NCBI RefSeq assembly: GCF_044324875.1 | Contig: NZ_CP172185.1 | Length of the DNA stretch: 64,000 nucleotides | Source of the DNA: Escherichia coli | Lineage (GTDB): Bacteria > Pseudomonadota > Gammaproteobacteria > Enterobacterales > Enterobacteriaceae | Strand: one strand, 5' to 3' | Part shown: positions 1 through 64,000 of the stretch, piece by piece | How positions within the stretch are numbered: position 1 is the stretch's first letter | How the letters are laid out: every line of letters begins with the position of its first letter | Position numbers and translations under genes: made by a program | The notes under the pieces: generated by a model | Databases searched by the model: none | What the model was told of the DNA's origin: nothing | What the model saw: only the letters and a program-made list of their open reading frames with translations

Positions 1-860
1 CCGGGAAGGAATGGTCGGAGGCATCCGAGCTGGCCTGGATGGCGTCGGTGTACAAATTCTACGGTGCCGGCGCATCCGAAGAGCTTGACTGTATTCCGGC
101 CAACGGTGGCGGTGCCTGGCTGTCCCGTGCCCTGATAGAGTCCCGAATGTCCGCTGATACGCCAGTATTGCGTCTGACCTGCAAGGAAGGTTATGAACTG
201 CTGTCTGATGAGGTTCGCTTCCACGAGACACAGGACTGGCTTGATGAGCATCTGAAACCCTTGCTGGAGGCACTCCCCACTGATGCCCGCTCTTTCCTGG
301 GGCGCGACTTTGGTCGCAGCGGTGATTTGTCGGTGGACTATCCCCTGCTGCAGGAGAAGAACCTGGTACGACGCGTGCCATTCGTACTGGAGCTGCGTAA
401 CGTGCCGTTCAGACAGCAGGAGCAAATCACCTGGTATCTGATGGATGGCCTGCCCGGTCTGCTGGGTGCAGCATTTGATGCCCGTGGTAATGGTGCCTAT
501 CTGGCTGAATACGCCATGCAGCGCTACGGCTCCAGCCGGGTTCAGCAGGTGATGCCAACCGAAGGCTGGTACCGGGAGCATATGCCTCCGGTCAAAGCTG
601 CACTGGAAGACGGTAACCTGCTGGACTTACCAAAAGATGAAGACACACTGGATGACCTGCGGGCCGTTCAGGTGGTGAACGGTGTCCCCCGCGTGCCGGA
701 ACAACGCTCAAAAGCAAAGGCTGATGGTGGTAAACGCCACGGGGATTCAGCCATCGCACTGGCGCTGGCGTATTTCGCCAGCCGTGAAATTAACAAAGGG
801 CCGGTGAAGGCAAGCTCACGACGTCGTCGTCAGGCGGCCCGTATGCTGGAGGGATTCTGA
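1..860 (+). CDS. Terminase large subunit, C-terminal nuclease part (5-prime partial, frame open to window edge)
   Basis: Frame of ORF 39..860 has no stop back to position 3; followed by portal with ATGA overlap; gene order. Confidence 0.75.
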   Translation, partial: GKEWSEASELAWMASVYKFYGAGASEELDCIPANGGGAWLSRALIESRMSADTPVLRLTCKEGYELLSDEVRFHETQDWLDEHLKPLLEALPTDARSFLGRDFGRSGDLSVDYPLLQEKNLVRRVPFVLELRNVPFRQQEQITWYLMDGLPGLLGAAFDARGNGAYLAEYAMQRYGSSRVQQVMPTEGWYREHMPPVKAALEDGNLLDLPKDEDTLDDLRAVQVVNGVPRVPEQRSKAKADGGKRHGDSAIALALAYFASREINKGPVKASSRRRRQAARMLEGF

Positions 861-2356
861 TGGCAAAAGGTATCTGGGTTTCACCCGATGAGTTCGTGGC
901 GTTTGCCGAACCCAAAAAGTCACTGACCGCGCAGATTGCCTCCCGCAGCCGCGCCATCGACTTTTACGCTCTGGGAATGTACCTGCCCAACCCTGATCCC
1001 ATTCTCAAGGCTCAGGGACGGGATATCCGTATCTACCGCGAACTGCGCACCGACCCGCTGGTCGGGGGCTGTATCCGCAGACGTAAAGCAGCGGTCAAAT
1101 CGCTGGAACGTGGACTGGAGCGCGGTCACGCTTCTGCCCGGGTCTTCCGTTTCATCCGCGACATGCTCGACGATCTGGATCTGTCCCGCATCATCGGTGA
1201 GATGAGCGATGCCGTGCTCTACGGGTATCAGCCCTGTGAAATCATGTGGGGCCGTTCGGTCAGGGCGTGGGCGGTGACGGATATTGTCGGCAAACCGCCT
1301 GAGTGGTTTCAGTTTGATACGGACAACTGCCTGCGCTTCCGGGCTCGTGATGCGGGTGTGGAGGGTGAGCTGCTGTCACCGTCAAAATTCGTGGTGCCGG
1401 CACAGGATGCCTCGTATGACAATCCTTACGGTTTCCCGGACCTGTCCATGTGCTTCTGGCCGGTCGCCTTCAAGAAAGGCGGGATGAAATTCTGGCTCCG
1501 CTTTGCCGAAAAGTTTGGCTCCCCCTGGGTCATCGGTAAGCACCCGAGGGGTGCAAATGATGCAGAGATTGAAAAACTGCTGGACTCCATGGAGCAGATG
1601 GTGGAGGACGCGGTGGCCGCCATCCCTGATGACAGCAGCATCGAACTCAAAGCAGCGGATGGCAAGGCGGACAGCAGCGAGGTATTCCGCGAGCTGATCA
1701 CACTGTCACGCAGTGAGATCTCCATTGCATTACTCGGTCAGAATCAGACCACGGAAGCGAACAGTAACAAGGCCTCTGCACAGGCCGGGCTGGAGGTGAC
1801 GGCTGATATCCGCGATGCGGATGCGGACATCATTCAGGCGGCAGTGAATCAGGTCATAAGAACGGTGGTCACCCTGAACTTCGGCGATGTGCCGTGTCCG
1901 GTCTGGGCCATGTGGGAACAGGAGGCCATTGATGACACCCGTGCCACCCGCGATGAAAAACTCACCCGGGCGGGTCTGCGTCTGACCCCGCAATACTTCA
2001 AGCGTGAGTACCAGCTGCAGGACGGCGATATTGACGAGACACCACCGTCAGAATGCGAGAAGAACATGCTGCCGCTGTCATTTGCCGAGGCGATTGATGC
2101 CGATATTCAGGCTCAGCAGCAGCTTGACGACGCGCTGGACATTCTGATGAACGGAGGTGTGTTAAATGGCACGCTGGAACCCGTCCTGGCACCTCTGTTC
2201 AGACGGGTCGAAAACGGGGTTAACCCGACTGAGCTGCTGGGCGAACTGGCGGAGCTCTACCCTCAGATGAACACGGACGATCTGCAGGAGCGGCTGGCCC
2301 GTATTCTCTTTGTGGCAAATATCTGGGGGCATCTGCATGAGCGTGACAACGGCTGA
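860..2356 (+). CDS. Portal protein (Mu gp29-like)
   Basis: 498 aa directly after terminase with ATGA stop-start overlap; size and position typical of Mu-like portal. Confidence 0.8.
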   Translation: MAKGIWVSPDEFVAFAEPKKSLTAQIASRSRAIDFYALGMYLPNPDPILKAQGRDIRIYRELRTDPLVGGCIRRRKAAVKSLERGLERGHASARVFRFIRDMLDDLDLSRIIGEMSDAVLYGYQPCEIMWGRSVRAWAVTDIVGKPPEWFQFDTDNCLRFRARDAGVEGELLSPSKFVVPAQDASYDNPYGFPDLSMCFWPVAFKKGGMKFWLRFAEKFGSPWVIGKHPRGANDAEIEKLLDSMEQMVEDAVAAIPDDSSIELKAADGKADSSEVFRELITLSRSEISIALLGQNQTTEANSNKASAQAGLEVTADIRDADADIIQAAVNQVIRTVVTLNFGDVPCPVWAMWEQEAIDDTRATRDEKLTRAGLRLTPQYFKREYQLQDGDIDETPPSECEKNMLPLSFAEAIDADIQAQQQLDDALDILMNGGVLNGTLEPVLAPLFRRVENGVNPTELLGELAELYPQMNTDDLQERLARILFVANIWGHLHERDNG

Positions 2357-3158
2357 ACTGGCGTACTGCATGACGCTTCCCCCGAAGCGGGCAGTCAGCT
2401 ACCTGAAGTCCAAAGGGTATCAGATTACCTGGGACCAGGAAGAAATGTGGCAGGACGCCCATGCCCGCGCCTTTACCGTCGCTAAAGTGACCCGCCTGGA
2501 TATTCTGGAAGATATTCGCGGGACACTGCAGCAGGCTGTTGATGAAGGAAAAACCGATCGCTGGTTCCGGCAGGAGCTGGAGCCGGCGCTGAAGCGCAGG
2601 GGATGGTGGGGACCGCGTGACACGACTGACCCGGTAACGGGTGAGCCGGTCACCATTCAGCAGGGCAGTCCGTGGCGGCTCGATACCATCTTTCGCACCA
2701 ATATGTCCGTACTCTACAGCGCCGGTCGTTGGGCGGAGCAGATGGAAAACGTCGACGACAGGCCGTACTGGATGTATACCGGCATCAACGACAGCCATAC
2801 CCGCAGGAGCCATCTGGCGCTGCATGGTCTGGTGCTGCGCTGGGATGACCCGTTCTGGCAGGCATTTTACCCGCCGAACGGCTGGCGCTGCCGCTGTAGT
2901 GTGATTGCCCTGAGTGCGGCGGATGTACGTGCCCGTGGCCTGAAGGTTATCAGCTCCGGCTCTGCCATGGGCCAGGAACTGAAACTGGTCTCAGAGAAAA
3001 CCGGCGAAATGTGGAACGTGGCCACCTTTAATACCGGCACCACGAAGGTGACCACCGACGTCGGCTGGTCTTATGCACCGGGGGCAGCATACCGTCCCGA
3101 CCTGGCCCGCTATCAGGGTACGCTTCAGCCACTGGCACAACAGGAACTGAGAGGATAA
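2337..3158 (+). CDS. Head morphogenesis protein (Mu F-like)
   Basis: Position after portal; ATG at 2337 preferred over upstream TTG at 2310 (MSVTTAELAY...). Confidence 0.7.
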   Translation: MSVTTAELAYCMTLPPKRAVSYLKSKGYQITWDQEEMWQDAHARAFTVAKVTRLDILEDIRGTLQQAVDEGKTDRWFRQELEPALKRRGWWGPRDTTDPVTGEPVTIQQGSPWRLDTIFRTNMSVLYSAGRWAEQMENVDDRPYWMYTGINDSHTRRSHLALHGLVLRWDDPFWQAFYPPNGWRCRCSVIALSAADVRARGLKVISSGSAMGQELKLVSEKTGEMWNVATFNTGTTKVTTDVGWSYAPGAAYRPDLARYQGTLQPLAQQELRG

Positions 3159-3160
3159 CA

Positions 3161-3619
3161 ATGGCTTCCGATAACCTGGTCAGTGTCACCATTAATGATA
3201 AATCCCTGCGCCGGAGCCTCCGTGCGCTGGATCTGGCTGCCACAGACATGGAGCCTGCGATGCGCAAAATCGCCGGAACCCTGCTGGCGGAAACACAGTT
3301 TAACTTTCTTGATGAGGGGCGTCCGGGGTGGATGCCCTCGCTGGCAGCGGAAGAACGTAACGGACAGACACTGCAGGATACCGGGCGTCTGATGGGGTCA
3401 GTATCAACCGAGCATGACGACCGGCAGGCTGTTGTGGGGACCAACGTTGTTTACGGTGCCATTCACCAGTTCGGGGGTAAAACGGGGCGTAATGAGTCTG
3501 TTGAACTTCCGGCCCGCCCGTTCCTGCCGGTGACGGAGGATGGAGAGCTACAGCCTGAAGTGGTAGTCCCCATCCTCGATACCATTGTCCGCCATCTTGA
3601 AGCAGCGGCCCGTCGCTGA
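3161..3619 (+). CDS. Virion morphogenesis protein (Mu G-like)
   Basis: 152 aa ORF immediately after F-like gene; Mu gene order. Confidence 0.65.
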   Translation: MASDNLVSVTINDKSLRRSLRALDLAATDMEPAMRKIAGTLLAETQFNFLDEGRPGWMPSLAAEERNGQTLQDTGRLMGSVSTEHDDRQAVVGTNVVYGAIHQFGGKTGRNESVELPARPFLPVTEDGELQPEVVVPILDTIVRHLEAAARR

Positions 3620-3661
3620 GTTTTCTCTCTTCAGGCGGGTGATTTATCATTGCCAGCGAAT

Positions 3662-3706
3662 GAGGGGCTGTATTACCTTTATAAAGGCTTTACAGCCTCT
3701 GTTTTA
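3662..3706 (+). terminator. Hairpin with embedded perfect palindrome CCTTTATAAAGG, followed by GTTTTAT
   Basis: GAGGGGCTGTA...TACAGCCTCT 10-bp stem with palindromic loop, in the 214-bp gap between G-like and I-like genes. Confidence 0.4.
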
Positions 3707-3833
3707 TAACTGCCTCCGGTTCACCACATTGCTTTCCCTGTCCTTCTCCCCTGATGTTTTCTAAAGCAGATTAAAATCGCCGGGCCCGCATTTCTCACAA
3801 ACTGTCTCCGACAACATAACGCGGGACAGCAAA

Positions 3834-4949
3834 ATGTCAGCCATTCACATTTTTAAAGCCGGTACTCATACCGATATGCACGGCAAAAAACTGCCGTTCA
3901 CGCCAGACGATCTTGCCGCCTGCGTGAAAGCCTATGACCCGTCCGTCCATGAAGCACCACTCGTGATTGGTCATCCCAGAACGGAAGACCCGGCGTGGGG
4001 CTGGGTGAAAGCCCTGTCGCTCAGCGGCGTCGATCTGATGGCAGAGCCTGCCCAGCTGGACCCGCAGTTTGCTGAGATGGTCACCGACGGACGATTCAAA
4101 AAAGTGTCTGCCTCTTTCTACCTCCCGGATTCACCGTCCAATCCGAAGCCCGGCGTGCTCTACCTGCGCCATGTGGGCTTTCTTGGGGCACAGCCACCTT
4201 CCGTCAAAGGACTGAAACAGGTGTCCTTCAGTGAGCAGGAAGAAGGTGTGGTGGAGTTCGCCGACTGGCAGGCCATCACGAATGCCTCACTGTGGGGAAA
4301 GCTGCGCGATTTTCTGATCGCCCGCTTCAGTCTGGACGAAGCAGAAAAAGTTCTGCCGGAATGGCAGCTCAACAGTCTGCGCGAAGAGGCGTACCGCGAC
4401 ACACCGTCGCAGGATGCAGCAGGTGCGCAATTCAGTGAGACAGGCCAGGTGCCGTCTTCCGCAAGTAACGAGGAATCATCGATGACAAAAGAAGAGATTG
4501 AAGCCCTTCAGGCGGAGAACCGCCGCCTGAAGCAGCAGGCTGCTGATCGCGATGCGCGTGATGCACAGGTCAGACAGGAGCAACTGCATAAGGACAATGT
4601 GGCCTTTGCAGAAAAACTGGTCGCAGAGGGCCGTCTGGCTCCCCGCGCCTCCTCCGTGGTGGTTGCCCTGCTGGATTCCGTCGCCGGTGGCGACAAGCCG
4701 GTGGAGTTTGCTGAGGGGGAAAGCCGCACACCGCTGGCCACCGCCTTCCGTTCGCTGCTCTCCGACGGGGAGCCGGTGATGAACTTCGCCGAACAGGCCA
4801 CGAAGGAGCGTGTCGGCGACACGGTGAAAGTGGATGTGACGGAGTTTGCAGAAGCCGACCCTGACCGTCTGGCACTGCACCAGAAGGCTGTGGAACTGTC
4901 GAAAAAAGAAGGCATCAGCTATGAGGCTGCTGTCACACGCTGCCTGTAA
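3834..4949 (+). CDS. Head protease / scaffolding protein (Mu I-like)
   Basis: 371 aa, immediately upstream of major capsid gene; charged coiled-coil-like C-terminal half typical of scaffold. Confidence 0.7.
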   Translation: MSAIHIFKAGTHTDMHGKKLPFTPDDLAACVKAYDPSVHEAPLVIGHPRTEDPAWGWVKALSLSGVDLMAEPAQLDPQFAEMVTDGRFKKVSASFYLPDSPSNPKPGVLYLRHVGFLGAQPPSVKGLKQVSFSEQEEGVVEFADWQAITNASLWGKLRDFLIARFSLDEAEKVLPEWQLNSLREEAYRDTPSQDAAGAQFSETGQVPSSASNEESSMTKEEIEALQAENRRLKQQAADRDARDAQVRQEQLHKDNVAFAEKLVAEGRLAPRASSVVVALLDSVAGGDKPVEFAEGESRTPLATAFRSLLSDGEPVMNFAEQATKERVGDTVKVDVTEFAEADPDRLALHQKAVELSKKEGISYEAAVTRCL

Positions 4950-4958
4950 GGAGAAAGC

Positions 4959-5912
4959 ATGTCTGATTACTTAAAAAATAAACGCGTTGTTGATCCTGTT
5001 ATGACCAGCATCGCGCGTGGCTACAGGAATGCAGCCTTCATCGGAGAACATATATTTCCGGTTGTGTATACGGACAGAGAAGCGGTAACGGTCCCCGTTT
5101 TCGGGAGATCAGCGTTTGTGGAAGTTGATACCGTCCGTGCTGTGGGGGCAGACAGTAATGTTCTGATCAGGGAAAAGAGCAGTACGCTGGATCTGGTGTT
5201 GCATGAGCACGATCTTGCTGCACCTGTGGACTACCGTGAACAGACGGAGTCAATGTTCAACGAAGAGGCCAAGGCAATCCGGCGGGTGACAAATGGCATT
5301 CATCTTCGCCGTGAGCTTATTGCTGCCCGTCTTGCGCAGGACAAAAAAGTGTACCCGGCATCTTCGGTAAAGACGATGACGTCTGTTGAACGCTGGGAAG
5401 GAGGCCATGGTGATCCTGTTGAGGTCATTGAGGGAGGCATTGAAGCTGTGCGAAGTAAGATCGGGGTCAGACCCAATCTGATGGTCATGGGAGCCAGTGT
5501 GATGCCCCTGCTGAGATATCATCCAGCCATCACCACTGCTCTGGGACTTAATGAGAGAAAACGGATCACCCCGCAAATCCTCAGGGAGCTTTTTGGTCTG
5601 GACAAGGTCATTGTGGGTGAGCCTGTTTCCATGGCATCCATGACTGATGCAGGCAACCGGAACAAATATCCGGTGGACATCTGGGGAGATAATCTCATGC
5701 TCTTCTATGTCACTCCACCGCGAGAAGGTGCCGAAAGTGCCGACGAAAATGAACCATCGTTCGGGTATACCCTGCGACGTAAGGGGATGCCGGTGGCAGA
5801 TAAATACGATGGAGTGGGCGGAAAGGTGAAGTACTGCCGTTATACCGACATCTATAAGGTGGCGGTCGTGGGCGGGGATGCCGGTTATCTCGTTACAAAT
5901 ATAGTGAAGTAA
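4959..5912 (+). CDS. Major capsid protein (Mu T-like)
   Basis: 317 aa, strong RBS TAAGGAG, position after protease/scaffold. Confidence 0.8.
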   Translation: MSDYLKNKRVVDPVMTSIARGYRNAAFIGEHIFPVVYTDREAVTVPVFGRSAFVEVDTVRAVGADSNVLIREKSSTLDLVLHEHDLAAPVDYREQTESMFNEEAKAIRRVTNGIHLRRELIAARLAQDKKVYPASSVKTMTSVERWEGGHGDPVEVIEGGIEAVRSKIGVRPNLMVMGASVMPLLRYHPAITTALGLNERKRITPQILRELFGLDKVIVGEPVSMASMTDAGNRNKYPVDIWGDNLMLFYVTPPREGAESADENEPSFGYTLRRKGMPVADKYDGVGGKVKYCRYTDIYKVAVVGGDAGYLVTNIVK

Positions 5913-5922
5913 GGAGAAGTCT

Positions 5923-6258
5923 ATGACTACACAGCAGGTCACTCTGACCATGACAGTCACAGCCAGTACTGCACTTACTCAGCAGAGGTTTGTGGGAGCA
6001 GATAACGGCGCATGTAAGCAGGGTGCCGTTGCCGTCGGTGTCGCCCAGGTGGATGCCCGTGCAGGTGATCTGACCCCGGTGAGTGTGACCGGGATCCTTG
6101 CAGTTGAAACGGGAGCGGCAGTTTCCAGAGGGGCACTGGTACAGTCTGATGCCAAATCAAGGGCTGTTCCTCAGGCTGACAGTGGTAAATCCTGTGGCAT
6201 TGCACTGGATGAGGCAAAGGCCGAAGGCGACATCATCCGTATCCTGCGCGGGGTGTGA
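5923..6258 (+). CDS. Small capsid-associated protein (Ala/Gly/Val-rich, possible decoration protein)
   Basis: 111 aa ORF with RBS TAAGGAG directly after capsid gene. Confidence 0.5.
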   Translation: MTTQQVTLTMTVTASTALTQQRFVGADNGACKQGAVAVGVAQVDARAGDLTPVSVTGILAVETGAAVSRGALVQSDAKSRAVPQADSGKSCGIALDEAKAEGDIIRILRGV

Positions 6259-6259
6259 G

Positions 6260-6706
6260 ATGTACTGCACCCTGGAGGATTTGCTTGCGCAGGTGCCGGA
6301 ACGAACGCTGATCGAGCTCACCAGTGAAGATATGGACTTCGACTCGCCTGCAACAGTGAATACCCGTGTGGTGGACAGCTGTATCCGCTATGCCGACGAG
6401 CTGATTGATGCCCATCTGCGCGGACGCTATATCCTGCCGCTGGCGGAGATACCGACCGTTCTGCGGGACATTGCCATCACGCTGGTCCGTTACCGGCTCT
6501 ACGCCCGCCGCCCGGAAGGTGACCTCCCGGATACGGTGAAGGATGACCACAAAGAAGCGCTGCGGCAACTCAGGGAGTTACGTGATAACAGGCTCACGCT
6601 GGGGCTGCCGTCCACTCAGAAAGATGTGCCTGAGCCAGGAGAGTTTCGTGTACGCAGTCGCCCGGCCACTTTCGGCGGTCGTGACGGTTTACTGGAGAAA
6701 TACTGA
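6260..6706 (+). CDS. Head-tail connector/completion protein (Mu gp36-like)
   Basis: ATG at 6260 two nt after previous stop (MYCTLEDLLAQ...); upstream part of track ORF 6098..6706 overlaps the preceding gene and is rejected. Confidence 0.55.
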   Translation: MYCTLEDLLAQVPERTLIELTSEDMDFDSPATVNTRVVDSCIRYADELIDAHLRGRYILPLAEIPTVLRDIAITLVRYRLYARRPEGDLPDTVKDDHKEALRQLRELRDNRLTLGLPSTQKDVPEPGEFRVRSRPATFGGRDGLLEKY

Positions 6707-7170
6707 TGAACGTTCTGCCCGTCCTTGATGCGGTACTGGCCCGGTTACGCGAGAACCTGCCGCAACTGCAGGTGGAGTACTTCCCGGAGAAACCGGCTGA
6801 ATATCGCCTGAACCATCCGGTTGGCGCGTTGCTGCTGAGCTATGCCGGTTCGCGCTTTGACAGGCCGGATGATACCGGTGCGGTGATCCAGCCTCAGACT
6901 ATCCAGCTCTGCGTCACGGTGGTCTTCCGCCAGCTCAACGGTAAAAAAGGGGCGATTAATGTCCTGGATGCTGTCCGCCGCATTCTCGGTGGCTACACCC
7001 CGCCCGGCTGCCGCCGTCGTATCTGGCTGACCCGCGAGGTGTTTATCGGTGAAGTCAGGGGGCTGTGGCAATACGCCCTCGACTTCGCGACTGAAAGCGT
7101 CTTTATCGAAGACAGCGATTTACCGTCCGGCCCGCTGTTAACCGAAGTGAACTATGAGGAAAGCGAGTGA
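6706..7170 (+). CDS. Head-tail joining / tail completion protein (Mu gp37-like)
   Basis: 154 aa, ATGA overlap with upstream gene. Confidence 0.5.
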   Translation: MNVLPVLDAVLARLRENLPQLQVEYFPEKPAEYRLNHPVGALLLSYAGSRFDRPDDTGAVIQPQTIQLCVTVVFRQLNGKKGAINVLDAVRRILGGYTPPGCRRRIWLTREVFIGEVRGLWQYALDFATESVFIEDSDLPSGPLLTEVNYEESE

Positions 7171-7421
7171 TGAAAGCATACCGCTATTCCGGCCCGGCCA
7201 GCGGCGTCACGCTGTCGGACGGAACCGAAATCCTGCTCTGGCCGGGGAAGACGTTTTCCCTGCCGGAGGAGCATGACTACGTGAAGGTACTGGTGGCGCT
7301 GAAACATCTGACGCCGGTACCTGAAGAGACTAAACTCGCCGGCACACCGGCTGTGCAGTCACCAAAGCGCAGAAGCAGCAGTGACAGCGAAGTGAAAACG
7401 GAGGACACCCATGGCAGCTAA
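7170..7421 (+). CDS. Small conserved phage protein (Mu gp38-like)
   Basis: 83-84 aa ORF overlapping both neighbours, upstream of sheath. Confidence 0.45.
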   Translation: MKAYRYSGPASGVTLSDGTEILLWPGKTFSLPEEHDYVKVLVALKHLTPVPEETKLAGTPAVQSPKRRSSSDSEVKTEDTHGS

Positions 7422-8838
7422 CTATCTGCATGGTCCCGAAACCATTGAGGTGGAAAACGGTGCCCGCCCGGTTAAAACGGTGAAATCTGCCGTTATTGGC
7501 CTGATTGGTACCGCCCCGATGGGGGACGTCAATACGCTGGTACAGTGCCTGTCTGAGAAAGACGCAGCGGCATTTGGCAGCCAGTTCACCGGCTTTACCA
7601 TTCCGCAGGCGCTGGATGCGATTTATGACCATGGTGCAGGCACCGTTCTGGTCATTAACGTCCTCGACCCGGCGAAACATAAAACGGCGATCCAGGGTGA
7701 AGTGGTTACCTTTGACAAATCGACAGGGCAGGCCAGACTTGCGCATCCGGTTGTCGCTAATGTGGTGGTGAAAAACAGTGAAGGCAGCACCACCCACACG
7801 GCGAACACGGACTACCGTGTTGATGCGCAGGCGGGTGTGCTCACGAACCTGGGCAAGGCTATTGAGGCCGGTGGCAGCGTGAAGGTGAGCTATGAGTACG
7901 CGGACCCGTCGAAGGTGACTGCGGCGGACATCATCGGCGGGGTGAACAGCGCCGGAAACCGAACCGGCATGAAGCTGCTTAACGACAGCTTCAACCTGTA
8001 CGGCTATTTTGCCAAAATTCTGATTGCGCCGGTGTTCTGCACCCAGAAGAGTGTAGCAGTTGAGCTTATCGCCATGACAGAGAAGCTGGGCGCGGTAACC
8101 TACATTGATGCGCCTGTCGGTACCACCTTTGCACAGGCTCTGGCAGGTCGTGGCCCGGAAGGCACCATTAACTTCAATACCAGCTCCGACCGCGTCCGTC
8201 TGTGCTATCCGCATGTGAAGGTATATGACCCGGTGACAAACACGGAGCGTCTGGAGCCGCTCAGCCAGCGTGCAGCAGGTCTGCGTGCCAGAGTCGATCT
8301 GGACAAGGGCTACTGGTGGTCATCCTCCAATCAGGAGATTCTGGGGATCACCGGCGTGGAGCGCCAGCTGTCCGCGATGATTGATGACCCGCAGAGTGAG
8401 GTGAACCTGCTTAACGAACAGGGGATCACCACGGTATTCAGCAGTTACGGCAGCGGCCTTCGTCTGTGGGGTAACCGGACGGCAGCATGGCCAACGGTCA
8501 CCCATATGCGTAACTTTGAGAACGTTCGCCGCACCGGTGATGTGATCAACGAGTCCATTCGTTATTTCAGCCAGCAGTACATCGACATGCCGATTACTCA
8601 GGCGCTGATTGATGCACTGACGGAGTCGGTCAACGCCTACGGTCGCAAAATGACTGGTGATGGTGCGGTACTGGGCTTCCGTTGCTGGTTTGATCCGGCC
8701 CGCAATCCGGAGACGGAGCTGGCCGCCGGGCACCTGTTGCTGAGCTACAAATATACGCCACCACCGCCGCTGGAGCGACTGACGTTTGAGACTGAGATCA
8801 CCTCGGAATACCTGTTAACCCTGAAAGGGGGCAACTGA
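7411..8838 (+). CDS. Contractile tail sheath protein
   Basis: 475 aa immediately upstream of tube gene; myovirus sheath size and position. Confidence 0.9.
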   Translation: MAANYLHGPETIEVENGARPVKTVKSAVIGLIGTAPMGDVNTLVQCLSEKDAAAFGSQFTGFTIPQALDAIYDHGAGTVLVINVLDPAKHKTAIQGEVVTFDKSTGQARLAHPVVANVVVKNSEGSTTHTANTDYRVDAQAGVLTNLGKAIEAGGSVKVSYEYADPSKVTAADIIGGVNSAGNRTGMKLLNDSFNLYGYFAKILIAPVFCTQKSVAVELIAMTEKLGAVTYIDAPVGTTFAQALAGRGPEGTINFNTSSDRVRLCYPHVKVYDPVTNTERLEPLSQRAAGLRARVDLDKGYWWSSSNQEILGITGVERQLSAMIDDPQSEVNLLNEQGITTVFSSYGSGLRLWGNRTAAWPTVTHMRNFENVRRTGDVINESIRYFSQQYIDMPITQALIDALTESVNAYGRKMTGDGAVLGFRCWFDPARNPETELAAGHLLLSYKYTPPPPLERLTFETEITSEYLLTLKGGN

Positions 8839-9359
8839 TGTCAAAGATTGAGATAAACCGCATCACGAATGCCAACATCTATCTGGATGGTACTAACCTG
8901 CTGGGACGGGCTGAGGAAGTTAAACTCCCCGATGTCTCCATGATTATGCAGGAACACAAGGCGCTGGGGATGGTGGGTAAGGTGGAACTCCCGGCTGGTT
9001 TTGACAAACTGGAAGGCGAAATCAAATGGAACAGCTTTTACCGCGATGCGATGCTGTCTGCCGCGAACCCGTACAGGTCGCTGGCACTGCAGTGTCGTTC
9101 CAGCGTCCAGCGCTACAGCTCGCAGGGGCTGATTGACGAAATCCCGCTGGTCACCTTCCTGACGATTATGTTCAAGAAGAACCCGCTGGGGACGTTCAAA
9201 CAGCACGAGAACGCCGAGTTCTCCAGTAGCTTCACATGCACGTATATCAGACAGGTACTGGATGGTGAAGAGCTGCTGCAACTGGACTATCTGGCCAACA
9301 TCTTCCGGGTCGGCGGTGTTGATCAACTGACTGACTACCGTATCAATATCGGGGGCTGA
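8838..9359 (+). CDS. Tail tube protein
   Basis: 173 aa, ATGA overlap with sheath. Confidence 0.85.
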   Translation: MSKIEINRITNANIYLDGTNLLGRAEEVKLPDVSMIMQEHKALGMVGKVELPAGFDKLEGEIKWNSFYRDAMLSAANPYRSLALQCRSSVQRYSSQGLIDEIPLVTFLTIMFKKNPLGTFKQHENAEFSSSFTCTYIRQVLDGEELLQLDYLANIFRVGGVDQLTDYRINIGG

Positions 9360-9361
9360 CG

Positions 9362-9643
9362 GTGAGTGTTGAACTGACGGATAAAGGAGGACGATGTGCG
9401 GCACTGGGCATGTCAAATGGTACGTGGTTTACCCTCCTTGATATTCCGGGGGTGGAAACCCTTTTTAATACCCGTAAAACCAATGACCCGATTGACTGCA
9501 CACGTTCAAAGGCCCGCAGACTGGCGGATTTGATTGAAGCATGGGAGCCTCCCGACCACTGGTTCTCCGGCACCGGCAAATCTGAGGGAAAGACGCTTCT
9601 CATCGCTTTCCTGCGTAACTGCAAGGGGTTTCGCACTTGCTGA
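9362..9643 (+). CDS. Hypothetical protein, possible moron between tube and chaperone genes (coding status uncertain)
   Basis: 93-aa ORF from GTG 9362 (or 77 aa from ATG 9410); no family recognised; followed by terminator-like hairpin. Confidence 0.3.
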   Translation: MSVELTDKGGRCAALGMSNGTWFTLLDIPGVETLFNTRKTNDPIDCTRSKARRLADLIEAWEPPDHWFSGTGKSEGKTLLIAFLRNCKGFRTC

Positions 9644-9649
9644 CATCAC

Positions 9650-9675
9650 AGGGGCTCCGGCCCCTTCTTCTTAAT
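9650..9675 (+). terminator. Rho-independent terminator-like hairpin
   Basis: AGGGGC-TCCG-GCCCCT stem-loop followed by TCTTCTT. Confidence 0.5.
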
Positions 9676-9740
9676 CTCCTTTAATATCCGTCACGCGCTT
9701 CTCCCGACATACTGCCCTGAACTTACACAGGAGCACAATC

Positions 9741-10076
9741 ATGTCACAGACCCCATCCGATACTTTTAAATTGTCTTATCCCTTCACCACTGCTGCAGGC
9801 ACCAGAATTGAGCTGGTTGAACTGAAACGCCTGACGGTAAAAGACCTGAAGCAGGTGCGCAAAATCAGCAAAAACCCGGCAGACTGGGACGAACCGCTGA
9901 TTGCCCGCAGTACTGGTCTTCTCCCGGAAGATCTCGACAATATGGATCTGGCTGATTACCTGCAGTTACAGAAACGATTTCAGCTCATCACGGGGATGGG
10001 TGAGAGCGACAAAGGCGCTGACGCAGGCGCAGGGGCTGCTGGCGAGATGGTTCCGGTTTCAGCCGGGGGAGATTGA
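9741..10076 (+). CDS. Tail assembly chaperone (P2 gpE / lambda G analogue)
   Basis: 111 aa between tube and tape measure genes; RBS AGGAG before ATG. Confidence 0.65.
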   Translation: MSQTPSDTFKLSYPFTTAAGTRIELVELKRLTVKDLKQVRKISKNPADWDEPLIARSTGLLPEDLDNMDLADYLQLQKRFQLITGMGESDKGADAGAGAAGEMVPVSAGGD

Positions 10077-10158
10077 TGCCCTCGATACTGACGATCTGGA
10101 GATGTGGCTGGAGCAGGCTGAAGAGCAAATAAAAAGCGAGTACGGCGACAAATCATAG
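9901..10158 (+). other. Overlapping open frame (+1 relative to chaperone); candidate programmed-frameshift extension
   Basis: Frame open 9901-10158 with no ATG; G5 run at 10062-10070 just before the chaperone stop. Confidence 0.4.
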
Positions 10159-10163
10159 TACAG

Positions 10164-10190
10164 ACAGCCGCCAGTAGCGGCTGTTCTGCG
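10164..10190 (+). terminator. Hairpin ACAGCCGC-CAGTA-GCGGCTGT after chaperone region
   Basis: 8-bp perfect stem, weakly U-rich tail. Confidence 0.3.
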
Positions 10191-10233
10191 TTATCCCCTC
10201 ACGTCTTTTCACCTTCCCCGGAGGTTAACCACT

Positions 10234-13185
10234 ATGTCGGGACAGTTTTCAGTCGGCGTTGTTATCGGCGGGATGATTGGCAGCACATTCCGTTCTGCAA
10301 TGAGCGGTACCCGCCGTGCGCTTGATTCCCTGAGCGATACCTCACGCCGCCTGCAGGAACGTCAGAACGCTTTAACCCGTGCAACAGAACGTTATGGTCA
10401 ACTGGGCTCTTCCCGGATGCAGCATCTCAACAGCGAGCTGCTGCGGGTAAGCCGCACCATGGAGCAAATTGAGCGCCAGCAGCGCCGTCTGTCAGCGGCA
10501 TCAGCCACCAGTGATGCGCTGAAAGCTAACCGCATGGCGCTGTATGGTCAGGGGATTGAAGCGTATGGCATGGCACAGACTGTTTATCATACGGTTTCCC
10601 CTGCCGTTCAGCAGTCCATGTCTTTTCAGGACAAAATGATTGATATGTCGATCACCGCAAAATATGACAATAAAACGCGGGATGCACTTGCCGGACAGAT
10701 AAAAGGCTGGGCGCAAAAATACAATCAGTATCAGGATGAACTGCAGGAGGCGGTGGGTTCGCTCATCAGCGACAATATTGATAACTTGTCAGATATCGGT
10801 TTTCTGATGCCGGATATTGCCCGCGCGGCAACGGCAACACGCACGTCATCTCAGGACTGGGCAAAAGTGGCCGCAGTCTGGCAAAACTCCCTGAAAGGTG
10901 CGGCCAGAGATTTTAGTGCCGTCCAGAATATTATGGCTTATGCCGGTGACCAGGGGTCATTTGAAATCCCGGATCAGGTCAAGTGGATGCAGTCCCTGGC
11001 CCCAATGATGGCGGGTATTGCCAGTGGAAAAGAGGCTGTTGCTGAAATCGGGGCCAGTCTCCAGATAGCAAAAATCGGTGCGGGCTCCACCGACGAAGCA
11101 GCCAATAATTTTAAAAACTTTCTTACCAAAATTTTTGCCCGCGATACTCAGAAACAGTTTGCTGATCTGGGTATTGATTTGCAGGGTTCTGTTGCGAGTT
11201 ATAAGGCTGCGGGGATCTCTCCGATTGAAGGGATGTTGAGTGTTATAGAACGTTACCTCAATGCCAAAAGCCCCGAAGCGCTGGCCGGCTTCAAATCCGC
11301 CATGAAAATAAAGAATGATACGGCAAGAGATGAGGCACTTCAGGCTCTGGCGAAAAACTTTGGTCTGGGCGATATGTTCGCGGATATGCAGGTCATGGCA
11401 TTTATCCGCCCGATGCTGGCCAACATGGACAGATATCGCGAGATCCGTGCCGGTGCTCTCAGGGCTGCGGATAACGATTTGCTTGCCAGTGCTTACGATC
11501 AGCGGCTGAAATCTCCCCTTGAAGCCACTAAAGCGCTTATGGTCAGCAGTCGCGATCTGGCTATTACGCTGGGCGATCAGCTCGCCCCCTCTTTTATTTC
11601 TCTGACTCAGGAGCTGATCCCACTCATTCAGGGGGCAAAACACTGGGTGGCGACTCACCCGCAATTTGTCAGTGGGGCTTTTAAGCTCATCAGTGCGCTC
11701 CTTGCGATTAAGATAGCGACTGTTGGTCTCAAACTGGGGCTGAATCTCCTTATTTCCCCCTTTGTGAACGTCTGGAAAACTGCTGTTTTACTCCGGACCA
11801 ACTGGCATCGACTGACTACCGCACTAGGAGAAGGTGGCAAATTACGCTGGCTTGTCACTGGATTTAGCCGACTGACCAGCGGAGGACTGAAACTCAGCAA
11901 AGTTCTGGCGGGCAGCCTCGTTCGCGGTTTTATGAGCGCTGCACGTGCCGTTCTCTGGATTGGGCGAGCGCTGATGATGAATCCCATCGGTCTCGTTATC
12001 ACCGCTGTCGCGGCAGCAGCTTACCTTATCTACCGCAACTGGGGGACAGTCAGTGGCTGGTTTAAACAGCGCTGGGCTGACATTCAGGAAGCCTTTAACG
12101 GCGGTATCGCGGGAACTGGTAAGCTGCTGATTAACTGGTCGCCGGCAGGGCTGCTCTATAAAGCCTTTGCGGCTGCGCTGAAATATTTCGGCGTTGCTCT
12201 GCCGGCAAAGTTCACCGACTTCGGTGGCCATCTTGTCGACGGTCTGATTAACGGTATCAAAAACAAATGGGGGTCGCTCAAATCCAGTGTAACCGGAATG
12301 GGTGACAGCATCAGTAGCTGGTTTAAACAGTGCTGGTCTGACATTCAGGAGGCCTTTAACGGCGGTATCGCGGGAACTGGTAAGCTGCTGATTAACTGGT
12401 CGCCGGCAGGTCTGCTCTATAAAGCCTTTGCAGCTGCGCTGAAATATCTTGGTGTTGATCTGCCGGCAAAGTTCACCGACTTCGGTGGCCATCTTGTCGA
12501 CGGTCTGATTAACGGTATCAAAAACAAATGGGAGTCGCTCAAATCCAGTGTAACCGGAATGGGTGACAGCATCAGTGGCTGGTTCAGTGAAAAGCTGGGT
12601 ATTCATTCGCCGAGCCGCGTGTTTATGGGCTTTGGTGACAATATCGCGCAGGGGGCCGCCATTGGCCTGCAGCGGAGCACTCCGATTGCAGCTCTGGCCG
12701 GGCAGCGAATGGCCAGTGAACTGCTCCCCAGAATGCCCGTGAGCATTCAGGGGCCAGAAATACGGGATAACACTTCAGGTGTTCGCTTCAGTATGCCGTT
12801 GCCCGATATCAACGGGTTTATGTCGTCTGCTAAAAATGCGATCGGATCCGTAATCAATAGTTTGTCTTCCATGCCCGCTATTCCGATCTCCACCCGGGCA
12901 TCGACTTTACCAGGTCAACGTCTGGCAAATGAGATGACACCGGATGTTCCCCGTATCCCCTCGCCTGAAATCCTGGCTGCCGGATATTCAGGCCGTGGTG
13001 CAGCTGCAACCGGCGGTGGAACGTCTGGTGGTATCCAGGTCAGCTTTAATCCTCAGTTTTTCCTCAATGGCAGGGAAACCACAGCGCCTGCAGGACTGAC
13101 TGGTGCCCTGAATATGAGTCTGCATGAGCTGGAAAAAATGCTGGAGCGTCTGCTGGCTCAGAAACAACGTAAGGAGTACCGCTGA
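10234..13185 (+). CDS. Tail tape measure protein
   Basis: 983 aa, N-terminal coiled-coil-like region, hydrophobic core segments, position between chaperone and baseplate genes. Confidence 0.9.
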   Translation: MSGQFSVGVVIGGMIGSTFRSAMSGTRRALDSLSDTSRRLQERQNALTRATERYGQLGSSRMQHLNSELLRVSRTMEQIERQQRRLSAASATSDALKANRMALYGQGIEAYGMAQTVYHTVSPAVQQSMSFQDKMIDMSITAKYDNKTRDALAGQIKGWAQKYNQYQDELQEAVGSLISDNIDNLSDIGFLMPDIARAATATRTSSQDWAKVAAVWQNSLKGAARDFSAVQNIMAYAGDQGSFEIPDQVKWMQSLAPMMAGIASGKEAVAEIGASLQIAKIGAGSTDEAANNFKNFLTKIFARDTQKQFADLGIDLQGSVASYKAAGISPIEGMLSVIERYLNAKSPEALAGFKSAMKIKNDTARDEALQALAKNFGLGDMFADMQVMAFIRPMLANMDRYREIRAGALRAADNDLLASAYDQRLKSPLEATKALMVSSRDLAITLGDQLAPSFISLTQELIPLIQGAKHWVATHPQFVSGAFKLISALLAIKIATVGLKLGLNLLISPFVNVWKTAVLLRTNWHRLTTALGEGGKLRWLVTGFSRLTSGGLKLSKVLAGSLVRGFMSAARAVLWIGRALMMNPIGLVITAVAAAAYLIYRNWGTVSGWFKQRWADIQEAFNGGIAGTGKLLINWSPAGLLYKAFAAALKYFGVALPAKFTDFGGHLVDGLINGIKNKWGSLKSSVTGMGDSISSWFKQCWSDIQEAFNGGIAGTGKLLINWSPAGLLYKAFAAALKYLGVDLPAKFTDFGGHLVDGLINGIKNKWESLKSSVTGMGDSISGWFSEKLGIHSPSRVFMGFGDNIAQGAAIGLQRSTPIAALAGQRMASELLPRMPVSIQGPEIRDNTSGVRFSMPLPDINGFMSSAKNAIGSVINSLSSMPAIPISTRASTLPGQRLANEMTPDVPRIPSPEILAAGYSGRGAAATGGGTSGGIQVSFNPQFFLNGRETTAPAGLTGALNMSLHELEKMLERLLAQKQRKEYR
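12058..12582 (+). repeat. Direct tandem duplication, 2 x 261 bp (87 aa), inside tape measure gene
   Basis: Copies at about 12058-12318 and 12319-12579 differ at about 11 positions. Confidence 0.9.
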
Positions 13186-14069
13186 TGTTTGCCGTACTGG
13201 GTGATATTGAGTTTGATCTGATTACCTACTGGGACGGCTTCGAGGCCACGTTCGGCGTCGATTATGCGGAGCATGCCCGCATCGGGGGTAAGCCTGGCCT
13301 GCAGTTCGTCGGCGACAGGCTGGACGAAATCCAGATAAGTCTGGTCTTCCATCAGCATTATTGTGCACCCGATGTGGAGCTGGCGAGACTGCGAACAACC
13401 ATGAAAGCCCATCAGGCACTGGCGCTGGTCTTCGGCAACGGTGACTATCGTGGCTGGTTCGTGATTACCGATGTGACCGCAACCAGCGAGCAGACAGACA
13501 GCACCGGTAACGTGCTGGCTGTCAGTGCCACCGTGTCTCTCCGGGAATACACCGGTGATCCGAAAAATCCTCTGCAACCACCGGCAATACGCACGAAGCT
13601 CCCGGGTGTCGGGGCGGTCTCCGGTGCCATTCCTTCACCTTCAGGGGTGGCGCAGTTCATCCGCAACGGCGTCAACTATGCGAAACAGGCGCAGTCTGTA
13701 CTCCAGACCACTATCAGCGCCGTTCGGGTGACACAGAAAATGAAGGATAACCCCGTTGTCGCACTGACCCGTGTGCCGGGGCTGATGAGCGGACTGGGTA
13801 ATATCTCCGGGGCTCTGGGGAAAAGTGTTCCGGCGTTTAACGCACTCTCTGAATCCATGCCCGATGCCATCAGTCTGGCCAGAACAGCCAGCGAAGCAGC
13901 CACGTATGTACAGCAGGCACAGTCTGCGCTGAGTGGTGTGGACAAAAGAAATATTGCAGGTGCTCTGGATACCGTTTCCGGGCAGCTTAACGCCGCCAGC
14001 ACAGCATTCAACCGCATGTCTCCGGGATTAAGTGCAATGGCCGCCAGAATACTGACGAGGAGTGTGTGA
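13185..14069 (+). CDS. Tail protein (P2 gpU-like / DNA-circulation N-domain family)
   Basis: 294 aa, ATGA overlap with tape measure, position before baseplate hub. Confidence 0.6.
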   Translation: MFAVLGDIEFDLITYWDGFEATFGVDYAEHARIGGKPGLQFVGDRLDEIQISLVFHQHYCAPDVELARLRTTMKAHQALALVFGNGDYRGWFVITDVTATSEQTDSTGNVLAVSATVSLREYTGDPKNPLQPPAIRTKLPGVGAVSGAIPSPSGVAQFIRNGVNYAKQAQSVLQTTISAVRVTQKMKDNPVVALTRVPGLMSGLGNISGALGKSVPAFNALSESMPDAISLARTASEAATYVQQAQSALSGVDKRNIAGALDTVSGQLNAASTAFNRMSPGLSAMAARILTRSV

Positions 14070-14281
14070 TGTTTCTTGAACATGTTACCCGTGACGGAGA
14101 GCGCTGGGATTCGCTGGCATGGCAGTACTACGGTGACCCGCTGGGCTATCCCCGGATTATTGCCGCCAATCCGCACGTGGCCATCACGCCGGTGCTGCCC
14201 TCCGGGCTGTTGTTACTGATCCCGGTGATTGAGGCTGAAGAAGCCCGTACAGAAGAGGATATTGCCCCATGGCTGAGATAA
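14069..14281 (+). CDS. Tail protein X-like (small LysM-like)
   Basis: 70 aa, ATGA overlap; resembles P2 gpX pattern. Confidence 0.55.
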   Translation: MFLEHVTRDGERWDSLAWQYYGDPLGYPRIIAANPHVAITPVLPSGLLLLIPVIEAEEARTEEDIAPWLR

Positions 14282-15423
14282 ACAGCACTGCGCAAGTCAC
14301 TTCAGCGTTAACCAGCGTCAGCGATGTGCTGACACCGGTGTTCACTCTGTGGTATCTGCAGAAAAACATCACCTCTGATATCGCGCCTTATGTCACCCGT
14401 GTGACCTGGAGCGATAACATCAAAAATGAGTCCGATACCATTGAGGTGGAGCTGGACGACACCGATGGCCGCTGGCTGGATAAGTGGTATCCGGGCAAGG
14501 GTGACACGCTGACGCTGAAAATGGGCTATCAGGGCGAGAAGCTGCTGTCCTGCGGTACGTTCTCTATAGACGAGATCGAAGTGAGTTCGCCCGCTTCCGT
14601 TGTTTCTATCCGTGGGGTGGCCACCTCGGTTAACAGTGCTCTGCGGACTAAAACCAGTCGTGGTTTTGAGAACACCACGCTGGCAGCTGTTGCGGGGCGG
14701 ATTGCCAGAAAGCACCGACTGAAACTGGTGGGCAGCATTGAGTCCATCAGAATCGACCGGGTGACCCAGTATGCTGAAACCGACGTGGGTTTTCTGCGCC
14801 GGCTGGCCAGCGAGTATGGTTATGCAGTGAAAGTGGTCAGTGACCAGCTGATTTTTTCTCATCTGGCCACACTGCGCAGTCAGGAGCCGGTCAGGCAGTT
14901 AAAACCGCAGGATGTGGCCCGCTTTTCCCTGCGTGACACCATCAACCGGGTCTATAAATCTGCAAAGGTAAAACACCAGAAAAGCAGCAGTAAAAAACTG
15001 ATCGTCTACGAAGCTGATGGTGGTACCCGTGAAAGCGACAAAAAGCTCAAAGGTGGTAAGGTTACCAGCGCTGACTCACTTAAAGTTAACAGCCGCGTCA
15101 GCGACCCGGACAGTGCCCGGATTAAAGCGGATTCAGCACTGGCCAGACATAACGAATACCAGCAGAACGGCTCCCTGACGCTGACGGGAACACCTCAACT
15201 GACAGCAGGCAACAAAATTGAACTGGTGGGTTTTGGGCAGTTATCCGGGCCATGGCTCATAACCACTGCCCGCCATGCGTTTGACCGTAACAGCGGCTAC
15301 ACCACAGAGCTGGAAGTGGCACGGGGGCCAGTCACAAGAGGGAAAAAACAAAAAACTCAGAAACTCACGGTTTATCACCCGGATGGCAGTACATCGACGG
15401 TGATTAAGGAGAAGAAAAAATGA
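14269..15423 (+). CDS. Baseplate hub / tail protein (P2 gpD-like, Mu P-like)
   Basis: 384 aa, position between X-like and spike genes. Confidence 0.75.
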   Translation: MAEINSTAQVTSALTSVSDVLTPVFTLWYLQKNITSDIAPYVTRVTWSDNIKNESDTIEVELDDTDGRWLDKWYPGKGDTLTLKMGYQGEKLLSCGTFSIDEIEVSSPASVVSIRGVATSVNSALRTKTSRGFENTTLAAVAGRIARKHRLKLVGSIESIRIDRVTQYAETDVGFLRRLASEYGYAVKVVSDQLIFSHLATLRSQEPVRQLKPQDVARFSLRDTINRVYKSAKVKHQKSSSKKLIVYEADGGTRESDKKLKGGKVTSADSLKVNSRVSDPDSARIKADSALARHNEYQQNGSLTLTGTPQLTAGNKIELVGFGQLSGPWLITTARHAFDRNSGYTTELEVARGPVTRGKKQKTQKLTVYHPDGSTSTVIKEKKK

Positions 15424-16016
15424 CTGGTGTCACTCGTCAGGTCGGTACGGTCAGTGCCGTTGATGCCGACAGGGTTCAGGCCCGCGTTCGTCTGCCTGAA
15501 TGCGATAACCTGCGCACAAACTGGCTTAACGTGCTGCAGCGCAATACCCAGGATAACAAAGATTACTGGCTCCCTGACGTGGGGGAGCAGGTTGAGGTGC
15601 TGCTCGATGCCAACGGCGAGGATGGTGTTATTCTGGGCGCGGTGTATTCAGACGTCGATAAACCACCGTTCAGTGACAAAAATATCCGGGGAACCCGGTT
15701 TGCTGATGGTGCAGAGTACAGCTACAACCGGAAGACGCACACTCTGACCATCCGGGGCGGCATTGAGCATATTGTCATTGAGTGTGGTGCTGATGTGGTA
15801 TTGAAAACACAGAAAGCCACGATTGACGCACCGGAAACCGAACTTACCGGAGATCTGCGTGTCAGGGGAAAGCTGATTTACGAAGGAGGCATGGCGGGTT
15901 CTGGTGGTAAAGGTGTTACCGCGACCATCCATGGCAATATCGAGATTAAAGGGAATGCCCATGCCACGGGCAGTATGCTGTCTGATGGCGAAAACTCCAG
16001 CCACCACTCCCACTGA
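15420..16016 (+). CDS. Baseplate spike (gpV-like)
   Basis: 198 aa, ATGA overlap, Gly-rich C-terminus. Confidence 0.75.
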   Translation: MTGVTRQVGTVSAVDADRVQARVRLPECDNLRTNWLNVLQRNTQDNKDYWLPDVGEQVEVLLDANGEDGVILGAVYSDVDKPPFSDKNIRGTRFADGAEYSYNRKTHTLTIRGGIEHIVIECGADVVLKTQKATIDAPETELTGDLRVRGKLIYEGGMAGSGGKGVTATIHGNIEIKGNAHATGSMLSDGENSSHHSH

Positions 16017-16070
16017 GCTTCTTAAACGCCTTTAATATCAGCGTTCCCGCACGGGGGCAATACTGCCCCC

Positions 16071-16418
16071 ATGAAAACGACCTCAGTATTCTGGCAACCA
16101 GCCCTGCAGGCTCCCGGCGAAATTGTCCGGGGGCTGGATGATATCCGGCAGGCGATTCAAATTATCCTGCGGACTCCCCGCGGCAGCGACCCGCATCGCC
16201 CGGAGTTCGGCAGCAATCTGCATCTTTATATCGACTGGCCTGTAGACCGGGCCATTCCGCATGTGGTGCGCGAATCCGTCGATGCCATCCGGCGCTGGGA
16301 GCCCCGCTGCCAGCTTATGTCAGTTAAACCCGCCGTCGACGGCGAACATCTTACGCTCCGGGTGAGCTGGAAAGGCTCAGACGGACAGACCCGGACTCAG
16401 GAGCTGCTATGGCGCTGA
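16071..16418 (+). CDS. Baseplate wedge protein (GPW/gp25-like)
   Basis: 115 aa with WEPR motif; immediately before J-like gene. Confidence 0.75.
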   Translation: MKTTSVFWQPALQAPGEIVRGLDDIRQAIQIILRTPRGSDPHRPEFGSNLHLYIDWPVDRAIPHVVRESVDAIRRWEPRCQLMSVKPAVDGEHLTLRVSWKGSDGQTRTQELLWR

Positions 16419-17512
16419 CAGAACCCGATTTTATTGAACGCGATGCCGACAAAATCACGGCAGAAATGATTGCGAAGTATGAAGCGGATACCGGCAAAAC
16501 GCTGTACCCGGCACAGGCAGAACGTCTGCTGATTGATCTGTGGGCCTATCGCGAAATGCTGGTCAGGGTTGCGGTACAGGAGGCAGCAAAGCAGAATCTG
16601 GTCGCCTTTGCCCGTGAGCCGATGATTGATTACCTCGGTGAACTGGTCGGTGTATACCGTCTTGCCGCGCAGCCTGCCACCACCACGCTCCAGTTCTCCG
16701 TAGATGAGGCACTGGCCATTGATGTGCTGATCCCGGCAGGCACCCGCGTCAGCGCTTCCGACAGCGTTATTTTTGCCACCGATACAGATGTGGTACTGAA
16801 GCCCGGATTGCTGCTGGTCAATGTCACGTCCACCTGTACCGAACCCGGTACCGCTGGTAACGGCTGGCAACCTGCGCAGGTCAGTCAGTTACTCGATGAG
16901 ATTGATAACGTCGACCTGCTGGTGAGCAATCTGACGGCCAGTTCCGGCGGTTCAGAACAGGAAGACGATGACAGGCTCCGGGAGCGTATCAGGCTGGCCC
17001 CGGAGTCATTCACCAATGCCGGAAGCCGTGGCGCATACCGCTTTCATGCCATGCAGGCCCATCCCAACATTGTCGATGTTGCTGTGCTTTCCCCGGTTCC
17101 CGGGACCGTAGATCTGTATCCGCTGCTCAGTACCGGTCTGCCGGACGGCGGTGTTCTCACGCTGGTAGAGAGTTTCTGCTCTGATGAGAAAGTCAGGCCA
17201 CTCACTGATACAGTGCGGGCTAAAACACCAGTGAAGGTGGATTACACCATTGAAGCCAGGATTACGATCTATCGTGATCAGGATGCCAGGTCTGTAAAAG
17301 ATGCCGCTAACAGCGCCATACAGAACTGGGTGGCATCACGTGCCGCCACGCTGGGGCGTGATATTGTCCCCAGCCAGATTATCAGTGCATTGTCCGTTTC
17401 CGGGGTGTACCAGGTTGAACTGGTGACACCGGCACTGCGGGTGGTGGCAGAAAACGAATGGGCAAACTGTACGGCAATCACTCTTAACATGAGTGGAGTG
17501 TCTGATGACTGA
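16409..17512 (+). CDS. Baseplate J-like protein
   Basis: 367 aa, position and size. Confidence 0.8.
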   Translation: MALTEPDFIERDADKITAEMIAKYEADTGKTLYPAQAERLLIDLWAYREMLVRVAVQEAAKQNLVAFAREPMIDYLGELVGVYRLAAQPATTTLQFSVDEALAIDVLIPAGTRVSASDSVIFATDTDVVLKPGLLLVNVTSTCTEPGTAGNGWQPAQVSQLLDEIDNVDLLVSNLTASSGGSEQEDDDRLRERIRLAPESFTNAGSRGAYRFHAMQAHPNIVDVAVLSPVPGTVDLYPLLSTGLPDGGVLTLVESFCSDEKVRPLTDTVRAKTPVKVDYTIEARITIYRDQDARSVKDAANSAIQNWVASRAATLGRDIVPSQIISALSVSGVYQVELVTPALRVVAENEWANCTAITLNMSGVSDD

Positions 17513-18083
17513 GCCATTACAACTCCCGCCACCGCTTGAGGGTGATATCAGTCTCAGGACGCTGGGAAGACTGGCAGGACGGCTGGATAACATCGACCTG
17601 AGCGTACTGATGGTCTTTCTCGTCGATATCGTCGACAGTTCCGCGCTGCCATGGCTGGGCGAGCAGTTCTCACTGTCTGGCGATGGCTGGGAGCTGGCGG
17701 AATCGGACGATGTTCGCCGCATGCTTATAAAAGCAGCCATCGAACTGCACCGGTATAAAGGGACGCCGTGGTCAATCCGGGAAGTTATCCGCCGTTTTGG
17801 CTTTGGTGAAGTGGATCTGATTGAAGGCACAGGTCGTCTCAGTTACGACGGCAATCGCAGCTATAACGGACTGTTTGTTCATGGAGATGCAGCCGCCTGG
17901 GCAGTTTATCGCGTTATTCTGAAACAGCCCATTACTAACGATCAGGCCGCGATGCTGCGTCAGACGCTGGCTGCATTTGCACCGGCCCGCTGCCATCTGG
18001 CCAGCCTGGAGTATCAGTCTGTGGCCATTCGCTATAACAATACCGCCATCCATGATGGCAGTTATAACCACGGGAGCAGTTGA
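17505..18083 (+). CDS. Baseplate/tail protein (P2 gpI-like)
   Basis: ATG at 17505 overlapping J stop; 192 aa, directly before fibre gene. Confidence 0.7.
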   Translation: MTEPLQLPPPLEGDISLRTLGRLAGRLDNIDLSVLMVFLVDIVDSSALPWLGEQFSLSGDGWELAESDDVRRMLIKAAIELHRYKGTPWSIREVIRRFGFGEVDLIEGTGRLSYDGNRSYNGLFVHGDAAAWAVYRVILKQPITNDQAAMLRQTLAAFAPARCHLASLEYQSVAIRYNNTAIHDGSYNHGSS

Positions 18084-26712: not shown

Positions 26713-27738
26713 ATGGCAACAATAAAAGATGTAGCGAAACGAGCAAACGTTTCCACTACAACTGTGTCACACGTGATCAACAAAACACGTTTCGTCGCTG
26801 AAGAAACGCGCAACGCCGTGTGGGCAGCGATTAAAGAATTACACTACTCCCCTAGCGCGGTGGCGCGTAGTCTGAAGGTTAACCACACCAAGTCTATCGG
26901 TTTGCTGGCGACCAGCAGCGAAGCGGCCTATTTTGCCGAGATCATTGAAGCGGTTGAAAAAAATTGCTTCCAGAAAGGTTACACCCTGATTCTGGGCAAT
27001 GCGTGGAACAATCTTGAGAAACAGCGGGCTTATCTGTCGATGATGGCGCAAAAACGCGTCGATGGTCTGCTGGTGATGTGTTCTGAGTACCCAGAGCCGT
27101 TGCTGGCGATGCTGGAAGAGTATCGCCATATCCCAATGGTGGTGATGGACTGGGGTGAAGCAAAAGCTGACTTCACCGATGCGGTCATTGATAACGCGTT
27201 CGAAGGCGGCTACATGGCCGGGCGTTATCTGATTGAACGCGGTCACCGCGAAATCGGCGTCATCCCCGGCCCGCTGGAACGTAACACCGGCGCAGGCCGC
27301 CTTGCCGGTTTTATGAAGGCGATGGAAGAAGCGATGATCAAGGTGCCGGAAAGCTGGATTGTGCAGGGTGACTTTGAACCCGAATCTGGTTATCGCGCCA
27401 TGCAGCAAATCCTGTCGCAGCCGCATCGCCCTACTGCCGTCTTCTGTGGTGGCGATATCATGGCAATGGGCGCACTTTGTGCTGCTGATGAAATGGGCCT
27501 GCGCGTCCCGCAGGATGTTTCGCTGATTGGTTATGATAACGTGCGCAACGCCCGCTATTTTACGCCGGCGCTGACCACGATCCATCAGCCAAAAGATTCG
27601 CTGGGCGAAACGGCGTTCAATATGCTGTTGGATCGTATCGTCAATAAACGCGAAGAACCGCAATCCATTGAAGTGCATCCGCGGTTGATTGAACGCCGCT
27701 CCGTGGCTGACGGCCCGTTCCGCGACTATCGTCGTTAA
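26713..27738 (+). CDS. purR: Purine repressor (LacI family)
   Basis: 341 aa [24 protein letters not shown]... Confidence 0.97.
26741..26756 (+). promoter_or_regulatory. Second PUR box, inside purR coding start
   Basis: GAGCAAACGTTTCCAC, about 88 bp downstream of the first; purR is known to be autoregulated via two downstream operators. Confidence 0.6.
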
Positions 27739-28667
27739 TCACCCGTTGCGGGAGTCTCTTCCGGCTCCCGCAGCCACTCCTTATTCAGCGTCTCACTATC
27801 GCCGAGATACTCAAGCAACCAGGTTAACGCAGGCGACATATCATTTTGCTGCCATGTCAGACAGCATGCCGAATCCGGGAAGGGGTTTTCCAGTTCTAGT
27901 GCTACCCACTTACCCTCATTAAGCCACGGTTTGGCGAAATGTGTTGGCACCATCCCTATGCATAATCCTGCCGAGATACAGGTTGCCGATGATTCCCAGT
28001 CAGGCACGACAAGTCTTTTTTGGTTATCCAGCAACCAGGTAATACGTTTAGGTAGCGTTCGCGAGGTGTCTTCGCGCACCAACGACGGCCAGTTGCGCAA
28101 CGTATCATCGCTGAACGGGCCATCCATCAACGCCAGCGGGTGGTGACTGGCAACAACGCAACTCCAGCTTAGCATCCCCATATCCCGGAAGGCATAACGA
28201 CCGCCTACCGGAATCGCGCGTGTTGCGCCAATCGCCAGTTCCACGCGCCCGTCGGAAAGCGCATCCCAGACACCGTTGAACACTTCCTGAAAGACAAGAA
28301 GTTCGACATCATCAAAATGGCGATAAAAATCAACGATCATCTGCCGTGTACGTTCTGGCCTGACAATATTATCCACTGCGATAGCTAACTGACCGCGCCA
28401 GCCGTTCGCTATCTGCTGACATTGCTGCCGGGTGATCTGCATTTTTTTGACAACAGAGCGCCCTTCTTTGAGAAACCACGCCCCGGCAGCGGTCAGTTCC
28501 ACATCACGGTGACGTCGTTCAAACAGCGGCACCGCCAGCCACTCTTCCAGCTGACGCACGGTATAGCTGACCGCAGAAGGAACGCGATGCAACTCCTGTG
28601 CCGCAGCGCTAAAACTACCATTACGCGCTACCGCATCAACAACTTCGAGTGAATATTCTGACCACAT
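27735..28667 (-). CDS. punR: LysR-family transcriptional regulator
   Basis: 310 aa with N-terminal HTH; divergent from punC; K-12 synteny (ydhB). Confidence 0.9.
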
Positions 28668-28779
28668 AGTCTGCCTGCAAAATTTTTGAAACCAGTCATC
28701 AAATATTACCGTTTCACAACACTAATTTCACTCCCTACACTTTGCGGCGGTGTTTAATTGAGAGATTTAGAGAATATAC

Positions 28780-29991
28780 ATGCAACCTGGGAAAAGATTT
28801 TTAGTCTGGCTGGCGGGTTTGAGCGTACTCGGTTTTCTGGCAACCGATATGTATCTGCCTGCTTTCGCCGCCATACAGGCCGACCTGCAAACGCCTGCGT
28901 CTGCTGTCAGTGCCAGCCTTAGTCTGTTCCTTGCCGGTTTTGCCGCAGCCCAGCTTCTGTGGGGGCCGCTCTCCGACCGTTATGGTCGTAAACCGGTATT
29001 ATTAATCGGCCTGACAATTTTTGCGTTAGGTAGTCTGGGGATGCTGTGGGTAGAAAACGCCGCTACGCTGCTGGTATTGCGTTTTGTACAGGCTGTGGGT
29101 GTCTGCGCCGCGGCGGTTATCTGGCAAGCGTTAGTGACGGATTATTATCCTTCACAGAAAGTTAACCGTATTTTTGCGACCATCATGCCGCTGGTGGGTC
29201 TATCTCCGGCACTGGCTCCTCTGTTAGGAAGCTGGCTGCTGGTCCATTTTTCCTGGCAGGCGATTTTCGCCACCCTGTTTGCCATTACCGTGGTGCTGAT
29301 TCTGCCTATTTTCTGGCTCAAACCCACGACGAAGGCCCGTAACAATAGTCAGGATGGTCTGACCTTTACCGACCTGCTACGTTCTAAAACCTATCGCGGC
29401 AACGTGCTGATATATGCAGCCTGTTCAGCCAGTTTTTTTGCATGGCTGACCGGCTCACCGTTCATCCTTAGTGAAATGGGCTACAGCCCGGCAGTTATTG
29501 GTTTAAGTTATGTCCCGCAAACTATCGCGTTTCTGATTGGTGGTTATGGCTGTCGCGCCGCACTGCAGAAATGGCAAGGCAAGCAGTTATTACCGTGGTT
29601 GCTGGTACTGTTTGCTGTCAGCGTCATTGCGACCTGGGCTGCGGGCTTCATTAGCCATGTGTCGCTAGTCGAAATCCTGATCCCATTCTGTGTGATGGCG
29701 ATTGCCAACGGCGCAATCTACCCGATTGTTGTCGCCCAAGCGCTGCGTCCCTTCCCACATGCAACTGGTCGCGCCGCAGCGTTGCAGAACACTCTACAAC
29801 TGGGTCTGTGCTTCCTCGCAAGTCTGGTAGTTTCCTGGCTTATCAGTATCAGCACGCCATTGCTCACCACCACCAGCGTGATGTTATCAACAGTAGTGCT
29901 GGTCGCTCTGGGTTACATGATGCAACGTTGTGAAGAAGTAGACTGCCAGAATCATGGCAATGCCGAAGTCGCTCATAGCGAATCACACTGA
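28780..29991 (+). CDS. punC: MFS transporter (purine nucleoside exporter)
   Basis: 403 aa MFS; K-12 synteny (ydhC). Confidence 0.9.
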
Positions 29992-30281
29992 TCTATATCG
30001 ATATACTTATACTTAGGCTGCTAACAAAATTTTGTTGTATGATTGAAATTAGCGGCCTATACTAATTTCGAGTTGTTAAAGCTACGATAAATATTATGTT
30101 TTTACGGGGACAGGATCGTTCCCGACTCACTATGGATGGTCATTTCGGCAAGGGTTCCTCCTTTCCCTCTGTTCTACGTCGGATTATAGACTCGCGGTTT
30201 TTTCTGCGAGATTTCTCACAAAGCCCAAAAAGCGTCTACGCTGTTTTAAGGTTCTGATCACCGACCAGTGATGGAGAAACT

Positions 30282-31430
30282 ATGAGTTCATCGTGTATAG
30301 AAGAAGTCAGTGTACCGGATGACAACTGGTACCGTATCGCCAACGAATTACTTAGCCGTGCCGGTATAGCCATTAACGGTTCTGCCCCGGCGGATATTCG
30401 TGTGAAAAACCCCGATTTTTTTAAACGCGTTCTGCAGGAAGGATCGTTGGGGTTAGGCGAAAGTTATATGGATGGCTGGTGGGAATGTGACCGACTGGAT
30501 ATGTTTTTTAGCAAAGTCTTACGCGCAGGTCTCGAGAACCAACTCCCCCATCATTTCAAAGACACGCTGCGTATTGCCGGCGCTCGTCTCTTCAATCTGC
30601 AGAGTAAAAAACGTGCCTGGATAGTCGGCAAAGAGCATTACGATTTGGGTAATGACTTGTTCAGCCGCATGCTTGATCCCTTCATGCAATATTCCTGCGC
30701 TTACTGGAAAGATGCCGATAATCTGGAATCTGCCCAGCAGGCGAAGCTCAAAATGATTTGTGAAAAATTGCAGTTAAAACCAGGGATGCGCGTACTGGAT
30801 ATTGGCTGCGGCTGGGGCGGACTGGCGCACTACATGGCATCTAATTATGACGTAAGCGTGGTTGGCGTCACCATTTCTGCCGAACAGCAAAAAATGGCTC
30901 AGGAACGCTGTGAAGGCCTGGATGTCGCCATTTTGCTGCAAGATTATCGTGACCTGAACGACCAGTTTGATCGTATTGTTTCTGTGGGGATGTTCGAGCA
31001 CGTCGGACCGAAAAATTACGATACCTATTTTGCGGTGGTGGATCGTAATTTGAAACCGGAAGGCATATTCCTGCTCCATACTATCGGTTCGAAAAAAACC
31101 GATCTGAATGTTGATCCCTGGATTAATAAATATATTTTTCCGAACGGTTGCCTGCCCTCTGTACGCCAGATTGCTCAGTCCAGCGAACCCCACTTTGTGA
31201 TGGAAGACTGGCATAACTTCGGTGCTGATTACGATACTACGTTGATGGCGTGGTATGAACGATTCCTCGCCGCATGGCCAGAAATTGCGGATAACTACAG
31301 TGAACGCTTTAAACGAATGTTTACCTATTATCTGAATGCCTGTGCAGGTGCTTTCCGCGCCCGTGATATTCAGCTCTGGCAGGTGGTGTTCTCTCGCGGA
31401 GTCGAAAACGGCCTTCGAGTCGCTCGCTAG
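30282..31430 (+). CDS. cfa: Cyclopropane-fatty-acyl-phospholipid synthase
   Basis: 382 aa with SAM-binding motif VLDIGCGWG. Confidence 0.95.
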   Translation: MSSSCIEEVSVPDDNWYRIANELLSRAGIAINGSAPADIRVKNPDFFKRVLQEGSLGLGESYMDGWWECDRLDMFFSKVLRAGLENQLPHHFKDTLRIAGARLFNLQSKKRAWIVGKEHYDLGNDLFSRMLDPFMQYSCAYWKDADNLESAQQAKLKMICEKLQLKPGMRVLDIGCGWGGLAHYMASNYDVSVVGVTISAEQQKMAQERCEGLDVAILLQDYRDLNDQFDRIVSVGMFEHVGPKNYDTYFAVVDRNLKPEGIFLLHTIGSKKTDLNVDPWINKYIFPNGCLPSVRQIAQSSEPHFVMEDWHNFGADYDTTLMAWYERFLAAWPEIADNYSERFKRMFTYYLNACAGAFRARDIQLWQVVFSRGVENGLRVAR

Positions 31431-31440
31431 AGGCTATTCT

Positions 31441-31463
31441 ATCGCCCCCGCTCCGGGGGCGAT
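31441..31463. terminator. Hairpin between convergent cfa and ribC
   Basis: TCGCCCCCG-CTCC-GGGGGCGA. Confidence 0.5.
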
Positions 31464-31469
31464 TTCAGA

Positions 31470-32111
31470 TCAGGCTTCTGTACCTGGTTGATTCATGGCA
31501 TTTTCTCGTGCCGCCAGCACTCGTTCTACCGTATCTACCACTGCCTGAGTTTGTGGATCGATTTCAATGTTGACGCGTGCGCCAAGTTTTTTCTTCCCAA
31601 GAGTCGTGCGTTCCAGGGTTTCCGGAATTAAATGGACGCAAAAACGCGTTGGCGTGACTTCGCCGACGGTCAGGCTAATACCGTCGATGCCAATAAATCC
31701 TTTGTACAGAATATATTTCATCAACTGACTATCCTGGACTTTAAACCAGATCTGGCGATTATTTTCCGAGGTTAATATTTTCGCCACTTCAGCGGTGGTC
31801 ATAATATGACCTGACATTAAGTGTCCGCCAATTTCATCACTGAATTTCGCCGCACGCTCAACGTTTACCCAATCCCCCACTTTTAAATCGCCAAGATTGG
31901 TAATGCGTAACGTTTCTTTCATGAGGTCAAAACTGACATGGTTGCCGTTAATTTCCGTTACGGTCAGGCAGCAACCGTTATGCGCCACGGACGCACCGGT
32001 TTCCAGGCCGTCCAGCATATGGTCGGGTAACTCCACCACATGCGTACGAAAATTTGGTTTCTCGTCAATCGACACCAGTTTTGCGGTGCCCTGTACAATC
32101 CCCGTAAACAT
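31470..32111 (-). CDS. ribC: Riboflavin synthase
   Basis: 213 aa [16 protein letters not shown]... Confidence 0.95.
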
Positions 32112-32304
32112 ACTTACAACTCCTGAAATCAGTTAAGACATTCTGTTCAGCACAATAGCAGGTGGCAAACGCCCTTACCAGTGAAGGGGTAAGAATGGCT
32201 ATTTTTTCACTGGAGAATTAATAAATCCTCGCTACAATAGACTGAATTTCCCCTGCTTCTTCTTTTTGCTGCCCATTCAGGCGGCTTTTTAGTCTCTCAT
32301 ATAA

Positions 32305-33699
<1,395 letters not shown>

Positions 33700-33739
33700 T
33701 AAAGACAAGGCGCAACCTTCACGGGTTGCGCCTGTGTTT

Positions 33740-34996
33740 TTACGCAGGCTGGAGCGTTGCGCCAATCCCGTCTTCGTCTGGCTGTAGTTTCAGTGCGTTA
33801 CACAGAGTTTGCCGACTGGCATCTGTTATCTCAACGTGTATATCACCAGTAACTTCCCCTTTCACATTGATGAAGTCAGGTGAAATTTCTTTCGCACTGG
33901 TTTGCAGGCAAATCGCTCCCTCTCCGCGCAGGCGTTTCACTTTCAGTTGCACATGCGTTGCCGCACCAGTGATTAGCCACAGTTTTCCGCCATTGAGATT
34001 GATGTTACCAACACTGAAAGTGACACTGTCACCTTTTACCGTACTGCCGTCGAGAATCAATACACCGCCCTGCTGTACAGTAATCGTTGATTGTTGCAGA
34101 TCTGCGCCATAGCCAATAATCATTGAAGCGCCGTCCAGTAATGCAACACTACCGGTCAGTTCAACCGGTGCGCGATCTTCCTCTACGACAAAATTTTCGT
34201 CCGCGCTGGTGGGTGACAACAGGATGACTGTCCCACCTTGTATTACCGCATTTTCCAGCGTACCGGCATGCACTTCAGCCCGCCCCCCCACATTAACGGA
34301 CAGGTTTTGCGTCTTACCGGAACTGTAGAGCTGAAGACCATCCGTACCCAGACGATAGATGCCTCCATTCTCAACAATAGTGTCAGAGTCTTCACCACCG
34401 AGATTATTCATGGTGCCACCAGCAAGCAATGTATCACTGGCTTTCCCCGCCAGCATAAAAACGCCGCCCTGATTAATCTCACAATTGCTGGCTTCCCCAC
34501 CTGGATACACCAACAATTCACCACCTTCATCTACCACGACCGCTGAGGTTGTCCCATTGACCAACAGGCCACCCTCTTGATCGAGAATAATTTTTTCCGC
34601 GCGATGGCCTTCCAGTACACGCAGGTTACCGCCATTTTCCAGCAACAAACCGCAGGCATAACCTTTATCAACGCTGAATTCACCTTCGGGATGGCGGCCA
34701 TTAACCGTAGCGAGCGTAGAGAGACTAATTGCGCCTCCCTCGGACTGAACAATATCTGTGGCAATGGCACCGTCGCTGACCGATAGCGTGCCATTGTTGC
34801 CGTACTGTGTGCATTTGGCGATCCCACCGGTTGCCACTTTCAACCAGCCAGCCCCCGTGACCACGGTATTTTCGGCTCTTCCGCCAGCTTCAACAATTAA
34901 CTCACCTTCAGTAAGTTGCGTCGCGCCAATGACCTCGCCGGTCTTAACAATTTGCACGTTCCCGTCGCTCATCAAGTTTTTCGCATCAGATCCCAT
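33740..34996 (-). CDS. ydhQ: Adhesin-like repeat protein
   Basis: 418 aa Gly/Thr/Val-rich beta-helix-like repeats; K-12 synteny. Confidence 0.85.
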   Translation of the reverse strand: MGSDAKNLMSDGNVQIVKTGEVIGATQLTEGELIVEAGGRAENTVVTGAGWLKVATGGIAKCTQYGNNGTLSVSDGAIATDIVQSEGGAISLSTLATVNGRHPEGEFSVDKGYACGLLLENGGNLRVLEGHRAEKIILDQEGGLLVNGTTSAVVVDEGGELLVYPGGEASNCEINQGGVFMLAGKASDTLLAGGTMNNLGGEDSDTIVENGGIYRLGTDGLQLYSSGKTQNLSVNVGGRAEVHAGTLENAVIQGGTVILLSPTSADENFVVEEDRAPVELTGSVALLDGASMIIGYGADLQQSTITVQQGGVLILDGSTVKGDSVTFSVGNINLNGGKLWLITGAATHVQLKVKRLRGEGAICLQTSAKEISPDFINVKGEVTGDIHVEITDASRQTLCNALKLQPDEDGIGATLQPA

Positions 34997-35304
34997 GATT
35001 TATTCCTTTGCTGCATCTGTGTGCCTTTATTGCTACCTAAGTGTAAAGGCTACGGAGGATTTATCCACGACAGATTTTGAGATGGTGGCAAACAACTCTG
35101 TTTAAACTCTGATACACGGATTATTGGGTTGTATCTGATGTAAATGCGATCCTGAATAAAAATCGCCCTTGCAAATCAACAAAATATAGCCAATTTGCTT
35201 AAAAGCTCTGCAAACGGTCGAAATAGCGCAGAAAATTACGTTTTGCCTCTTGCCACCTTCCCACTCTGCCGCTAATATTCGTCCCCGTTGTCACCTACAA
35301 CGTT

Positions 35305-35381
35305 GCGTTCATAGCTCAGTTGGTTAGAGCACCACCTTGACATGGTGGGGGTCGTTGGTTCGAGTCCAATTGAACGCACCA
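35305..35381 (+). tRNA. valV: tRNA-Val (GAC)
   Basis: GCGTTCATAGCTCAGTTGGTTAGAGCACCACCTTGACATGGTGG...CCA, 77 nt. Confidence 0.95.
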
Positions 35382-35385
35382 TCCT

Positions 35386-35462
35386 GCGTCCGTAGCTCAG
35401 TTGGTTAGAGCACCACCTTGACATGGTGGGGGTCGGTGGTTCGAGTCCACTCGGACGCACCA
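35386..35462 (+). tRNA. valW: tRNA-Val (GAC)
   Basis: Second copy 4 nt downstream, GCGTCCGTAGCTCAG...CGCACCA. Confidence 0.95.
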
Positions 35463-35496
35463 GATTTTCTTAATCTGGTCTTCTCCTTTTTTCCCT
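35460..35496 (+). terminator. valVW terminator
   Basis: CCAGATT-TTCTT-AATCTGG followed by TCTTCTCCTTTTTT. Confidence 0.6.
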
Positions 35497-35570
35497 CTGT
35501 TTCTTCTCTGTATCCAATACGTTAAAAGATTTACACTGTCTTCGTATGCGTTATCAGAAGGAGAATCGCT

Positions 35571-35876
35571 ATGGCAACTTTGTTACAACTTCATTTTTCT
35601 TTCAATGGCCCATTTGGCGACGCAATGGCTGAGCAGCTTAAACCGCTTGCTGAGTCGATTAATCAGGAACCTGGTTTTCTGTGGAAGGTATGGACAGAAA
35701 GTGAAAAGAACCACGAAGCCGGTGGGATCTACCTTTTTACTGATGAAAAAAGCGCCCTTGCCTATCTGGAAAAACATACTGCCCGACTGAAAAATCTCGG
35801 CGTTGAGGAAGTTGTCGCCAAAGTTTTCGATGTCAATGAGCCACTTAGTCAAATCAGTCAGGCAAAACTCGCCTGA
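35571..35876 (+). CDS. ydhR: Putative monooxygenase YdhR
   Basis: 101 aa; K-12 synteny. Confidence 0.85.
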
Positions 35877-36001
35877 CAGAATTTAATCAAGGGCGGTTAG
35901 CGCCCTTTTCATCCCTGTCTGAAATTTCTCAAATTCTAAAAATCTCAACCAAACTTATCTGATAACACTAAATTCGAAAGAATGCGTACAGGTAAGTAAC
36001 A

Positions 36002-37612
36002 ATGAAAAAAATTGCTATTGTGGGTGCCGGGCCTACGGGGATCTACACCTTATTCTCGCTTCTAAAGCAACAAACTCCACTTTCTATTTCTATCTTCGAG
36101 CAGGCTGATGAAGCCGGTGTCGGGATGCCATACAGTGATGAGGAAAACTCAAAACTGATGCTGGCAAATATTGCCAGTATTGAAATACCGCCGATTTATT
36201 GTACGTATCTCGAATGGCTACAAAAGCAAGAAGCCAGCCATCTCCAGCGTTATGGCGTCAAAAAAGAAACCTTGCACGATCGTCAGTTTTTACCGCGAAT
36301 TCTGCTGGGCGAATATTTCCGCGATCAATTTTTACGATTAGTAGACCAGGCACGACAGCAAAAATTTGCGGTGGCTGTTTATGAATCATGCCAGGTTACC
36401 GATCTGCAAATTACAAATGCTGGCGTCATGCTCGCTACAAATCAGGATTTACCCAGCGAGACGTTTGATTTAGCAGTGATCGCCACGGGTCACGTCTGGC
36501 CTGATGAAGAAAAAGTAACCAGAACGTACTTTCCCAGCCCGTGGTCAGGCCTGATGGAAGCAAAGGTCGATGCGTGTAACGTGGGTATTATGGGAACATC
36601 CTTGAGCGGACTGGATGCGGCAATGGCAGTGGCTATTCAGCATGGTTCGTTCATTGAAGATGATAAACAACACGTCATTTTTCACCGCGATAACGCAAGT
36701 GAAAAGCTAAATATTACGTTAATGTCGCGCACAGGTATTTTACCCGAAGCCGATTTCTATTGCCCTATTCCCTACGAGCCCTTACACATCGTCACTGATC
36801 AGGCATTAAATGCTGAGATTCAAAAAGGCGAATATGGCCTTTTGGATCGGGTATTTAGATTGATAGTAGAGGAAATCAAGTTTGCTGATCCAGGCTGGAG
36901 CCAACGCATAGCCTTAGAGAGCCTGAATGTCGATTCCTTTGCTCAAGCCTGGTTTGCCGAGCGCAAACAACGCGCCCCATTCGACTGGGCAGAAAAAAAT
37001 CTCCAGGAAGTCGAACGCAATAAACGAGAAAAACATACTGTTCCCTGGCGTTATGTCATTCTGCGCCTGCATGAAGCAGTACAGGAAATTGTTCCACATC
37101 TGAATGAACACGACCATAAACGGTTCAGTAAAGGCCTTGCCCGGGTTTTCATCGATAATTATGCGGCAATCCCTTCAGAGTCTATTCGTCGACTACTGGC
37201 CTTACGTGAAGCGGGAATCATTCATATTCTCGCCCTCGGTGAAGACTACGAAATGGAAATTAATGAGTCGCGCACCGTCCTGAAAACGGAAGACAATAGC
37301 TACTCGTTTGACGTTTTTATTGATGCCCGCGGGCAGCGTCCGCTTAAAGTGAAAGATATTCCTTTCCCTGGACTACGCGAACAATTACAGAAAACAGGGG
37401 ATGAAATCCCTGATGTTGGCGAAGATTATACGCTACAGCAACCCGAAGAAATTCGTGGGCGCGTAGCGTTCGGCGCGTTGCCCTGGTTGATGCACGACCA
37501 GCCATTCGTACAGGGACTTACGGCATGTGCAGAAATTGGTGAGGCGATGGCTCAGGCGGTCGTAAAGCCTGCATACCGTGCTCGTCGGCGTCTTTCGTTT
37601 AATCAAATGTAA
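36002..37612 (+). CDS. ydhS: FAD/NAD(P)-binding domain protein
   Basis: 536 aa, N-terminal IAIVGAGPTG dinucleotide-binding motif. Confidence 0.85.
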   Translation: MKKIAIVGAGPTGIYTLFSLLKQQTPLSISIFEQADEAGVGMPYSDEENSKLMLANIASIEIPPIYCTYLEWLQKQEASHLQRYGVKKETLHDRQFLPRILLGEYFRDQFLRLVDQARQQKFAVAVYESCQVTDLQITNAGVMLATNQDLPSETFDLAVIATGHVWPDEEKVTRTYFPSPWSGLMEAKVDACNVGIMGTSLSGLDAAMAVAIQHGSFIEDDKQHVIFHRDNASEKLNITLMSRTGILPEADFYCPIPYEPLHIVTDQALNAEIQKGEYGLLDRVFRLIVEEIKFADPGWSQRIALESLNVDSFAQAWFAERKQRAPFDWAEKNLQEVERNKREKHTVPWRYVILRLHEAVQEIVPHLNEHDHKRFSKGLARVFIDNYAAIPSESIRRLLALREAGIIHILALGEDYEMEINESRTVLKTEDNSYSFDVFIDARGQRPLKVKDIPFPGLREQLQKTGDEIPDVGEDYTLQQPEEIRGRVAFGALPWLMHDQPFVQGLTACAEIGEAMAQAVVKPAYRARRRLSFNQM

Positions 37613-37617
37613 AGCTA

Positions 37618-38430
37618 TCAGCACTCAACAAACTGATGCTGTTCATTAAGGTGATAGCGGACTCCGGCTCGAATATTGTTTTCACCTTCAATGGCGACGG
37701 CGAAGCGAACTCTTTCGCCGTCATGATATGCCAGTGCGGCGCTTCCTCCTGGCCCGAGAATAATTGAGTCGACCACGCCCGTGCTCACTACCGTTGAATT
37801 TTCACCGCTGGCAATGATGTGTACATTGTCGCCGCTGTTGGCAATTCTGGCGTTTGCGCCAAAGCTGGCGATTTGCACCAGGTCACCATTACTGGCGACA
37901 TGACATCGTTCACCCAATGTACAAACGCGTACTCGCATTCCGGTATTCGCAATCCGACTACTATCTCCAGCGCTGCTTATCCGCGAAGAATTACCGGTTA
38001 CAGCAACCCGTGCGCGTTCACCGGAGCTGCCAATGTGACTGTTAAAGCCGACACTTCCAATCCGCACGCTATAACCCATACTGGCAATTTGCGCGGCATA
38101 CCCAGCAGTTGCGATTCTGGCATTATCCTCACAACAGCCGATGCGAGCATGATCGTCGCTGCGGGCAAACTGACTGCAAAATGGTCTCTCTCCGGGATCT
38201 GTGGCCAGTTTTTGCATAGAAGAAACTTCCTGATGCGCGAAGTTTTCATCCGCCAGCCATTTTTTCCACGCATACTCAACCAGACTCTCCGCCCAGTCCG
38301 TATATCCTTCCTCAATCAGTGCATGATGAATATCGGCATAACTACCGCCGCGTGGGAAATGGCGCAGGAACCAGCGATACATCACCGCTCCGATACGCCA
38401 TTCTCGCAGGTCTGCTCGTGTAATGATCAT
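37618..38430 (-). CDS. ydhT: YdhT, ydhYVWXUT operon protein
   Basis: 270 aa; last gene of the minus-strand operon. Confidence 0.8.
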   Translation of the reverse strand: MIITRADLREWRIGAVMYRWFLRHFPRGGSYADIHHALIEEGYTDWAESLVEYAWKKWLADENFAHQEVSSMQKLATDPGERPFCSQFARSDDHARIGCCEDNARIATAGYAAQIASMGYSVRIGSVGFNSHIGSSGERARVAVTGNSSRISSAGDSSRIANTGMRVRVCTLGERCHVASNGDLVQIASFGANARIANSGDNVHIIASGENSTVVSTGVVDSIILGPGGSAALAYHDGERVRFAVAIEGENNIRAGVRYHLNEQHQFVEC

Positions 38431-38433
38431 TCG

Positions 38434-39219
38434 TTAGTGCCGGTGATAGCCATCGACCATGCTTTTAAAGGTTTCGTGTGGCGTACGCCCCGTGGTGCAA
38501 AGATAAAGATGACCGAAGATAAAAAAGAGGCTTATAAATGCCAGAGCAAAATGCGCCTGCAATAACCAGTATCTTACACCAGGAAACACATCTCCCACGG
38601 CTTGCGGATAGAGACACAGCAGCCCCGTCAATAGTAACAACGGCAGCAATCCATACATGACACCAATATAGGCAACCTGCTGTAAGGGATTAAATTTAGA
38701 CTGGGTTGTTGCCGGGAAAGGATGTTCTTCCCCCTGCATAATGCCAAACAAATAAAATCGCGTTTGTTTTGCCGCTCGCTCCAGCCACCCCTGACGACGA
38801 ATGCGATAGTGGTGACCATTACCCCCAACGGCATTGATCAGAACAAAGCCGAGCCAACATGCCAGTAACAAAAATCCGCAAACTTCATGCACCGCAACCA
38901 GACTTTTAACCGCAGTTGCGCCCACCAGCGCAAAGTGATTTATCAGCCCACTTGCCAGCAACAATACAAAGAGTAACGCATTCGACCAGTGCCATAATCT
39001 GACCGCTTTGCTGTAAAGATAAACCTTCTCACCATGGTCGGTGGCTGATTTCTTCACGCCACGAGCACGAAGCAAGGCATGCAGCCCCAGCACAAACCAC
39101 ATCCCTACCAGCAATAGTCCGGCAATGATCAACCACACCGGCCAAAATTGGGGAGTGAACTGTGGCACATAGTTCGCCAACTGGCTCTGAAACTGTTCAG
39201 CATGTTGCGACGGGTTCAT
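38434..39219 (-). CDS. ydhU: Membrane cytochrome b-type subunit (PhsC-like)
   Basis: 261 aa, multiple TM segments. Confidence 0.85.
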   Translation of the reverse strand: MNPSQHAEQFQSQLANYVPQFTPQFWPVWLIIAGLLLVGMWFVLGLHALLRARGVKKSATDHGEKVYLYSKAVRLWHWSNALLFVLLLASGLINHFALVGATAVKSLVAVHEVCGFLLLACWLGFVLINAVGGNGHHYRIRRQGWLERAAKQTRFYLFGIMQGEEHPFPATTQSKFNPLQQVAYIGVMYGLLPLLLLTGLLCLYPQAVGDVFPGVRYWLLQAHFALAFISLFFIFGHLYLCTTGRTPHETFKSMVDGYHRH

Positions 39220-39884
39220 ACATTTTCCTTTTTAATCAAATGTTGACCGAACCGGCGATACAGGTGCGGTTTCCCAGCACCAGGTAGCTGATATTGATAG
39301 TATTTATTTTCCTGCAACCACGCCTGAATTTCTGGGCTATCTTCGCGACCAAAGATCAATGCGTGTTCCGGACAGGCGCTGACGCAAATGGGCGGAAAGC
39401 CTTTTGCCAGTCGGGACTCAGCGCAGAAATCACATTTATCTGCCACTTTAGTGACAGGGTTAAGGTAGCGAACCTGGTAAGGACAAGCGCCAATGCAATA
39501 ACTGCAGCCGATGCACTGCGATTTTTCTACCCGCACGATCCCCTGCTCATCACGCCACGACGCCCCTGTCGGGCATACGTCGATGCAAGGAGCATCTTCA
39601 CAGTGCTGGCATGACTGGCGAAAATAGTGATACTGCGTTTCGTTGTCGTTATCGGTGACTGGAATGTGTGCTATCGATAAACGGCTTCCCTGAGCGGGGA
39701 CGTGGTTAGTTTTACGGCATGCGCGGGCGCAAATATTACAGCCATTGCACCGTGACTCGTCATGAATCATGGCATACCGAACTTTCTTTTCTTGCCTCGT
39801 GTTCGCTAACAGAGAAGACGCAGAACCAGTAAAAAAGATTACTGTTCCCATCCCCAGAACAAATTTGCGTCGAGTGAAGGACAT
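39216..39884 (-). CDS. ydhX: 4Fe-4S ferredoxin-type protein with Tat signal
   Basis: Start moved to MSFTRRKFVLG (RR motif); multiple Cys clusters. Confidence 0.8.
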   Translation of the reverse strand: MSFTRRKFVLGMGTVIFFTGSASSLLANTRQEKKVRYAMIHDESRCNGCNICARACRKTNHVPAQGSRLSIAHIPVTDNDNETQYHYFRQSCQHCEDAPCIDVCPTGASWRDEQGIVRVEKSQCIGCSYCIGACPYQVRYLNPVTKVADKCDFCAESRLAKGFPPICVSACPEHALIFGREDSPEIQAWLQENKYYQYQLPGAGKPHLYRRFGQHLIKKENV

Positions 39885-39947
39885 CTGATTATCCCCTAAT
39901 GCAGTGGCTGCAACTGTCCACCCTATCCATGACATCTCCCTGAAATT

Positions 39948-40595
39948 TCAGGGGTTCTGAAACTGCTCTACCTCGAACCATTCGCATAAGCCATACGCCT
40001 TGCCATAGGTCATAAATCGCTCGCTAAACAAGTACAACACCGCCGTCGATGACTCCACCTGCCGTATATCAGCATATTCAGGTGCAATATCCATCGCGGC
40101 GATCGCGGATTCGATCTGCGCTTCCTGGAAGTAATATGGCGCTTGCATCAGCATGGCGACTTTGTAAGGACGAGGATACGTCTGGCACTCAAAACGAACG
40201 GCGTGTGCAATGGCGCGACAAATGTCCTGCTCCACAACTTGCAAAGACATCGCCGCGTAGTTTTCACTCATGGCCTGAGTTGAGTAATAGTAATCATCCT
40301 GGCTTCCCGTCAAACAAGCGATATCCGCGTGGTCTCCGTTCTGCTTAATGCTTTCCAGCAAAACTGACAGTTCCTCTTCTGCAACCGAATAGGGTGGCGA
40401 AAGAAACACGGCGCGCGCCACCAGCTGCCCAGCCGCAGAATGCTGACGAATGAACTCTGCCAGGATTTCAGCAGGTTCTGGTTCGGTTACCGTATCAACG
40501 GGGTGACGCATCCCCTGCAACCATTGCCGCTTCGCCTCATCAACTTCGCTGACTTTCGCTAACGGCAATTCATCCTGATGGTTCATCTCACCCAT
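39948..40595 (-). CDS. ydhW: YdhW
   Basis: 215 aa; operon position. Confidence 0.8.
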   Translation of the reverse strand: MGEMNHQDELPLAKVSEVDEAKRQWLQGMRHPVDTVTEPEPAEILAEFIRQHSAAGQLVARAVFLSPPYSVAEEELSVLLESIKQNGDHADIACLTGSQDDYYYSTQAMSENYAAMSLQVVEQDICRAIAHAVRFECQTYPRPYKVAMLMQAPYYFQEAQIESAIAAMDIAPEYADIRQVESSTAVLYLFSERFMTYGKAYGLCEWFEVEQFQNP

Positions 40596-40598
40596 TCC

Positions 40599-43348
<2,750 letters not shown>

Positions 43349-43549
43349 TTATTTCGCATCCTCTTCGCAAACACAGTGCTGACAATTCAGCAGACTGATA
43401 TTAAGCATTCAACTAATACGCTGCTGACTCTGTCCCCAACACCAGATATTTTCCCTAACCCGATAGTGTATGAGAAAAGATTTAACGCTGATAAACTAAT
43501 CCTTTATGGTTAGGAGAAAAAATAATGTGATTATTCTGAGCTCTTAACA

Positions 43550-43563
43550 TTGATCGTTATCAA
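43550..43563 (-). promoter_or_regulatory. FNR-box-like palindrome upstream of ydhY
   Basis: TTGATCGTTATCAA matches TTGAT-N4-ATCAA exactly; AT-rich region. Confidence 0.5.
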
Positions 43564-43803
43564 TTAAAATCACTAAGCAAGAAATTATAAGTGAACTGAT
43601 ATTTATTATCATTTGAAATAAATTTAACTTAAACGACAATTATTTGTGACGTTCATTGCAGAAAATAAAAATAACATTATCGTTATAAATTAAAATACAT
43701 ACCGAAATTCGTATAATTTCAGCAGTTGTTATTTAGAATGATTAACTGGACCACAACTAAACTAACAATATCAGGATGAAGCTTACCGCCTCATCCTGAA
43801 TGG

Positions 43804-44013
43804 TCATTTTACCAGTGCGTTAATGACGGTTTCCATCGCCTGCTTTTCTAGCTCACTGCGCTGAATGCGTTTATTGGCTAATGCTGTACGTAACACGCCT
43901 GCGATAACAATATGCTTTGGTTCCTGCCCCAGATCGCGCATTTCCAGCACAACTTTACCGACAACTCTGCACATTTCTCGGTACAGTTCATCCTCTTTTG
44001 TCCGGTTTCCCAT
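43804..44013 (-). CDS. fumD: Fumarase D (YdhZ)
   Basis: 69 aa; K-12 synteny upstream of pykF. Confidence 0.8.
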   Translation of the reverse strand: MGNRTKEDELYREMCRVVGKVVLEMRDLGQEPKHIVIAGVLRTALANKRIQRSELEKQAMETVINALVK

Positions 44014-44569
44014 TCTTTATACCTATTTATCATGCCAACTATCAGCATATATCAATCTAACCAATTAAACAAAAACCAAACAAAATCAGACAAATAACGC
44101 GATAAATTATTTTAACTGTAGCAATTGAGCGATGATGTATTTATACACCGGATGAACTTTCACTTATCTTCACACTGACAACTTCGGCACCAGACGTTGC
44201 GCAAACAGCGAAGTTTTTGCGTAACCTTTTCCCTGGAACGTTAAATCTTTGATAACAATTTATTGTCTTACAAGTTGTATATTTTTTGAAACGCTGTTTT
44301 TGTTTTCCTTTTGGATTAATTTCAGCGTATAATGCGCGCCAATTGACTCTTGAATGGTTTCAGCACTTTGGACTGTAGAACTCAACGACTCAAAAACAGG
44401 CACTCACGTTGGGCTGAGACACAAGCACACATTCCTCTGCACGCTTTTTCGATGTCACCTATCCTTAGAGCGAGGCAACACCACTTTCGTAATACCGGAT
44501 TCGCTTTCCGGCAGTGCGCCCAGAAAGCAAGTTTCTCCCATCCTTCTCAACTTAAAGACTAAGACTGTC

Positions 44570-45982
44570 ATGAAAAAGACCAAAATTGTTTGCACCATCG
44601 GACCGAAAACCGAATCTGAAGAGATGTTAGCTAAAATGCTGGACGCTGGCATGAACGTTATGCGTCTGAACTTCTCTCATGGTGACTATGCAGAACACGG
44701 TCAGCGCATTCAGAATCTGCGCAACGTGATGAGCAAAACTGGTAAAACCGCCGCTATCCTGCTTGATACCAAAGGTCCGGAAATCCGCACCATGAAACTG
44801 GAAGGCGGTAACGACGTTTCTCTGAAAGCGGGTCAGACCTTTACTTTCACCACTGATAAATCTGTTATCGGCAACAGCGAAATGGTTGCGGTAACGTATG
44901 AAGGTTTCACTACTGACCTGTCTGTTGGCAACACCGTACTGGTTGACGATGGTCTGATCGGTATGGAAGTTACCGCCATTGAAGGTAACAAAGTTATCTG
45001 TAAAGTGCTGAACAACGGCGACCTGGGTGAAAACAAAGGTGTGAACCTGCCTGGCGTTTCCATTGCCCTGCCAGCACTGGCTGAAAAAGACAAACAGGAC
45101 CTGATCTTTGGTTGCGAACAAGGCGTAGACTTTGTCGCTGCTTCCTTTATTCGTAAGCGTTCTGACGTTATCGAAATCCGTGAGCACCTGAAAGCGCACG
45201 GCGGCGAAAACATCCACATCATCTCCAAAATCGAAAACCAGGAAGGCCTCAACAACTTCGACGAAATCCTCGAAGCCTCTGACGGCATCATGGTTGCGCG
45301 TGGCGACCTGGGTGTAGAAATCCCGGTAGAAGAAGTTATCTTCGCCCAGAAGATGATGATCGAAAAATGTATCCGTGCACGTAAAGTCGTTATCACTGCG
45401 ACCCAGATGCTGGATTCCATGATCAAAAACCCACGCCCGACTCGCGCAGAAGCCGGTGACGTTGCAAACGCCATCCTCGACGGTACTGACGCAGTGATGC
45501 TGTCTGGTGAATCCGCAAAAGGTAAATACCCGCTGGAAGCGGTTTCTATCATGGCGACCATCTGCGAACGTACCGACCGCGTGATGAACAGCCGTCTCGA
45601 GTTCAACAATGACAACCGTAAACTGCGCATTACCGAAGCGGTATGCCGTGGTGCCGTTGAAACTGCTGAAAAACTGGATGCTCCGCTGATCGTGGTTGCC
45701 ACCCAGGGCGGTAAATCTGCTCGCGCAGTACGTAAATACTTCCCGGATGCCACCATCCTGGCACTGACCACCAACGAAAAAACGGCTCATCAGTTGGTAC
45801 TGAGCAAAGGCGTTGTGCCGCAGCTGGTTAAAGAGATCACTTCTACTGATGATTTCTACCGTCTGGGTAAAGAACTGGCTCTGCAGAGCGGTCTGGCACA
45901 CAAAGGCGACGTCGTAGTTATGGTTTCTGGTGCACTGGTACCGAGCGGCACTACTAACACCGCATCTGTTCACGTCCTGTAA
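44570..45982 (+). CDS. pykF: Pyruvate kinase I
   Basis: 470 aa from [20 protein letters not shown]; N-terminal extension of track ORF rejected. Confidence 0.97.
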
Positions 45983-46011
45983 TATTGCTTTTGTGAATTA
46001 ATTTGTATATC

Positions 46012-46038
46012 GAAGCGCCCTGATGGGCGCTTTTTTTA
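46012..46038 (+). terminator. pykF terminator
   Basis: GAAGCGCCC-TGAT-GGGCGCT followed by T7. Confidence 0.75.
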
Positions 46039-46280
46039 TTTAATCGATAACCAGAAGCAATAAAAAATCAAATCGGATTTCACTATATAATCTCACTTTA
46101 TCTAAGATGAATCCGATGGAAGCATCCTGTTTTCTCTCAATTTTTTTATCTAAAACCCAGCGTTCGATGCTTCTTTGAGCGAACGATCAAAAATAAGTGC
46201 CTTCCCATCAAAAAAATATTCTCAACATAAAAAACTTTGTGTAATACTTGTAACGCTACATGGAGATTAACTCAATCTAG

Positions 46281-46529
<249 letters not shown>

Positions 46530-46545
46530 TAGTACCTGTGAAGTG

Positions 46546-46577
46546 AAAAATGGCGCACATTGTGCGCCATTTTTTTT
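46546..46577 (+). terminator. lpp terminator
   Basis: ATGGCGCACA/TGTGCGCCAT stem plus T7. Confidence 0.85.
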
Positions 46578-46592
46578 GCCTGCCATTTACCG

Positions 46593-47597
46593 CTACTGCG
46601 TCGCGCGTAACATATTCCCTTGCTCTGGTTCACCATTCTGCGCTGACTCTACTAAAGGCGCATTGCTGGCTGCGGGAGTTGCTCCACTGCTCACCGCAAC
46701 CGGATACCCTGCCCGACGATACAACGCTTTATCGACTAATTTCTGATCTACACCCTTATTGTCTTTAAATTGCGTAAAGCCTGCTGGCAGTGTGTATGGC
46801 ATTGTCTGAACGTTCTGCTGTTCTTCTGCTGATAGTGGTCGATGTACTTCAACATAACGCATCCCGTTCGGTTCCACGGAATATTTCACCGGTTCGTTGA
46901 TCACTTTCACCGGCGTTCCCGTCCGCACGCTGGAGAATAAGGCTTTAATATCCGGCGCATTCATGCGAATACAGCCCGAACTGACGCGCAAACCGACGCT
47001 GTCCGGCGCACTGGTGCCATGAATGAGGTATTCGCCATTACCATGCGCGAGGCGCAGTGCGTAACGTCCTAGTGGGTTATTTGGCCCGGCAGGAACGACT
47101 GGCGGTAATTTAATGCCACGCTCCAACGAACGCTGACGAATGCCCGCCGTAGGCGTCCAGGTTGGGTTAGGGATTTTCTGCCCCACACGCGTTTCCATCA
47201 CTGGCGTTTCCAGCCCCTGCAAACCAATACCTATCGGATAGACCTGCACGATATTTTCTCCCGGCGGATAATAATAAAGGCGCAGCTCTGCCAGGTTAAC
47301 GATAATCCCCTGACGCGGCGCATCAGGTAATAACAGTTGCGAAGGAATAGTTATCGTCGTACCAGGTTTTGGCACCGGGGCGATAGTGTTATTGGCTTCA
47401 AGGATCAACATTGCCGCAGTATCAAAACGTCGGGCGATGGCCTGAAGGTTTTTATCCCCTTCTTGCACCGTATACGTTTGATTTTGCCCAACCAGTCGGC
47501 TTCCGGTTGGAGGTAGCGGATAATCAACCGCCCAGGCAGCCTGGATGGCGCTAAAAGCGCCGATAAGCGTGAGTGTAAGCAAAGACGCGCGTTTCAT
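46593..47597 (-). CDS. ldtE: L,D-transpeptidase
   Basis: 334 aa with signal peptide and YkuD-type domain; K-12 synteny (ynhG). Confidence 0.9.
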
Positions 47598-47745
47598 TGT
47601 AAACCTCCTGTATTTGCCGGAGACTCACGCTGAAACGTCGGATGGCACTTATGTTCACCTGAAACCGAAACACTCCTGTGCAGGTCAGTGTAAACATTGA
47701 CCATCCGGCAATGTGAGCCAACCGGATGAAAGCTGTCCCTTTAGT

Positions 47746-48162
47746 TTAGCTAAGTGCAGCGGCTTTGGCGCGAATTGCGCGAATCATCGCTTCCAGACCT
47801 TGTGAACGAGATGGGGTGAGATGTTGGGTGAGCGCCATTTTTTCAAACCACGGACGCACATCGAAATTGACAATATCCTGCGGCGTCATTTGATCATAGA
47901 GAATAAAGACGACCGCAATAAGCCCTTTCACAATCGCCGCATCGCTATCGCCCTGTAATTCAATAATTCCCTGGGCATTCTGACGCATCACAATCCACAC
48001 CTGACTCTGGCAACCCTGAATGCTATTTTGTGGGCTTCGGTCTTCGTCGCGTAATTCTGGCAGACGCTGGCCCAGCTCAATAATGTAGAGATATTTCTCT
48101 TCCCAGTTGGCGCAGCGTAAAAAATTACGCAGCAATTTTTCTTTATCCGGCAATAAAGCCAT
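47746..48162 (-). CDS. sufE: Cysteine desulfuration protein SufE
   Basis: 138 aa; suf operon order. Confidence 0.95.
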
Positions 48163-48174
48163 AGTGCCTCCCTG

Positions 48175-49395
48175 TTATCCCAGCAAACGGTGAATACGTT
48201 GCAGGCCGGTCACCAGACGATCCACTTCTTCATGGGTGTTATACATGGCCAGCGACGCCCGACACATAGCAGGAACGTTGTAATAGGCCATTAATGGCAT
48301 AGCGCAGTGATGTCCGGTACGCACAGCAATGCCGTAGTTATCGAGAAAACTGCCAACATCATAGGCGTGGTGTTTACCGAGATTAAAAGCAATAACGCCA
48401 AGCCTGTTCTGCGGGCCATAGAGAGTGAGATCCGGTACAGATTCCAGCTGTGATAGCGCGTAGTGCATCAGATTCTGTTCATACTCGGCTATGTTATTAA
48501 GCCCCAGCGCCGAAACATACTCCAGCGCCGCGCCAAGACCAATGATGCCCCCGGTATTGGGTGTACCGGCTTCAAACCGCCAAGGTGCTTTGGTCCAGGT
48601 AGTGCCTTCACTCAGGCTGACGGTGGCGATCATAGAACCGCCCCCTTCCCACGGCGGCATCTCCTGCAACAAGGCTTCTTTGACATAAAGAATGCCAATC
48701 CCGGTGGGGCCATACAGTTTATGCCCGGAAAACACGTAAAAATCGCAATCCAGCGCCTGAACATCCACCGGATGATGCATCACCGCCTGAGCGCCATCCA
48801 CCAGCACTTTTGCGCCATGCTGGTGCGCAAGCGTGATCATTTCCGCCAGCGGATTTTCCGTTCCCAGCACGTTGGAGACATGAGTAATTGCCAGCAGGCG
48901 AGTTTTCTCATCGAACAGATTAGGTAGCATCTCCAGTTGCAGCGTACCGTCGGGGTTGAGCGGGATCACACGCAGCTCTGCGCCAACGCGTGCGCAAAGC
49001 ATCTGCCAGGGTACAATGTTAGCGTGGTGCTCCATCTGACTGATGATGATGTTATCGCCCGCCCGCACATTGCTGTTACCCCAGCTATTGGCGACCAGAT
49101 TGATCCCTTCCGTCGTGCCGCGGACGAACACCAGCTCTTCCGCCGAACGGGCATTAATAAACAGCGATGCCCGCTTGCGCACGTTCTCCATTTTCTCGGT
49201 CGCCTGGGCGCTTAAGGTATGAATACCGCGATGCACCGCGGCGTAGCCGTGACGATAAAACTCGGCCTCGGCGTCAATTACCTGGCTCGGTTTCTGCGCA
49301 CTGGCGGCGCTGTCGAGATAAGCCAGCGGCAAACCGTTTACCTCACGAGAAAGCACCGGAAAGTCGGCCCGCACTTTGTCGACGGAAAAAGTCAT
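48175..49395 (-). CDS. sufS: Cysteine desulfurase SufS
   Basis: 406 aa PLP-dependent aminotransferase class V. Confidence 0.95.
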
Positions 49396-50663
49396 CTTGC
49401 ACCTCCTGGCAGTCGTTGACCGATTCGGGCCAGCACCTGCTGTTTAAGCCCCTCATCACGCAGTGCTTCCGTCAGTTCAGCAGCAAAGGCGTAGATGATC
49501 ATCTGCTGGGCATCCTGCTGATTGATCCCGCGCGAGCGCAGATAAAACATCTGTTCGTCATCAATACGCCCCACCGTCGCGCCGTGGCTGCATTTCACAT
49601 CATCTGCATAGATTTCCAGCTGCGGTTTCGTATCCACTTCCGCCAGTTTGCCCATCAGCAGATTATTGTTGGTCATCTGACCATCCGTTTTGATGGCGTG
49701 CTGCGCGACGTTGATCAAACCGTTAAATACCGCGCGGCCTTTGTCGCTGACGATAGTTTTGTGCAACTGTCGGCTGTTACAAAAACCTTTATTGTGTTCC
49801 AGCCAGGTACGAGTATCACACACCTCGTTTTTCACCGGCATCGCCAGGCTATTGATCCGCAGCGTGCTGTTTTCGCCATTGAGTTGCGTACTGGTGTTGT
49901 GTCGTAACACTGCGCCACCCAGCAGGAAACTGTGGCTAAATGCGGTGGCATCGTCAGCCAGCAACAAATCGTTATGAGCAAAGTGGTGACTGAGCGGGTT
50001 TTCAAACGCCAGCTTGATATGCTGCAAGTGGGCGTTCGCTGCGACGTTGATAGTGAACCGTGCGCCGGTGAAGTGACGAGCATCATTAAGGCTGACAAAA
50101 TGTTCGATCACCGTTGCTTCGGCACCTTCCGCCAGATCCAGATGATGTCGGTAATGGGCAGTGTTCACCTCTTCACCTGCCACGCCCTGGGTGATATGCA
50201 TTAACAGCAATGGCTTTGCCGGTCGTTGACCGCGCTTCACGACGATATGCGTCACGCTTTGTGCCAGGCTTTCCGTCAAATGCAGAAACACTTCCGCCTG
50301 AATAGCGTCGGGTAACCCCTGGCGGTCATCGTTAATGCTCACTTCATATCCGCTACCTTCAGTTGCATCGCTCAGTGCTGACACGTAACGTCCATCGACA
50401 AACACCAGCCGCACAGCGTCTAACGTTAACGCTAAGGCATCTCGCTGCTGTGGGGATATCTCTCCCGCAATGCAGACAAACTGGCTATTGGTCAGCCCTT
50501 CCAGCGGCGTATATTTCCAGTTTTCATGTTTCCGTGTCGGCAGTCCGGTACGCAGCAATTGTTGTAAATGCTGCTGTGCTTGCGGGGAGCGTTTTGCACC
50601 CTCGGCTTCAAACAAATGATGCCACTGTTGCAGCGCGTTACTACTGTTCGGTAAGCCAGCCAT
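49392..50663 (-). CDS. sufD: Fe-S cluster assembly protein SufD
   Basis: 423 aa; operon order. Confidence 0.95.
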
Positions 50664-51384
50664 AACCCTGCTCCTCCAGTTGTTTGACCAACGTGAAATC
50701 TCCGGATTTCACAATTCGTCCCTGATACAGCACATGGACGTAATCAGGCTTGATGTAGTCGAGAATGCGTTGGTAGTGCGTAACAATGATGAATGAACGC
50801 TTGCCGTCACGCAGCGAGTTCACGCCATCGGCAACCACTTTTAATGCGTCAATATCCAGCCCGGAGTCCGACTCATCAAGAATGCATAACTCCGGTTCCA
50901 GCACCGCCATTTGCAAAATATCGTTGCGCTTTTTCTCGCCGCCGGAAAAACCAACGTTTACCGAACGGGTTAATAAATCCTCCGGCATCTTCAGGAGAGC
51001 GATTTTCTCTTCCATCAAATCCTGAAAATCAAAGCGGTCGAGCGTTTCCTGGCCGCGATAGCTGCGCACCGCATTAAGTGCCGTTTGCAGGAAAAACTGG
51101 TTACTGACGCCGGGAATTTCCACCGGATACTGGAAGGCCATAAAGATGCCTTCACCTGCACGATCTTCCGGCGACAGCGCAAGCAAATCTTTGCCTTTGA
51201 ACTCAACTGCGCCGCCCGTCACCTCATAATCTTCTCGCCCGGCAAGCGTTGCCGATAAGGTACTTTTGCCAGAACCGTTTGGCCCCATAATGGCGTGAAC
51301 TTCGCCGGGACGAACGTCGAGGCTTAATCCACGCAGGATAGCTTTATCTTCCACGCTGACGTGTAAATCTTTAATACTTAACAT
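50641..51384 (-). CDS. sufC: Fe-S cluster assembly ATPase SufC
   Basis: ABC ATPase with Walker A GPNGSGKST. Confidence 0.95.
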   Translation of the reverse strand: MLSIKDLHVSVEDKAILRGLSLDVRPGEVHAIMGPNGSGKSTLSATLAGREDYEVTGGAVEFKGKDLLALSPEDRAGEGIFMAFQYPVEIPGVSNQFFLQTALNAVRSYRGQETLDRFDFQDLMEEKIALLKMPEDLLTRSVNVGFSGGEKKRNDILQMAVLEPELCILDESDSGLDIDALKVVADGVNSLRDGKRSFIIVTHYQRILDYIKPDYVHVLYQGRIVKSGDFTLVKQLEEQGYGWLTEQ

Positions 51385-51393
51385 GTTTATTCC

Positions 51394-52881
51394 TTATCCG
51401 ACGCTGTGTTCAAGACTGATGGCGAGGAGTTTTTGTGCTTCAACGGCAAATTCCAGCGGCAGTTCTGAGAACACGTCTTTGCAGAAACCGTTAACAATCA
51501 TCGAGATGGCGTCTTCTTCGCTGATCCCGCGTTGCAGGCAGTAAAACAGTTGATCTTCACCAATACGTGATGTCGTTGCCTCGTGCTCCAGTTGTGCGCT
51601 GTTATTGCGACATTCGACATACGGGAAGGTATGCGCCCCACAATTAGCGCCAATCAGCATTGAGTCGCACTGAGTGAAATTGCGCGCATTGGTTGCCGTC
51701 GGCATGATTTTCACTAAGCCGCGATAACTGTTCTGACTATGTCCGGCAGAGATCCCTTTCGAGATAATGGTCGATTTGGTGTTTTTACCGATGTGGATCA
51801 TCTTGGTGCCGGTATCCGCTTGCTGATGACCGCTGGTCAGTGCCACTGAGTAAAACTCACCAATGGAGTTATCGCCGCGCAAAATGCAGCTGGGATATTT
51901 CCACGTAATCGCTGACCCGGTTTCTGATTGCGTCCATGACATTTTGCTGTTTTCGCCTTCGCACAAAGCACGCTTGGTGACGAAGTTGAGAATACCGCCG
52001 GTGTTGTTATCGCCAGGGAACCAGTTTTGTACCGTGGAATATTTCACCTCGGCGTTTTTATGGATGATGACTTCCACCACCGCCGCGTGTAACTGATAGC
52101 TGTCACGCACCGGAGCGGAACAGCCTTCAATGTAGCTGACGTAGCTGTCTTCGTCGGCCACCAGAATGGTGCGCTCAAACTGCCCGGTTTTTTCCGCGTT
52201 AATACGAAAATAGGTGGAAAGTTCCATCGGGCAGCGCACGCCTTTAGGCACATAAATAAACGTACCGTCAGAGGCTACCGCCGCATTAAGTGCGGCAAAG
52301 AAGTTGTCATTCCCCGGCACCACGGTGCCGAGATATTTACGCACCAGTTCCGGGTGATCGTGGATCGCCTCGCCAAAGGAACAGAAAATAATTCCCTGCT
52401 CCGCCAGTTTTTCGCGATAAGTGGTGGCAACCGAAACAGAGTCGAAAATGGCATCCACCGCCACCTCTTTGCCTTCCCGCACGGGAACGCCCAACTGCTC
52501 AAACGCCGCCTCCACCTCTTTACTTAAAAAGGCGTTCGCGCCAGTTTGCTGCACCGCGCCGGGTTCAGACGCGCAGTTGTCGTCACAATTACCGCACGAT
52601 GGTGCTGAGTAGTAGCTGTAATCCTGATAATTCAGCTTGTCGTAGTGCGCTTTCAACCAGTGCGGCTCTTCCATCTCCAGCCATGCGCGATAGGCGTTGA
52701 GACGAAACTCCAGCATCCACTCCGGCTCATTACGCTTCGCCGAAATTGCGCGCACCACCTCTTCGTTTATCCCCTTTGCCAGCTCATCGGTGGCTAACTG
52801 GGTGAAGAATCCTTCTTTATAATTCAGCGGGCCGCCGGTCCAGGTTTTGACATCGTCAGTTGCTTCAGTATTACGAGACAT
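51394..52881 (-). CDS. sufB: Fe-S cluster assembly scaffold SufB
   Basis: Start placed at [11 protein letters not shown] (495 aa). Confidence 0.93.
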
Positions 52882-52889
52882 AGTACCGC

Positions 52890-53258
52890 CTATACCCCAA
52901 AGCTTTCGCCACAGCCACATTCATTCTGGGCTTTAGGGTTGTGAAATTTGAATATCTGATTAAGTCCTTCACGAACGAAATCGACTTCCGTGCCATCAAT
53001 AAACGGCATCGCTTGCAGCGGGACAAACAGCTTCGCGCCGTCGTGTTCAAACAGCAGATCGTCTTTGTCCGGCTCGCTAACACTGTCGAGCACATAGCCA
53101 AAGCCCGCGCAGCCCGTTTGCTTCACGCCTAAGCGCACGCCGACCATACCCGGCTGCTTTGCCACCAGCTCGCGTATGTGGACAGCGGCTGCGGGTGTCA
53201 GCGTTAAGCCCTGCCAGGCGAAATCCTGTGGATTAAAGGTTCCTGAATGCATGTCCAT
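52890..53258 (-). CDS. sufA: Fe-S cluster A-type carrier SufA
   Basis: 122 aa with C-terminal CGCGESF motif. Confidence 0.95.
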
Positions 53259-53300
53259 CGATTTACCTCACTTCATCGCTTTCAGCGTATAACAGCATGT

Positions 53301-53320
53301 TAGTGATAATGATTATCAGT
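53301..53320 (-). promoter_or_regulatory. Fur box in sufA promoter
   Basis: TGATAATGATTATCA about 45-60 bp upstream of sufA start. Confidence 0.6.
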
Positions 53321-53534
53321 TCAACCCAGCAAACGCAGGGGCTTTACCGTAAAACATGCTTTTTTCCTGCTTTTAATAAGCATAGACCCTGATGTGTGGG
53401 TTAACAGGCACGCTAAGAATTAGGTATCTCATTGTTAGATAATGATTATTATCTAAGGAGCATTAAGGCTGTGATGAAAAAGAAAAAGTTGTATTGAAAA
53501 TGACTATTTAAGAGATAGGTAAAAAAGTGCAGCG

Positions 53535-53605
53535 TTCAGAAATAAGAAAACCCTTAAGTCTGTGCGACACAGGCTTAAGGGTTTCTACCCCATCCGGCGC
53601 TTATC
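53535..53605 (-). ncRNA. Candidate small RNA (possibly rydB) ending in a minus-strand intrinsic terminator
   Basis: Perfect palindrome AAACCCTTAAG...CTTAAGGGTTT at 53549-53589 followed on the minus strand by UUCUUAUUUCU; the rydB assignment is from memory of its K-12 location, not its sequence. Confidence 0.3.
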
Positions 53606-53806
53606 TCCGGCACTCTCAGTGGCTTAGCTCTTGAAGGGGCGATAAGAATAATCTCATAAAGCTAACCCGCCGTTTTAACACAAACTGCGATTAGTATTAT
53701 TTTTGAACAATATCAGGCGGGTAGATAAGCAGTATTAAGAAGGTCATCGAACCTGGACGGAGGTTAATCCAGGTCGATTTGGCGAAATTGCGGCATTAAG
53801 TCAGGA

Positions 53807-53995
53807 TCAATGCACGCCCAGACGCCAGGCAAAGTAGATTTCTTCTTTTAATTCAGCAGAAGAGAGAGTAAGCAGGTCAGCAAATTCAAGTTCTAGTTGT
53901 TTCAGACGTTTGAGATATTGGGCAGGTGAAAGATTGCTCTGGTCACGGCGTAAAAATTCAATGGCCAGCTGGGTGGGATCAAGTTGAGTAGACAT
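53807..53995 (-). CDS. ydiH: Small protein YdiH
   Basis: 62 aa from MSTQLDPTQLAIEFL; upstream part of track ORF rejected. Confidence 0.7.
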   Translation of the reverse strand: MSTQLDPTQLAIEFLRRDQSNLSPAQYLKRLKQLELEFADLLTLSSAELKEEIYFAWRLGVH

Positions 53996-54094
53996 AGCAT
54001 CCTCGCTTTTAGACAAGACCTGCACAGTATACCACCGTTTACTGTGCAGATAATGACCAAAAGCAATATGCGTCACACTTTTCTGGTGACAACG

Positions 54095-54505
54095 TCACAA
54101 AATGGCGGTCGTCAATCGTGACGAACAGCACAAACGCCCTTTCTCATCGAAGATTTCAATCTGCCAGACCTGGTGACGCGAACCGAGATGCAACGGTTTG
54201 CATACGCCGCGCACCCGCCCTTCTCGTGCCGAGCGGACGTGGTTAGCATTGATTTCCAGACCAACCACCTTTTGCTCACCTTCGGTACATAAATAACCGG
54301 CAACGGAACCGATACTTTCGGCCAGTACCACGGATGCCCCTCCATGCAGCAACCCGAAAGGCTGCTTTGTCCGCGAGTCTACTGGCATTGTCGCTTCAAG
54401 GGTGTCATCACCAATATGTTCAAAGCGAATATCCAGCAACCCCACCATGTTTCCTTCACCCATGGCATTCAGTGCTTCCAGGGTGATTTTTCGTTTCCAT
54501 ATCAT
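54095..54505 (-). CDS. menI: 1,4-dihydroxy-2-naphthoyl-CoA thioesterase (hotdog fold)
   Basis: 136 aa; K-12 synteny (ydiI). Confidence 0.9.
   Translation of the reverse strand: MIWKRKITLEALNAMGEGNMVGLLDIRFEHIGDDTLEATMPVDSRTKQPFGLLHGGASVVLAESIGSVAGYLCTEGEQKVVGLEINANHVRSAREGRVRGVCKPLHLGSRHQVWQIEIFDEKGRLCCSSRLTTAIL

Positions 54506-64000: not shown

Follow-up and report, generated by a model that had tools for sequence, protein, structure and literature searches.

A conserved palindrome after the G-like gene of a BcepMu-like prophage as a possible counterpart of the Mu gyrase-site arm

The gap between the G-like and I-like head genes of a BcepMu-like (Bcepmuvirus) transposable prophage in Escherichia coli contains a 38-bp imperfect palindrome whose core is conserved in distant relatives. 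The palindrome folds as a hairpin, lies near the middle of the prophage upstream of a Mor-type late promoter, and carries helically phased units in the place where phage Mu has the right arm of its strong gyrase site. The explanation preferred here, which is put forward tentatively, is that the element is the BcepMu-family counterpart of the Mu gyrase-site arm as DNA, and probably also a leaky, weak terminator as RNA.

Under this explanation Mu-like transposable phages keep one copy of an AT-rich array of helically phased TAAAG/TTAAAC units just after gene G, near the prophage middle, and the hairpin would be its palindromic form in this lineage. The DNA would most likely act as it does in Mu, forming a flexible, phased right arm that is wrapped on the GyrA C-terminal domain. 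The wrapped arm would make gyrase bind and supercoil processively, thereby helping to join the prophage ends on induction. Gyrase cleavage would take place in a conserved block at 3634-3654. In RNA, the holin-to-G transcript would fold into a hairpin of about -18 kcal/mol followed by GUUUUAU and would probably undergo partial termination. Such a hairpin is expected because the units here lie as an inverted repeat that is followed by GUUUUAU.

Prophage setting and structure of the hairpin

The window, a stretch of 64,000 nucleotides from E. coli, begins inside the prophage. The latter is ~37.6 kb long and has its right end at window position 21653 (...CATTTATCGCGCGGCGCATCA), where its end repeats lie at 21611 and 21634. 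Of 5426 complete E. coli genomes, 636 (~12%) carry this prophage, which is 98% identical to Escherichia phage PhiKM; positions 3400-4000 are 100% identical to E. coli AR_0085. In AR_0085 the same prophage is inserted in a P2-like prophage, between R and lysC (L004 660 and ~38252). The two copies differ only in their last 2 kb, the tail-fibre and invertase region (window 19600-21653), which is probably an inverted segment.

The palindrome lies between two head genes (Table 1), the first of which is annotated as Mu G both in RefSeq and in PhiKM. The product of the second is 52% identical to BcepMu gp32, the equivalent of Mu I, and to phiE255 gp7. These genes are separated by 214 nt, the sole large gap of the head module, and a gap of ~200-285 nt is found at this junction in every relative examined. 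This agrees with the initial annotation, which had put the hairpin between G-like and I-like genes, where the head module has its one sizeable gap; the Phage_tail_S match and the BcepMu gp32 homology bear it out. Along the prophage the element stands at 52% of the length here, at 51% in BcepMu and at 48.7% in Mu; this central position is not independent evidence, because conserved gene order entails it.

Table 1. Features of the G-I gap and late promoters of the prophage (window positions unless L004 is given)
Feature	Position	Strand	Basis or remark
G-like virion morphogenesis gene; closes the holin-terminase-portal-F-G late unit	3161..3619	+	Pfam Phage_tail_S, 5e-23
Small hairpin CAGCG-GCCCGT-CGCTG over the G stop codon, then AGTTTTCTCTCTT	3603..3618	+	Terminator scan
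Conserved block GGCGGGTGATTTATCATTGCC, 15-17 nt after the G stop, candidate inverted counterpart of the Mu gyrase cleavage core	3634..3654	.	
Imperfect palindrome, 38 bp (central finding)	3663..3700	.	Sequence and RNA folding
Perfect 12-bp palindrome CCTTTATAAAGG, source of the inner 4-bp stem	3676..3687	.	
Arm GCTTTACAG, reverse complement CTGTAAAGC	3687..3695	.	Conserved arm
T-rich tail GTTTTATAA	3701..3709	+	Sequence; tail score -3.25
Mor-type activator site TTTCTAAAGCAGATTAAAATCGC of the I-gene late promoter, 16-bp dyad 3761-3776	3758..3780	+	Register, alignment with Mu Pm
-10 hexamer CAAACT	3798..3803	+	Same register in all five promoters and Mu Pm (TATCCT)
Inverted repeat CTGTCTCCG/CGGGACAG over the -10, putative start site and ribosome-binding region of I	3802..3829	+	
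I-like head protease/scaffold gene; opens the next late unit	3834..4949	+	Homology
Late promoter before I	3758-3803		Mor-type site and -10
Late promoter after the tube gene	9668-9713		Mor-type site and -10
Late promoter before W	16019-16064		Mor-type site and -10
Late promoter before the holin gene	L004 12962-13007	+	Mor-type site and -10
Late promoter before the dam methylase gene, Pmom-like arrangement	L004 11867-11822	-	Mor-type site and -10

As plus-strand RNA, the palindrome forms a 10-bp stem, a 3x3 internal loop, a 4-bp stem and a TATA loop, its letters being AGGGGCTGTA-TTA-CCTT-TATA-AAGG-CTT-TACAGCCTCT. The outer stem (3663-3672 with 3691-3700) consists of 10 pairs, five of them G-C and one of them G-U (G3665-U3698). 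The initial annotation had described a 10-bp stem with one G-U pair around a perfect palindrome, followed by GTTTTAT, and the sequence agrees with it exactly; its interval, 3655-3710, takes in the whole hairpin, the palindrome and the tail. Within the palindrome, the core conserved throughout the family is CTTTATAAAG (3677-3686), which is single-copy in the 64-kb window, in the whole E. coli prophage and in BcepMu. The adjoining arm adds a second TAAAG unit on the minus strand, 11 bp from the first. The AT-rich spots inside the element are ~9 bp apart rather than 10.5, and only two or three units are present.

A check of folding energy, as first suggested with the hairpin, gave -18.4 kcal/mol for the hairpin alone. 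In a 71-nt context the minimum-free-energy structure has -20.7 kcal/mol and the centroid, which includes the hairpin, -19.6; the z-score against dinucleotide shuffles is -2.29, and 5 of 200 shuffles were equally good. The minus strand of the region folds about equally well. The 21.6-kb prophage part of the window has 17 short-range inverted repeats, of which the hairpin ranks first and is also the longest. Comparison with the Rfam 15 covariance models returned chance-level matches only, with E above 1. These folding statistics are modest taken alone; it is the conservation in distant relatives, described below, that shows chance to be ruled out as its origin.

A second, much smaller hairpin covers the stop codon of G. 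With a folding energy of -6.1 kcal/mol and a tail score of -2.63 it is a weak terminator-like site, and its pairing is lost in two relatives (L011 and L014).

Late promoters around the G-I gap

Five promoters of the prophage share an identical register, consisting of xTAAAG-N5-TTAAAA and then nAnnCT 21 nt on, and BcepMu has four corresponding promoters. The motif aligns base for base, -10 register included, with the Mor site of Mu Pm, GTAAAGCCGGTTAATC. Footprinting in Mu Pm has located Mor on the dyad from -51 to -36 (PMC4287176). Since register and Mu Pm alignment match and the window prophage itself encodes a Mor-family protein, positions 3758-3780 are taken as a Mor-type site, and transcription of I would start at ~3810.

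The presence of a Mor-type promoter in the G-I gap means that the hairpin sits between transcription units. Its centre is 86-87 bp upstream of the centre of the Mor site, and termination at the hairpin would fall ~110 nt before the putative start of I. It had been suggested at first that the hairpin might separate early-late from late transcription, a division that finds no support, as the same type of Mor promoter serves both flanking units.

The inverted repeat over the -10 and the leader of I would fold only in read-through RNA, in which it resembles IS10-type fold-back inhibition, and this would fit an insulation of I from upstream transcription. I-leader inverted repeats of other sequence occur in Photorhabdus, Dickeya, Mu and beta-proteobacterial lineages. 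When the covariation of the I-leader hairpin was examined, RNAalifold gave no structure on an alignment that was crude and too gapped.

Two further sites were noted elsewhere in the prophage. A match of 16.4 bits to the Mor matrix, GCTTTAAAGTGCCTTAAAAGAGG, is located at 21144-21166 within the DNA invertase gene, where it overlaps a 14-nt palindrome. At 16054-16071, a hairpin GGGGGCA-ATAC-TGCCCCC overlaps the -10 of the W promoter and abuts the annotated start codon; given this position, the W start is either leaderless or mis-annotated.

Conservation of the core and loss of the hairpin

In ~16 lineages whose flanking DNA can no longer be aligned, the G-I gap retains the core CTTTATAAAG accompanied by an arm, either GTTTACAG or CTGTAAAC. 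These lineages span Enterobacterales, Pseudomonas and Burkholderia, and conservation in related phages, another check named at the outset, is thereby established for the core. In Enterobacterales the arm is kept as G(C/G)TTTACAG; for example, CTTTATAAAG(G/C)(C/G)TTTACAG is retained in Photorhabdus, Xenorhabdus, Dickeya, Pectobacterium and Serratia. The Pseudomonas phages carry CTGTAAAC on the opposite side of the core, giving the mirror form CTGTAAACGCTTTATAAAG, and the version in BcepMu is CCCGTAAAGTTTTATAAAGGCTTTACGGG.

The hairpin follows a different pattern. Hairpins with unrelated outer stems are formed round the core in the window clade, BcepMu, Serratia, the Plautia symbiont, L029, L033 and Iodobacter. 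No usable hairpin (0 to -8 kcal/mol) was found at the core in the Photorhabdus, Xenorhabdus and Pseudomonas lineages, in L011/L014 or in L035, and the outer stem is missing in more than half of ~20 lineages. In the nearest diverged clade, which is 86% identical and comprises KP12, Pantoea, Mixta and Trabulsiella, the hairpin and the preceding 43 nt are almost invariant and the next 55 nt are scrambled. The T-rich tail of this clade is replaced by CGCTTTGCA, which has a terminator tail score of -1.94 as opposed to -3.25 in the window. Measured against the usual cut-off of -2.5, the window tail GUUUUAUAA, with its four U, passes but is weak, and the KP12-type allele fails. T-rich tails scoring -3.2 to -4.3 accompany four of the five BcepMu-type hairpin lineages that were scored (BcepMu -3.91, Serratia -4.32, L029 -3.21).

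One alternative is that the hairpin is an intrinsic terminator only, which ends the holin-to-G late transcript and in which the AT-rich core is incidental, being either a favoured loop or little-changed ancestry. This is possible, if rather unlikely. A hairpin of -18.4 kcal/mol that is followed by GUUUUAU, scores -3.25 and stands after the last gene of one unit and upstream of the next promoter is what such a terminator would look like, and the recurrence of the same core with different outer stems and T-rich tails in BcepMu, Serratia and L029 can be read in the same way. Moreover, extra genes insert just downstream of the hairpin, and the inverted repeat at the I start suggests that the phage guards I against read-through. 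A terminator, however, should keep its structure while its sequence drifts, and the reverse is seen here: the sequence persists in Photorhabdus, Xenorhabdus, Pseudomonas, L011/L014 and L035, where there is no usable hairpin, and the KP12 clade has lost the tail. Serratia has a separate canonical terminator upstream of the element. The tube-gene junctions of the E. coli phage and BcepMu offer a comparison within the same family, as each has a GC-rich hairpin with a T-run and their sequences are unrelated. In addition, termination alone leaves unexplained the phased-unit signal across 60 lineages, which is described below. The pattern of kept sequence and lost structure thus points to a DNA site rather than a plain terminator.

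Comparison with known intrinsic terminators leads to a similarly mixed picture. Like Mu t9.2 and the tube-gene terminators, the window element is a stem-loop with a T-rich tail that closes a co-directional cluster, and its tail score is comparable to that of the tube-gene terminator of the same phage. Unlike them, it has a long, interrupted stem with an AT-rich top and only four U, its sequence is kept across families, and both stem and tail are dispensable in many lineages. The original proposal of a terminator or attenuator between transcription units therefore stands in part: the hairpin does lie at the boundary of two late units and passes a weak-to-moderate criterion, but its core sequence is kept where stem and T-tail have been lost in many lineages. 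A precedent for dual use exists in Mu Pm, where the hairpin of the t9.2 terminator overlaps a Mor site made of GTAAAG-type half-sites (PMC4287176). That site is centred near -43.5 of its promoter, whereas the window hairpin is ~130 bp upstream of the putative I start and is a very poor Mor site.

In three beta-proteobacterial relatives, an unrelated ORF of ~100 aa is inserted between the palindrome and the I promoter (L029 ~1098-1430, L035 ~1107-1409, L039 ~1086-1391). In these phages the palindrome lies ~70-85 nt after G and the Mor site beside I, with 450-500 bp between them. The element stays by G despite the inserted genes and therefore does not need to be close to the promoter. Gene insertion at this point fits an operon boundary, and the element marks the insertion slot. 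In most Enterobacterales and Pseudomonas lineages the palindrome is 84-89 bp from the Mor site and the spacer has diverged; a Rayleigh test for helical phasing of the palindrome-to-promoter distance was not significant.

Phased units and the strong gyrase site of Mu

One signal that links the window element to Mu is the spacing of units, which across the family peaks at 10-11, 20-21 and 30-31 bp. A set of 60 non-redundant relatives, to which Mu belongs, was scanned for the unit T[AT]AA[ACG][CG] over positions -300 to -85 relative to the I start. Of the same-strand pairs, 35 were spaced by 10-11 bp, 16 by 20-21 bp and 10 by 30-32 bp, with ~0.3 expected per peak, and only one pair was observed at 14-17 bp and one at 25-28 bp. 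As controls, three coding regions contained no pairs at 10-11 bp, and a fourth, located upstream (-650..-435), contained six. A phased pair is carried by 22 of the 60 lineages, the window and Mu among them. In the window element, TAAAG-type units are 10-11 bp apart on each strand. In Mu, the array consists of TAAAAC, TTAAAC and TTAACG at distances of 20 and 11 bp, and it is the right arm of the strong gyrase site. Removal of this right arm abolishes the preferential activity of gyrase in Mu, which removal of the left arm does not (PMC13284261; PMC10052514).

The positional parallel between the two phages extends over the whole region. Like the window element, the Mu strong gyrase site lies in the G-I gap, near the centre of a transposable prophage (PMC2628397). 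Both phages have a conserved block 17-20 nt after the G stop, and the gyrase cut site of Mu is annotated 20 nt after it. From +27 to ~+70 relative to the block, both have AT-rich, phased TTAAA-type units that can be folded into a hairpin followed by (G)TTTTAT; the Mu right arm gives a long hairpin and then UUUUAU. According to the published geometry of the complex (PMC13284261), the 49-bp wrapped segment of Mu is exactly this hairpin plus TTTTATC, and the same geometry, when measured from the block at 3634-3654, lands on the window hairpin and its tail. The two arrays differ in layout, Mu having three direct TTAAAC repeats at 20 and 11 bp and the window having TAAAG units inverted around TTTATAAA. 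Any homology between the TTAAAC direct repeats of Mu and the TAAAG palindrome of BcepMu would rest on motif, phasing and position, not on alignment.

The candidate core in the window is inverted with respect to that of Mu and is not significantly similar to it. The block does not vary among the KP12, Pantoea, Photorhabdus and Xenorhabdus lineages, and the stretch separating it from the palindrome differs by ~10 bp from lineage to lineage. Set against the reverse complement of the Mu core, the sequence GCGGGTGATTT within the block agrees at 10 of 11 positions, and with the stronger nuB variant it agrees at all 11. When the block was aligned with the Mu core against shuffles, p was ~0.11 for the reverse strand and 0.66 for the same strand, values that are not significant alone. 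In Photorhabdus and Xenorhabdus, the strong hairpin of the gap is formed by this block and not by the palindrome. A relation of the block to the transposase end repeats was considered and rejected: its 7-mer GATAAAT is the core of these repeats, but 8 copies of it are scattered over 40 kb, where ~5 are expected, and the flanking letters are not the same.

Arrays closer to that of Mu occur in other relatives. The sequence AAACGCGCC..CGGG..TTAAAC..TTTAAAC of the Mu arm recurs in the Achromobacter, Bordetella and YPCBV-1 phages. The Mu-arm motif was also noted, at the same spacing and ~170-200 nt upstream of I, in L071, L075, L081 and L007 (Achromobacter, Bordetella, Pusillimonas and Chromohalobacter). 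The late-promoter site of all these phages is of another type, GGTGAAG-N2-CTTCACC instead of TAAAG. As a Mu-like array is kept together with a different activator site, the array does not track activator specificity.

Gyrase binding, the position of cleavage and termination are predictions for the window element, whereas gyrase cleavage, processive supercoiling and a replication phenotype have been shown for Mu, in which loss of the site brings a delay of roughly 100 minutes. Two computational measures of gyrase preference proved uninformative. A score of strong and weak base classes, taken from the printed 133-bp consensus (PMC6379681), put the true Mu site no higher than 129th within its own genome and was set aside. 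A proxy for deformability, which was built on dimer steps, failed to reproduce the published percentiles of the Mu arms and was discarded. Oram and Pato reportedly found in 2004 that the equivalent fragment of the BcepMu-like prophage from Salmonella Typhi was cleaved by E. coli gyrase and did not replace the Mu site. For the Pseudomonas phage Ab30, the central gap after the G-like gene has been put forward in other work as a gyrase site. As a relative of the window element, the Ab30 candidate (L092 840-905, record 18739-18804) was rejected, being two copies of an unrelated palindrome, GGCACAWTGTGCC.

The REP/BIME-2 elements of E. coli are another point of comparison, since they too are intergenic palindromes at operon ends. 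They are preferred targets of gyrase and can affect the 3' end of RNA (PMC6379681; PMC5977238). REPs are GC-rich and multicopy in the chromosome, in contrast to the window element with its AT-rich centre and single copy per phage genome, and no sequence similarity was seen between the window element and REP/BIME-2.

An array of this kind might instead bind some non-gyrase protein by which late expression is tuned or silenced, either as an auxiliary site for the Mor-family activator or as a target of H-NS/MvaT, IHF, HU or Fis. This is judged unlikely, although several observations lean toward it. The units resemble Mor half-sites: CTGTAAAGCC, which is the hairpin core read on the opposite strand, agrees with the left half of Mu Pm, CAGTAAAGCC, at 9 of 10 positions and BcepMu TCGTAAAGCC at 8 of 10. 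The minus strand of the hairpin ranks 44th of 128,000 positions by the promoter-site matrix, the arrays of Iodobacter and Achromobacter score 17-21 bits, and the spacing of 84-89 bp to the promoter site is kept despite divergence of the spacer. The candidate nucleoid proteins, for their part, recognise curved AT-rich DNA. Nonetheless, the hairpin itself scores 1.1 bits on the minus strand, compared with 15-29 bits at the five promoter sites, and neither strand has a -10 in proper register (the minus strand reads CTGGCA there, and the plus strand offers no fitting hexamer). The arrays persist alongside activator sites of a different type and in Mu, whose late promoters use C; the element remains with G when a gene splits it from the promoter; and the distances show no significant helical phasing. 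Inspection of the element by eye revealed no convincing IHF, Fis, LexA, CRP or DnaA consensus. The protein binding site that the initial annotation had offered as a further option is favoured, as a DNA site, by the pattern of conservation; as a Mor site the hairpin reaches only 1.1 bits.

Two more specific roles were rejected. A second Mor site, or an antisense or extra promoter, is contradicted by the 1.1-bit score and by the absence of a -10/-35 at a workable register on both strands. A repressor operator is contradicted by the absence of any similar motif from the early operator regions of the E. coli phage and BcepMu, which also weighs against the non-gyrase proteins above. Finally, a chance palindrome, to which the modest folding z-scores alone would be no obstacle, is excluded by conservation over ~16 lineages, and a part of a small coding gene is hardly tenable either, since the frame at 3639-3764, which has a GTG start, is open in the window and in Klebsiella phage KP12 and is annotated across the element in the latter as a 'hypothetical protein', is scrambled over ~13 codons by two compensating indels between window and KP12, meets a TAA inside the palindrome in Photorhabdus, and has upstream nucleotides that are invariant even at would-be synonymous positions. 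The KP12 ORF, KP12_270 (L002 3540-3665, equivalent to window 3639-3764 and 41 aa long in the window), is very likely spurious.

A central strong gyrase site is at present known functionally only from Mu, and other authors did not find this feature in related phages such as KS10 (PMC2628397). If the window element is the counterpart of the Mu arm, as is tentatively preferred here, such sites would gain a searchable sequence definition, namely phased TAAAG/TTAAAC units after gene G. The family would also supply natural variants with and without hairpin potential, through which the strength of gyrase sites could be probed. The relatives of the prophage in Enterobacterales, Pseudomonas and Burkholderia widen the relevance of the element beyond E. 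coli.

A more far-reaching proposal, that gyrase-site arms are built from repeats of one conserved unit (TAAAG/TTAAAC), which would be sequence-specific and akin to Mor half-sites, is quite doubtful. Were it true, it would imply a dedicated recognition step, for instance by a phage or host protein that positions gyrase. The 38 bp of the BcepMu lineage would then be bifunctional, combining a signal for DNA wrapping or recruitment with an RNA terminator, and the end of a heavily transcribed late operon would be coupled to the management of supercoils at the prophage centre. Even if the element is a terminator only, the late layout of the family has been mapped, with its five Mor-type promoters, operon boundaries and gene-insertion slot, and the annotation of these phages is improved by the removal of a spurious small ORF.

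Follow-up and report, generated by a model that had tools for sequence, protein, structure and literature searches.

Gene content and arrangement of the locus

The window, a stretch of 64,000 nucleotides from Escherichia coli (contig NZ_CP172185.1), contains a BcepMu-like transposable prophage, to which phage PhiKM (Bcepmuvirus) is 99.5% identical over a 1.5-kb segment. In its tail module the end of the major tail tube gene (9359) and the start of the tail assembly chaperone gene (9741) are separated by a gap of 381 nt with one long open reading frame on the + strand. This frame (9362-9643, in the following ORF93) runs over 93 codons from a GTG start to a TGA stop and includes an in-frame ATG at 9410, from which a product of 77 aa would result. 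A hairpin (9650-9665) begins 6 nt past the stop codon, and UCUUCUUAAU comes next. Gap, frame and hairpin had all been located in the original prediction, and their coordinates hold. The features of the locus are as follows:

8838..9359, + strand: major tail tube gene, upstream flank (PHROG 55, E 1.6e-60; RefSeq 'phage major tail tube protein')
9351..9355, + strand: Shine-Dalgarno-like GGGGG (anti-SD duplex -8.6 kcal/mol)
9362..9643, + strand: 93-aa accessory gene (DUF7739 / PHROG 1239; RefSeq WP_021537392.1, 'hypothetical protein')
9650..9665, + strand: GC-rich hairpin AGGGGC-UCCG-GCCCCU, 6 bp with a tetraloop (-12.8 kcal/mol)
9666..9675, + strand: interrupted T-rich tract TCTTCTTAAT, directly 3' of the hairpin
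9676..9740, + strand: leader of the chaperone gene with the SD ACAGGAGCA, well conserved in alignments of ORF-bearing relatives
9741..10076, + strand: tail assembly chaperone gene, downstream flank (PHROG 166, E 4.6e-32; RefSeq 'phage tail assembly protein')

The tube protein is 67% identical to BcepMu gp40, and relatives of the chaperone carry the Pfam domain Phage_TAC_7. An Rfam search of positions 8500-10500 returned no RNA family. The 75 nt in front of the chaperone gene (9666-9740) are conserved in ORF-bearing relatives including Photorhabdus (CCCCTTTAATATC...ATACTG...AACTTACA.AGGAG), to a degree that exceeds what is expected of a neutral spacer, and hold no promoter-like site above the scan threshold.

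Coding status and family membership

Judged from sequence, positions 9362-9643 are a real protein-coding gene. The translation matches PHROG 1239 over its whole length (E 1.3e-47; residues 1-93 against positions 1-96 of the 96-position profile) and, weakly, the Pfam family DUF7739 (E 3.7e-5, residues 12-65); a representative 98% identical to ORF93 carries a precomputed PF24881 match, and the DUF7739 model is matched at E<=1e-3 by eight of 47 aligned relatives, with a best value of 7.5e-19. The product had first been described as belonging to no recognisable family, a statement which the profile search corrects, as DUF7739 / PHROG 1239 includes Sf6 gene 22 and HK75 gp27 among its members. An exhaustive phmmer search of 1.84 billion cluster representatives (50% clustering, cut-off E <= 1e-3) yielded 75 representative homologues, most of which have 91-100 aa and can be aligned over the entire length from residue 1, at identities as low as 27%; the identity range of the family is 27-98%.

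An alignment of 47 members displays the conserved motifs NGTWF, TNDP, WxPP..W and F..CxGF and an N-terminus of the form M-[ST]-V-E. ORF93 shares the family features, namely a single domain of about 90-100 aa with the residues N19, W67, F83, C87, G89 and F90 conserved over the 47 sequences. All seven ORF93 copies examined keep the 93-codon frame, some of them at only 87% DNA identity, and dN/dS amounts to 0.08-0.20 (dS up to about 0.8), compared with 0-0.04 for the adjacent tube gene, so that ORF93 is under purifying selection, if a less strict one than its neighbour. With the end-to-end profile match, the representative homologues and these ratios, the earlier proviso that the ORF be real can be dropped. 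GC3 is 54% in ORF93, 67-70% in sheath and tube and 55% in the chaperone and tape-measure genes; as a sign of foreign origin it points neither way, since ORF93 lies below sheath and tube but equals chaperone and tape measure.

Searches with the single protein and with the family profile against NCBIfam, PADLOC and PDB sequences gave no match, and no Pfam family other than DUF7739 was found among the 47 family members. For no member of DUF7739 / PHROG 1239 was an experimental or curated functional annotation found, and literature searches on the family and its members returned nothing relevant. Long multi-repeat 'homologues' (P0043, P0064, P0065 and others) were rejected as spurious, for only a short NGTW..PG or PDHWF motif was matched. 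In two further database entries (P0018, P0032), ORF93 sequence is attached to a piece of Gp37 or of the tube protein; these look like deletion, frameshift or assembly chimeras of the same prophage region rather than real fusions.

Start codon and translation signals

The last codons of the tube gene (ATC GGG GGC TGA) supply the GGGGG at 9351-9355, 6 nt upstream of GTG 9362, and the tube stop codon (TGA, 9357-9359) ends 2 nt before this GTG. The spacing is normal and pairing with the anti-SD reaches -8.6 kcal/mol, while neighbouring genes span -6.3 to -10.7 kcal/mol (sheath -9.5, tube -10.7, chaperone -6.6). The ribosome binding site, which had been called weak, is therefore an ordinary one. 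At ATG 9410 the pairing is -3.0 kcal/mol, essentially no SD. Since the N-terminus M-[ST]-V-E is conserved family-wide, the start can be fixed at GTG 9362, giving 93 aa; the 77-aa form, proposed earlier as an alternative, was discarded because it has no SD and would lack the first 16 residues, which are conserved across the family.

In a metagenomic relative (L020) the tube stop and the start of the ORF93 homologue overlap as ATGA, and in Photorhabdus (L023) the homologue has an ATG start with GGAGG 11 nt upstream. Together with the tube stop 2 nt upstream in the window, these arrangements make it plausible that translation of ORF93 is coupled to that of the tube gene, as is probably the case. 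A strong internal SD (AAGGAGG, 9384-9390, -11.6 kcal/mol) lies within ORF93 in front of an out-of-frame ATG 9394 / GTG 9396, from which a 45-aa ORF extends to 9533. It was rejected as a start, since KP12 does not conserve it and the 45-aa product is without homologues, and is probably a by-product of the codons for D-K-G-G.

Distribution and insertion history

Of 5,426 complete E. coli genomes, 640 (about 12%), ST131 strains among them, contain the tube-to-chaperone segment with ORF93, in up to three copies per genome; a paper on the ST131 'tailocin' describes ST131 prophage regions with no mention of ORF93 (PMC9205054). In addition to E. coli, ORF93 lies between tube and chaperone in Klebsiella phage KP12, in a metagenomic relative (72% aa identity) and in Photorhabdus (65%), and this position is occupied only in enterobacterial BcepMu-like prophages. 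At the same junction it is absent in BcepMu, phiE255, Ralstonia YO107_2, Salmonella SARB27 and S.Kent and Pseudomonas Bise, in which the tube proteins are 52-77% identical and the chaperone gene follows only 5-140 nt after the tube gene; tblastn of the BcepMu, phiE255, Ralstonia, Salmonella and Bise records detected no ORF93 homologue anywhere in them. Among 124 phage records with a homologous tube gene only three have an ORF93 homologue (PhiKM, KP12 and Phi06_2974 B).

ORF93 is hence conserved in part of the relatives that keep both flanking genes and missing from others. This pattern makes it a lineage-specific insertion, stably inherited since then within Enterobacterales. The position had been called typical of a moron, which holds insofar as an extra gene stands between conserved neighbours, present in some relatives and absent in others; a promoter and a terminator of its own were not found.

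A copy identical in the 1.5-kb region occurs in strain AR_0085 with genes for a DDE transposase, Gam, Mor, lysis, head and tail. In this strain (L032, NZ_CP029741.1, 4180000-4226000) the prophage lies between two halves of a P2-like prophage. One flank has head and lysis genes of P2 type, the last of them lysC and a truncated lysB pseudogene, and the other has baseplate and tail genes of P2 type. It looks as if a transposable phage had jumped into a second prophage.

The hairpin behind the tube gene

The hairpin at 9650-9665 has a stem of 6 bp, five of them G-C, and its folding energy of -12.8 kcal/mol corresponds to a z of -3.1 against dinucleotide shuffles. Of terminator-like patterns, 14 were found in 10 kb with 8.8 +/- 3.0 expected, so that the pattern alone is not beyond chance and the argument has to rest on positional conservation. 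What is beyond chance is that eight related phages have an equivalent hairpin at this junction: all eight junctions examined fold as tetraloop hairpins of 6-8 bp with -11.8 to -16.5 kcal/mol. KP12, L020 and Photorhabdus share the stem without change. In three groups of relatives the element follows directly after the tube gene, with no ORF93:

BcepMu: stem-loop GGCCCGC-ttcg-GCGGGCC, then TTTTTTAAT
Ralstonia YO107_2: stem-loop GCCCAC-ttcg-GTGGGC, then ATTTTTCGTTTCT
Salmonella, two records: stem-loop TTCGGGGC-tgcg/tacg-GCCCCGAA, then TTTAA..

The stem of the window (GGGGC/GCCCC) is identical to the Salmonella core, whereas the stems of BcepMu and Ralstonia differ in sequence, and its trailing ..TTAATCT resembles the BcepMu tract. 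The U-run is interrupted in the window (UCUUCUUAAU), canonical in BcepMu (UUUUUUAAU), of the form TTTCTTCTTTAAT in Photorhabdus and degraded in L020 (TGTCGTTAGT). The closest parallel is the gp40-gp41 junction of BcepMu, where, as in the window, a GC-rich tetraloop hairpin and a T-run ending in TTAAT stand upstream of the chaperone gene. The difference is that in BcepMu, Ralstonia and Salmonella the hairpin comes directly after the tube stop, while in the window a 282-nt gene lies between them and the T-tract is interrupted (TCTTCTTAAT).

Because relatives without the ORF carry an equivalent GC-rich hairpin and T-run right after the tube gene, the hairpin is older than ORF93, an ancestral terminator- or attenuator-like element behind the tube gene, and ORF93 was inserted precisely between the tube stop codon and this pre-existing hairpin. 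Behind the homologues of Sf6, HK75 and CUS-3 there is no such hairpin, and the next gene begins within a few nt. The original prediction had seen an ORF upstream of a terminator; a conserved terminator-like hairpin does stand downstream, but it is not that of ORF93, as it is found in the ORF-less relatives too. In BcepMu-like phages the hairpin is a conserved feature that delimits the sheath/tube unit and is no part of the inserted gene. It may act as a partial terminator or 3' stabiliser by which sheath and tube transcripts are kept above those of the downstream genes, and ORF93 would now share the high-expression side of it.

Family members in other phages

Elsewhere, homologues of ORF93 belong to the early or accessory regions of unrelated temperate phages (P22-like, HK97-like and others) and of phage-plasmids. 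In the podovirus Sf6, gene 22 is flanked by a DUF2737 gene and an ead/Ea22-like gene; abc2 (anti-RecBCD) stands four genes before it and a Lar-like restriction-alleviation gene two genes after it. HK75 gp27 (an HK97-like siphovirus) and the gene of CUS-3 (podovirus) occupy the same left-operon region near int. The homologue of Edwardsiella phage EPP-1 stands between rdgC and int with an HNH endonuclease after it, that of a Cronobacter prophage between replication genes and terminase beside DUF551, and that of another prophage between repressor and integrase. About 100 non-mobilizable plasmids of 93-117 kb carry a homologue as well; judging by their size and by a note on pHCM2 in the Sf6 record, these are taken to be phage-plasmids. 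Sf6 gene 22, HK75 gp27 and the genes of pHCM2-type phage-plasmids are like ORF93 in length (about 93 aa), motifs, N-terminus and predicted fold; they differ in belonging to early accessory regions (left operon near int, nin-like), whereas ORF93 sits in the late tail operon after the tube gene. DUF7739 / PHROG 1239 is widespread in temperate enterobacterial phages and phage-plasmids.

No partner gene is conserved across these contexts, in which tube, HK97 gp37-like, 363-aa PHROG 10705, HNH endonuclease and DUF551 genes are the neighbours, and so no linked toxin or target can be pointed at. A toxin-immunity pair was considered and discarded, for neither a conserved neighbour nor a recognised toxin partner stands beside any family member.

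A metagenomic protein of 187 aa (P0082; L033 4001-4564) combines an N-terminal DUF7739-like part with a C-terminal YopX domain (Pfam E 2e-12), and its gene sits in a phage early region with Dam, dUTPase and antirepressor genes. In Yersinia phage fHe-Yen8-01 (92.5 kb; L008 / L029) the homologue gp123 is labelled 'particle associated protein'. Dozens of small genes of the early region, the terminase and several methyltransferases bear the same label in that record. It is therefore not discriminating, and is the only hint, a weak one, of virion association.

Predicted structure and charge

The AlphaFold2 model of the 93-aa product, calculated from the 47-sequence alignment, is confident (pLDDT 91.6, pTM 0.82) and answers the structure-prediction check that had been proposed for this ORF. 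It describes a soluble globular alpha/beta protein of the order beta-beta-alpha-(loop)-alpha-alpha-beta with no long hydrophobic segment. The pI is 8.45 and the net charge +2, within a family range of -10 to +6. Foldseek against AFDB50 retrieved DUF7739-labelled members and, with lower confidence, a 102-aa 'SMI1/KNR4 family protein' (E 1e-4) and a barstar-domain protein (E 7e-3); between ORF93 and family members at 27-45% identity TM scores of 0.8-0.9 were obtained. A BFVD fold search with the model gave no informative viral match.

The model further resembles small inhibitor or immunity proteins, e.g., Neisseria DMP12 (3w1o) and Burkholderia CdiI-E479 (5j4a), at moderate scores and with no sequence signal. 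Small proteins which bind and block another protein would be the recurring theme of these fold matches. None of DMP12, CdiI-E479, E. coli YfbM (1ryl), SMI1/KNR4 (SUKH) or barstar-like proteins has a detectable sequence relationship to ORF93, and a comparison of the 47 members with Pfam revealed no sequence or profile membership in an immunity family, the resemblance being one of fold. CdiI and SUKH immunity genes adjoin a toxin gene; ORF93 has no toxin gene next to it.

Origin and possible function of ORF93

Taken as a whole, the findings are, on balance, probably best explained by a captured accessory gene of DUF7739 / PHROG 1239 that is now part of the late operon and encodes an inhibitor. 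The parts of this explanation differ in strength: identity and anatomy of ORF93 are held with high confidence, while a soluble protein-binding inhibitor that serves counter-defence or host modulation is a tentative suggestion drawn from the predicted fold. The enterobacterial branch of the BcepMu-like transposable prophages acquired the gene, which landed exactly between the tube stop codon and the hairpin dividing sheath and tube from the chaperone and tape-measure genes. Transcription together with sheath and tube from the late promoter is most likely, because no promoter of ORF93's own was detected; translation would start at GTG 9362 through the SD in the last tube codons, coupled to translation of the tube gene, and termination at the hairpin would be partial. 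The product, a small soluble cytoplasmic alpha/beta protein, would bind stoichiometrically to a protein of the host or of a rival element and inhibit it, in the manner of other small genes from phage accessory regions. Several points count against this scheme: neither a functional annotation nor a shared partner gene was found for the family, the family charge of -10 to +6 argues against one common electrostatic mechanism, late expression is unusual for counter-defence unless the product acts late or enters the next cell, and the T-tract of the hairpin is interrupted in the window and degraded in one relative.

Among the alternatives, a moron for lysogenic conversion or superinfection exclusion, expressed from the repressed prophage to the benefit of the host, is unlikely. 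HK97 gp15 is an example of such a conversion or exclusion gene in a tail operon, and ORF93 is likewise a lineage-specific insertion within a tail operon, in a prophage that is very widespread in E. coli, ST131 strains included. Inside the tube gene a weak promoter-like pair (TTGATC-16 nt-TATCAA, 9319-9346) can be read by eye, but with 8/12 matches it is indistinguishable from chance, and the scan of the + strand from 7602 to 9741 detected no sigma-70-like promoter at its threshold. No terminator parts ORF93 from the upstream genes, from which its start is only 2 nt away; the predicted soluble globular protein is unlike membrane exclusion proteins, and homologues elsewhere sit in early lytic operons, not in prophage-expressed cassettes.

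Classical morons have a promoter and a terminator of their own and are expressed from the prophage. HK97 gene 15 and the lambda morons lom and bor (Juhala/Hendrix, Cumby et al.) are, like ORF93, extra genes between normally adjacent conserved structural genes; ORF93 differs from classical morons in that it begins right behind the tube stop, that the hairpin downstream was there before the insertion and that no promoter was found. It is therefore not an autonomous moron in the classical sense, and the term accessory gene of a late operon suits it better.

Quite unlikely is a lineage-specific tail accessory protein, i.e., a structural or assembly factor acting with tube, sheath or chaperone. Stable retention between tube and chaperone across Enterobacterales, down to 65% aa identity, and a placement suited to translational coupling with the tube gene are in line with it. 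However, ORF93 is dispensed with by close relatives that build the same tail and whose tube proteins are 67-77% identical, and the dN/dS of ORF93 is several-fold above that of the tube gene. In podoviruses, siphoviruses and phage-plasmids, family members sit in early regions at a distance from the tail genes, and because the family is shared by podoviruses, siphoviruses and myoviruses its product cannot be a component of a contractile tail; ORF93 is accordingly not regarded as encoding a tail part.

A special role of the late position is very unlikely. Sensing of tail tube and tail assembly chaperone proteins has recently been reported for Avs-type STAND NTPases (bioRxiv 10.64898/2026.01.04.697583). 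By its move from an early region into the late tube operon, ORF93 might be produced at the pace of the tube protein and shield tube or chaperone from Avs-type sensing, or supply an inhibitor that is delivered with the virion and takes effect once it reaches the next cell, and if either were true, it would represent a new class of late-expressed counter-defence factor.

DMP12 of Neisseria acts via a DNA-like negative surface (PMC3643605), and a DNA mimic of this kind, filling the DNA-binding site of HU or of another DNA-binding protein, is highly improbable for ORF93: DMP12 depends on its acidic surface and ORF93, with a net charge of +2 and a pI of 8.45 in a family spanning -10 to +6, is not acidic, on which ground the reading was rejected, and sequence identity between the two is 6%. 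That the gap is a noncoding spacer with a chance open frame, or that an antisense 97-aa ORF (9343-9636) is the functional strand, as the GTG start and a GC3 below that of sheath and tube might indicate, has a practically negligible probability and was dismissed together with the earlier suspicion of noncoding DNA, given the full-length profile matches, a family conserved at 27-98% identity, purifying selection in the ORF93 frame, a GC3 equal to that of the chaperone and tape-measure genes, and the lack of any PHROG match for the antisense ORF and the overlapping 45- and 46-aa ORFs.

With the captured accessory gene as the preferred explanation, ORF93 is an ordinary hitch-hiker, unusual in its late-operon position, from a family that is known but has not been characterised. 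The value of the analysis lies mainly in annotation, as the start codon is fixed and the supposed gap of the tail module is occupied by a conserved gene, already present in RefSeq as a hypothetical protein. The early-to-late relocation and the inhibitor-like fold make ORF93 a reasonable, if not urgent, candidate for counter-defence screens.

Other features of the prophage

The tape-measure gene (10234-13185, 983 aa) contains a tandem duplication at 12050-12584 with a unit of 261 nt in 2.0 copies that are 95% identical. Related prophages have a tape measure of 822 aa, which suggests a length polymorphism that could alter the length of the tail.

A GpE-like ORF (9901-10158) overlaps the end of the chaperone gene and lies in the +1 frame relative to 9741-10076, not in the -1 frame, so that a chaperone-GpE fusion would need a +1 or -2 shift; RefSeq annotates both ORFs separately. 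A candidate slip site is the run of five G at 10065-10069 (GCC GGG GGA GAT TGA), two codons before the chaperone stop.

The right end of the prophage is located at about 21,650 and is followed by E. coli chromosome, with lhr, mepH, sodB, purR and ydhP among the features under the match. Inside this end (about 19800-21650) a serine recombinase/invertase-like gene (20874-21572, +) is accompanied by tail-fibre and assembly ORFs in the opposite orientation (19805-20901, -), an arrangement that resembles the invertible G segment of Mu.

What the first reader, a model, noticed from the sequence alone, without database searches (positions are those of the whole stretch)
9901..10158. Chaperone overlap requires a +1 or -2 frame change, not the usual -1
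The frame open across 9901-10158 has no ATG and extends 82 nt past the chaperone stop, and sits at +1 relative to the chaperone. A G5 run (CCGGGGGAG, 10062-10070) lies two codons before the stop at 10074-10076. A shift there would add only about 28 residues (EIDALDTDDLEMWLEQAEEQIKSEYGDKS), much less than a lambda GT-type extension. An alternative is an independent GTG start at 9997.
Basis: inference. Interest (0 to 1): 0.45.

Follow-up and report, generated by a model that had tools for sequence, protein, structure and literature searches.

The report
Tail chaperone +1 frameshift at UUU_C
This is the rarer forward (+1) form of a well-known phage tail-gene frameshift, and it is not annotated in this phage family.

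Summary
The overlap is real. A frame at +1 to the 111-aa tail assembly chaperone (9741-10076) stays open from 9901 to 10158. In many relatives the chaperone stop lies upstream of the G5 run (10065-10069). In others the run is lost through changes that are synonymous in the +1 frame. The run also sits inside a conserved P2 GpE(E')-like domain (LLARWFRFQPGEIDAL...).

Purifying selection switches from frame 0 to frame +1 at about 9981-9997. In 135 unique related loci (15 clusters, GC 43-66%) the invariant Phe80 codon is always TTT, followed by C in 134 and by T in one. Whenever the preceding residue is Arg, its codon is CGA. Stop codons in relatives confine the shift to 11 codons around this site, and TTT_C is the only invariant sequence there. 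No start codon is conserved.

Best explanation: a +1 ribosomal frameshift at CGA_UUU_C (9975-9981), with tRNA-Phe moving from UUU to UUC. The product would be 138 aa (chaperone 1-80 plus 58 aa), comparable to P2 gpE+E' at 142 aa. This is a new variant of a known kind. It has not been shown experimentally.

The parts
9741..10076 (+). Tail assembly chaperone ORF in frame 0 (111 aa). The Phage_TAC_7 domain covers residues 8-81. Residues 82-111 are a G/A-rich tail of variable length that shows no sign of selection in frame 0.
   Evidence: ORF. Pfam PF10109, E = 1.3e-20. phrog_166 tail protein. Close relatives carry alleles of 90, 104 and 111 aa. Frame-0 synonymous/nonsynonymous counts across 9997-10076 are 661/2797.
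9975..9981 (+). Proposed +1 shift site CGA_UUU_C: E-site CGA (Arg79), P-site UUU (Phe80), then C. tRNA-Phe would re-pair from UUU (9978-9980) to UUC (9979-9981).
   Evidence: The Phe codon is TTT in 135 of 135 unique +1-type loci. The next base is C in 134 and T in 1. All 15 clusters at 60% identity carry it, while TTT+C makes up 0-17% of Phe codons in the flanking genes. Arg is CGA in 109 of 109 cases, against 9% CGA among Arg codons in the flanks. It is the only invariant block within the 11-codon window allowed by stop codons.
9982..10158 (+). Segment read in the +1 frame after the shift: 58 codons (SSSRGWVRATKALTQAQGLLARWFRFQPGEIDALDTDDLEMWLEQAEEQIKSEYGDKS) plus TAG. It is the equivalent of P2 E'.
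   Evidence: The codon position with most variation flips to position 3 of the +1 frame from 9981-9996 onward. The +1-frame synonymous/nonsynonymous counts are 2590/798 across 9997-10076. phrog_8286, E = 9e-34.
9997..9999 (+). Trp codon in the +1 frame. It marks the start of the conserved part of the E'-like domain and is present in most lineages (in 11 of the 14 diverse sequences aligned).
10039..10137 (+). Core of the GpE-like domain (LARWFRFQPGEIDALDTDDLEMWLEQAEEQIKS) in the +1 frame.
   Evidence: Pfam PF06528 Phage_P2_GpE, E = 0.036 and 0.015 for the window sequence. 11 of 14 diverse relatives score E <= 0.1, best 1.1e-5. hhalign against P2 E' gives probability 92%, E = 5e-7. PGAP names this ORF 'GpE family phage tail protein' in some genomes.
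10065..10069 (+). It encodes part of Pro-Gly-Glu in the +1 frame and is not the conserved shift site.
   Evidence: It lies downstream of the frame-0 stop in many relatives and is degraded by changes that are synonymous in the +1 frame.
8838..9359 (+). Major tail tube gene (context: upstream partner in the canonical gene order).
   Evidence: RefSeq: phage major tail tube protein.
10234..13185 (+). Tail tape measure gene (context: downstream partner in the canonical gene order).
   Evidence: phrog_28 and phrog_5690. RefSeq annotation.

Best explanation
The window carries the tail module of a BcepMu-like myovirus prophage of E. coli. The gene between the tube and tape-measure genes would give two proteins from one start codon.

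Most ribosomes read frame 0 and make the short chaperone. Its functional part is residues 1 to about 81, the Phage_TAC_7 domain.

A minority of ribosomes, with tRNA-Phe in the P site on UUU (9978-9980), slip one base forward onto UUC (9979-9981). They continue in the +1 frame through 58 more codons to TAG at 10156-10158. The product is a 138-aa fusion whose C-terminal part is a P2 GpE(E')-like domain.

By analogy with lambda gpG/gpGT and P2 gpE/gpE+E', both proteins would coat the tape measure. The rare extended form would recruit the tube protein, so the fixed low ratio set by the slip matters for tail assembly.

What is shown here by comparative sequence analysis:
- the second frame is under purifying selection;
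- selection switches frame at 9981-9997;
- the shift must fall within 11 codons around Phe80;
- UUU_C is invariant there.

What is inferred: the slip mechanism itself, its low efficiency, any role of the conserved E-site CGA codon, and the assembly function of the two products.
For: (1) Gene order and families. The order is sheath, tube, small ORF, chaperone (PF10109, E = 1.3e-20), tape measure.

(2) The +1 frame encodes a GpE-like domain. phrog_8286 scores E = 9e-34. Pfam PF06528 is hit by 11 of 14 diverse members. hhalign against P2 E' gives 92% probability.

(3) Frame relationship. Of 246 related loci, 234 have the domain at +1, 7 Pasteurellaceae-type loci have it at -1, and 5 have no detectable domain.

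(4) Substitution pattern in 32 ungapped relatives. The most variable codon position flips from frame-0 position 3 to +1-frame position 3 between 9966-9995 and 9981-10010. Across 9997-10076 the synonymous/nonsynonymous counts are 661/2797 in frame 0 and 2590/798 in frame +1.

(5) Bounds from stop codons. In 13 unique loci the +1 frame opens only 3 codons before the Phe codon. In 9 unique loci frame 0 stops 8 codons after it. Within that window only TTT C is invariant across 15 clusters.

(6) Codon choice. TTT occurs in 135 of 135 loci and the next base is C or T in all. This includes hosts at 59-66% GC, where TTT is only 0-35% of Phe codons and TTT+C is 0-17%.

(7) CGA is used in all 109 cases where the preceding residue is Arg, against a 9% background.

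(8) There is no conserved start codon or SD sequence for the second frame.

(9) Precedent. UUU_Ynn is described as especially prone to +1 shifting in bacteria (PMC5009743). P-site slippage on UUU_C within UCC_UUU_CGU is the influenza PA-X mechanism (PMC3498833). BcepMu itself has UCC_UUU_CGC at this site.

(10) A 90-aa allele of the chaperone, which stops 52 nt before the G run, is seen on 914 contigs (P0015).
Against: - There are no protein data. The fusion product has not been observed, and efficiency cannot be estimated from sequence.
- The usual stimulators of +1 shifting are missing. The frame-0 A-site codon is usually CAG or CAA, not a rare or stop codon. There is no SD-like sequence 3 nt upstream. 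There is no significant downstream RNA structure (z = -0.88; no covariation).
- Between 9982 and 9996 the substitution counts do not favour either frame (279/322 against 345/424). For the enteric clade alone, a slip a few codons further on, such as GGG_N at 9993-9996, cannot be excluded.
- The heptamer CGATTTC is not rare in the window (12 copies, about 10 expected). The case rests on positional conservation.
- The clusters are not fully independent phylogenetically.
Confidence: 0.75

Rival explanations
1. One reading: a Mu-like -2 (or +1) slip on the G5 run GGG_GGA at 10065-10070, two codons before the stop, which would add about 29 residues.
For: Phage Mu's verified -2 shift is on a similar run, CGG_GGG_CGA, close to the stop. 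In the window, re-pairing of tRNA-Gly on the run is formally possible. One-base deletions in this run occur in database sequences (P0003, P0004, P0005), so the run is mutable.
Against: The run lies after the frame-0 stop in many relatives. It is reduced to G4 or absent in others, through changes that are synonymous in the +1 frame. The +1 frame is under selection for about 70 nt upstream of it. The run sits inside the conserved GpE motif. The Mu extension is not homologous to this domain (hhalign probability 0.3%).
Confidence: 0.03
2. The second frame is a separate small gene with its own start codon (GTG at 10000 in the window; ATG, GTG or CTG elsewhere). This is how PGAP, PHROGs and the BcepMu record (gp42) annotate it.
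For: Most loci have some ATG, GTG or TTG in the open +1 stretch (118 of 126). phrog_8286 models begin at the GTG. PGAP-49-aa 'GpE family' ORFs here.
Against: Start positions are scattered, from 2 to 37 codons after Phe80. 8 of 126 unique loci have no start codon at all, 35 have no ATG, and only 11 have an SD-like sequence. This model does not explain the invariant TTT_C, the CGA, or the position of the switch in selection. In P2, the E' domain is made only as a fusion.
Confidence: 0.08
3. A +1 slip at another site between 9982 and 9996, for example tRNA-Gly on GGG_A (9993-9996) just before the conserved Trp codon. This would be specific to the enteric lineage.
For: Frame-0 residues Q-x-I-T-G-[LM]-G look better conserved than the +1 residues there. 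ACN varies synonymously in frame 0. GGG_N is retained in most enteric loci.
Against: The site is absent in the Salmonella/Citrobacter-type, Burkholderia, Pseudomonas and Ralstonia lineages (ACC_G, AGC_A, GAA_C). Those lineages still have the same +1 arrangement and TTT_C. Dual coding explains the frame-0 conservation equally well.
Confidence: 0.1
4. The overlap is a chance open frame or a decaying remnant and is not expressed.
For: None beyond the absence of annotation in most records.
Against: There is strong purifying selection on the +1 frame (2590 synonymous against 798 nonsynonymous). It is conserved across Enterobacterales, Burkholderiales and Pseudomonas, and the domain is homologous to P2 E'.
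Confidence: 0.01

Closest known systems
Phage P2 gpE / gpE+E' (PF10109 + PF06528)
   Same: Same position between the tube and tape-measure genes. Same chaperone family. Homologous E'-type extension (hhalign 92%). Similar fusion size (138 aa against 142 aa). The shift falls a few codons after the end of the chaperone domain, at a Phe codon.
   Different: P2 shifts -1 on G_GUU_UUU_UG (T6G). Here the extension is in the +1 frame and the conserved site is UUU_C. Here frame 0 runs on for 30 more codons with no sign of selection, against 7 in P2.
Phage Mu gp41 and its -2 frameshift product (Xu, Hendrix and Duda 2004)
   Same: A Mu-type myovirus tail module. The extension lies in the frame reached by +1 or -2. 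A G5 run lies near the chaperone stop in the window.
   Different: Mu's verified site is CGG_GGG_CGA. Here the G run is neither conserved nor usable in relatives. The Mu extension is not detectably homologous. A -2 re-pairing at UUU_C is not possible.
Lambda gpG/gpGT paradigm of tail assembly chaperone frameshifting
   Same: Two nested products from one start, in a gene just upstream of the tape-measure gene. The second ORF has no start signal of its own. A low-level shift would set the ratio of the two products.
   Different: Lambda uses -1 on G_GGA_AAG. There is no sequence similarity. This is a myovirus, not a siphovirus.
Influenza A PA-X shift site UCC_UUU_CGU, and UUU_Ynn +1 shifting in bacteria
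   Same: P-site slippage of tRNA-Phe from UUU to UUC. A conserved E-site codon. No stop codon and no RNA structure needed. BcepMu-lineage loci have UCC_UUU_CGC, the same as the influenza cassette apart from the last base.
   Different: The host translation system and the genes involved are different. In most loci here the E-site codon is CGA and the A-site codon is CAG, CAA or CUG, which are not rare.
BcepMu gp41/gp42/gp43 as annotated in AY539836
   Same: Homologous locus. gp41 is the chaperone and gp42 is the +1-frame GpE-like ORF.
   Different: The record treats gp42 as a separate gene that slips into gp43. The comparative data here indicate instead a gp41-to-gp42 +1 shift at UCC_UUU_CGC. 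No gp43 equivalent exists in the window, where only 75 nt separate the TAG from the tape-measure start.

Membership tests
Tail assembly chaperone with programmed frameshift (lambda G/GT class, Xu et al. 2004) | Two overlapping ORFs located between the major tail (tube) gene and the tape-measure gene | tested here: met
   Tube 8838-9359, chaperone 9741-10076, +1 ORF running to 10158, tape measure 10234-13185.
Tail assembly chaperone with programmed frameshift (lambda G/GT class, Xu et al. 2004) | A conserved slippery site in the overlap, and a second ORF without its own conserved start | tested here: met
   TTT_C (or TTT_T) in 135 of 135 unique loci. Start codons are scattered or absent.
Tail assembly chaperone with programmed frameshift (lambda G/GT class, Xu et al. 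2004) | Both the short and the extended product are made, at a low fixed ratio, and both are needed for tail assembly | not testable with these tools
   This needs protein detection and genetics.
P2 gpE / gpE+E' family | N-terminal Phage_TAC_7 (PF10109) domain | tested here: met
   E = 1.3e-20, residues 8-81.
P2 gpE / gpE+E' family | C-terminal extension of the Phage_P2_GpE (PF06528) type | tested here: met
   The window sequence is weak on its own (E = 0.015-0.036). 11 of 14 relatives score <= 0.1 and 4 score <= 0.001. The profile against P2 E' gives hhalign probability 92%, E = 5e-7.
P2 gpE / gpE+E' family | A -1 frameshift on a T-rich heptamer (GGTTTTTTG) | tested here: not met
   The extension is in the +1 frame in 234 of 246 loci. 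There is no -1 heptamer.
Mu-type -2 frameshift on a G run | A G5-6 run upstream of the chaperone stop, conserved among relatives | tested here: not met
   The run lies after the stop in many relatives and is degraded in others.
Mu-type -2 frameshift on a G run | An extension homologous to the Mu frameshift extension | tested here: not met
   hhalign probability 0.3%.
UUU_Y P-site +1 slippage (bacterial UUU_Ynn; influenza PA-X UCC_UUU_CGU) | A UUU codon followed by a pyrimidine, at the 5' end of a conserved +1-frame ORF | tested here: met
   and the switch of selection at 9981-9997.
UUU_Y P-site +1 slippage (bacterial UUU_Ynn; influenza PA-X UCC_UUU_CGU) | A slowly decoded frame-0 A-site codon | tested here: not met
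   The A-site codon is CAG in 76, CAA in 27, CGC in 11, CUG in 11, CGU in 4 and CGG in 2 unique loci. Most of these are common codons.
UUU_Y P-site +1 slippage (bacterial UUU_Ynn; influenza PA-X UCC_UUU_CGU) | A restricted E-site codon that modulates slippage | tested here: inconclusive
   CGA is used in 109 of 109 Arg cases (9% background), and UCC in the BcepMu lineage. Whether the codon has any functional effect was not tested.

The most novel reading that the evidence does not exclude
CGA_UUU_C (UCC_UUU_CGC in the Burkholderia lineage) may be a minimal, self-contained bacterial +1 frameshift cassette. A weakly paired E-site codon (CGA, read through an inosine-adenine wobble) together with P-site UUU_C would set a low constitutive ratio of fusion to chaperone, with no stop codon, SD-like element or RNA structure. 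That would make it a bacterial counterpart of the influenza PA-X site. It would be conserved across BcepMu-like myophages and would be present in prophages that match in about 15% of complete E. coli genomes (820 of 5426).
Probability: 0.45. Interest if true: 0.6.

Novelty: new variant of a known kind. Interest (0 to 1): 0.45.

Why it matters
**Annotation.**
- The family is currently annotated as a 111-aa 'phage tail assembly protein', with an occasional orphan 'GpE family' ORF alongside it.
- In BcepMu it is annotated as a gp42/gp43 slip.
- The data here indicate a single gene with a +1 recoding site. They also indicate that the last 30 codons of the annotated chaperone are not under selection.

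**Frameshifting.**
- Naturally selected +1 frameshift sites in bacteria that lack a stop codon or an SD stimulator are few.
- A site conserved in 15 sequence clusters (60% identity), with an invariant UUU_C and a fixed rare E-site codon, is a ready-made system for testing E-site effects on frame maintenance.

**Phage engineering.**
- Anyone engineering these prophages or tailocin-like tails needs to know that a synonymous change at Phe80 or Arg79 could abolish tail assembly.

Tried and rejected
- **Downstream RNA structure as a stimulator.** The fold of 9975-10080 gives z = -0.88. The alignment fold has a positive covariation term. Rejected.
- **NCBIfam.** No family matches either frame.
- **PDB sequence search.** Neither the chaperone profile nor the E' profile finds a relative.
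- **Enrichment of CGATTTC in the window.** 12 copies against about 10 expected, so not informative.
- **Natural in-frame fusions as evidence for the junction.** The 138-aa 'fusion' proteins in the protein database have junctions at various homopolymers: the G5 run, near 10013, and at the Trp codon. They look like one-base indels or sequencing errors, so they do not locate the programmed site.
- **A slip on AAA_G at 10011-10014.** It is not conserved even in the closest clade, which has AAC_CAG there.
- **A -2 slip.** No re-pairing is possible at UUU_C or at NUG_G before the Trp codon (inference from the sequence).
- **Transcriptional slippage.** A run of three T is too short (established knowledge).
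- **hhalign of the chaperone profile against single P2 E and Mu gp41 sequences.** Too weak (E = 0.04-0.05) to align the Phe positions exactly.
- **Papers not held.** Xu et al. 2004 and Schwartz and Curran 1997 could not be read directly. Their content is cited through PMC5009743, PMC3498833 and PMC2628397.

Full report
**What is in the sequence**

The region lies in a contractile-tail module:

| Gene | Coordinates |
|---|---|
| Sheath | 7411-8838 |
| Tube | 8838-9359 |
| Small conserved ORF | 9362-9643 |
| 111-aa ORF | 9741-10076 |
| Tape measure | 10234-13185 |

P2 U/D-like and baseplate genes follow.

- The 111-aa protein is a Phage_TAC_7 tail assembly chaperone. Pfam PF10109 scores E = 1.3e-20 over residues 8-81.
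- The locus is 99% identical to Escherichia phage PhiKM, which is classified as Bcepmuvirus.
- Matches occur in 820 of 5426 complete E. coli genomes.
- A frame at +1 to the chaperone is open from 9901 to 10158 and runs 82 nt past the chaperone stop.
CCGGGGGAG is at 10063-10071. The GTG is at 10000-10002, and 9997-9999 is TGG. One ATG exists at 10102.

**The second frame is a real coding frame**

- Its C-terminal part matches phrog_8286 (E = 9e-34).
- It matches Pfam Phage_P2_GpE weakly (E = 0.036). The matched stretch, LARWFRFQPGEIDALDTDDLEMWLEQAEEQIKS, begins upstream of the G5 run.
- PGAP sometimes calls a 46-49-aa 'GpE family phage tail protein' here.
- A profile of 14 diverse +1-frame sequences aligns with the E' part of P2 gpE+E' at 92% probability. 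Eleven of the 14 hit PF06528 at E <= 0.1.
- The profile does not resemble Mu's frameshift extension.

**The G5 run is not the shift site**

- In many close relatives (KP12, EcPF16 and many IMG/VR contigs) the chaperone ends at ...GEVV-TAG, 12 nt upstream of the G run. The +1 frame still reads LLARWFRFQPGEIDAL... unchanged.
- Other relatives have CCT_GGG_GAG or CCA_GGG_GAG, which is synonymous in the +1 frame. Others have PPSE or QPSE with no G run at all.
- An allele that stops after residue 90 is found on 914 contigs (P0015).
- The run simply encodes Pro-Gly-Glu of the GpE motif. That motif aligns with P2's FHWPPSEL.

**Where the frame changes**

I collected 246 related loci from IMG/VR, GTDB genomes, phage records and RefSeq.

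- The GpE-like domain is at +1 in 234 loci.
- It is at -1 in 7 Pasteurellaceae-type loci.
- It is undetected in 5.

In 32 ungapped relatives the most variable codon position is frame-0 position 3 as far as the 9966-9995 window. From the 9981-10010 window onward it is frame-0 position 1, which is position 3 of the +1 frame. Single-change codon differences give these synonymous/nonsynonymous counts:

| Region | Frame 0 | Frame +1 |
|---|---|---|
| 9741-9977 | 9255/2937 | 1795/11111 |
| 9997-10076 | 661/2797 | 2590/798 |

So the last 27 codons of the annotated chaperone evolve as the unselected frame of an overlap.

Stop codons narrow the site further. In 13 unique loci (Ralstonia, Pseudomonas, Pandoraea and others) the +1 frame opens only 3 codons before the invariant Phe80 codon. 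In 9 unique loci frame 0 stops 8 codons after it. If the site is homologous across the family, it lies within those 11 codons.

**The conserved signal**

- Within that window the only invariant nucleotides across 15 clusters (60% identity) are TTT C.
- The Phe codon is TTT in 135 of 135 unique +1-type loci. The next base is C in 134 and T in one.
- This holds in hosts at 59-66% GC, where TTT is 0-35% of Phe codons in the flanking genes.
- Among all Phe codons, 'TTT followed by C' is 0-17% per cluster. The naive product over the 15 clusters is about 1e-23. That is a rough figure, because the clusters are not fully independent.
- The four representative sequences of the -1-type loci do not have TTT at that column.
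- When the preceding residue is Arg, its codon is CGA in 109 of 109 unique loci, against 9% CGA among Arg codons in the flanks. CGA is a rare codon in E. coli (3.8 per 1000; table in PMC3498833).
- The BcepMu lineage has UCC_UUU_CGC.

**Mechanism**

The simplest reading is P-site slippage. tRNA-Phe (anticodon GAA) on UUU re-pairs one base forward with UUC, and decoding continues with AGC at 9982.

- The product is residues 1-80 plus 58 residues, 138 aa in total. P2 gpE+E' is 142 aa.
- UUU_Ynn is described as especially prone to +1 shifting in bacteria (PMC5009743).
- UUU_C P-site slippage within UCC_UUU_CGU is the established influenza PA-X mechanism, and the E-site codon modulates its efficiency (PMC3498833).
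- A -2 slip cannot re-pair at this site.
- I found no stimulatory RNA structure, no SD-like element and no rare A-site codon.
- I therefore infer a low efficiency, of the order reported for Mu (2.2%, quoted in PMC3498833). This is inference only.
- The function of the two products is taken from the lambda G/GT and P2 E/E+E' paradigm (PMC5009743). It was not tested here.

**Rivals**

- *Independent initiation.* This is how PGAP, PHROGs and the BcepMu record treat the ORF. However, +1-frame starts are scattered from 2 to 37 codons after Phe80. Eight of 126 unique loci have no start at all, 35 have no ATG, and only 11 have an SD-like sequence. This model does not explain TTT_C or CGA.
- *A slip at GGG_N (9993-9996).* It fits the enteric clade only. 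It cannot be fully excluded for the window, because 9982-9996 shows no clear frame preference (279/322 against 345/424).
- *'Fusion' proteins of 138 aa in the protein database.* Their junctions fall at several homopolymers, including the G5 run. They look like one-base indels or sequencing errors.

**Comparison and novelty**

Frameshifting in tail assembly chaperones is well known, and -1, -2 and +1 cases have all been reported (PMC5009743). This locus is a member of the P2 E/E+E' protein family by both domains. It fails that family's -1 criterion and also Mu's G-run criterion.

In the papers I could search I found no description of a +1 site for BcepMu-type phages. The KS10 paper explicitly failed to find a site in a related chaperone (PMC2628397). 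The BcepMu record proposes a different pair, gp42/gp43. I could not read Xu et al. 2004.

I therefore rate this a new variant of a known kind, of moderate interest.

Noticed in passing
window 12050-12584: The tape-measure gene contains a 261-bp tandem duplication (2.0 copies, 95% identical), which repeats an 87-aa block. Relatives have shorter tape-measure genes (2466 and 2691 nt against 2952 nt here). The PhiKM record has a sequencing gap at this place. The duplication would be expected to lengthen the tail.
   Followed up: partly
window 9650-9665: A terminator-like hairpin (AGGGGCTCCGGCCCCT followed by TCTTCTT) lies between the small ORF 9362-9643 and the chaperone gene, inside what should be one late tail operon. 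It might lower expression of the chaperone and tape measure relative to the sheath and tube.
   Followed up: no
window 9362-9643: A 93-aa ORF of unknown function (phrog_1239, E = 1e-47) is inserted between the tube and chaperone genes. It is conserved in the enteric relatives. It is absent from BcepMu, where only about 120 nt separate those genes.
   Followed up: no
L066 (BcepMu AY539836) 6859-7364: The BcepMu record annotates gp42 as a lambda G analogue that slips into gp43. gp42 is the +1-frame GpE-like ORF that overlaps gp41. gp43 looks like a spurious GC-rich frame overlapping the start of the tape-measure gene. The window has no equivalent of it.
   Followed up: partly
L067 (NZ_PJIO01000028.1, 'Arthrobacter sp. 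GMC3'): An 8241-bp contig of an Arthrobacter assembly carries this E. coli prophage region; its chaperone is 97% identical to the window's at the protein level. It has the same length and coordinates as an IMG/VR contig (L024/L106). It is probably contamination of the assembly.
   Followed up: no
window 10011-10013 and 10065-10069; proteins P0003-P0005, P0015: There is allelic variation in the unselected tail of the chaperone. A 90-aa nonsense allele (CAG to TAG) occurs on 914 contigs. PGAP flags that allele as a pseudogene with an 'internal stop' in strain EcPF7. One-base deletions in the G5 run create in-frame 138-aa 'fusions' on 8-12 contigs.
   Followed up: partly
window 8838-9356: PHROGs labels the best family for this protein (phrog_55) as 'head closure'. 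RefSeq and the gene order identify it as the major tail tube protein. This is probably a mislabel in the library.
   Followed up: no
flanking genes of all related loci: In the genes flanking these loci, 'TTT followed by C' is only 0-17% of Phe codons (about 5% in the enteric clusters), although TTT is about 50% of Phe codons there. This may reflect general avoidance of the shift-prone UUU_C context.
   Followed up: no

What the first reader, a model, noticed from the sequence alone, without database searches (positions are those of the whole stretch)
12058..12582. 261-bp in-frame tandem duplication in the tape measure gene
Two adjacent 87-aa units (WFKQ.W.DIQEAFNGGIAGTGKLLINWSPAGLLYKAFAAALKY...MGDSIS) differ at about 11 nucleotides, so this is an old duplication rather than an assembly error. 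Tape measure length sets tail length, so relatives lacking the second unit should have shorter tails, by very roughly 13 nm if about 0.15 nm per residue holds.
Basis: partly seen in the sequence, partly recalled or inferred. Interest (0 to 1): 0.45.

Follow-up and report, generated by a model that had tools for sequence, protein, structure and literature searches.

The report
Variable-copy 87-residue repeat in tape measure
The tail-length "ruler" gene of a Mu-like E. coli prophage carries a real in-frame 261-bp tandem duplication, and close relatives carry one, two or three copies of it, so it is a natural length series for a known mechanism rather than a new kind of system.

Summary
Two head-to-tail 261-bp units lie at 12058-12318 and 12319-12579. 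They differ at 11 nucleotides, have no indels, and are in frame in the 983-aa tape measure ORF (10234-13185).

Relatives do differ in copy number:
- 896 aa: one unit
- 983 aa: two units
- 1070 aa: three units
- no four-unit allele was seen

In 5,426 complete E. coli genomes, 631 carry the unit, 571 carry at least one unit-unit junction, and 59 carry a one-unit array.

Copy number changes repeatedly by unequal homologous recombination. Strain IPCEC48 (one unit) has flanks identical to an ST131 two-unit allele over 2,430 nt. Its single unit is an exact u1/u2 chimera. At least three contraction breakpoints and two expansion types are visible.

Units differ by dS 0.09-0.17 with dN/dS 0.2-0.35, so the duplication is old and both copies are constrained. 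The same module is duplicated independently, with other periods, in distant tape measure proteins.

The predicted tail-length step of about 13 nm is inferred from the ruler principle. No measurement was available. This is a new member of a known kind, of modest interest.

The parts
10234..13185 (+). Tail tape measure protein gene (983 aa)
   Evidence: ORF. TIGR01760 at 56.6 bits (cutoff 28.8) over residues 119-493. PF10145 over residues 159-345. RefSeq annotates the identical gene in AR_0085 as phage tail tape measure protein.
12058..12318 (+). Repeat unit 1 (87 aa, residues 609-695). Derived states F44, A47, G72 and S87 lie in its 3' part.
12319..12579 (+). Repeat unit 2 (87 aa, residues 696-782). 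Derived states C5 and S7 lie at its 5' end. Its 3' part matches the single-copy relatives.
12050..12062 (+). 13-nt direct repeat TCAGTGGCTGGTT (encodes S-G-W-F) at the left edge of the array. It recurs at 12311-12323 (one mismatch) and at 12572-12584.
   Evidence: The same 13-mer flanks the single unit in the one-unit allele L002, so it is a candidate microhomology for the first duplication (inference).
12572..12584 (+). 13-nt direct repeat at the right edge of the array
11956..12042 (+). Conserved hydrophobic segment (WIGRALMMNPIGLVITAVAAAAYLIYRNW) immediately upstream of the repeat
   Evidence: Translation. Conserved across 39 distant homologues in alignment A1.
12577..12624 (+). Conserved motif GWFSEKLGIHSPSRVF immediately downstream of the repeat
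   Evidence: S145, P146, S147 and F150 are invariant. It matches the C-terminal part of the phage 80alpha tape measure protein in PDB 6v8i.
9741..10076 (+). Tail assembly chaperone gene (P2 gpE-like) upstream of the tape measure gene
   Evidence: ORF. Annotated as phage tail assembly protein in the identical AR_0085 copy.
7411..8838 (+). Tail sheath gene, which marks a contractile tail
   Evidence: PhiKM annotates its counterpart as tail sheath monomer GpFI.
8838..9359 (+). Tail tube gene
   Evidence: TIGR01611 at 255 bits

Best explanation
The feature is a tandem, in-frame duplication of an 87-residue, mostly alpha-helical module in the C-terminal third of the tape measure protein. The gene belongs to a Mu-like (Bcepmuvirus-like) E. 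coli prophage with a P2-type contractile tail.

Shown: the locus varies in copy number. Alleles with 1, 2 or 3 units share the same 608-aa N-terminal and 201-aa C-terminal parts. Shown: units are gained and lost by unequal homologous recombination between misaligned 261-bp units. Chimeric units with single switch points in otherwise identical genes demonstrate this.

Inferred: the first duplication probably used the 13-nt direct repeat TCAGTGGCTGGTT, which flanks the unit in one-unit alleles.

Inferred from the established ruler role of tape measure proteins: each unit lengthens the protein inside the tail tube. Tube and sheath polymerisation would then stop about 13 nm later, roughly 3-4 tube/sheath rings. 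This predicts virions with three discrete tail lengths.
For: The repeat is real and in frame.

Tape measure genes in complete genomes are 2691, 2952 and 3213 nt, with 1, 2 and 3 units.

Among the 120 best 90%-identity protein clusters, 27 have one unit, about 70 have two, about 22 have three, and none have four. Flanks are a constant 608 and 201 aa.

Copy number is mixed within each N-terminal backbone cluster.

Census of 5,426 complete genomes:
- 631 genomes carry 1,475 units
- 571 genomes carry 777 unit-unit junctions
- 59 genomes carry a one-unit array

IPCEC48 (one unit) compared with ST131 strain 4/4 (two units) shows 0 differences in 1,824 + 606 nt of flank. Its single unit equals u1 at positions 12-13 and equals u2 at all 14 informative sites from position 93 onward.

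Other one-unit alleles switch at positions 93-114 (UPEC129, MLI114) or 246-259 (F1140).

Three-unit alleles are of two kinds:
- u1 | u2-head + u1-tail | u2 (strain C9)
- u1 | u1 | u2 (strain STIN_95)

dN/dS between units is 0.21-0.35, similar to the flanks at 0.11-0.42. All alleles keep the reading frame.

AlphaFold2 on a 39-sequence alignment predicts the unit as four helices, about 87% helical, with mean pLDDT 71 for the whole 180-residue model.

Ruler principle: shortening lambda gene H shortens the tail proportionally (Katsura and Hendrix 1984, as cited in PMC3271669). TP901-1 tape measure deletions and a duplication change tail length linearly (PMC5099701). That paper also states that the T4 tape measure protein sets tail length in a myovirus.

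PhiKM, an isolated phage 97.7% identical in this gene, has at least two units. Its assembly breaks inside the repeat.
Against: No tail length has been measured for any allele. No paper on PhiKM or on these prophages' morphology was found.

The predicted helices are broken at Gly-Gly, Ser-Pro and Leu-Pro positions, and the model's pTM is only 0.33. The unit could therefore fold back on itself and add less than 0.15 nm per residue.

The module carries strongly conserved motifs (NWSPxGLxYKAF), which suggests a role beyond that of a spacer.

Whether the window's own prophage is inducible is unknown.

Short-read assemblies can collapse such repeats into chimeric single units. Only the one-unit alleles found in complete genomes were used for the recombination argument, and even those depend on assembly quality.
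Confidence: 0.75

Rival explanations
1. The duplication is real but has little or no effect on tail length. The extra 87 residues would be absorbed by folding into a helical hairpin, or would sit in the baseplate or membrane-interacting end of the tape measure protein. Tail length would then change by less than 13 nm per unit, or not at all.
For: The predicted helices are interrupted at conserved Gly/Pro positions, and the tertiary arrangement is not reliable (pTM 0.33). The unit lies next to a hydrophobic segment and next to the conserved C-terminal motif. That motif aligns with the part of the 80alpha tape measure protein deposited in PDB entry 6v8i.
Against: In every system tested experimentally, internal in-frame length changes of tape measure proteins changed tail length roughly in proportion. 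In TP901-1 this included deletions in a hydrophobic region (PMC5099701). The same module has been duplicated independently many times in distant tape measure proteins. That pattern is easier to understand if the segment belongs to the adjustable ruler.
Confidence: 0.17
2. The 11 differences did not accumulate after an in-place duplication. The two units instead came from two already diverged single-unit alleles, joined by one unequal or illegitimate recombination event. Under this view, the claimed age reflects allele divergence rather than the age of the duplication.
For: The 3' part of unit 1 keeps outgroup-like synonymous states (G at 114, C at 132 and 135). Unit 2 shares derived states at those sites with the one-unit alleles. 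All derived states cluster around the internal junction. dS between units equals or exceeds the deepest backbone divergence.
Against: No single-unit allele with the full u1-type 3' half (F44, A47, G72, S87) was seen among the more distant single-unit relatives. The junction-centred pattern can also arise another way: recombination with single-unit alleles could homogenise only the outer parts of the array. This rival changes the origin story only. It does not change what the feature is or does.
Confidence: 0.3
3. The variation is neutral decay in a defective prophage, and the gene no longer builds tails.
For: Most carriers are clonal clinical E. coli lineages that inherit the prophage vertically. 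One three-unit gene is annotated as a pseudogene in RefSeq.
Against: Among the 87 full-length cluster representatives (896, 983 or 1070 aa), every length difference is a multiple of 87 aa. dN/dS is 0.2-0.35 in the units and 0.11-0.42 in the flanks. The RefSeq 'pseudogene' translates as an uninterrupted 1070-aa ORF. PhiKM was deposited as an isolated phage.
Confidence: 0.05
4. The duplication is an assembly artefact.
For: The PhiKM assembly has a 100-N gap inside this repeat, which shows the region is hard to assemble from short reads.
Against: The two units differ at 11 fixed sites. The same two-unit gene is found in hundreds of independently assembled complete genomes.
Confidence: 0.01

Closest known systems
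Phage lambda gene H in-frame deletions and duplications (Katsura and Hendrix 1984; Katsura 1987)
   Same: An internal in-frame length change in the tape measure gene, with the expectation that tail length scales with protein length at about 0.15 nm per residue.
   Different: Those were laboratory constructs in a non-contractile siphovirus tail. Here the series (1, 2, 3 units) is natural, recurrent, and in a contractile P2-type tail. No tail lengths have been measured.
Lactococcal phage TP901-1 tape measure protein mutants (Pedersen 2000; Mahony 2016, PMC5099701)
   Same: Deletions and a duplication inside the tape measure protein gave proportional tail-length changes. The authors proposed that repeats make duplication and deletion easier.
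   Different: TP901-1 repeats are 11 or 18 aa units marked by aromatic residues. The unit here is 87 aa, has no detectable internal period, and is 93% identical between copies.
Variable 11-aa tandem repeats in tape measure proteins (Belcaid, Bergeron and Poisson 2011, PMC3271669)
   Same: Natural duplication and loss of tandem units in tape measure genes, compared between related prophages.
   Different: The earlier work concerns short 11-aa units in many copies, in prophages such as those of Clostridium botulinum. Here there is one long 87-aa module in 1-3 copies, with recombination breakpoints resolved at nucleotide level.
Tape measure proteins of BcepMu-like and P2-like phages (Burkholderia phiE255, KS14, phiE202; Ralstonia and Pseudomonas phages)
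   Same: They contain the same module (44-51% identity) at the same place, between the hydrophobic segment and the GWFxEKLGIHSPSR motif.
   Different: All 133 more distant sequenced-phage records with a match show a single copy. Multi-copy versions were seen only in the E. coli group, and with other periods in uncharacterised genome and metagenome proteins.
T4 gp29 tape measure protein (Abuladze 1994, from my own knowledge; cited generally in PMC5099701)
   Same: Shows that the ruler principle also holds for contractile tails.
   Different: No detectable sequence relationship was tested or claimed.

Membership tests
Phage tail tape measure protein (TIGR01760 / Pfam PF10145) | Match to the family profile above the curated threshold | tested here: met
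   TIGR01760 at 56.6 bits against a cutoff of 28.8, residues 119-493. PF10145 at E 2.1e-20, residues 159-345.
Phage tail tape measure protein (TIGR01760 / Pfam PF10145) | Gene position: after sheath, tube and tail assembly chaperone genes, and before tail-completion and baseplate genes | tested here: met
   The order is sheath 7411-8838, tube 8838-9359, chaperone 9741-10076, tape measure 10234-13185, then the U-like, X and D-like genes.
Phage tail tape measure protein (TIGR01760 / Pfam PF10145) | Protein length determines tail length | not testable with these tools
   This needs electron microscopy of virions from alleles of different length.
Natural tandem-repeat length variation in tape measure genes (Belcaid type) | Head-to-tail, in-frame repeat units inside the gene | tested here: met
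   Period 261 nt (87 aa), no indels, in frame.
Natural tandem-repeat length variation in tape measure genes (Belcaid type) | Different unit numbers in closely related phages or prophages | tested here: met
   One, two and three units on backbones that are identical or nearly so.
Natural tandem-repeat length variation in tape measure genes (Belcaid type) | Short 11-aa (or 18-aa) period marked by regularly spaced Trp/Phe | tested here: not met
   No significant sub-repeat within the unit: half-unit alignment scored 27, against a shuffle mean of 22 +/- 4.4. No further copies elsewhere in the protein. The feature works like that family but uses a different, much longer unit.
Mu-like (Bcepmuvirus-like) transposable phage with a P2-type tail | Close relationship to a classified member, together with a DDE transposase and Mu-type head genes joined to P2-type tail genes | tested here: met
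   PhiKM (Bcepmuvirus) is 97.7% identical over the tape measure gene. AR_0085 matches window 1-19546 at 99.85% and carries, upstream of the window start, a DDE transposase. It also carries DUF935 portal and Mu F/G-type genes. The transposase itself lies outside the window.

The most novel reading that the evidence does not exclude
The 87-residue module could be a contingency-type length switch. Frequent RecA-mediated gain and loss of units would give a prophage population a standing mix of three tail lengths. Selection by host envelope, capsule or O-antigen thickness would maintain that mix. The same module would have been recruited repeatedly as the adjustable ruler segment across a wide tape measure protein family.
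Probability: 0.12. Interest if true: 0.6.

Novelty: new member of a known kind. Interest (0 to 1): 0.35.

Why it matters
Tape measure length setting tail length is textbook knowledge, but it rests mostly on engineered mutants of a few siphoviruses and T4. This locus offers a natural allelic series of 896, 983 and 1070 aa in a contractile-tailed phage family. That family is present in about 12% of complete E. coli genomes, including many labelled ST131.

One pair of alleles has identical tape measure gene flanks and identical neighbouring tail proteins, and differs by a single unit. That pair allows a clean test of nanometres per residue, and of how a continuous ruler is rounded to whole sheath and tube rings.

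There are practical consequences too. The repeat breaks or collapses in short-read assemblies: PhiKM has a gap there, and one intact gene is annotated as a pseudogene. Tape measure length in draft genomes of this group should therefore not be trusted.

Tried and rejected
1. I looked for weaker extra copies of the unit elsewhere in the protein and for an internal half-repeat. None was significant, so this is a simple two-unit array and not part of a longer periodic region.

2. I looked for a four-unit allele. None was found among the 120 top-scoring protein clusters, where it would have ranked first. The genome with the most units (9) and the genome with the most junctions (6) fit three arrays of three units each. 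A four-unit allele is not excluded.

3. I asked whether repeat periods in distant homologues share a common divisor that could correspond to one tube ring. The periods are 43, 50, 54, 69-76, 83, 87, 91, 105 and 113-114 aa, and no common unit is evident.

4. I searched for a publication on PhiKM or on tail measurements for this phage group. The only hits were unrelated phiKMV papers.

5. Literature searches for 'tape measure' with 'unequal crossing' or with 'in-frame duplication' returned nothing.

6. A paper describing a conserved ST131 prophage with an R2-pyocin-like tail (PMC9205054) may concern the same or a neighbouring element. It does not mention the tape measure gene, and I did not establish identity.

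7. A whole-protein sequence search of the PDB found nothing. A profile of the unit region found only distant tape measure proteins (9m8o, 6v8i, 8kea, 9d93). No solved structure of this module in a tail was identified.

8. I did not use chimeric one-unit proteins from draft assemblies as evidence of recombination, because repeat collapse could create them. Only complete genomes were used.
Full report
**Observation**

Tandem Repeats Finder reports a single array at 12050-12584 with period 261, 2.0 copies, 95% matches and no indels. Comparing each base with the base 261 further on gives 11 mismatches between 12058 and 12318. Similarity is lost abruptly outside about 12050-12323.

The array begins at codon 609 of a 983-aa ORF (10234-13185, + strand) and is in frame. 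The two 87-aa units differ at six residues. The exact two-unit span is 12058-12579.

A 13-nt sequence, TCAGTGGCTGGTT, sits at both outer edges and, with one mismatch, at the internal junction.

**What the gene and the element are**

The ORF matches TIGR01760 (tape_meas_TP901) above its curated cutoff, over residues 119-493, and PF10145 over residues 159-345. It follows sheath, tube (TIGR01611, 255 bits) and tail assembly chaperone genes. It precedes genes annotated as tail protein, tail protein X and late control D protein.

The nearest phage record is Escherichia phage PhiKM (Bcepmuvirus), at 97.7% identity over the gene. Strain AR_0085 carries a copy that matches window 1-19546 at 99.85%. 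Upstream of the window start it has a DDE transposase, and it also has Mu-type head genes. "Mu-like phage with a P2-type contractile tail" is therefore an accurate description.

**Relatives differ in copy number**

In complete E. coli genomes the homologous genes have these lengths:

| Gene length | Units | Strains |
|---|---|---|
| 2691 nt | 1 | MLI114 |
| 2952 nt | 2 | the window and many others |
| 3213 nt | 3 | C9, STIN_95, AVS0969 |
| 2466-2679 nt | 1 | more distant relatives, 84-90% identity over the unit |

A search of 5.8 billion protein clusters returned 120 best hits. Of these, 27 have one unit, about 70 have two and about 22 have three. The 87 full-length representatives all have a 608-aa N-terminal part and a 201-aa C-terminal part. 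None have four units, and a four-unit protein would have scored highest.

I also ran a census of 5,426 complete genomes with three dedicated queries:
- The single unit matched 631 genomes and 1,475 places.
- A 54-nt probe across the unit-unit junction matched 571 genomes and 777 places.
- A synthetic one-unit allele was covered at 80% or more in 59 genomes.

This implies about 698 arrays. Most have two units. In the spread samples, 11 of 60 genomes (about 18%) belonged to the three-unit group, and 17 of 60 junction-bearing genomes (about 28%) had two or more junctions. A minority have one unit. The sample is strongly clonal, with many genomes labelled ST131, so these are counts of genomes and not of evolutionary events.

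**How copy number changes**

IPCEC48 (one unit) and ST131 strain 4/4 (two units) have no differences in the 1,824 nt before the array or in the 606 nt after it. Their annotated neighbouring proteins are identical.

The IPCEC48 unit equals unit 1 of strain 4/4 at positions 12-13. It equals unit 2 at all 14 informative sites from position 93 onward. A duplication of the IPCEC48 unit could not produce two units that differ at 16 sites. The direction must therefore be loss of exactly one period, by a single crossover between misaligned units.

Other one-unit alleles in complete genomes switch between positions 93 and 114 (UPEC129, MLI114) or between 246 and 259 (F1140).

Three-unit alleles come in two forms:
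- In C9 the middle unit has the head of the last unit (positions 13-59) and the tail of the first unit (from position 67).
- In STIN_95 the first two units are nearly identical.

Both forms are expected products of unequal crossing-over between two-unit arrays. At least three contractions and two expansions are therefore visible. Copy number is mixed within each backbone cluster.

Chimeric single units also abound in draft assemblies. I did not count those, because short-read collapse would mimic them.

**Age and constraint**

Using single-unit relatives as outgroups, unit 1 carries derived states at codons 44, 47, 72 and 87. Unit 2 carries derived states at codons 5 and 7. The same diagnostic states occur in the three-unit alleles.

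dS between units is 0.09-0.17, at least as large as dS between the most divergent backbones (0.06-0.15). dN/dS is 0.21-0.35, similar to the flanks. The duplication, or the divergence of the two unit lineages, is therefore old, and both copies are under purifying selection.

Derived states cluster around the internal junction. Unit 1 also keeps some outgroup-like synonymous states that unit 2 has lost. This leaves open whether the array arose from two already diverged alleles.

The 13-nt direct repeat also flanks the single unit in MLI114. It is present in degenerate form in the more distant relatives. That makes it a plausible site for the first, illegitimate duplication, but this is an inference.

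**The module in the wider family**

A tblastn search of 50,697 phage records found the module in 136 records, with one matching place per record. The 133 more distant ones are mostly Burkholderia, Ralstonia and Pseudomonas phages at about 44-51% identity.

A full HMMER scan of 1.84 billion representative proteins found 628 hits. Among the best 150, 27 contain two to four tandem copies. Their periods differ: 43, 50, 54, 69-76, 83, 87, 91, 105 and 113-114 aa. Copies within a protein are 43-72% identical where the fixed-period alignment holds. For P0123 (period 113-114) my fixed-period count was out of register and is not informative.

In every case checked, the copies lie between the conserved hydrophobic segment (LLMNPIGL...AYLIYxNW) and the GWFxEKLGIHSPSRVF motif. 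This segment of the family has therefore been duplicated independently many times. The window's array is the youngest and cleanest example I found. Pfam has no model for the module.

**Mechanism and its limits**

AlphaFold2 on a 39-sequence alignment of single-unit homologues predicts the unit as four helices, about 87% helical. Mean pLDDT is 71 for the whole model, and the 10-residue block means across the unit run from 86 down to about 50-54 near its end. pTM is 0.33, so the packing of the helices is not informative.

The ruler principle rests on published work:
- Shortening lambda gene H shortens tails (Katsura and Hendrix 1984, as cited in PMC3271669).
- TP901-1 tape measure deletions give a linear tail-length series from 118 to 65 nm.
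- In earlier work, a duplication of 29% of the TP901-1 protein lengthened the tail by about 30% (PMC5099701).
- The same paper states that the T4 protein sets tail length in a myovirus.

On that basis each unit should add about 13 nm. Taking a ring rise of about 4 nm for contractile tails, from my own knowledge, that is 3-4 rings. Tails are built of whole rings, so the real step must be rounded.

None of this was measured. No paper on PhiKM or on these prophages' morphology was found.

**Comparison with what is known, and verdict**

The feature works like the lambda, TP901-1 and T4 ruler variants. It also resembles the natural repeat gains and losses described by Belcaid et al. It is not a member of the 11-aa Trp/Phe repeat class, since no such period is present.

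It is a new member of a known kind: a long-unit, low-copy, recombination-driven length polymorphism in a P2-type tape measure protein. Its value lies in the natural allele series with near-identical backbones, and in a caution about assemblies and annotation of this gene. PhiKM has a 100-N gap inside the repeat but clearly contains at least two units. The AVS0969 gene is annotated as a split pseudogene although it translates as an intact 1070-aa ORF.

Noticed in passing
window 18314-19097 (inside ORF 18080-19798, +): There is a second in-frame tandem repeat, in the tail fibre gene. It has period 300 nt (100 aa), 2.6 copies and 98% identity. The units contain a recurring QLSSA...SET.AATPKAVK.AYDLA motif. 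Like the tape measure repeat, it could vary in copy number between relatives.
   Followed up: partly
window 19332-20939, with ORF 20874-21575 (+): This segment, which covers the tail-fibre C-terminus and assembly genes, is in the opposite orientation to the otherwise 99.9% identical prophage in E. coli AR_0085. A gene annotated there as 'recombinase family protein' lies next to it. This looks like a Mu G-segment-type invertible host-range switch caught in two states.
   Followed up: partly
L001 (PhiKM, PQ738613) 13435-13534: The deposited PhiKM genome has a 100-N gap inside the tape measure repeat, and the gene is annotated as two CDS. Sequence on both sides covers unit positions 16-90, so the phage has at least two units.
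   Followed up: yes
L006 (E. coli AVS0969, CP124475) 943-4155: RefSeq annotates this three-unit tape measure gene as two incomplete pseudogene fragments. The region translates as one uninterrupted 1070-aa ORF. This is probably an annotation artefact caused by the repeat.
   Followed up: partly
window 21653 onward, compared with L010 (AR_0085) 31420 onward: The window and AR_0085 diverge just past the recombinase gene. In AR_0085 the Mu-like prophage abuts P2-like lysis and head genes, including a truncated lysB. This suggests insertion into a resident P2-like prophage there. The window has a different neighbourhood, as expected for a transposable phage.
   Followed up: no
window 35305-35381 and 35386-35462 (+): Two adjacent tRNA-Val(GAC) genes were picked up as an 81-bp tandem repeat. 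This is an ordinary host feature.
   Followed up: yes
window 11842-12606 (-): A 254-aa antisense ORF overlaps the repeat region of the tape measure gene. It is most likely a by-product of the composition and the duplication. It was not examined.
   Followed up: no
L007-L009 (E. coli MS20655, EcPF16, 2014C-3075): More distant one-unit relatives have 821-aa tape measure proteins, 75 aa shorter than the 896-aa one-unit form. A second region of length variation must therefore exist outside the 87-aa module.
   Followed up: no

Follow-up and report, generated by a model that had tools for sequence, protein, structure and literature searches.

A predicted Mor/C-type late promoter with an inverted repeat around its −10 hexamer, 5′ of the baseplate wedge gene of a BcepMu-like prophage

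The spike–wedge gap and its features

Positions 1 to about 20000 of the window (the whole 64,000-nucleotide stretch of Escherichia coli DNA analysed here) form the late region, head and tail, of a BcepMu-like transposable prophage, 95–99% identical in this region to Escherichia phage PhiKM of the genus Bcepmuvirus. The tail module is P2-like in gene order (sheath, tube, chaperone, tape measure, U, X, D, V, W, J, I, H), and its genes resembling P2 W–J–I–H constitute the baseplate wedge and tail-fibre operon. A 54-nt gap separates the spike gene from the wedge gene and is the site of a hairpin and of a motif shared with a second intergenic gap. The stop codon of the spike gene lies directly 5′ of the promoter element described below, and the wedge gene has no alternative in-frame start. 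Of 5426 complete E. coli genomes, 616 have this spike–wedge junction. The features of the gap and of its flanking genes are as follows (P_W denotes the wedge-gene promoter; signed positions take the A of the wedge ATG as +1).

15420–16016, plus strand: baseplate spike gene (P2 gpV-like; PHROG baseplate assembly protein, annotated gpV/Mup45 in phage PhiKM)
16018–16039, plus strand: predicted Mor/C-type activator dyad element of P_W, CTTCTTAAACGCCTTTAATATC (top matrix score of the window; blocks conserved in 66 lineages)
16040–16052, plus strand: promoter spacer, free to vary in sequence
16053–16070, plus strand: inverted repeat (hairpin) GGGGGCA-ATAC-TGCCCCC around the −10 hexamer
16059–16064, plus strand: predicted −10 hexamer AATACT (−12 to −7)
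16071, plus strand: predicted transcription start, on the A of the wedge ATG (leaderless mRNA)
16071–16418, plus strand: baseplate wedge gene (GPW/gp25 family, P2 gpW-like; phrog_43, E = 3.9e-34; RefSeq name GPW/gp25 family protein)

The initial annotation of this DNA had described a 6-bp hairpin immediately before the wedge ATG. The hairpin is real, but the version at 16054–16069 ends one base short: the stem has 7 bp (GGGGGCA at 16053–16059 and TGCCCCC at 16064–16070, enclosing the loop ATAC at 16060–16063) and its last base adjoins the ATG at 16071. The minimum-energy RNA fold of 16017–16100 (84 nt) contains this hairpin (z = −2.48 compared with 200 shuffles), and the 24 nt 5′ of the wedge ATG fold with an energy of −13.9 kcal/mol. 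A search of Rfam with 15500–16600 on both strands returned no match at E ≤ 1.

Two further observations concern the neighbouring tail genes. The tail-fibre gene (18080–19798) contains 2.6 tandem copies of a 300-bp unit, with 98% identity, at 18314–19097, and the fibre gene of PhiKM is shorter at the matching place. The open reading frames 9741–10076 and 9901–10158, 5′ of the tape-measure gene, overlap and resemble the frameshifted tail chaperone pair gp42/gp43 annotated in BcepMu.

A family of late-promoter elements

The motifs GCCTTTAATATCAG at 16028–16041 and TCCTTTAATATCCG at 9677–9690, which the initial annotation had paired, are present as claimed, and their match extends further: the two gaps share 18 specified bases, CTTCTTAA-N4-CTTTAATATC, found exactly at 9667–9688 and 16018–16039. 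These are the two occurrences in the window, for a chance expectation of 0.02 even with three mismatches allowed. The 10-mer CTTTAATATC by itself is not above chance in the window (seven matches at one mismatch or fewer versus 3.1 expected). We scored both strands of the window with a weight matrix covering −53 to −31 of the wedge-gene sites. The three top positions are 16018 (25.2 bits), 9667 (24.8 bits) and 3757 (22.5 bits), and no score exceeds 17 bits in the rest of the 64 kb. The same three positions come first with a matrix derived solely from lineages below 55% identity to the window, for which the best score in 100 shuffled windows has a mean of 13.9 bits. Position 21143 (17 bits, both strands) was dismissed, being inside the coding sequence of a serine recombinase (VWKLDRLGR motif). 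In the complete PhiKM genome a fourth site is found at 32244, just 5′ of the lysis operon. Each of the four is intergenic, lies on the coding strand and precedes one late operon (lysis, head, tail or baseplate), and the top matrix matches fall nowhere else in the phage. The sister elements within the window, and a palindrome that lies near one of them, are listed here (P_E denotes the tail-operon promoter).

3666–3697, plus strand: palindrome CCTTTATAAAGG (3676–3687) within GGCTGTA...TACAGCC, followed by a T-run; a separate conserved element
3757–3779, plus strand: dyad element of the head-operon late promoter (counterpart of Mu P_I), conserved in relatives with a 73% identical head protease
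3798–3834, plus strand: head promoter, with −10 hexamer CAAACT at 3798–3803, predicted start near 3810 and ATG at 3834
9650–9675, plus strand: terminator-like hairpin AGGGGCTCCGGCCCCT and T-run (stem 9650–9665), 3′ of the gene at 9362–9643
9667–9689, plus strand: dyad element of the tail-operon late promoter P_E, 5′ of the tail chaperone and tape-measure genes
9708–9741, plus strand: P_E −10 hexamer CATACT at 9708–9713, predicted start near 9720, leader of about 21 nt, Shine–Dalgarno sequence AGGAG at 9731–9735 and ATG at 9741

The motif at 9677–9690 does follow a hairpin, as had been stated, in the form of the terminator-like stem and its T-run. The T-run overlaps (within 9650–9689) the left arm, CTTCTTAA, of the tail-operon element, so that terminator and activator site share bases at the tail promoter.

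We gathered the wedge gene and its upstream DNA from 75 viral contigs and 80 species-representative genomes (Enterobacterales, Burkholderiales, Pseudomonas and Neisseriales), and aligned them without gaps, anchored on the wedge start codon only, in 66 clusters below 80% identity. Two blocks are conserved, TYTTTAAAC at −52 to −44 and WTTAAWA.C at −40 to −32, and together they form a dyad with TTAA cores. In the window the TTAA half-sites of P_W lie at −49 to −46 and −39 to −36, with flanking symmetry from −51 to −34, and the dyad centre, at 16028/16029, corresponds to −42.5, a value that holds, here as in the 66 clusters, only if +1 is the A of the wedge ATG, the assumed start. The spacer between the dyad and the −10 hexamer is uninformative over the clusters, and its 13 nt differ freely among close relatives, with both flanks fixed. 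Within the −10 hexamer, A−11 is present in 56 of the 66 lineages and T−7 likewise in 56. Hexamers of this kind stand at the same dyad offset in the sister promoters: GATGCT (lysis), CAAACT (head), CATACT (tail) and AATACT (baseplate). P_W has no −35 box, the position reading TATCAG. Moreover, in most lineages a site equivalent to P_E is found 6–7 kb 5′ of the wedge gene, its −10 hexamer at the same offset and followed by a leader of 20–45 nt with a canonical Shine–Dalgarno sequence. In several Pseudomonas relatives (L075, L077, L128, L140, L145, L154 and others) an intrinsic terminator (for example GCCTGCGTCAGCAGGC followed by TTTT) occupies −34 to −13 before the wedge ATG and thus falls within the promoter, with the activator site on one side of it and the −10 box on the other.

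As for the activator, a 129-aa protein of PhiKM matches the Pfam family Mor (PF08765, E = 1.5e-43) and gp01 of BcepMu is annotated as a Mor/C-type activator. The gene lies outside the window, and we infer its presence here from near-identical phages. Late promoters of Mu have a −10 box without a −35 box and a 16-bp imperfect dyad centred at −43.5, to which a dimer of C binds (PMC2582627). The comparison with C-dependent late promoters that the initial annotation had called for is thus favourable: the phage encodes a Mor-family activator, the −10 hexamer lacks a −35 partner, the dyad is centred near −43.5 and copies of it precede late operons. Likewise, the suggestion that the motif marks late-promoter or activator sites is supported: the dyad belongs to a promoter class that precedes each of the four late operons (lysis, head, tail, baseplate), and over 60 lineages conserve it. 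Judged on these sequence comparisons, the shared motif is very probably the activator site of late promoters in the BcepMu-like family. The 18-bp dyad at about −42.5, with its TTAA-N6-TTAA core, would stand in for a −35 box and be bound by a dimer of the Mor-family activator; polymerase carrying sigma-70 would use AATACT (16059–16064) as its −10 box; and the other copies would drive the tail operon (9667), the head operon (3757) and, in the complete phage, the lysis operon.

A third related palindrome had been noted at 3675–3686. It lies one base further on, at 3676–3687, and does not belong to the motif family: the family matrix gives it less than 10 bits, and it was rejected as a copy of the promoter element, the true third site being at 3757–3779, about 80 nt downstream. 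The pattern CTTTAWWAW-N21-WWACTGCC matches at 3677, 9679 and 16030, but it was built from those same sites; 3677 was rejected as a site since it scores below 10 bits, has no left half-site and has a proper site near it at 3757. The palindrome is nevertheless conserved. The 16-mer TTTATAAAGGCTTTAC is identical in BcepMu (L162, 18728–18760), where the outer stem differs and is still complementary (CCCGTAAAG/CTTTACGGG), and the group with a 73% identical head protease keeps the palindrome without the outer stem. It lies in the gap between the virion morphogenesis and head protease genes; a strong gyrase cut site is annotated in that gap in Mu, and by this analogy the palindrome may serve as a gyrase site, or else as a terminator.

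Morons also insert where the spike gene meets the promoter element. In Salmonella Infantis this junction holds the O-antigen modification genes gtrABC (L004, 5640–8930), and the gtr moron is flanked by two copies of a sequence of about 35 bp, GGCCCGGTAAGCGCAGAAGCGCCACCGGGCAAA (5700–5735 and 8850–8885); in E. coli FEA3 it holds a gene with a PD-(D/E)XK nuclease domain (L161, 1490–2460), and further insertions are seen in L032, L049, L057 and L086. In every moron-bearing relative the dyad, the hairpin and the ATG stay attached to the wedge gene. A promoter of the wedge gene's own, as predicted here, would explain why the gap tolerates such morons (O-antigen gtr, nuclease).

The wedge start and the hairpin around the −10 hexamer

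The tail, head and lysis copies of the promoter are followed by ordinary leaders with Shine–Dalgarno sequences. At P_W the ATG itself occupies the predicted start position of the sister promoters, 7 nt past T−7. All 66 lineages have a pyrimidine at −1 and an ATG start, and this invariant pyrimidine followed by A at +1 fits the usual start-site preference. A Shine–Dalgarno core between −16 and −5 is found in 0 of the 66 lineages for the wedge gene, compared with 41 of 43 for the next gene, J, and the mean anti-Shine–Dalgarno duplex energy is −3.3 kcal/mol versus −7.7 kcal/mol for J. An ATG starts J in 37 of 43 cases, GTG and TTG also being used. In addition, the first 30 nt of the wedge coding region are nearly unstructured (−0.44 kcal/mol, compared with −4.17 kcal/mol for internal windows). 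The absence of a Shine–Dalgarno sequence, an AUG start and an accessible 5′ coding end are what is expected of leaderless mRNAs, which require AUG and already lose activity with one extra 5′ base (PMC8459731). We consider it likely that the wedge-gene mRNA is leaderless and starts on the A of the ATG, which would explain the missing ribosome-binding site. In the Pectobacterium relatives 8 nt, not 6, separate the −10 hexamer from the ATG, so a leader of 1–2 nt is possible there. The one set of transcription-start data located for a lysogen of this family, the tables for Burkholderia cenocepacia J2315 (which carries BcepMu), contains no entry at the wedge gene; the prophage was uninduced in that data set, which makes this lack uninformative.

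The initial annotation had read the hairpin differently, as hiding a ribosome-binding site. The wedge mRNA would then be a conventional leadered one and the hairpin a translational operator sequestering its ribosome-binding site. Such an operator would account for a stable hairpin (−13.9 kcal/mol) that ends on the base before the ATG, and in the enteric lineage the 5′ arm is indeed a G-run. However, there is no Shine–Dalgarno core in any of the 66 lineages, the G-run stands 13 nt away from the ATG and is missing from the Burkholderia and Pseudomonas relatives, and the ATG lies outside the stem. Moreover, the conserved positions of the loop are those of the −10 box (A−11 and T−7), and their distance from the dyad equals that in the sister promoters with leaders. 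We regard a translational operator as very improbable. The region 16018–16073 is instead probably a Mor/C-type late promoter, P_W, giving a leaderless wedge mRNA; activator binding, the start point and leaderless translation are all predictions. RNA would start on the A of the wedge ATG (16071), and the wedge and tail-fibre operon would open with a leaderless message.

We may then wonder why a hairpin surrounds the −10 hexamer. Native arms pair with a mean energy of −7.0 kcal/mol, compared with −4.6 kcal/mol for arm-swapped chimeras, and 0 of 2000 permutations is as low. More than ten unrelated arm pairs stay complementary across lineages, among them GGGGGCA/TGCCCCC, GGAC/GTCC, GGGGA/TCCCC, GCGGC/GCCGC, GCCG/CGGC, CTGGC/GCCAG and GCACA/TGTGC, with stems of 4–8 bp and loops of 3–9 nt. 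This variety of arms, loops and stems points to a nucleic acid structure rather than a protein site. The regions of P_W fold as RNA at −9.0 kcal/mol (z = −1.35), compared with −3.3 kcal/mol (z = +0.24) for the leadered P_E regions, and P_E of the window has no hairpin around its −10 hexamer. No clear hairpin is seen in the relatives from Lonsdalea, Arsenophonus and Chromobacterium. The arrangement recurs at a second gene: in BcepMu and several other Mu-like phages the head protease gene is preceded by the dyad, a −10 hexamer in a hairpin loop and an ATG that lacks a Shine–Dalgarno sequence and is flush with the stem. Those relatives whose head protease gene has a Shine–Dalgarno sequence have no hairpin and may use GTG. 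Absent from leadered tail promoters and present at these head-protease starts, the hairpin thus goes with the leaderless arrangement. The covariation and the arm-swap comparison indicate that pairing within the inverted repeat is itself selected and that the repeat is not a mere by-product of GC-rich flanks.

In BcepMu the head protease gp32 (L162, 18808–18864) has its annotated start at 18850; the promoter model places a −10 hexamer GATGAT at 18849–18854 and the start ATG at 18862. On this model gp32 may be leaderless, with its true start 12 nt downstream of the annotated one. Comparable ATG starts, abutted by a hairpin and lacking a Shine–Dalgarno sequence, are seen in L201, L207, L208 and L209.

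The pairing could be selected in DNA, as the operator of a dimeric repressor over the −10 box or as a structure affecting promoter melting or start-site precision. In most lineages the centre of the repeat is within about one base of that of the −10 hexamer, even in Pectobacterium with its shifted −10, and certain Pseudomonas repeats, almost perfectly palindromic with a loop of 1–3 nt, fold poorly as RNA. An orthologous protein site would, however, hardly show wholly different arm sequences between lineages at spacings of 1–9 nt. Internal mismatches are mostly G–T on the plus strand, or G–U in terms of the mRNA-sense strand (nine, versus two A–C; a small excess, counted over unique-sequence cells that are not independent events), and the 5′ arm lies outside the normal sigma-70 open-complex bubble, which is established knowledge. 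A role at the DNA level therefore seems quite unlikely to us.

At the RNA level, a transcript begun at +1 cannot include the hairpin, so any such role concerns RNA arriving from upstream. A terminator scan reports no convincing terminator between 9741 and 16071, and read-through RNA should therefore exist. The hairpin could serve this upstream transcript as a terminator, attenuator or 3′-end stabilizer, squeezed into the promoter because the spike stop codon touches the activator site. Several facts are consistent with this: about half of the Pseudomonas relatives have a canonical GC stem and T-run inside the promoter spacer, centred at −25.5; these have weaker −10 hairpins (−2.8 compared with −5.6 kcal/mol; one-sided Mann–Whitney p = 0.02, n = 8 and 14); and the leadered P_E has a separate terminator just upstream. 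Yet the enteric hairpin is followed by AUGAAAAC, without a U-tract, and so cannot be a canonical intrinsic terminator; its GC-rich stem runs into ATGAAAACG and the terminator scan does not report it. Furthermore, the head promoter of BcepMu, which has ample room and a separate terminator-like stem, still keeps its −10 hairpin, and the energies of spacer and −10 hairpins are uncorrelated over all lineages (r = −0.05). Given this lack of correlation, and an effect that is weak and confined to Pseudomonas, we rejected the idea that the two hairpins substitute for each other. A terminator or stabilizer is on balance rather unlikely.

Alternatively, the hairpin may be a processing site, at which the polycistronic RNA of the upstream tail operon is cut just 5′ of the AUG to yield a leaderless mRNA like the primary transcript. 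This would suit the strong hairpins, in all of which the 3′ arm stops at −1 or −2 while the length of the stem, the size of the loop and the 5′ end vary; it would also suit the association of the hairpin with ATG starts lacking a Shine–Dalgarno sequence in two unrelated genes, the preference of G–U pairs for the mRNA-sense strand and the read-through RNA expected from upstream. The fixed 3′ end could nevertheless result from the arm fitting between the −10 hexamer and the coding sequence, and an uncut hairpin flush against the AUG is, from general knowledge, expected to hinder ribosome binding. Processing is in our estimation unlikely.

Our preferred reading, tentative and at somewhat less than even chances, is insulation. 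RNA entering from the spike gene, or from an inserted moron, would fold the 18 nt 5′ of an AUG that lacks a Shine–Dalgarno sequence, and the wedge operon would then be expressed only from transcripts begun at P_W. Should this hold, a hairpin coupling translation to transcript origin would be a new regulatory use of leaderless initiation.

A more general design can be imagined for internal late promoters of Mu-like phages, with a −10 hexamer in the loop of a hairpin that abuts an ATG lacking a Shine–Dalgarno sequence, one sequence having two uses. In DNA it would be the −10 hexamer and discriminator of a leaderless promoter; in read-through RNA the hairpin would block the internal AUG, or be cut to free it. 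The place where a transcript began would then decide whether the operon is translated. Such a design would be undescribed, and we offer it as a speculative possibility.

Comparison with known systems

In the literature searched, which did not extend to the original BcepMu paper, neither the late promoters of the BcepMu family nor a leaderless wedge gene is described; an earlier description in that paper is possible. The present analysis provides a testable map of late control: it gives a consensus for the operator, places four promoters and predicts that the baseplate and tail-fibre operon starts without a leader. The prophage family concerned is widespread in Proteobacteria, and about one in nine complete E. 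coli genomes has a member of it. It also bears on annotation, since gene callers and annotators may misplace the starts of genes without a Shine–Dalgarno sequence, as for gp32 of BcepMu, which appears 12 nt too long.

Hairpins just 5′ of a start codon are known from T4 genes 25 and 38, whose split ribosome-binding sites use such a hairpin to carry a distant Shine–Dalgarno sequence near the AUG; the product of gene 25 is the homologous baseplate wedge protein. A split site of this type was rejected for the wedge gene, no Shine–Dalgarno sequence being found upstream of or within its hairpin. A leaderless start at an activator-dependent promoter has its precedent in lambda PRM, whose transcript starts at the AUG of cI; transcripts begun at a promoter further upstream reach cI as well. 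PRM differs from P_W in its activator and geometry, and in having no conserved hairpin enclosing the −10 hexamer.

A closer parallel is PV of phage P2, an activator-dependent late promoter for which the reference record puts the start of V-operon transcription on the first base of the V coding sequence. Gene V of P2 opens the baseplate and tail-fibre operon in a P2-type tail module, as the wedge gene does here, and the sequences before the ATG are similar (GCAATCTCACATGC-ATG in P2 and GCAATACTGCCCCC-ATG in the window). The activators differ, however: that of P2 is the zinc-finger protein Ogr, with a binding site further upstream (annotated 10239–10266), whereas a Mor-family protein is expected here. 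The leaderless gene is V in P2 but W here, and, unlike P_W, PV does not lie within an operon and lacks a strong hairpin at its −10 hexamer.

The late promoters of Mu share with those of this phage a recognizable −10 hexamer, the lack of a −35 box and a Mor-family activator encoded by the phage. Their dyad of about 16 bp is centred at −43.5, compared with about 18 bp centred at about −42.5 here, and both overlap the −35 region; each phage has four copies of the late promoter, including one for the lysis genes and one for the head protease. The operator described here (TTAA-N6-TTAA core) is nevertheless unrelated in sequence to that of Mu, and Mu has no promoter between the spike and wedge genes. 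Finally, PI of Mu has a leader and a Shine–Dalgarno sequence, whereas P_W is expected to give a leaderless transcript and has its −10 hexamer enclosed by an inverted repeat. P_W is thus predicted to be a variant of the Mor/C-type late promoter, one with a leaderless start and a selected hairpin around the −10 hexamer.

Follow-up and report, generated by a model that had tools for sequence, protein, structure and literature searches.

The closest architectural analogues of the control region described here are the promoters of dmsA, which is activated by FNR and repressed by NarL, and of fnrS, where FNR acts at -42.5. At dmsA, FNR activates from position -41.5 and NarL represses in response to nitrate. 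The ydhYVWXUT promoter of Escherichia coli is likewise FNR-activated and nitrate-repressed, with its FNR site at -42.5, one bp further upstream than that of dmsA. The fnrS promoter shares with ydhY both direct activation by FNR and the unusual -42.5 spacing; however, its product is a small RNA without a long leader, unlike ydhY, and no Fur or NarL inputs are noted for it. The promoter of ftnA is activated by Fur and silenced by H-NS. The ydhY promoter resembles promoters of this type in that its core promoter is preceded by a candidate Fur box within AT-rich, H-NS-associated DNA, and in that Fur is needed for expression independently of RyhB. It differs in having a single conserved Fur box at a fixed spacing to the FNR site, and at ydhY anti-silencing is only putative.

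FNR control of ydhYVWXUT, an operon of still unknown function, has been documented in K-12. Table 1 of Myers et al. 2013 (PMC3688515) lists the operon in category 1, directly activated by FNR through one FNR site, and gives -42.5 as the "location of top scoring FNR binding site"; the same study cites Partridge et al. 2008 as prior evidence of FNR binding at ydhYVWXUT. Both sigma70 occupancy and expression of the operon were higher without O2 (PMC3688515), which bears out the anaerobic induction in K-12 that an earlier, sequence-only reading of this DNA had stated. The FNR ChIP-seq peak centres are given as 1752688 (Table 1) and 1752706 (Table S5), a sigma70 ChIP peak is listed at 1752642 (U00096.2), and Table S6 holds the entry "TTGATCGTTATCAA ydhY" starting at 1752702 (U00096.2) (PMC3688515). 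Both FNR peak centres are <20 bp from the site centre. This 14-mer begins at 1754678 in NC_000913.3, which gives an offset of 1976 relative to U00096.2. We take this offset to reflect the known shift of the ydhY position from one MG1655 version to the other. The value of -42.5 that we use is second-hand, from Table 1 of Myers et al. 2013 and not from the primary paper, and the FNR, Fur, and expression experiments cited here were carried out in K-12 or CFT073 strains. Neither the genome-wide transcription start site supplement of Kim et al. 2012 nor that of Mendoza-Vargas et al. 2009 has an entry for ydhY.

We compared this published site with a palindrome upstream of ydhY in the window, that is, the whole 64-kb stretch of E. 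coli DNA that was analyzed. Positions 43550-43563 read TTGATCGTTATCAA (no strand assigned; TTGATAACGATCAA on the gene strand), a perfect TTGAT-N4-ATCAA that matches the FNR consensus inverted repeat at 10 of 10 positions. As the sequence-only reading had stated, this is a perfect FNR-type palindrome, and no other perfect match to TTGATNNNNATCAA exists on either strand of the window. Shuffling the window with dinucleotides preserved gave a mean of 0.06 perfect matches per 64 kb, with at least one match in 6 of 100 shuffles. Upstream of the ydhY ATG, 208 nt separate the A (43348) from the box centre (43556.5), and the proximal box edge is 201 nt away, in agreement with the earlier estimate of about 200 bp. 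The upstream region had also been called AT-rich, and it is: GC content is 0.18-0.28 across 43500-43750, compared with 0.42-0.59 in the flanking genes. A search of the 520 bp preceding E. coli ydhY for a second FNR site with two or fewer mismatches found none.

The gene downstream of the box is ydhY (42722-43348, minus strand, 208 aa), the first gene of ydhYVWXUT, named as in RefSeq annotations of matching E. coli genomes. YdhY contains 4Fe-4S ferredoxin domains (Pfam), and the next ORF, YdhV, belongs to the aldehyde:ferredoxin oxidoreductase family; together with the RefSeq name, these assignments uphold the initial identification of an operon encoding ferredoxin-like and oxidoreductase proteins. 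The K-12 MG1655 ydhYVWXUT promoter occupies the same locus, with ydhY downstream and fumD/ydhZ upstream in both genomes, and its 14-bp box, -10 region, and NarL/NarP-like 7-2-7 element are identical to those of the window. The differences are allelic only (98% identity over a 491-bp upstream alignment that includes short coding flanks). Three substitutions (-60, -57, and -28) are the sole differences between -60 and +20; they leave the FNR box, the -10 element, and the 7-2-7 untouched. The window leader is 1 nt longer than the K-12 leader. Because the identical 14-mer is present at the same place, the published K-12 site is the site in the window. FNR occupancy, FNR-dependent activation, and the -42.5 position are established in K-12 and are mapped to the window by this sequence identity. 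The comparison with the K-12 transcription start and FNR data that had been proposed thus leads to the exact 14-mer, already in the literature at -42.5, a class II position (PMC3688515).

The palindrome is therefore an already characterized FNR site, its regulator and position published in 2008 and confirmed genome-wide in 2013. We have little doubt that it is the operator of a class II FNR-dependent promoter of ydhYVWXUT, centred at -42.5 and followed by a leader of ~166 nt. The site is real, functional, and ordinary, and it carries little weight as a discovery because site, position, and regulator have all been published. What is mildly new is confined to the footprint of the control region across genera, which includes the fixed spacing between the Fur-like and FNR boxes and a conserved leader repeat.

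Since the box is centred at -42.5, we infer that ydhY transcription starts at 43514 (minus strand, within 1-2 nt), which gives a 5' untranslated leader of ~166 nt (43349-43514, minus strand, from the inferred start and the ATG). Because a purine is more usual at a start than the C present at this +1, the true start could lie a few nt away. The sigma70 ChIP peak at 1752642 maps ~24 bp downstream of the putative +1 and roughly 140 bp from the ATG. The candidate -10 element is CATTAT (43522-43527, minus strand), which matches TATAAT at four of six positions, including A2 and T6. On the gene strand, 22 nt separate the box from this hexamer, which thus occupies the 23rd to 28th nt downstream of the box, and its first base is 29.5 nt from the box centre. 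Class II FNR promoters with sites at -41.5 or -42.5 usually show this geometry. We found no -35 match and no conserved -35 element upstream of ydhY, as expected of a class II, activator-dependent promoter in which FNR occupies the -35 position.

A simple sigma70 consensus scan did not pick up the weak CATTAT candidate. The scan did return ATGATA-17-TATAAT (43612-43584, minus strand), which outscores the real promoter; this pair overlaps the Fur-like box described below and has no support as a ydhY start. When the -10 element is read as -12 to -7 (ATTATT), a C (43527) falls at -13, a feature that favors sigmaS. Such a C would fit the sigmaS preference of the ydhY promoter in vitro: Maciag et al. 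2011 (PMC3141248) reported that this promoter is better transcribed by the sigmaS holoenzyme in vitro, and that it is rpoS-dependent in stationary phase in one medium.

To test the promoter assignment independently, we scanned one genome per species with YdhY, which yielded 30 loci in four genera: several Escherichia species, about 22 Citrobacter, Leminorella grimontii, and two Limnobaculum. In both Escherichia and Citrobacter, all loci carry a perfect TTGAT-N4-ATCAA ahead of ydhY, and the half-sites are invariant in the 27 distinct promoters of these two genera. In the three Budviciaceae (Leminorella and Limnobaculum), the box reads TTGATAACGATCAC, with one mismatch and 13 of 14 positions kept. 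Across the 30 loci, the ATG is anywhere between ~144 and 241 bp from the box centre, corresponding to implied leader lengths of about 96-199 nt in the orthologues. In box-anchored sequences, the spacer that covers the -35 region is variable, while the box-to-(-10) spacing is fixed and AATAAYCACATTAT follows the box at a constant distance. The Budviciaceae have GACTAT or GATTAT (nAYTAT) at the -10 position. Mean column conservation over the 27 distinct Escherichia and Citrobacter sequences is 0.96 in the FNR box and 0.93 in the -19 to -8 block, compared with 0.67 in the -35 region, 0.55 in the leader from +19 to +41, and 0.56 far upstream. The constant spacing to the -10 element and the drifting distance to the ATG indicate that the box is kept in register with the promoter and not with the start codon.

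This pattern bears directly on the alternative that the palindrome is a remote upstream activator or architectural site, centred at about -150 to -200 relative to a promoter near the ydhY ATG. The raw distance of 208 bp to the ATG invites such a reading, and FNR sites as far upstream as -132.5 are listed for dcuB-fumB (PMC3688515). However, the published position is -42.5, the sigma70 ChIP peak lies close to the inferred start and well away from the ATG, and our simple sigma70 scan found no promoter-like hexamers between 43349 and 43500 on the minus strand. Moreover, a conserved -10-like element sits at class II spacing, and this promoter geometry is fixed while the distance to the ATG drifts by ~100 bp among species, which is what a class II site with a long leader predicts and a remote activator does not. 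We therefore regard a remote site as very improbable. The sequence-only reading had left two options for the 200-bp gap, a long leader or a site acting further upstream than the usual class II position; the first stands, with the gap between box and gene explained by an untranslated leader of ~166 nt, whereas the second fails on the class II geometry. More generally, the distance to the start codon says little about promoter class where leaders are long, and box-to-(-10) spacing conserved across genera can settle the class without a mapped start.

Under the class II reading, a [4Fe-4S]-FNR dimer would bind TTGATAACGATCAA in the absence of O2, centred at -42.5, where it would overlap the -35 region and recruit RNA polymerase, and so compensate for the missing -35 element and the weak CATTAT. 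The transcript would then carry the ~166-nt leader ahead of the ydhY ATG. At class II promoters, FNR contacts the alpha-CTD through AR1 and region 4 of sigma through AR3, and the same contacts are presumably made at ydhY. Probable further inputs are repression by NarL/NarP (7-2-7 at +3 to +18), Fur (-93), and H-NS (the AT-rich upstream tract).

The NarL/NarP-like 7-2-7 element, TAACCATAAAGGATTA (TAACCAT-AA-AGGATTA), spans +3 to +18 (43497-43512, minus strand), and each of its heptamers has one mismatch to TACYYMT. Only three 7-2-7 sites with two or fewer mismatches are present in the 64 kb. Escherichia and Citrobacter keep the element at the same position (TAACCCT-AA-AGGATTA), and the Budviciaceae versions, TACCTCT-TT-GTTGGTA and TACCCCC-TT-AGAGGTA, are nearer the consensus. 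By its title, Partridge et al. 2008 reports regulation of ydhYVWXUT by NarL and NarP, here repression. A sentence quoted from that paper, which opens with "Similarly," describes for dmsA a large NarL-protected region in which both the FNR and the RNA polymerase sites fall; as quoted, this wording implies a like NarL footprint at ydhY. The candidate 7-2-7 is probably the operator for the published nitrate/nitrite repression, and in the comparison with dmsA, its heptamer arrangement at +3 to +18 is a proposed one, read from the DNA.

Further upstream, a Fur-like box, TCAAATGATAATAAATATC (43598-43616, minus strand), is centred at -93 and matches GATAATGATAATCATTATC at 14 of 19 positions; nine sites in the 64-kb window score at least 14/19 to the Fur consensus. 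The block containing the box is 92% conserved. In all Escherichia and Citrobacter loci, the box lies exactly 52 bp upstream of the FNR box, and the Budviciaceae deviate from this distance by no more than 2 bp. In CFT073, Banerjee et al. 2020 (PMC7157518) reported a Fur ChIP-seq peak at 1910890 and a delta-fur/WT expression ratio of 0.07 that is RyhB-independent. The corresponding Fur-like box in CFT073 is centred at 1910875, 15 bp from this peak, which makes the box the putative Fur site.

Both boxes lie in an AT-rich tract (43441-43758, no strand assigned, GC 18-36%) that, with coordinates converted by the 1976 offset, corresponds to the published ydhY(-)/ydhZ(-) "promoter island" 1752593_318, which bears an H-NS mark (PMC3661553). 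In a delta-hns/delta-stpA strain, the published FNR ChIP-chip signal of ydhY increases about six-fold, from 0.29 to 1.82. Sigma70-like hexamer pairs at 43584-43612 (minus strand), 43613-43640 (plus strand), and 43690-43717 (plus strand) outscore the real ydhY promoter, and the presence of such pairs on both strands fits the listing of this tract as an H-NS-associated promoter island.

We offer as a doubtful proposal that the Fur box is a position-dependent co-activator element for FNR, and that the CCTAACC/GGTTAGG leader repeat has a dual role as part of the NarL/NarP operator and as a stem at the 5' end of the mRNA. Putative co-activation by Fur would be either direct or by eviction of H-NS, and the 52 bp would correspond to about five helical turns. 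If Fur co-activation is true, ydhYVWXUT would be gated by oxygen, nitrate, and iron. The control region may be viewed as a compact site of multi-signal integration, with FNR, NarL/NarP-like, Fur-like, and H-NS elements and a reported sigmaS preference.

Another alternative is that the palindrome serves mainly for something other than ydhY activation, either as a target of CRP or another regulator of the CRP/FNR family, or in repressing spurious or antisense promoters of the island. CRP and FNR sites are related, and the TTGAT half-site is the FNR-specific form, as opposed to GTGA(N). Promoter-like hexamers on both strands and the published promoter island (PMC3661553) would suit a repressive role; yet the operon belongs to the directly FNR-activated class, its sigma70 occupancy is higher without O2, and in the literature searched, we found no evidence of CRP binding. 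We consider this possibility slimmer still than that of a remote site. Least credible of all is an origin by chance in AT-rich DNA, with no regulatory role for the palindrome: the region is only 18-28% GC and a few of the shuffled windows did contain a perfect match, but this reading is already refuted by conservation (half-sites invariant in Escherichia and Citrobacter and 13 of 14 positions kept in Budviciaceae, while neighboring sequence diverges) and by published ChIP-seq occupancy and FNR-dependent expression.

Returning to the class II promoter and its transcript, the leader contains a Shine-Dalgarno sequence, GAGGA (43359-43363, minus strand), and is conserved only in its first ~20 nt, a block at about +50 to +65, and its last ~40 nt. 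An Rfam scan of 43200-44100 for known RNA elements returned only an unrelated miRNA model (21.8 bits against a gathering threshold of 69), and this chance match lies upstream of the ydhY promoter, outside the leader. The leader fold is not unusually stable (MFE -41.9 vs. a shuffle mean of -38.3 kcal/mol, z = -0.88), and for the first ~85 nt of 25 sequences, RNAalifold gave a consensus structure of -1.2 kcal/mol with three invariant pairs. By these measures, the leader does not qualify as a structured cis-regulatory RNA such as a riboswitch or attenuator. The leader does contain a conserved inverted repeat, CCTAACC at +1 to +7 (43508-43514, minus strand) and GGTTAGG at about +54 to +60 (~43455-43461, minus strand). 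In the 25 sequences, CCUAACC and GGUUAGG are 95% pairable, compared with 5-67% for slid controls, and only one compensatory change backs the stem. This repeat may reflect either a stem at the 5' end of the RNA or a third heptamer-like site in the DNA.

The leader also varies by insertion. In four Citrobacter loci (L011, L029, L017, and L018), 19-20 nt are inserted directly after the 7-2-7 (L011:2323-2342), which lengthens the leader to 196-199 nt. The insertion in L011 and L029 forms a small hairpin (TACCC...GGGTA), and that in L017 and L018 is different but at the same place. Citrobacter sp. NCU1 has two ydhY copies on different contigs (L008 and L024), the second 88% identical to the query protein. 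Both copies are preceded by a perfect FNR box of their own, set at class II spacing from a -10-like element; in the second copy, the latter half of the 7-2-7 is missing.

Within E. coli, a 551-bp region spanning the promoter matches 5423 of 5426 complete genomes. The window allele is 100% identical to that of an O158:H23 strain, and most other E. coli genomes are ~97.5% identical over the region; only 68 genomes are ≥99% identical to the window allele. Coverage of the 551-bp query falls below 80% in 38 of the 5423 matching genomes. In one E. coli strain, PSS-16 (NZ_AP027713.1), the match is limited to the fumD-proximal 85 bp of the query, and the ydhY promoter appears to be deleted or disrupted, judging from this alignment. 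Just past the fumD (ydhZ) stop codon, a hairpin with a 12-bp stem (43771-43799, minus strand) is followed by a poor T tract, TATTGTTAGT, and is probably the fumD terminator.

Follow-up and report, generated by a model that had tools for sequence, protein, structure and literature searches.

What does the 548-bp intergenic region between sufA and ydiH contain, and does it, apart from the promoter of the suf operon, hold a second Fur operator and a terminator serving both strands? The question arises from a sequence-only reading of the window (the whole 64,000-nucleotide stretch of Escherichia coli DNA considered here), which described this stretch as the sufA upstream region, with a Fur box, a second Fur-like palindrome and a bidirectional terminator-like palindrome. 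The identification of the locus itself is borne out: the 1-kb segment around these features, found in 5421/5426 genomes, matches many complete E. coli genomes at 100% identity, and the annotated flanking genes in these are sufA and ydiH. The open reading frame list and the annotation of the identical genomes place the intergenic region at 53259-53806, with sufA (52890-53258, minus strand), the intergenic region, ydiH, menI and ydiJ following one another on the minus strand; sufA encodes 122 amino acids and is the first gene of sufABCDSE, as indicated by its open reading frame and by the annotation of identical E. coli genomes and of K-12. In comparison to K-12 MG1655, positions 53240-53830 of the window are 99% identical, differing by four substitutions and one 1-bp indel.

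Based on the analysis below, we consider it very probable that the interval consists of two adjacent, previously described minus-strand units, namely, the control region of sufABCDSE and the small RNA (sRNA) gene rydB. Every component matches a described element (the Fur, IscR, IHF and OxyR sites of PsufA, rydB, and an sRNA terminator) and is already known, and the importance of the finding is correspondingly small, being that of a textbook suf promoter and a catalogued sRNA described again. Our comparative set comprises 80 Enterobacteriaceae loci gathered with SufA. Throughout, sequence identity, motif matches, conservation, covariation and strand asymmetry are taken from the data, and protein binding, transcription start sites and the actual RNA 3′ end are taken from the literature or inferred.

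Closest to sufA, a core promoter can be read from the sequence of the minus strand at 53297-53324, with a -35 hexamer TTGAAC (53324-53319), a 16-nt spacer, and a -10 hexamer TAACAT (53302-53297). We would place the transcription start site of sufA at 53290, so that 32 nt separate it from the ATG; this is reportedly also the start site of the 2004 study by Lee and co-workers. The placement is consistent with both the geometry of the hexamers and the IscR-site mutation '-50 C' that PMC12594620 quotes. The whole of the promoter spacer is occupied by a Fur box, TGATAATGATTATCA, at 53304-53318 (listed without strand), corresponding to -14 to -28. With 0/14 mismatches to the 7-1-7 Fur consensus, the box is one of three sites with ≤2 mismatches in the window, against 0.17 expected from shuffles, and it is identical in K-12 by alignment. 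It is furthermore retained in 79/80 Enterobacteriaceae loci, where it carries ≤2 mismatches and lies between -60 and -68 relative to the ATG, with conservation scores near 9/9 across the 80 loci. The Fur box that had been read at 53303-53317 is thus a genuine element, although its position was given one base off.

The K-12 sufABCDSE promoter has a Fur operator that was reportedly described by Outten and colleagues in 2004 and by Lee and colleagues in 2008, and the box at 53304-53318 shares its sequence, its position in the promoter spacer and its Enterobacteriaceae-wide conservation; we find no difference between the two, the box simply being that operator in a different E. coli strain. Repression of sufABCDSE by Fur is established in the literature (PMC12594620 among other sources), and published reporter work takes the proximal box as the Fur site of the sufA promoter (PMC12594620). 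The box is the known Fur operator of this promoter, at which Fe-Fur, bound between the -35 and -10 hexamers, would exclude RNA polymerase. Elsewhere in the window, a third Fur-box-like site, TGATATTTATTATCA, with one mismatch to the 7-1-7 consensus, lies at 43597-43611 in the AT-rich fumD-ydhY intergenic region.

Adjoining the Fur box is an IscR type-2 site (ORE-III), AAAGCCCCTGCGTTTGCTGGGTTGAA, at 53320-53345 on the minus strand (-30 to -55), which we assign from its match to the consensus and from its conservation. The site shows 0 mismatches to the type-2 consensus, with 0 such matches expected by chance, and both of its ends are conserved across the 80 loci. Activation of sufABCDSE by IscR is likewise established in the literature, and PMC12594620 refers to mutants of the IscR site at -56 to -50; apo-IscR would be expected to activate sufA from this position. 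We note that the strongest conservation of the whole suf upstream region falls on neither of these sites, but on a block, CAGGGTCTATGCTTATTAAAAGCA, at 53370-53392 (minus strand, about -80 to -102), which scores near 9/9 across the 80 loci and holds the dyad TGCTT-N5-AAGCA. This block sits between the IscR site and the IHF site described below, is distinct from the four elements (Fur, IscR, OxyR and IHF) named in the sequence-only reading, and might be the NsrR site mentioned in reviews.

We now turn to the second palindrome, which had been placed at 53446-53465. A palindrome does exist, but it lies ten nucleotides away, at 53436-53455 (TAGATAATGATTATTATCTA, listed without strand; -146 to -165), and is 18/20 self-complementary, with 8-nt arms and a 4-nt non-palindromic center. 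Its description as Fur-like holds in the sense that it carries 2/14 mismatches to the 7-1-7 consensus (5/19 to the 19-mer consensus), which is above chance; since a Fur-like site of this kind arises in just 0.3% of cases when the intergenic region is shuffled by dinucleotides, the likeness is no by-product of local AT-richness. However, the Fur-like form is not conserved, being kept with ≤2 mismatches in only 3/81 orthologous sequences (the window and two further Escherichia lineages, L006 and L007), and it is a minority allele within E. coli itself. At position 53445 (plus strand), in the center of the palindrome, the window has an A (GATTAT) where K-12 has a G (GGTTAT), with the K-12 allele carrying 3/14 mismatches, and a third variant, GCTTAT, is present in the GTDB E. 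coli representative (L003). The window haplotype occurs in 1977/5414 complete E. coli genomes and the exact K-12 haplotype in 3258/5414, and the less Fur-like allele is present in about 60% of E. coli genomes, K-12 among them.

In phylogenetic footprints, conservation of this region is limited to its promoter-proximal half, at roughly 53431-53447, with the pattern A..CATTAT.TA.CAAT. This half coincides with an IHF site (ORE-II) at 53425-53447 on the minus strand, composed of a core, TAACAATGAGATA (53437-53425), and a 5′ A/T-rich flank, AATCATTAT (53447-53439), the CATTAT of which is conserved in the footprints of the 80 loci. The core in the window matches WATCAANNNNTTR at 7/9 positions and is thus weak in this strain, whereas most other genera read AATnCATTATTWATCAATGCATTGAAC here and have a perfect WATCAANNNNTTR core (AATCAATGCATTG) at the aligned position. 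Across 81 sequences, the core is perfect in 45, has one mismatch in 24, and has two mismatches in 12, Escherichia among them. With the start site at 53290, the conserved IHF block extends from -135 to -157, in agreement with the ORE-II/IHF element, which reportedly spans -156 to -127 in the 2004 work of Lee and co-workers. Because only the IHF half is conserved, and because the position of the block matches that of ORE-II, the palindrome is very probably IHF flank for the most part: its proximal arm comprises the IHF A/T flank and the first bases of the IHF core, and its distal arm a variable, Escherichia-specific extension that mimics a Fur box. The palindrome does overlap a mapped site, as had been anticipated, but this is the IHF element and not a Fur site. 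Compared to the ORE-II/IHF site of PsufA (Lee et al. 2004), the position of the conserved block fits and the orthologues supply a perfect core; what differs is that the Escherichia core is degenerate (7/9), and that its upstream flank has been drawn out into a palindrome that resembles a Fur box and varies within E. coli.

It could nevertheless be argued that the distal palindrome is a functional second Fur operator, at which Fe-Fur blocks IHF bending and OxyR activation, at least in GATTAT strains. This explanation draws on the two mismatches out of 14, on the excess of Fur sites in the window and the rarity of such sites among local shuffles given above, and on the NATWAT hexamers in the palindrome, two of them perfect and a further one inverted. 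We nonetheless regard it as quite unlikely, as it is difficult to reconcile with a Fur-like form that is restricted to 3/81 orthologues and replaced by a three-mismatch allele in about 60% of E. coli, and with a distal arm that evolves like an unconstrained flank, even inside Escherichia. In addition, its location 146-165 bp ahead of the transcription start site puts the palindrome away from the polymerase, and the Fur site in the reporter work cited above (PMC12594620) is the proximal box. A narrower version, in which the distal palindrome acts as a low-affinity Fur operator overlapping the IHF site in the GATTAT strains (~37% of E. coli), such that Fe-Fur antagonizes IHF bending and OxyR activation of suf, seems to us more doubtful still; were it true, iron status would be coupled to the peroxide response in a strain-specific manner, a coupling absent from K-12. 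The Fur-like appearance of the palindrome is lineage-specific and polymorphic, and annotating a Fur site here from sequence alone is unwarranted.

The GATAAT arm of the same palindrome also invites a different explanation, in which it serves as the -10 hexamer of a secondary, Fur-repressible sufA promoter (ATCACA-16-GATAAT, 53475-53448, minus strand) that gives rise to a long-leader transcript. A promoter scan does return a 9/12 match for this pair of hexamers, and the Fur-like sequence would cover the -10 and +1 positions; however, promoter-like matches of this kind number 3 against 1.5 expected, which is not significant, neither hexamer is conserved outside Escherichia, and a second sufA transcription start site was not found in the literature. 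We therefore give this explanation hardly any credence.

Returning to the elements of the suf control region proper, the most distal of these is a conserved block at 53484-53518 (minus strand, about -194 to -228), the conservation of which across the 80 loci and the position of which fit ORE-I, the OxyR site far upstream. The classical OxyR 37-mer motif gives 7/20 mismatches at two places, a match that is weak and non-discriminating, and because the motif is too degenerate, we assign the OxyR region by conservation and by coordinates only, the OxyR site reportedly extending over -236/-196 in the 2004 study of Lee and co-workers. A far-upstream OxyR site at the suf promoter is described in a review, and reviews also support both a role of IHF at PsufA and a looping model involving OxyR and IHF. 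In such a model, IHF would bend the DNA at about 53425-53447 (-135 to -157), and this bend would bring oxidized OxyR, bound far upstream at about 53484-53518, to the polymerase at the promoter.

Upstream of the OxyR block lies the last of the features in question, the putative terminator. A 41-bp perfect palindrome had been proposed at 53549-53589, but self-complementarity over this interval amounts to no more than 8/41; the actual palindrome occupies 53548-53584, and consists of two 17-nt arms around a 3-nt loop with one mismatch (94% complementarity). The mismatched bases, T53559 and G53573, would form a U·G wobble on the plus strand and an A·C mismatch on the minus strand. The minus-strand U-tract, in contrast, withstands scrutiny, in the form of a T-rich run, TTTTCTTATTTCT, from about 53550 down to 53538. 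Read on the minus strand, the element at 53536-53584 thus has the layout of an intrinsic terminator, with a stem-loop (53584-53548) followed by the U-tract UUUUCUUAUUUCU. The minus-strand hairpin has a calculated folding free energy of -22 kcal/mol (z = -4.2). In the 25-sequence alignment (A2), the terminator helix comprises 15 pairs, with 96% of cells paired and compensatory changes at 10/15 of the pairs, and the full four-helix structure of this alignment has observed values that are reached by 0/500 shuffles and by no slid controls. A simple terminator scan returned 0 matches, as its rules are unable to bridge the internal C·A mismatch; we attribute this miss, because of that mismatch, to a limitation of the tool and not to absence of a terminator.

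The table of RepRanger (PMC12306157) labels rydB 'RIT', a Rho-independent terminator. Compared to canonical Rho-independent terminators of enterobacterial sRNAs, the element shares the stem-loop, the U-rich tail on the transcribed strand and the covariation of the stem; it differs in having a long stem of 17 bp that is relatively rich in A/U and, in this strain, contains an A·C mismatch, and in having an interrupted U-tract (UUUUCUUAUUU). We also considered a REP or other repeated element and rejected it, as the 1-kb region is single-copy per genome and RepRanger calls the hairpin RIT, not REP.

Whether this terminator acts in both directions, as had been suggested, can be judged from its strand asymmetry. 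A bidirectional terminator would serve minus-strand transcripts as well as plus-strand (antisense-suf) transcripts, and the palindrome does fold on both strands, with the plus-strand fold being slightly more stable (-26.3 kcal/mol, z = -7); moreover, the internal mismatch position would wobble on the plus strand in 9/25 orthologues. The U-tract, however, is confined to the rydB strand, where the stem is followed by UUUUCUUAUU, 8/10 of which is T, the mean across 25 orthologues being likewise 8/10. On the plus strand, the stem is followed by CUACCCCAUCC, with no U-tract; the corresponding count, for A in the stretch that precedes the stem on the rydB strand, has a mean of 3.2/10 across the orthologues and is 2/10 in most genera. 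There is also no convergent plus-strand gene, nor a credible plus-strand promoter, aimed at the hairpin. Wobble cells across the orthologues give a mixed picture that leaves the strand unsettled, with 22 favoring the rydB strand (13 of these at the basal pair) and 12 the other. Taken together, the asymmetry of the U-tract makes a bidirectional terminator highly improbable, and we read the hairpin as, in all likelihood, a one-directional Rho-independent terminator belonging to rydB.

That the hairpin belongs to rydB and not to the suf promoter is indicated by comparison of the loci. A profile search of the 80 loci finds rydB in 24, always on the sufA strand and upstream of sufA, and the hairpin lies directly 3′ of rydB, contiguous with it, in 24/24 of these. 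Four of the loci (L017, L018, L021 and L026, from two Salmonella enterica subspecies and two Citrobacter) have rydB 870-1886 nt from sufA; compared to a gap of ~380 nt between rydB with its terminator and the suf promoter in Escherichia, they contain 0.9-1.9 kb of extra DNA. In these four long-gap loci, the hairpin stays with rydB, and the OxyR, IHF, IscR and Fur blocks stay with sufA. It is because of this contiguity in every locus, including the four in which the two units are separated, that we assign the hairpin to rydB.

The same comparison bears on the possibility that the hairpin mainly stops read-through from ydiH-menI-ydiJ and so insulates the suf promoter, with rydB being a processed 3′ fragment. 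This would be in line with the location of ydiH, menI, ydiJ, rydB and sufA on the minus strand, and with a hairpin that ends ~20 nt before the OxyR block. We consider it unlikely, given that a conserved TGnGAnTAT, with a variable spacer upstream, lies directly 5′ of rydB, and that the hairpin remains fused to rydB where other DNA parts them from sufA. Insulation of the suf promoter is nevertheless compatible with the hairpin as the terminator of rydB, as a secondary effect. In the favored reading of two adjacent units, rydB would be transcribed from about 53640-53652 towards sufA, the transcript would stop at the stem-loop 53584-53548 and the U-tract, and the terminator could also halt rydB/ydiH read-through ~20 nt before the OxyR site, thereby shielding the suf control region.

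The sRNA gene itself is readily identified. The Rfam family RF00118 (rydB) matches 53580-53640 on the minus strand over the full model (positions 1-61), at 81.6 bits (gathering score, 50). K-12 rydB (b4430, 1764713-1764780), annotated as 68 nt, aligns to 53585-53652 on the minus strand, ending one base before the hairpin. Together, these support the earlier suggestion that the 3′ end of a minus-strand sRNA lies here and that K-12 rydB falls in this interval. The match shares the ydiH-sufA synteny of the RF00118 family, of K-12 b4430 and of Salmonella rydB (tpe7, IS082), with differences in where the RNA is taken to end: the 68 nt annotated in K-12 and the 61 nt of the Rfam model reach no further than the edge of the terminator or its first few bases, whereas the terminator is part of the 105-nt Salmonella annotation and of rydB as our comparison of loci delimits it. 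The Salmonella annotation places rydB at 1450415-1450519, between ydiH and STM1368 (PMC2515195). Because the terminator hairpin and U-tract end rydB, its primary transcript should be ~100 nt long. E. coli RydB has, however, reportedly been seen as a ~60-nt band, and a shorter processed form may therefore be the abundant species. In either case, the 68-nt K-12/RefSeq feature and the Rfam model omit a conserved, covarying terminator, and target predictions, Hfq-binding analyses and deletion designs made from those coordinates would use a truncated RNA.

In contrast to the freely varying terminator stem and flanks, the rydB core is invariant in the 25 orthologues. Two stretches, CCTTCAAGAGCTAAGC and GAGnGCCGGAGATAAGCGCCGG (53592-53637, minus strand; columns 17-33 and 40-61 of alignment A2), are near-invariant, with one column excepted, across Escherichia, Salmonella, Citrobacter, Leclercia, Silvania and Pseudenterobacter. 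As to the RF00118 structure, the outer helix has compensatory changes at 2/4 pairs, and the inner two helices are near-invariant (one non-paired cell) and hence uninformative. Conservation of the rydB body beyond the needs of base-pairing suggests that it has a sequence-specific partner; in the literature, rydB is still without a confirmed target.

The sequence TATGAGAnTAT (53648-53658, minus strand) is also conserved across the 25 orthologues, with variable sequence just upstream, and from this conservation we propose a candidate extended -10 element for rydB, TGaGATTAT, at 53648-53656 (minus strand). If this element is real, a candidate transcription start site would lie near G53640, which is where the Rfam model begins. 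Further upstream, separated from TATGAGAnTAT by a variable spacer of ~14 nt, a conserved block, CGCAGTTTGTGTTAAAA (53673-53691, minus strand), resembles the marbox (SoxS/MarA/Rob) consensus with 2 mismatches. With 10 such matches in the window where 16 are expected, the marbox consensus occurs no more often than by chance, and we treat this resemblance as a lead only. RydB is listed as SoxR-dependent in an array study from 2007 that used paraquat.

Two minor observations may be added. Close to ydiH, ~35 nt downstream of its stop codon, an inverted repeat, CCTGGA-N10-TCCAGG, can be read at 53752-53773 on the minus strand, and may be a weak ydiH terminator or a stabilizing stem. In the rest of the window, Rfam matches above the gathering score, besides rydB, are found at 26322-26712 (minus), 35305-35459 (plus), 35424-35587 (minus) and 59245-59352 (plus), and comprise STnc550 (396 bits), two tRNAs, the 'HPnc0260' antisense family, which overlaps the second tRNA, and RprA.
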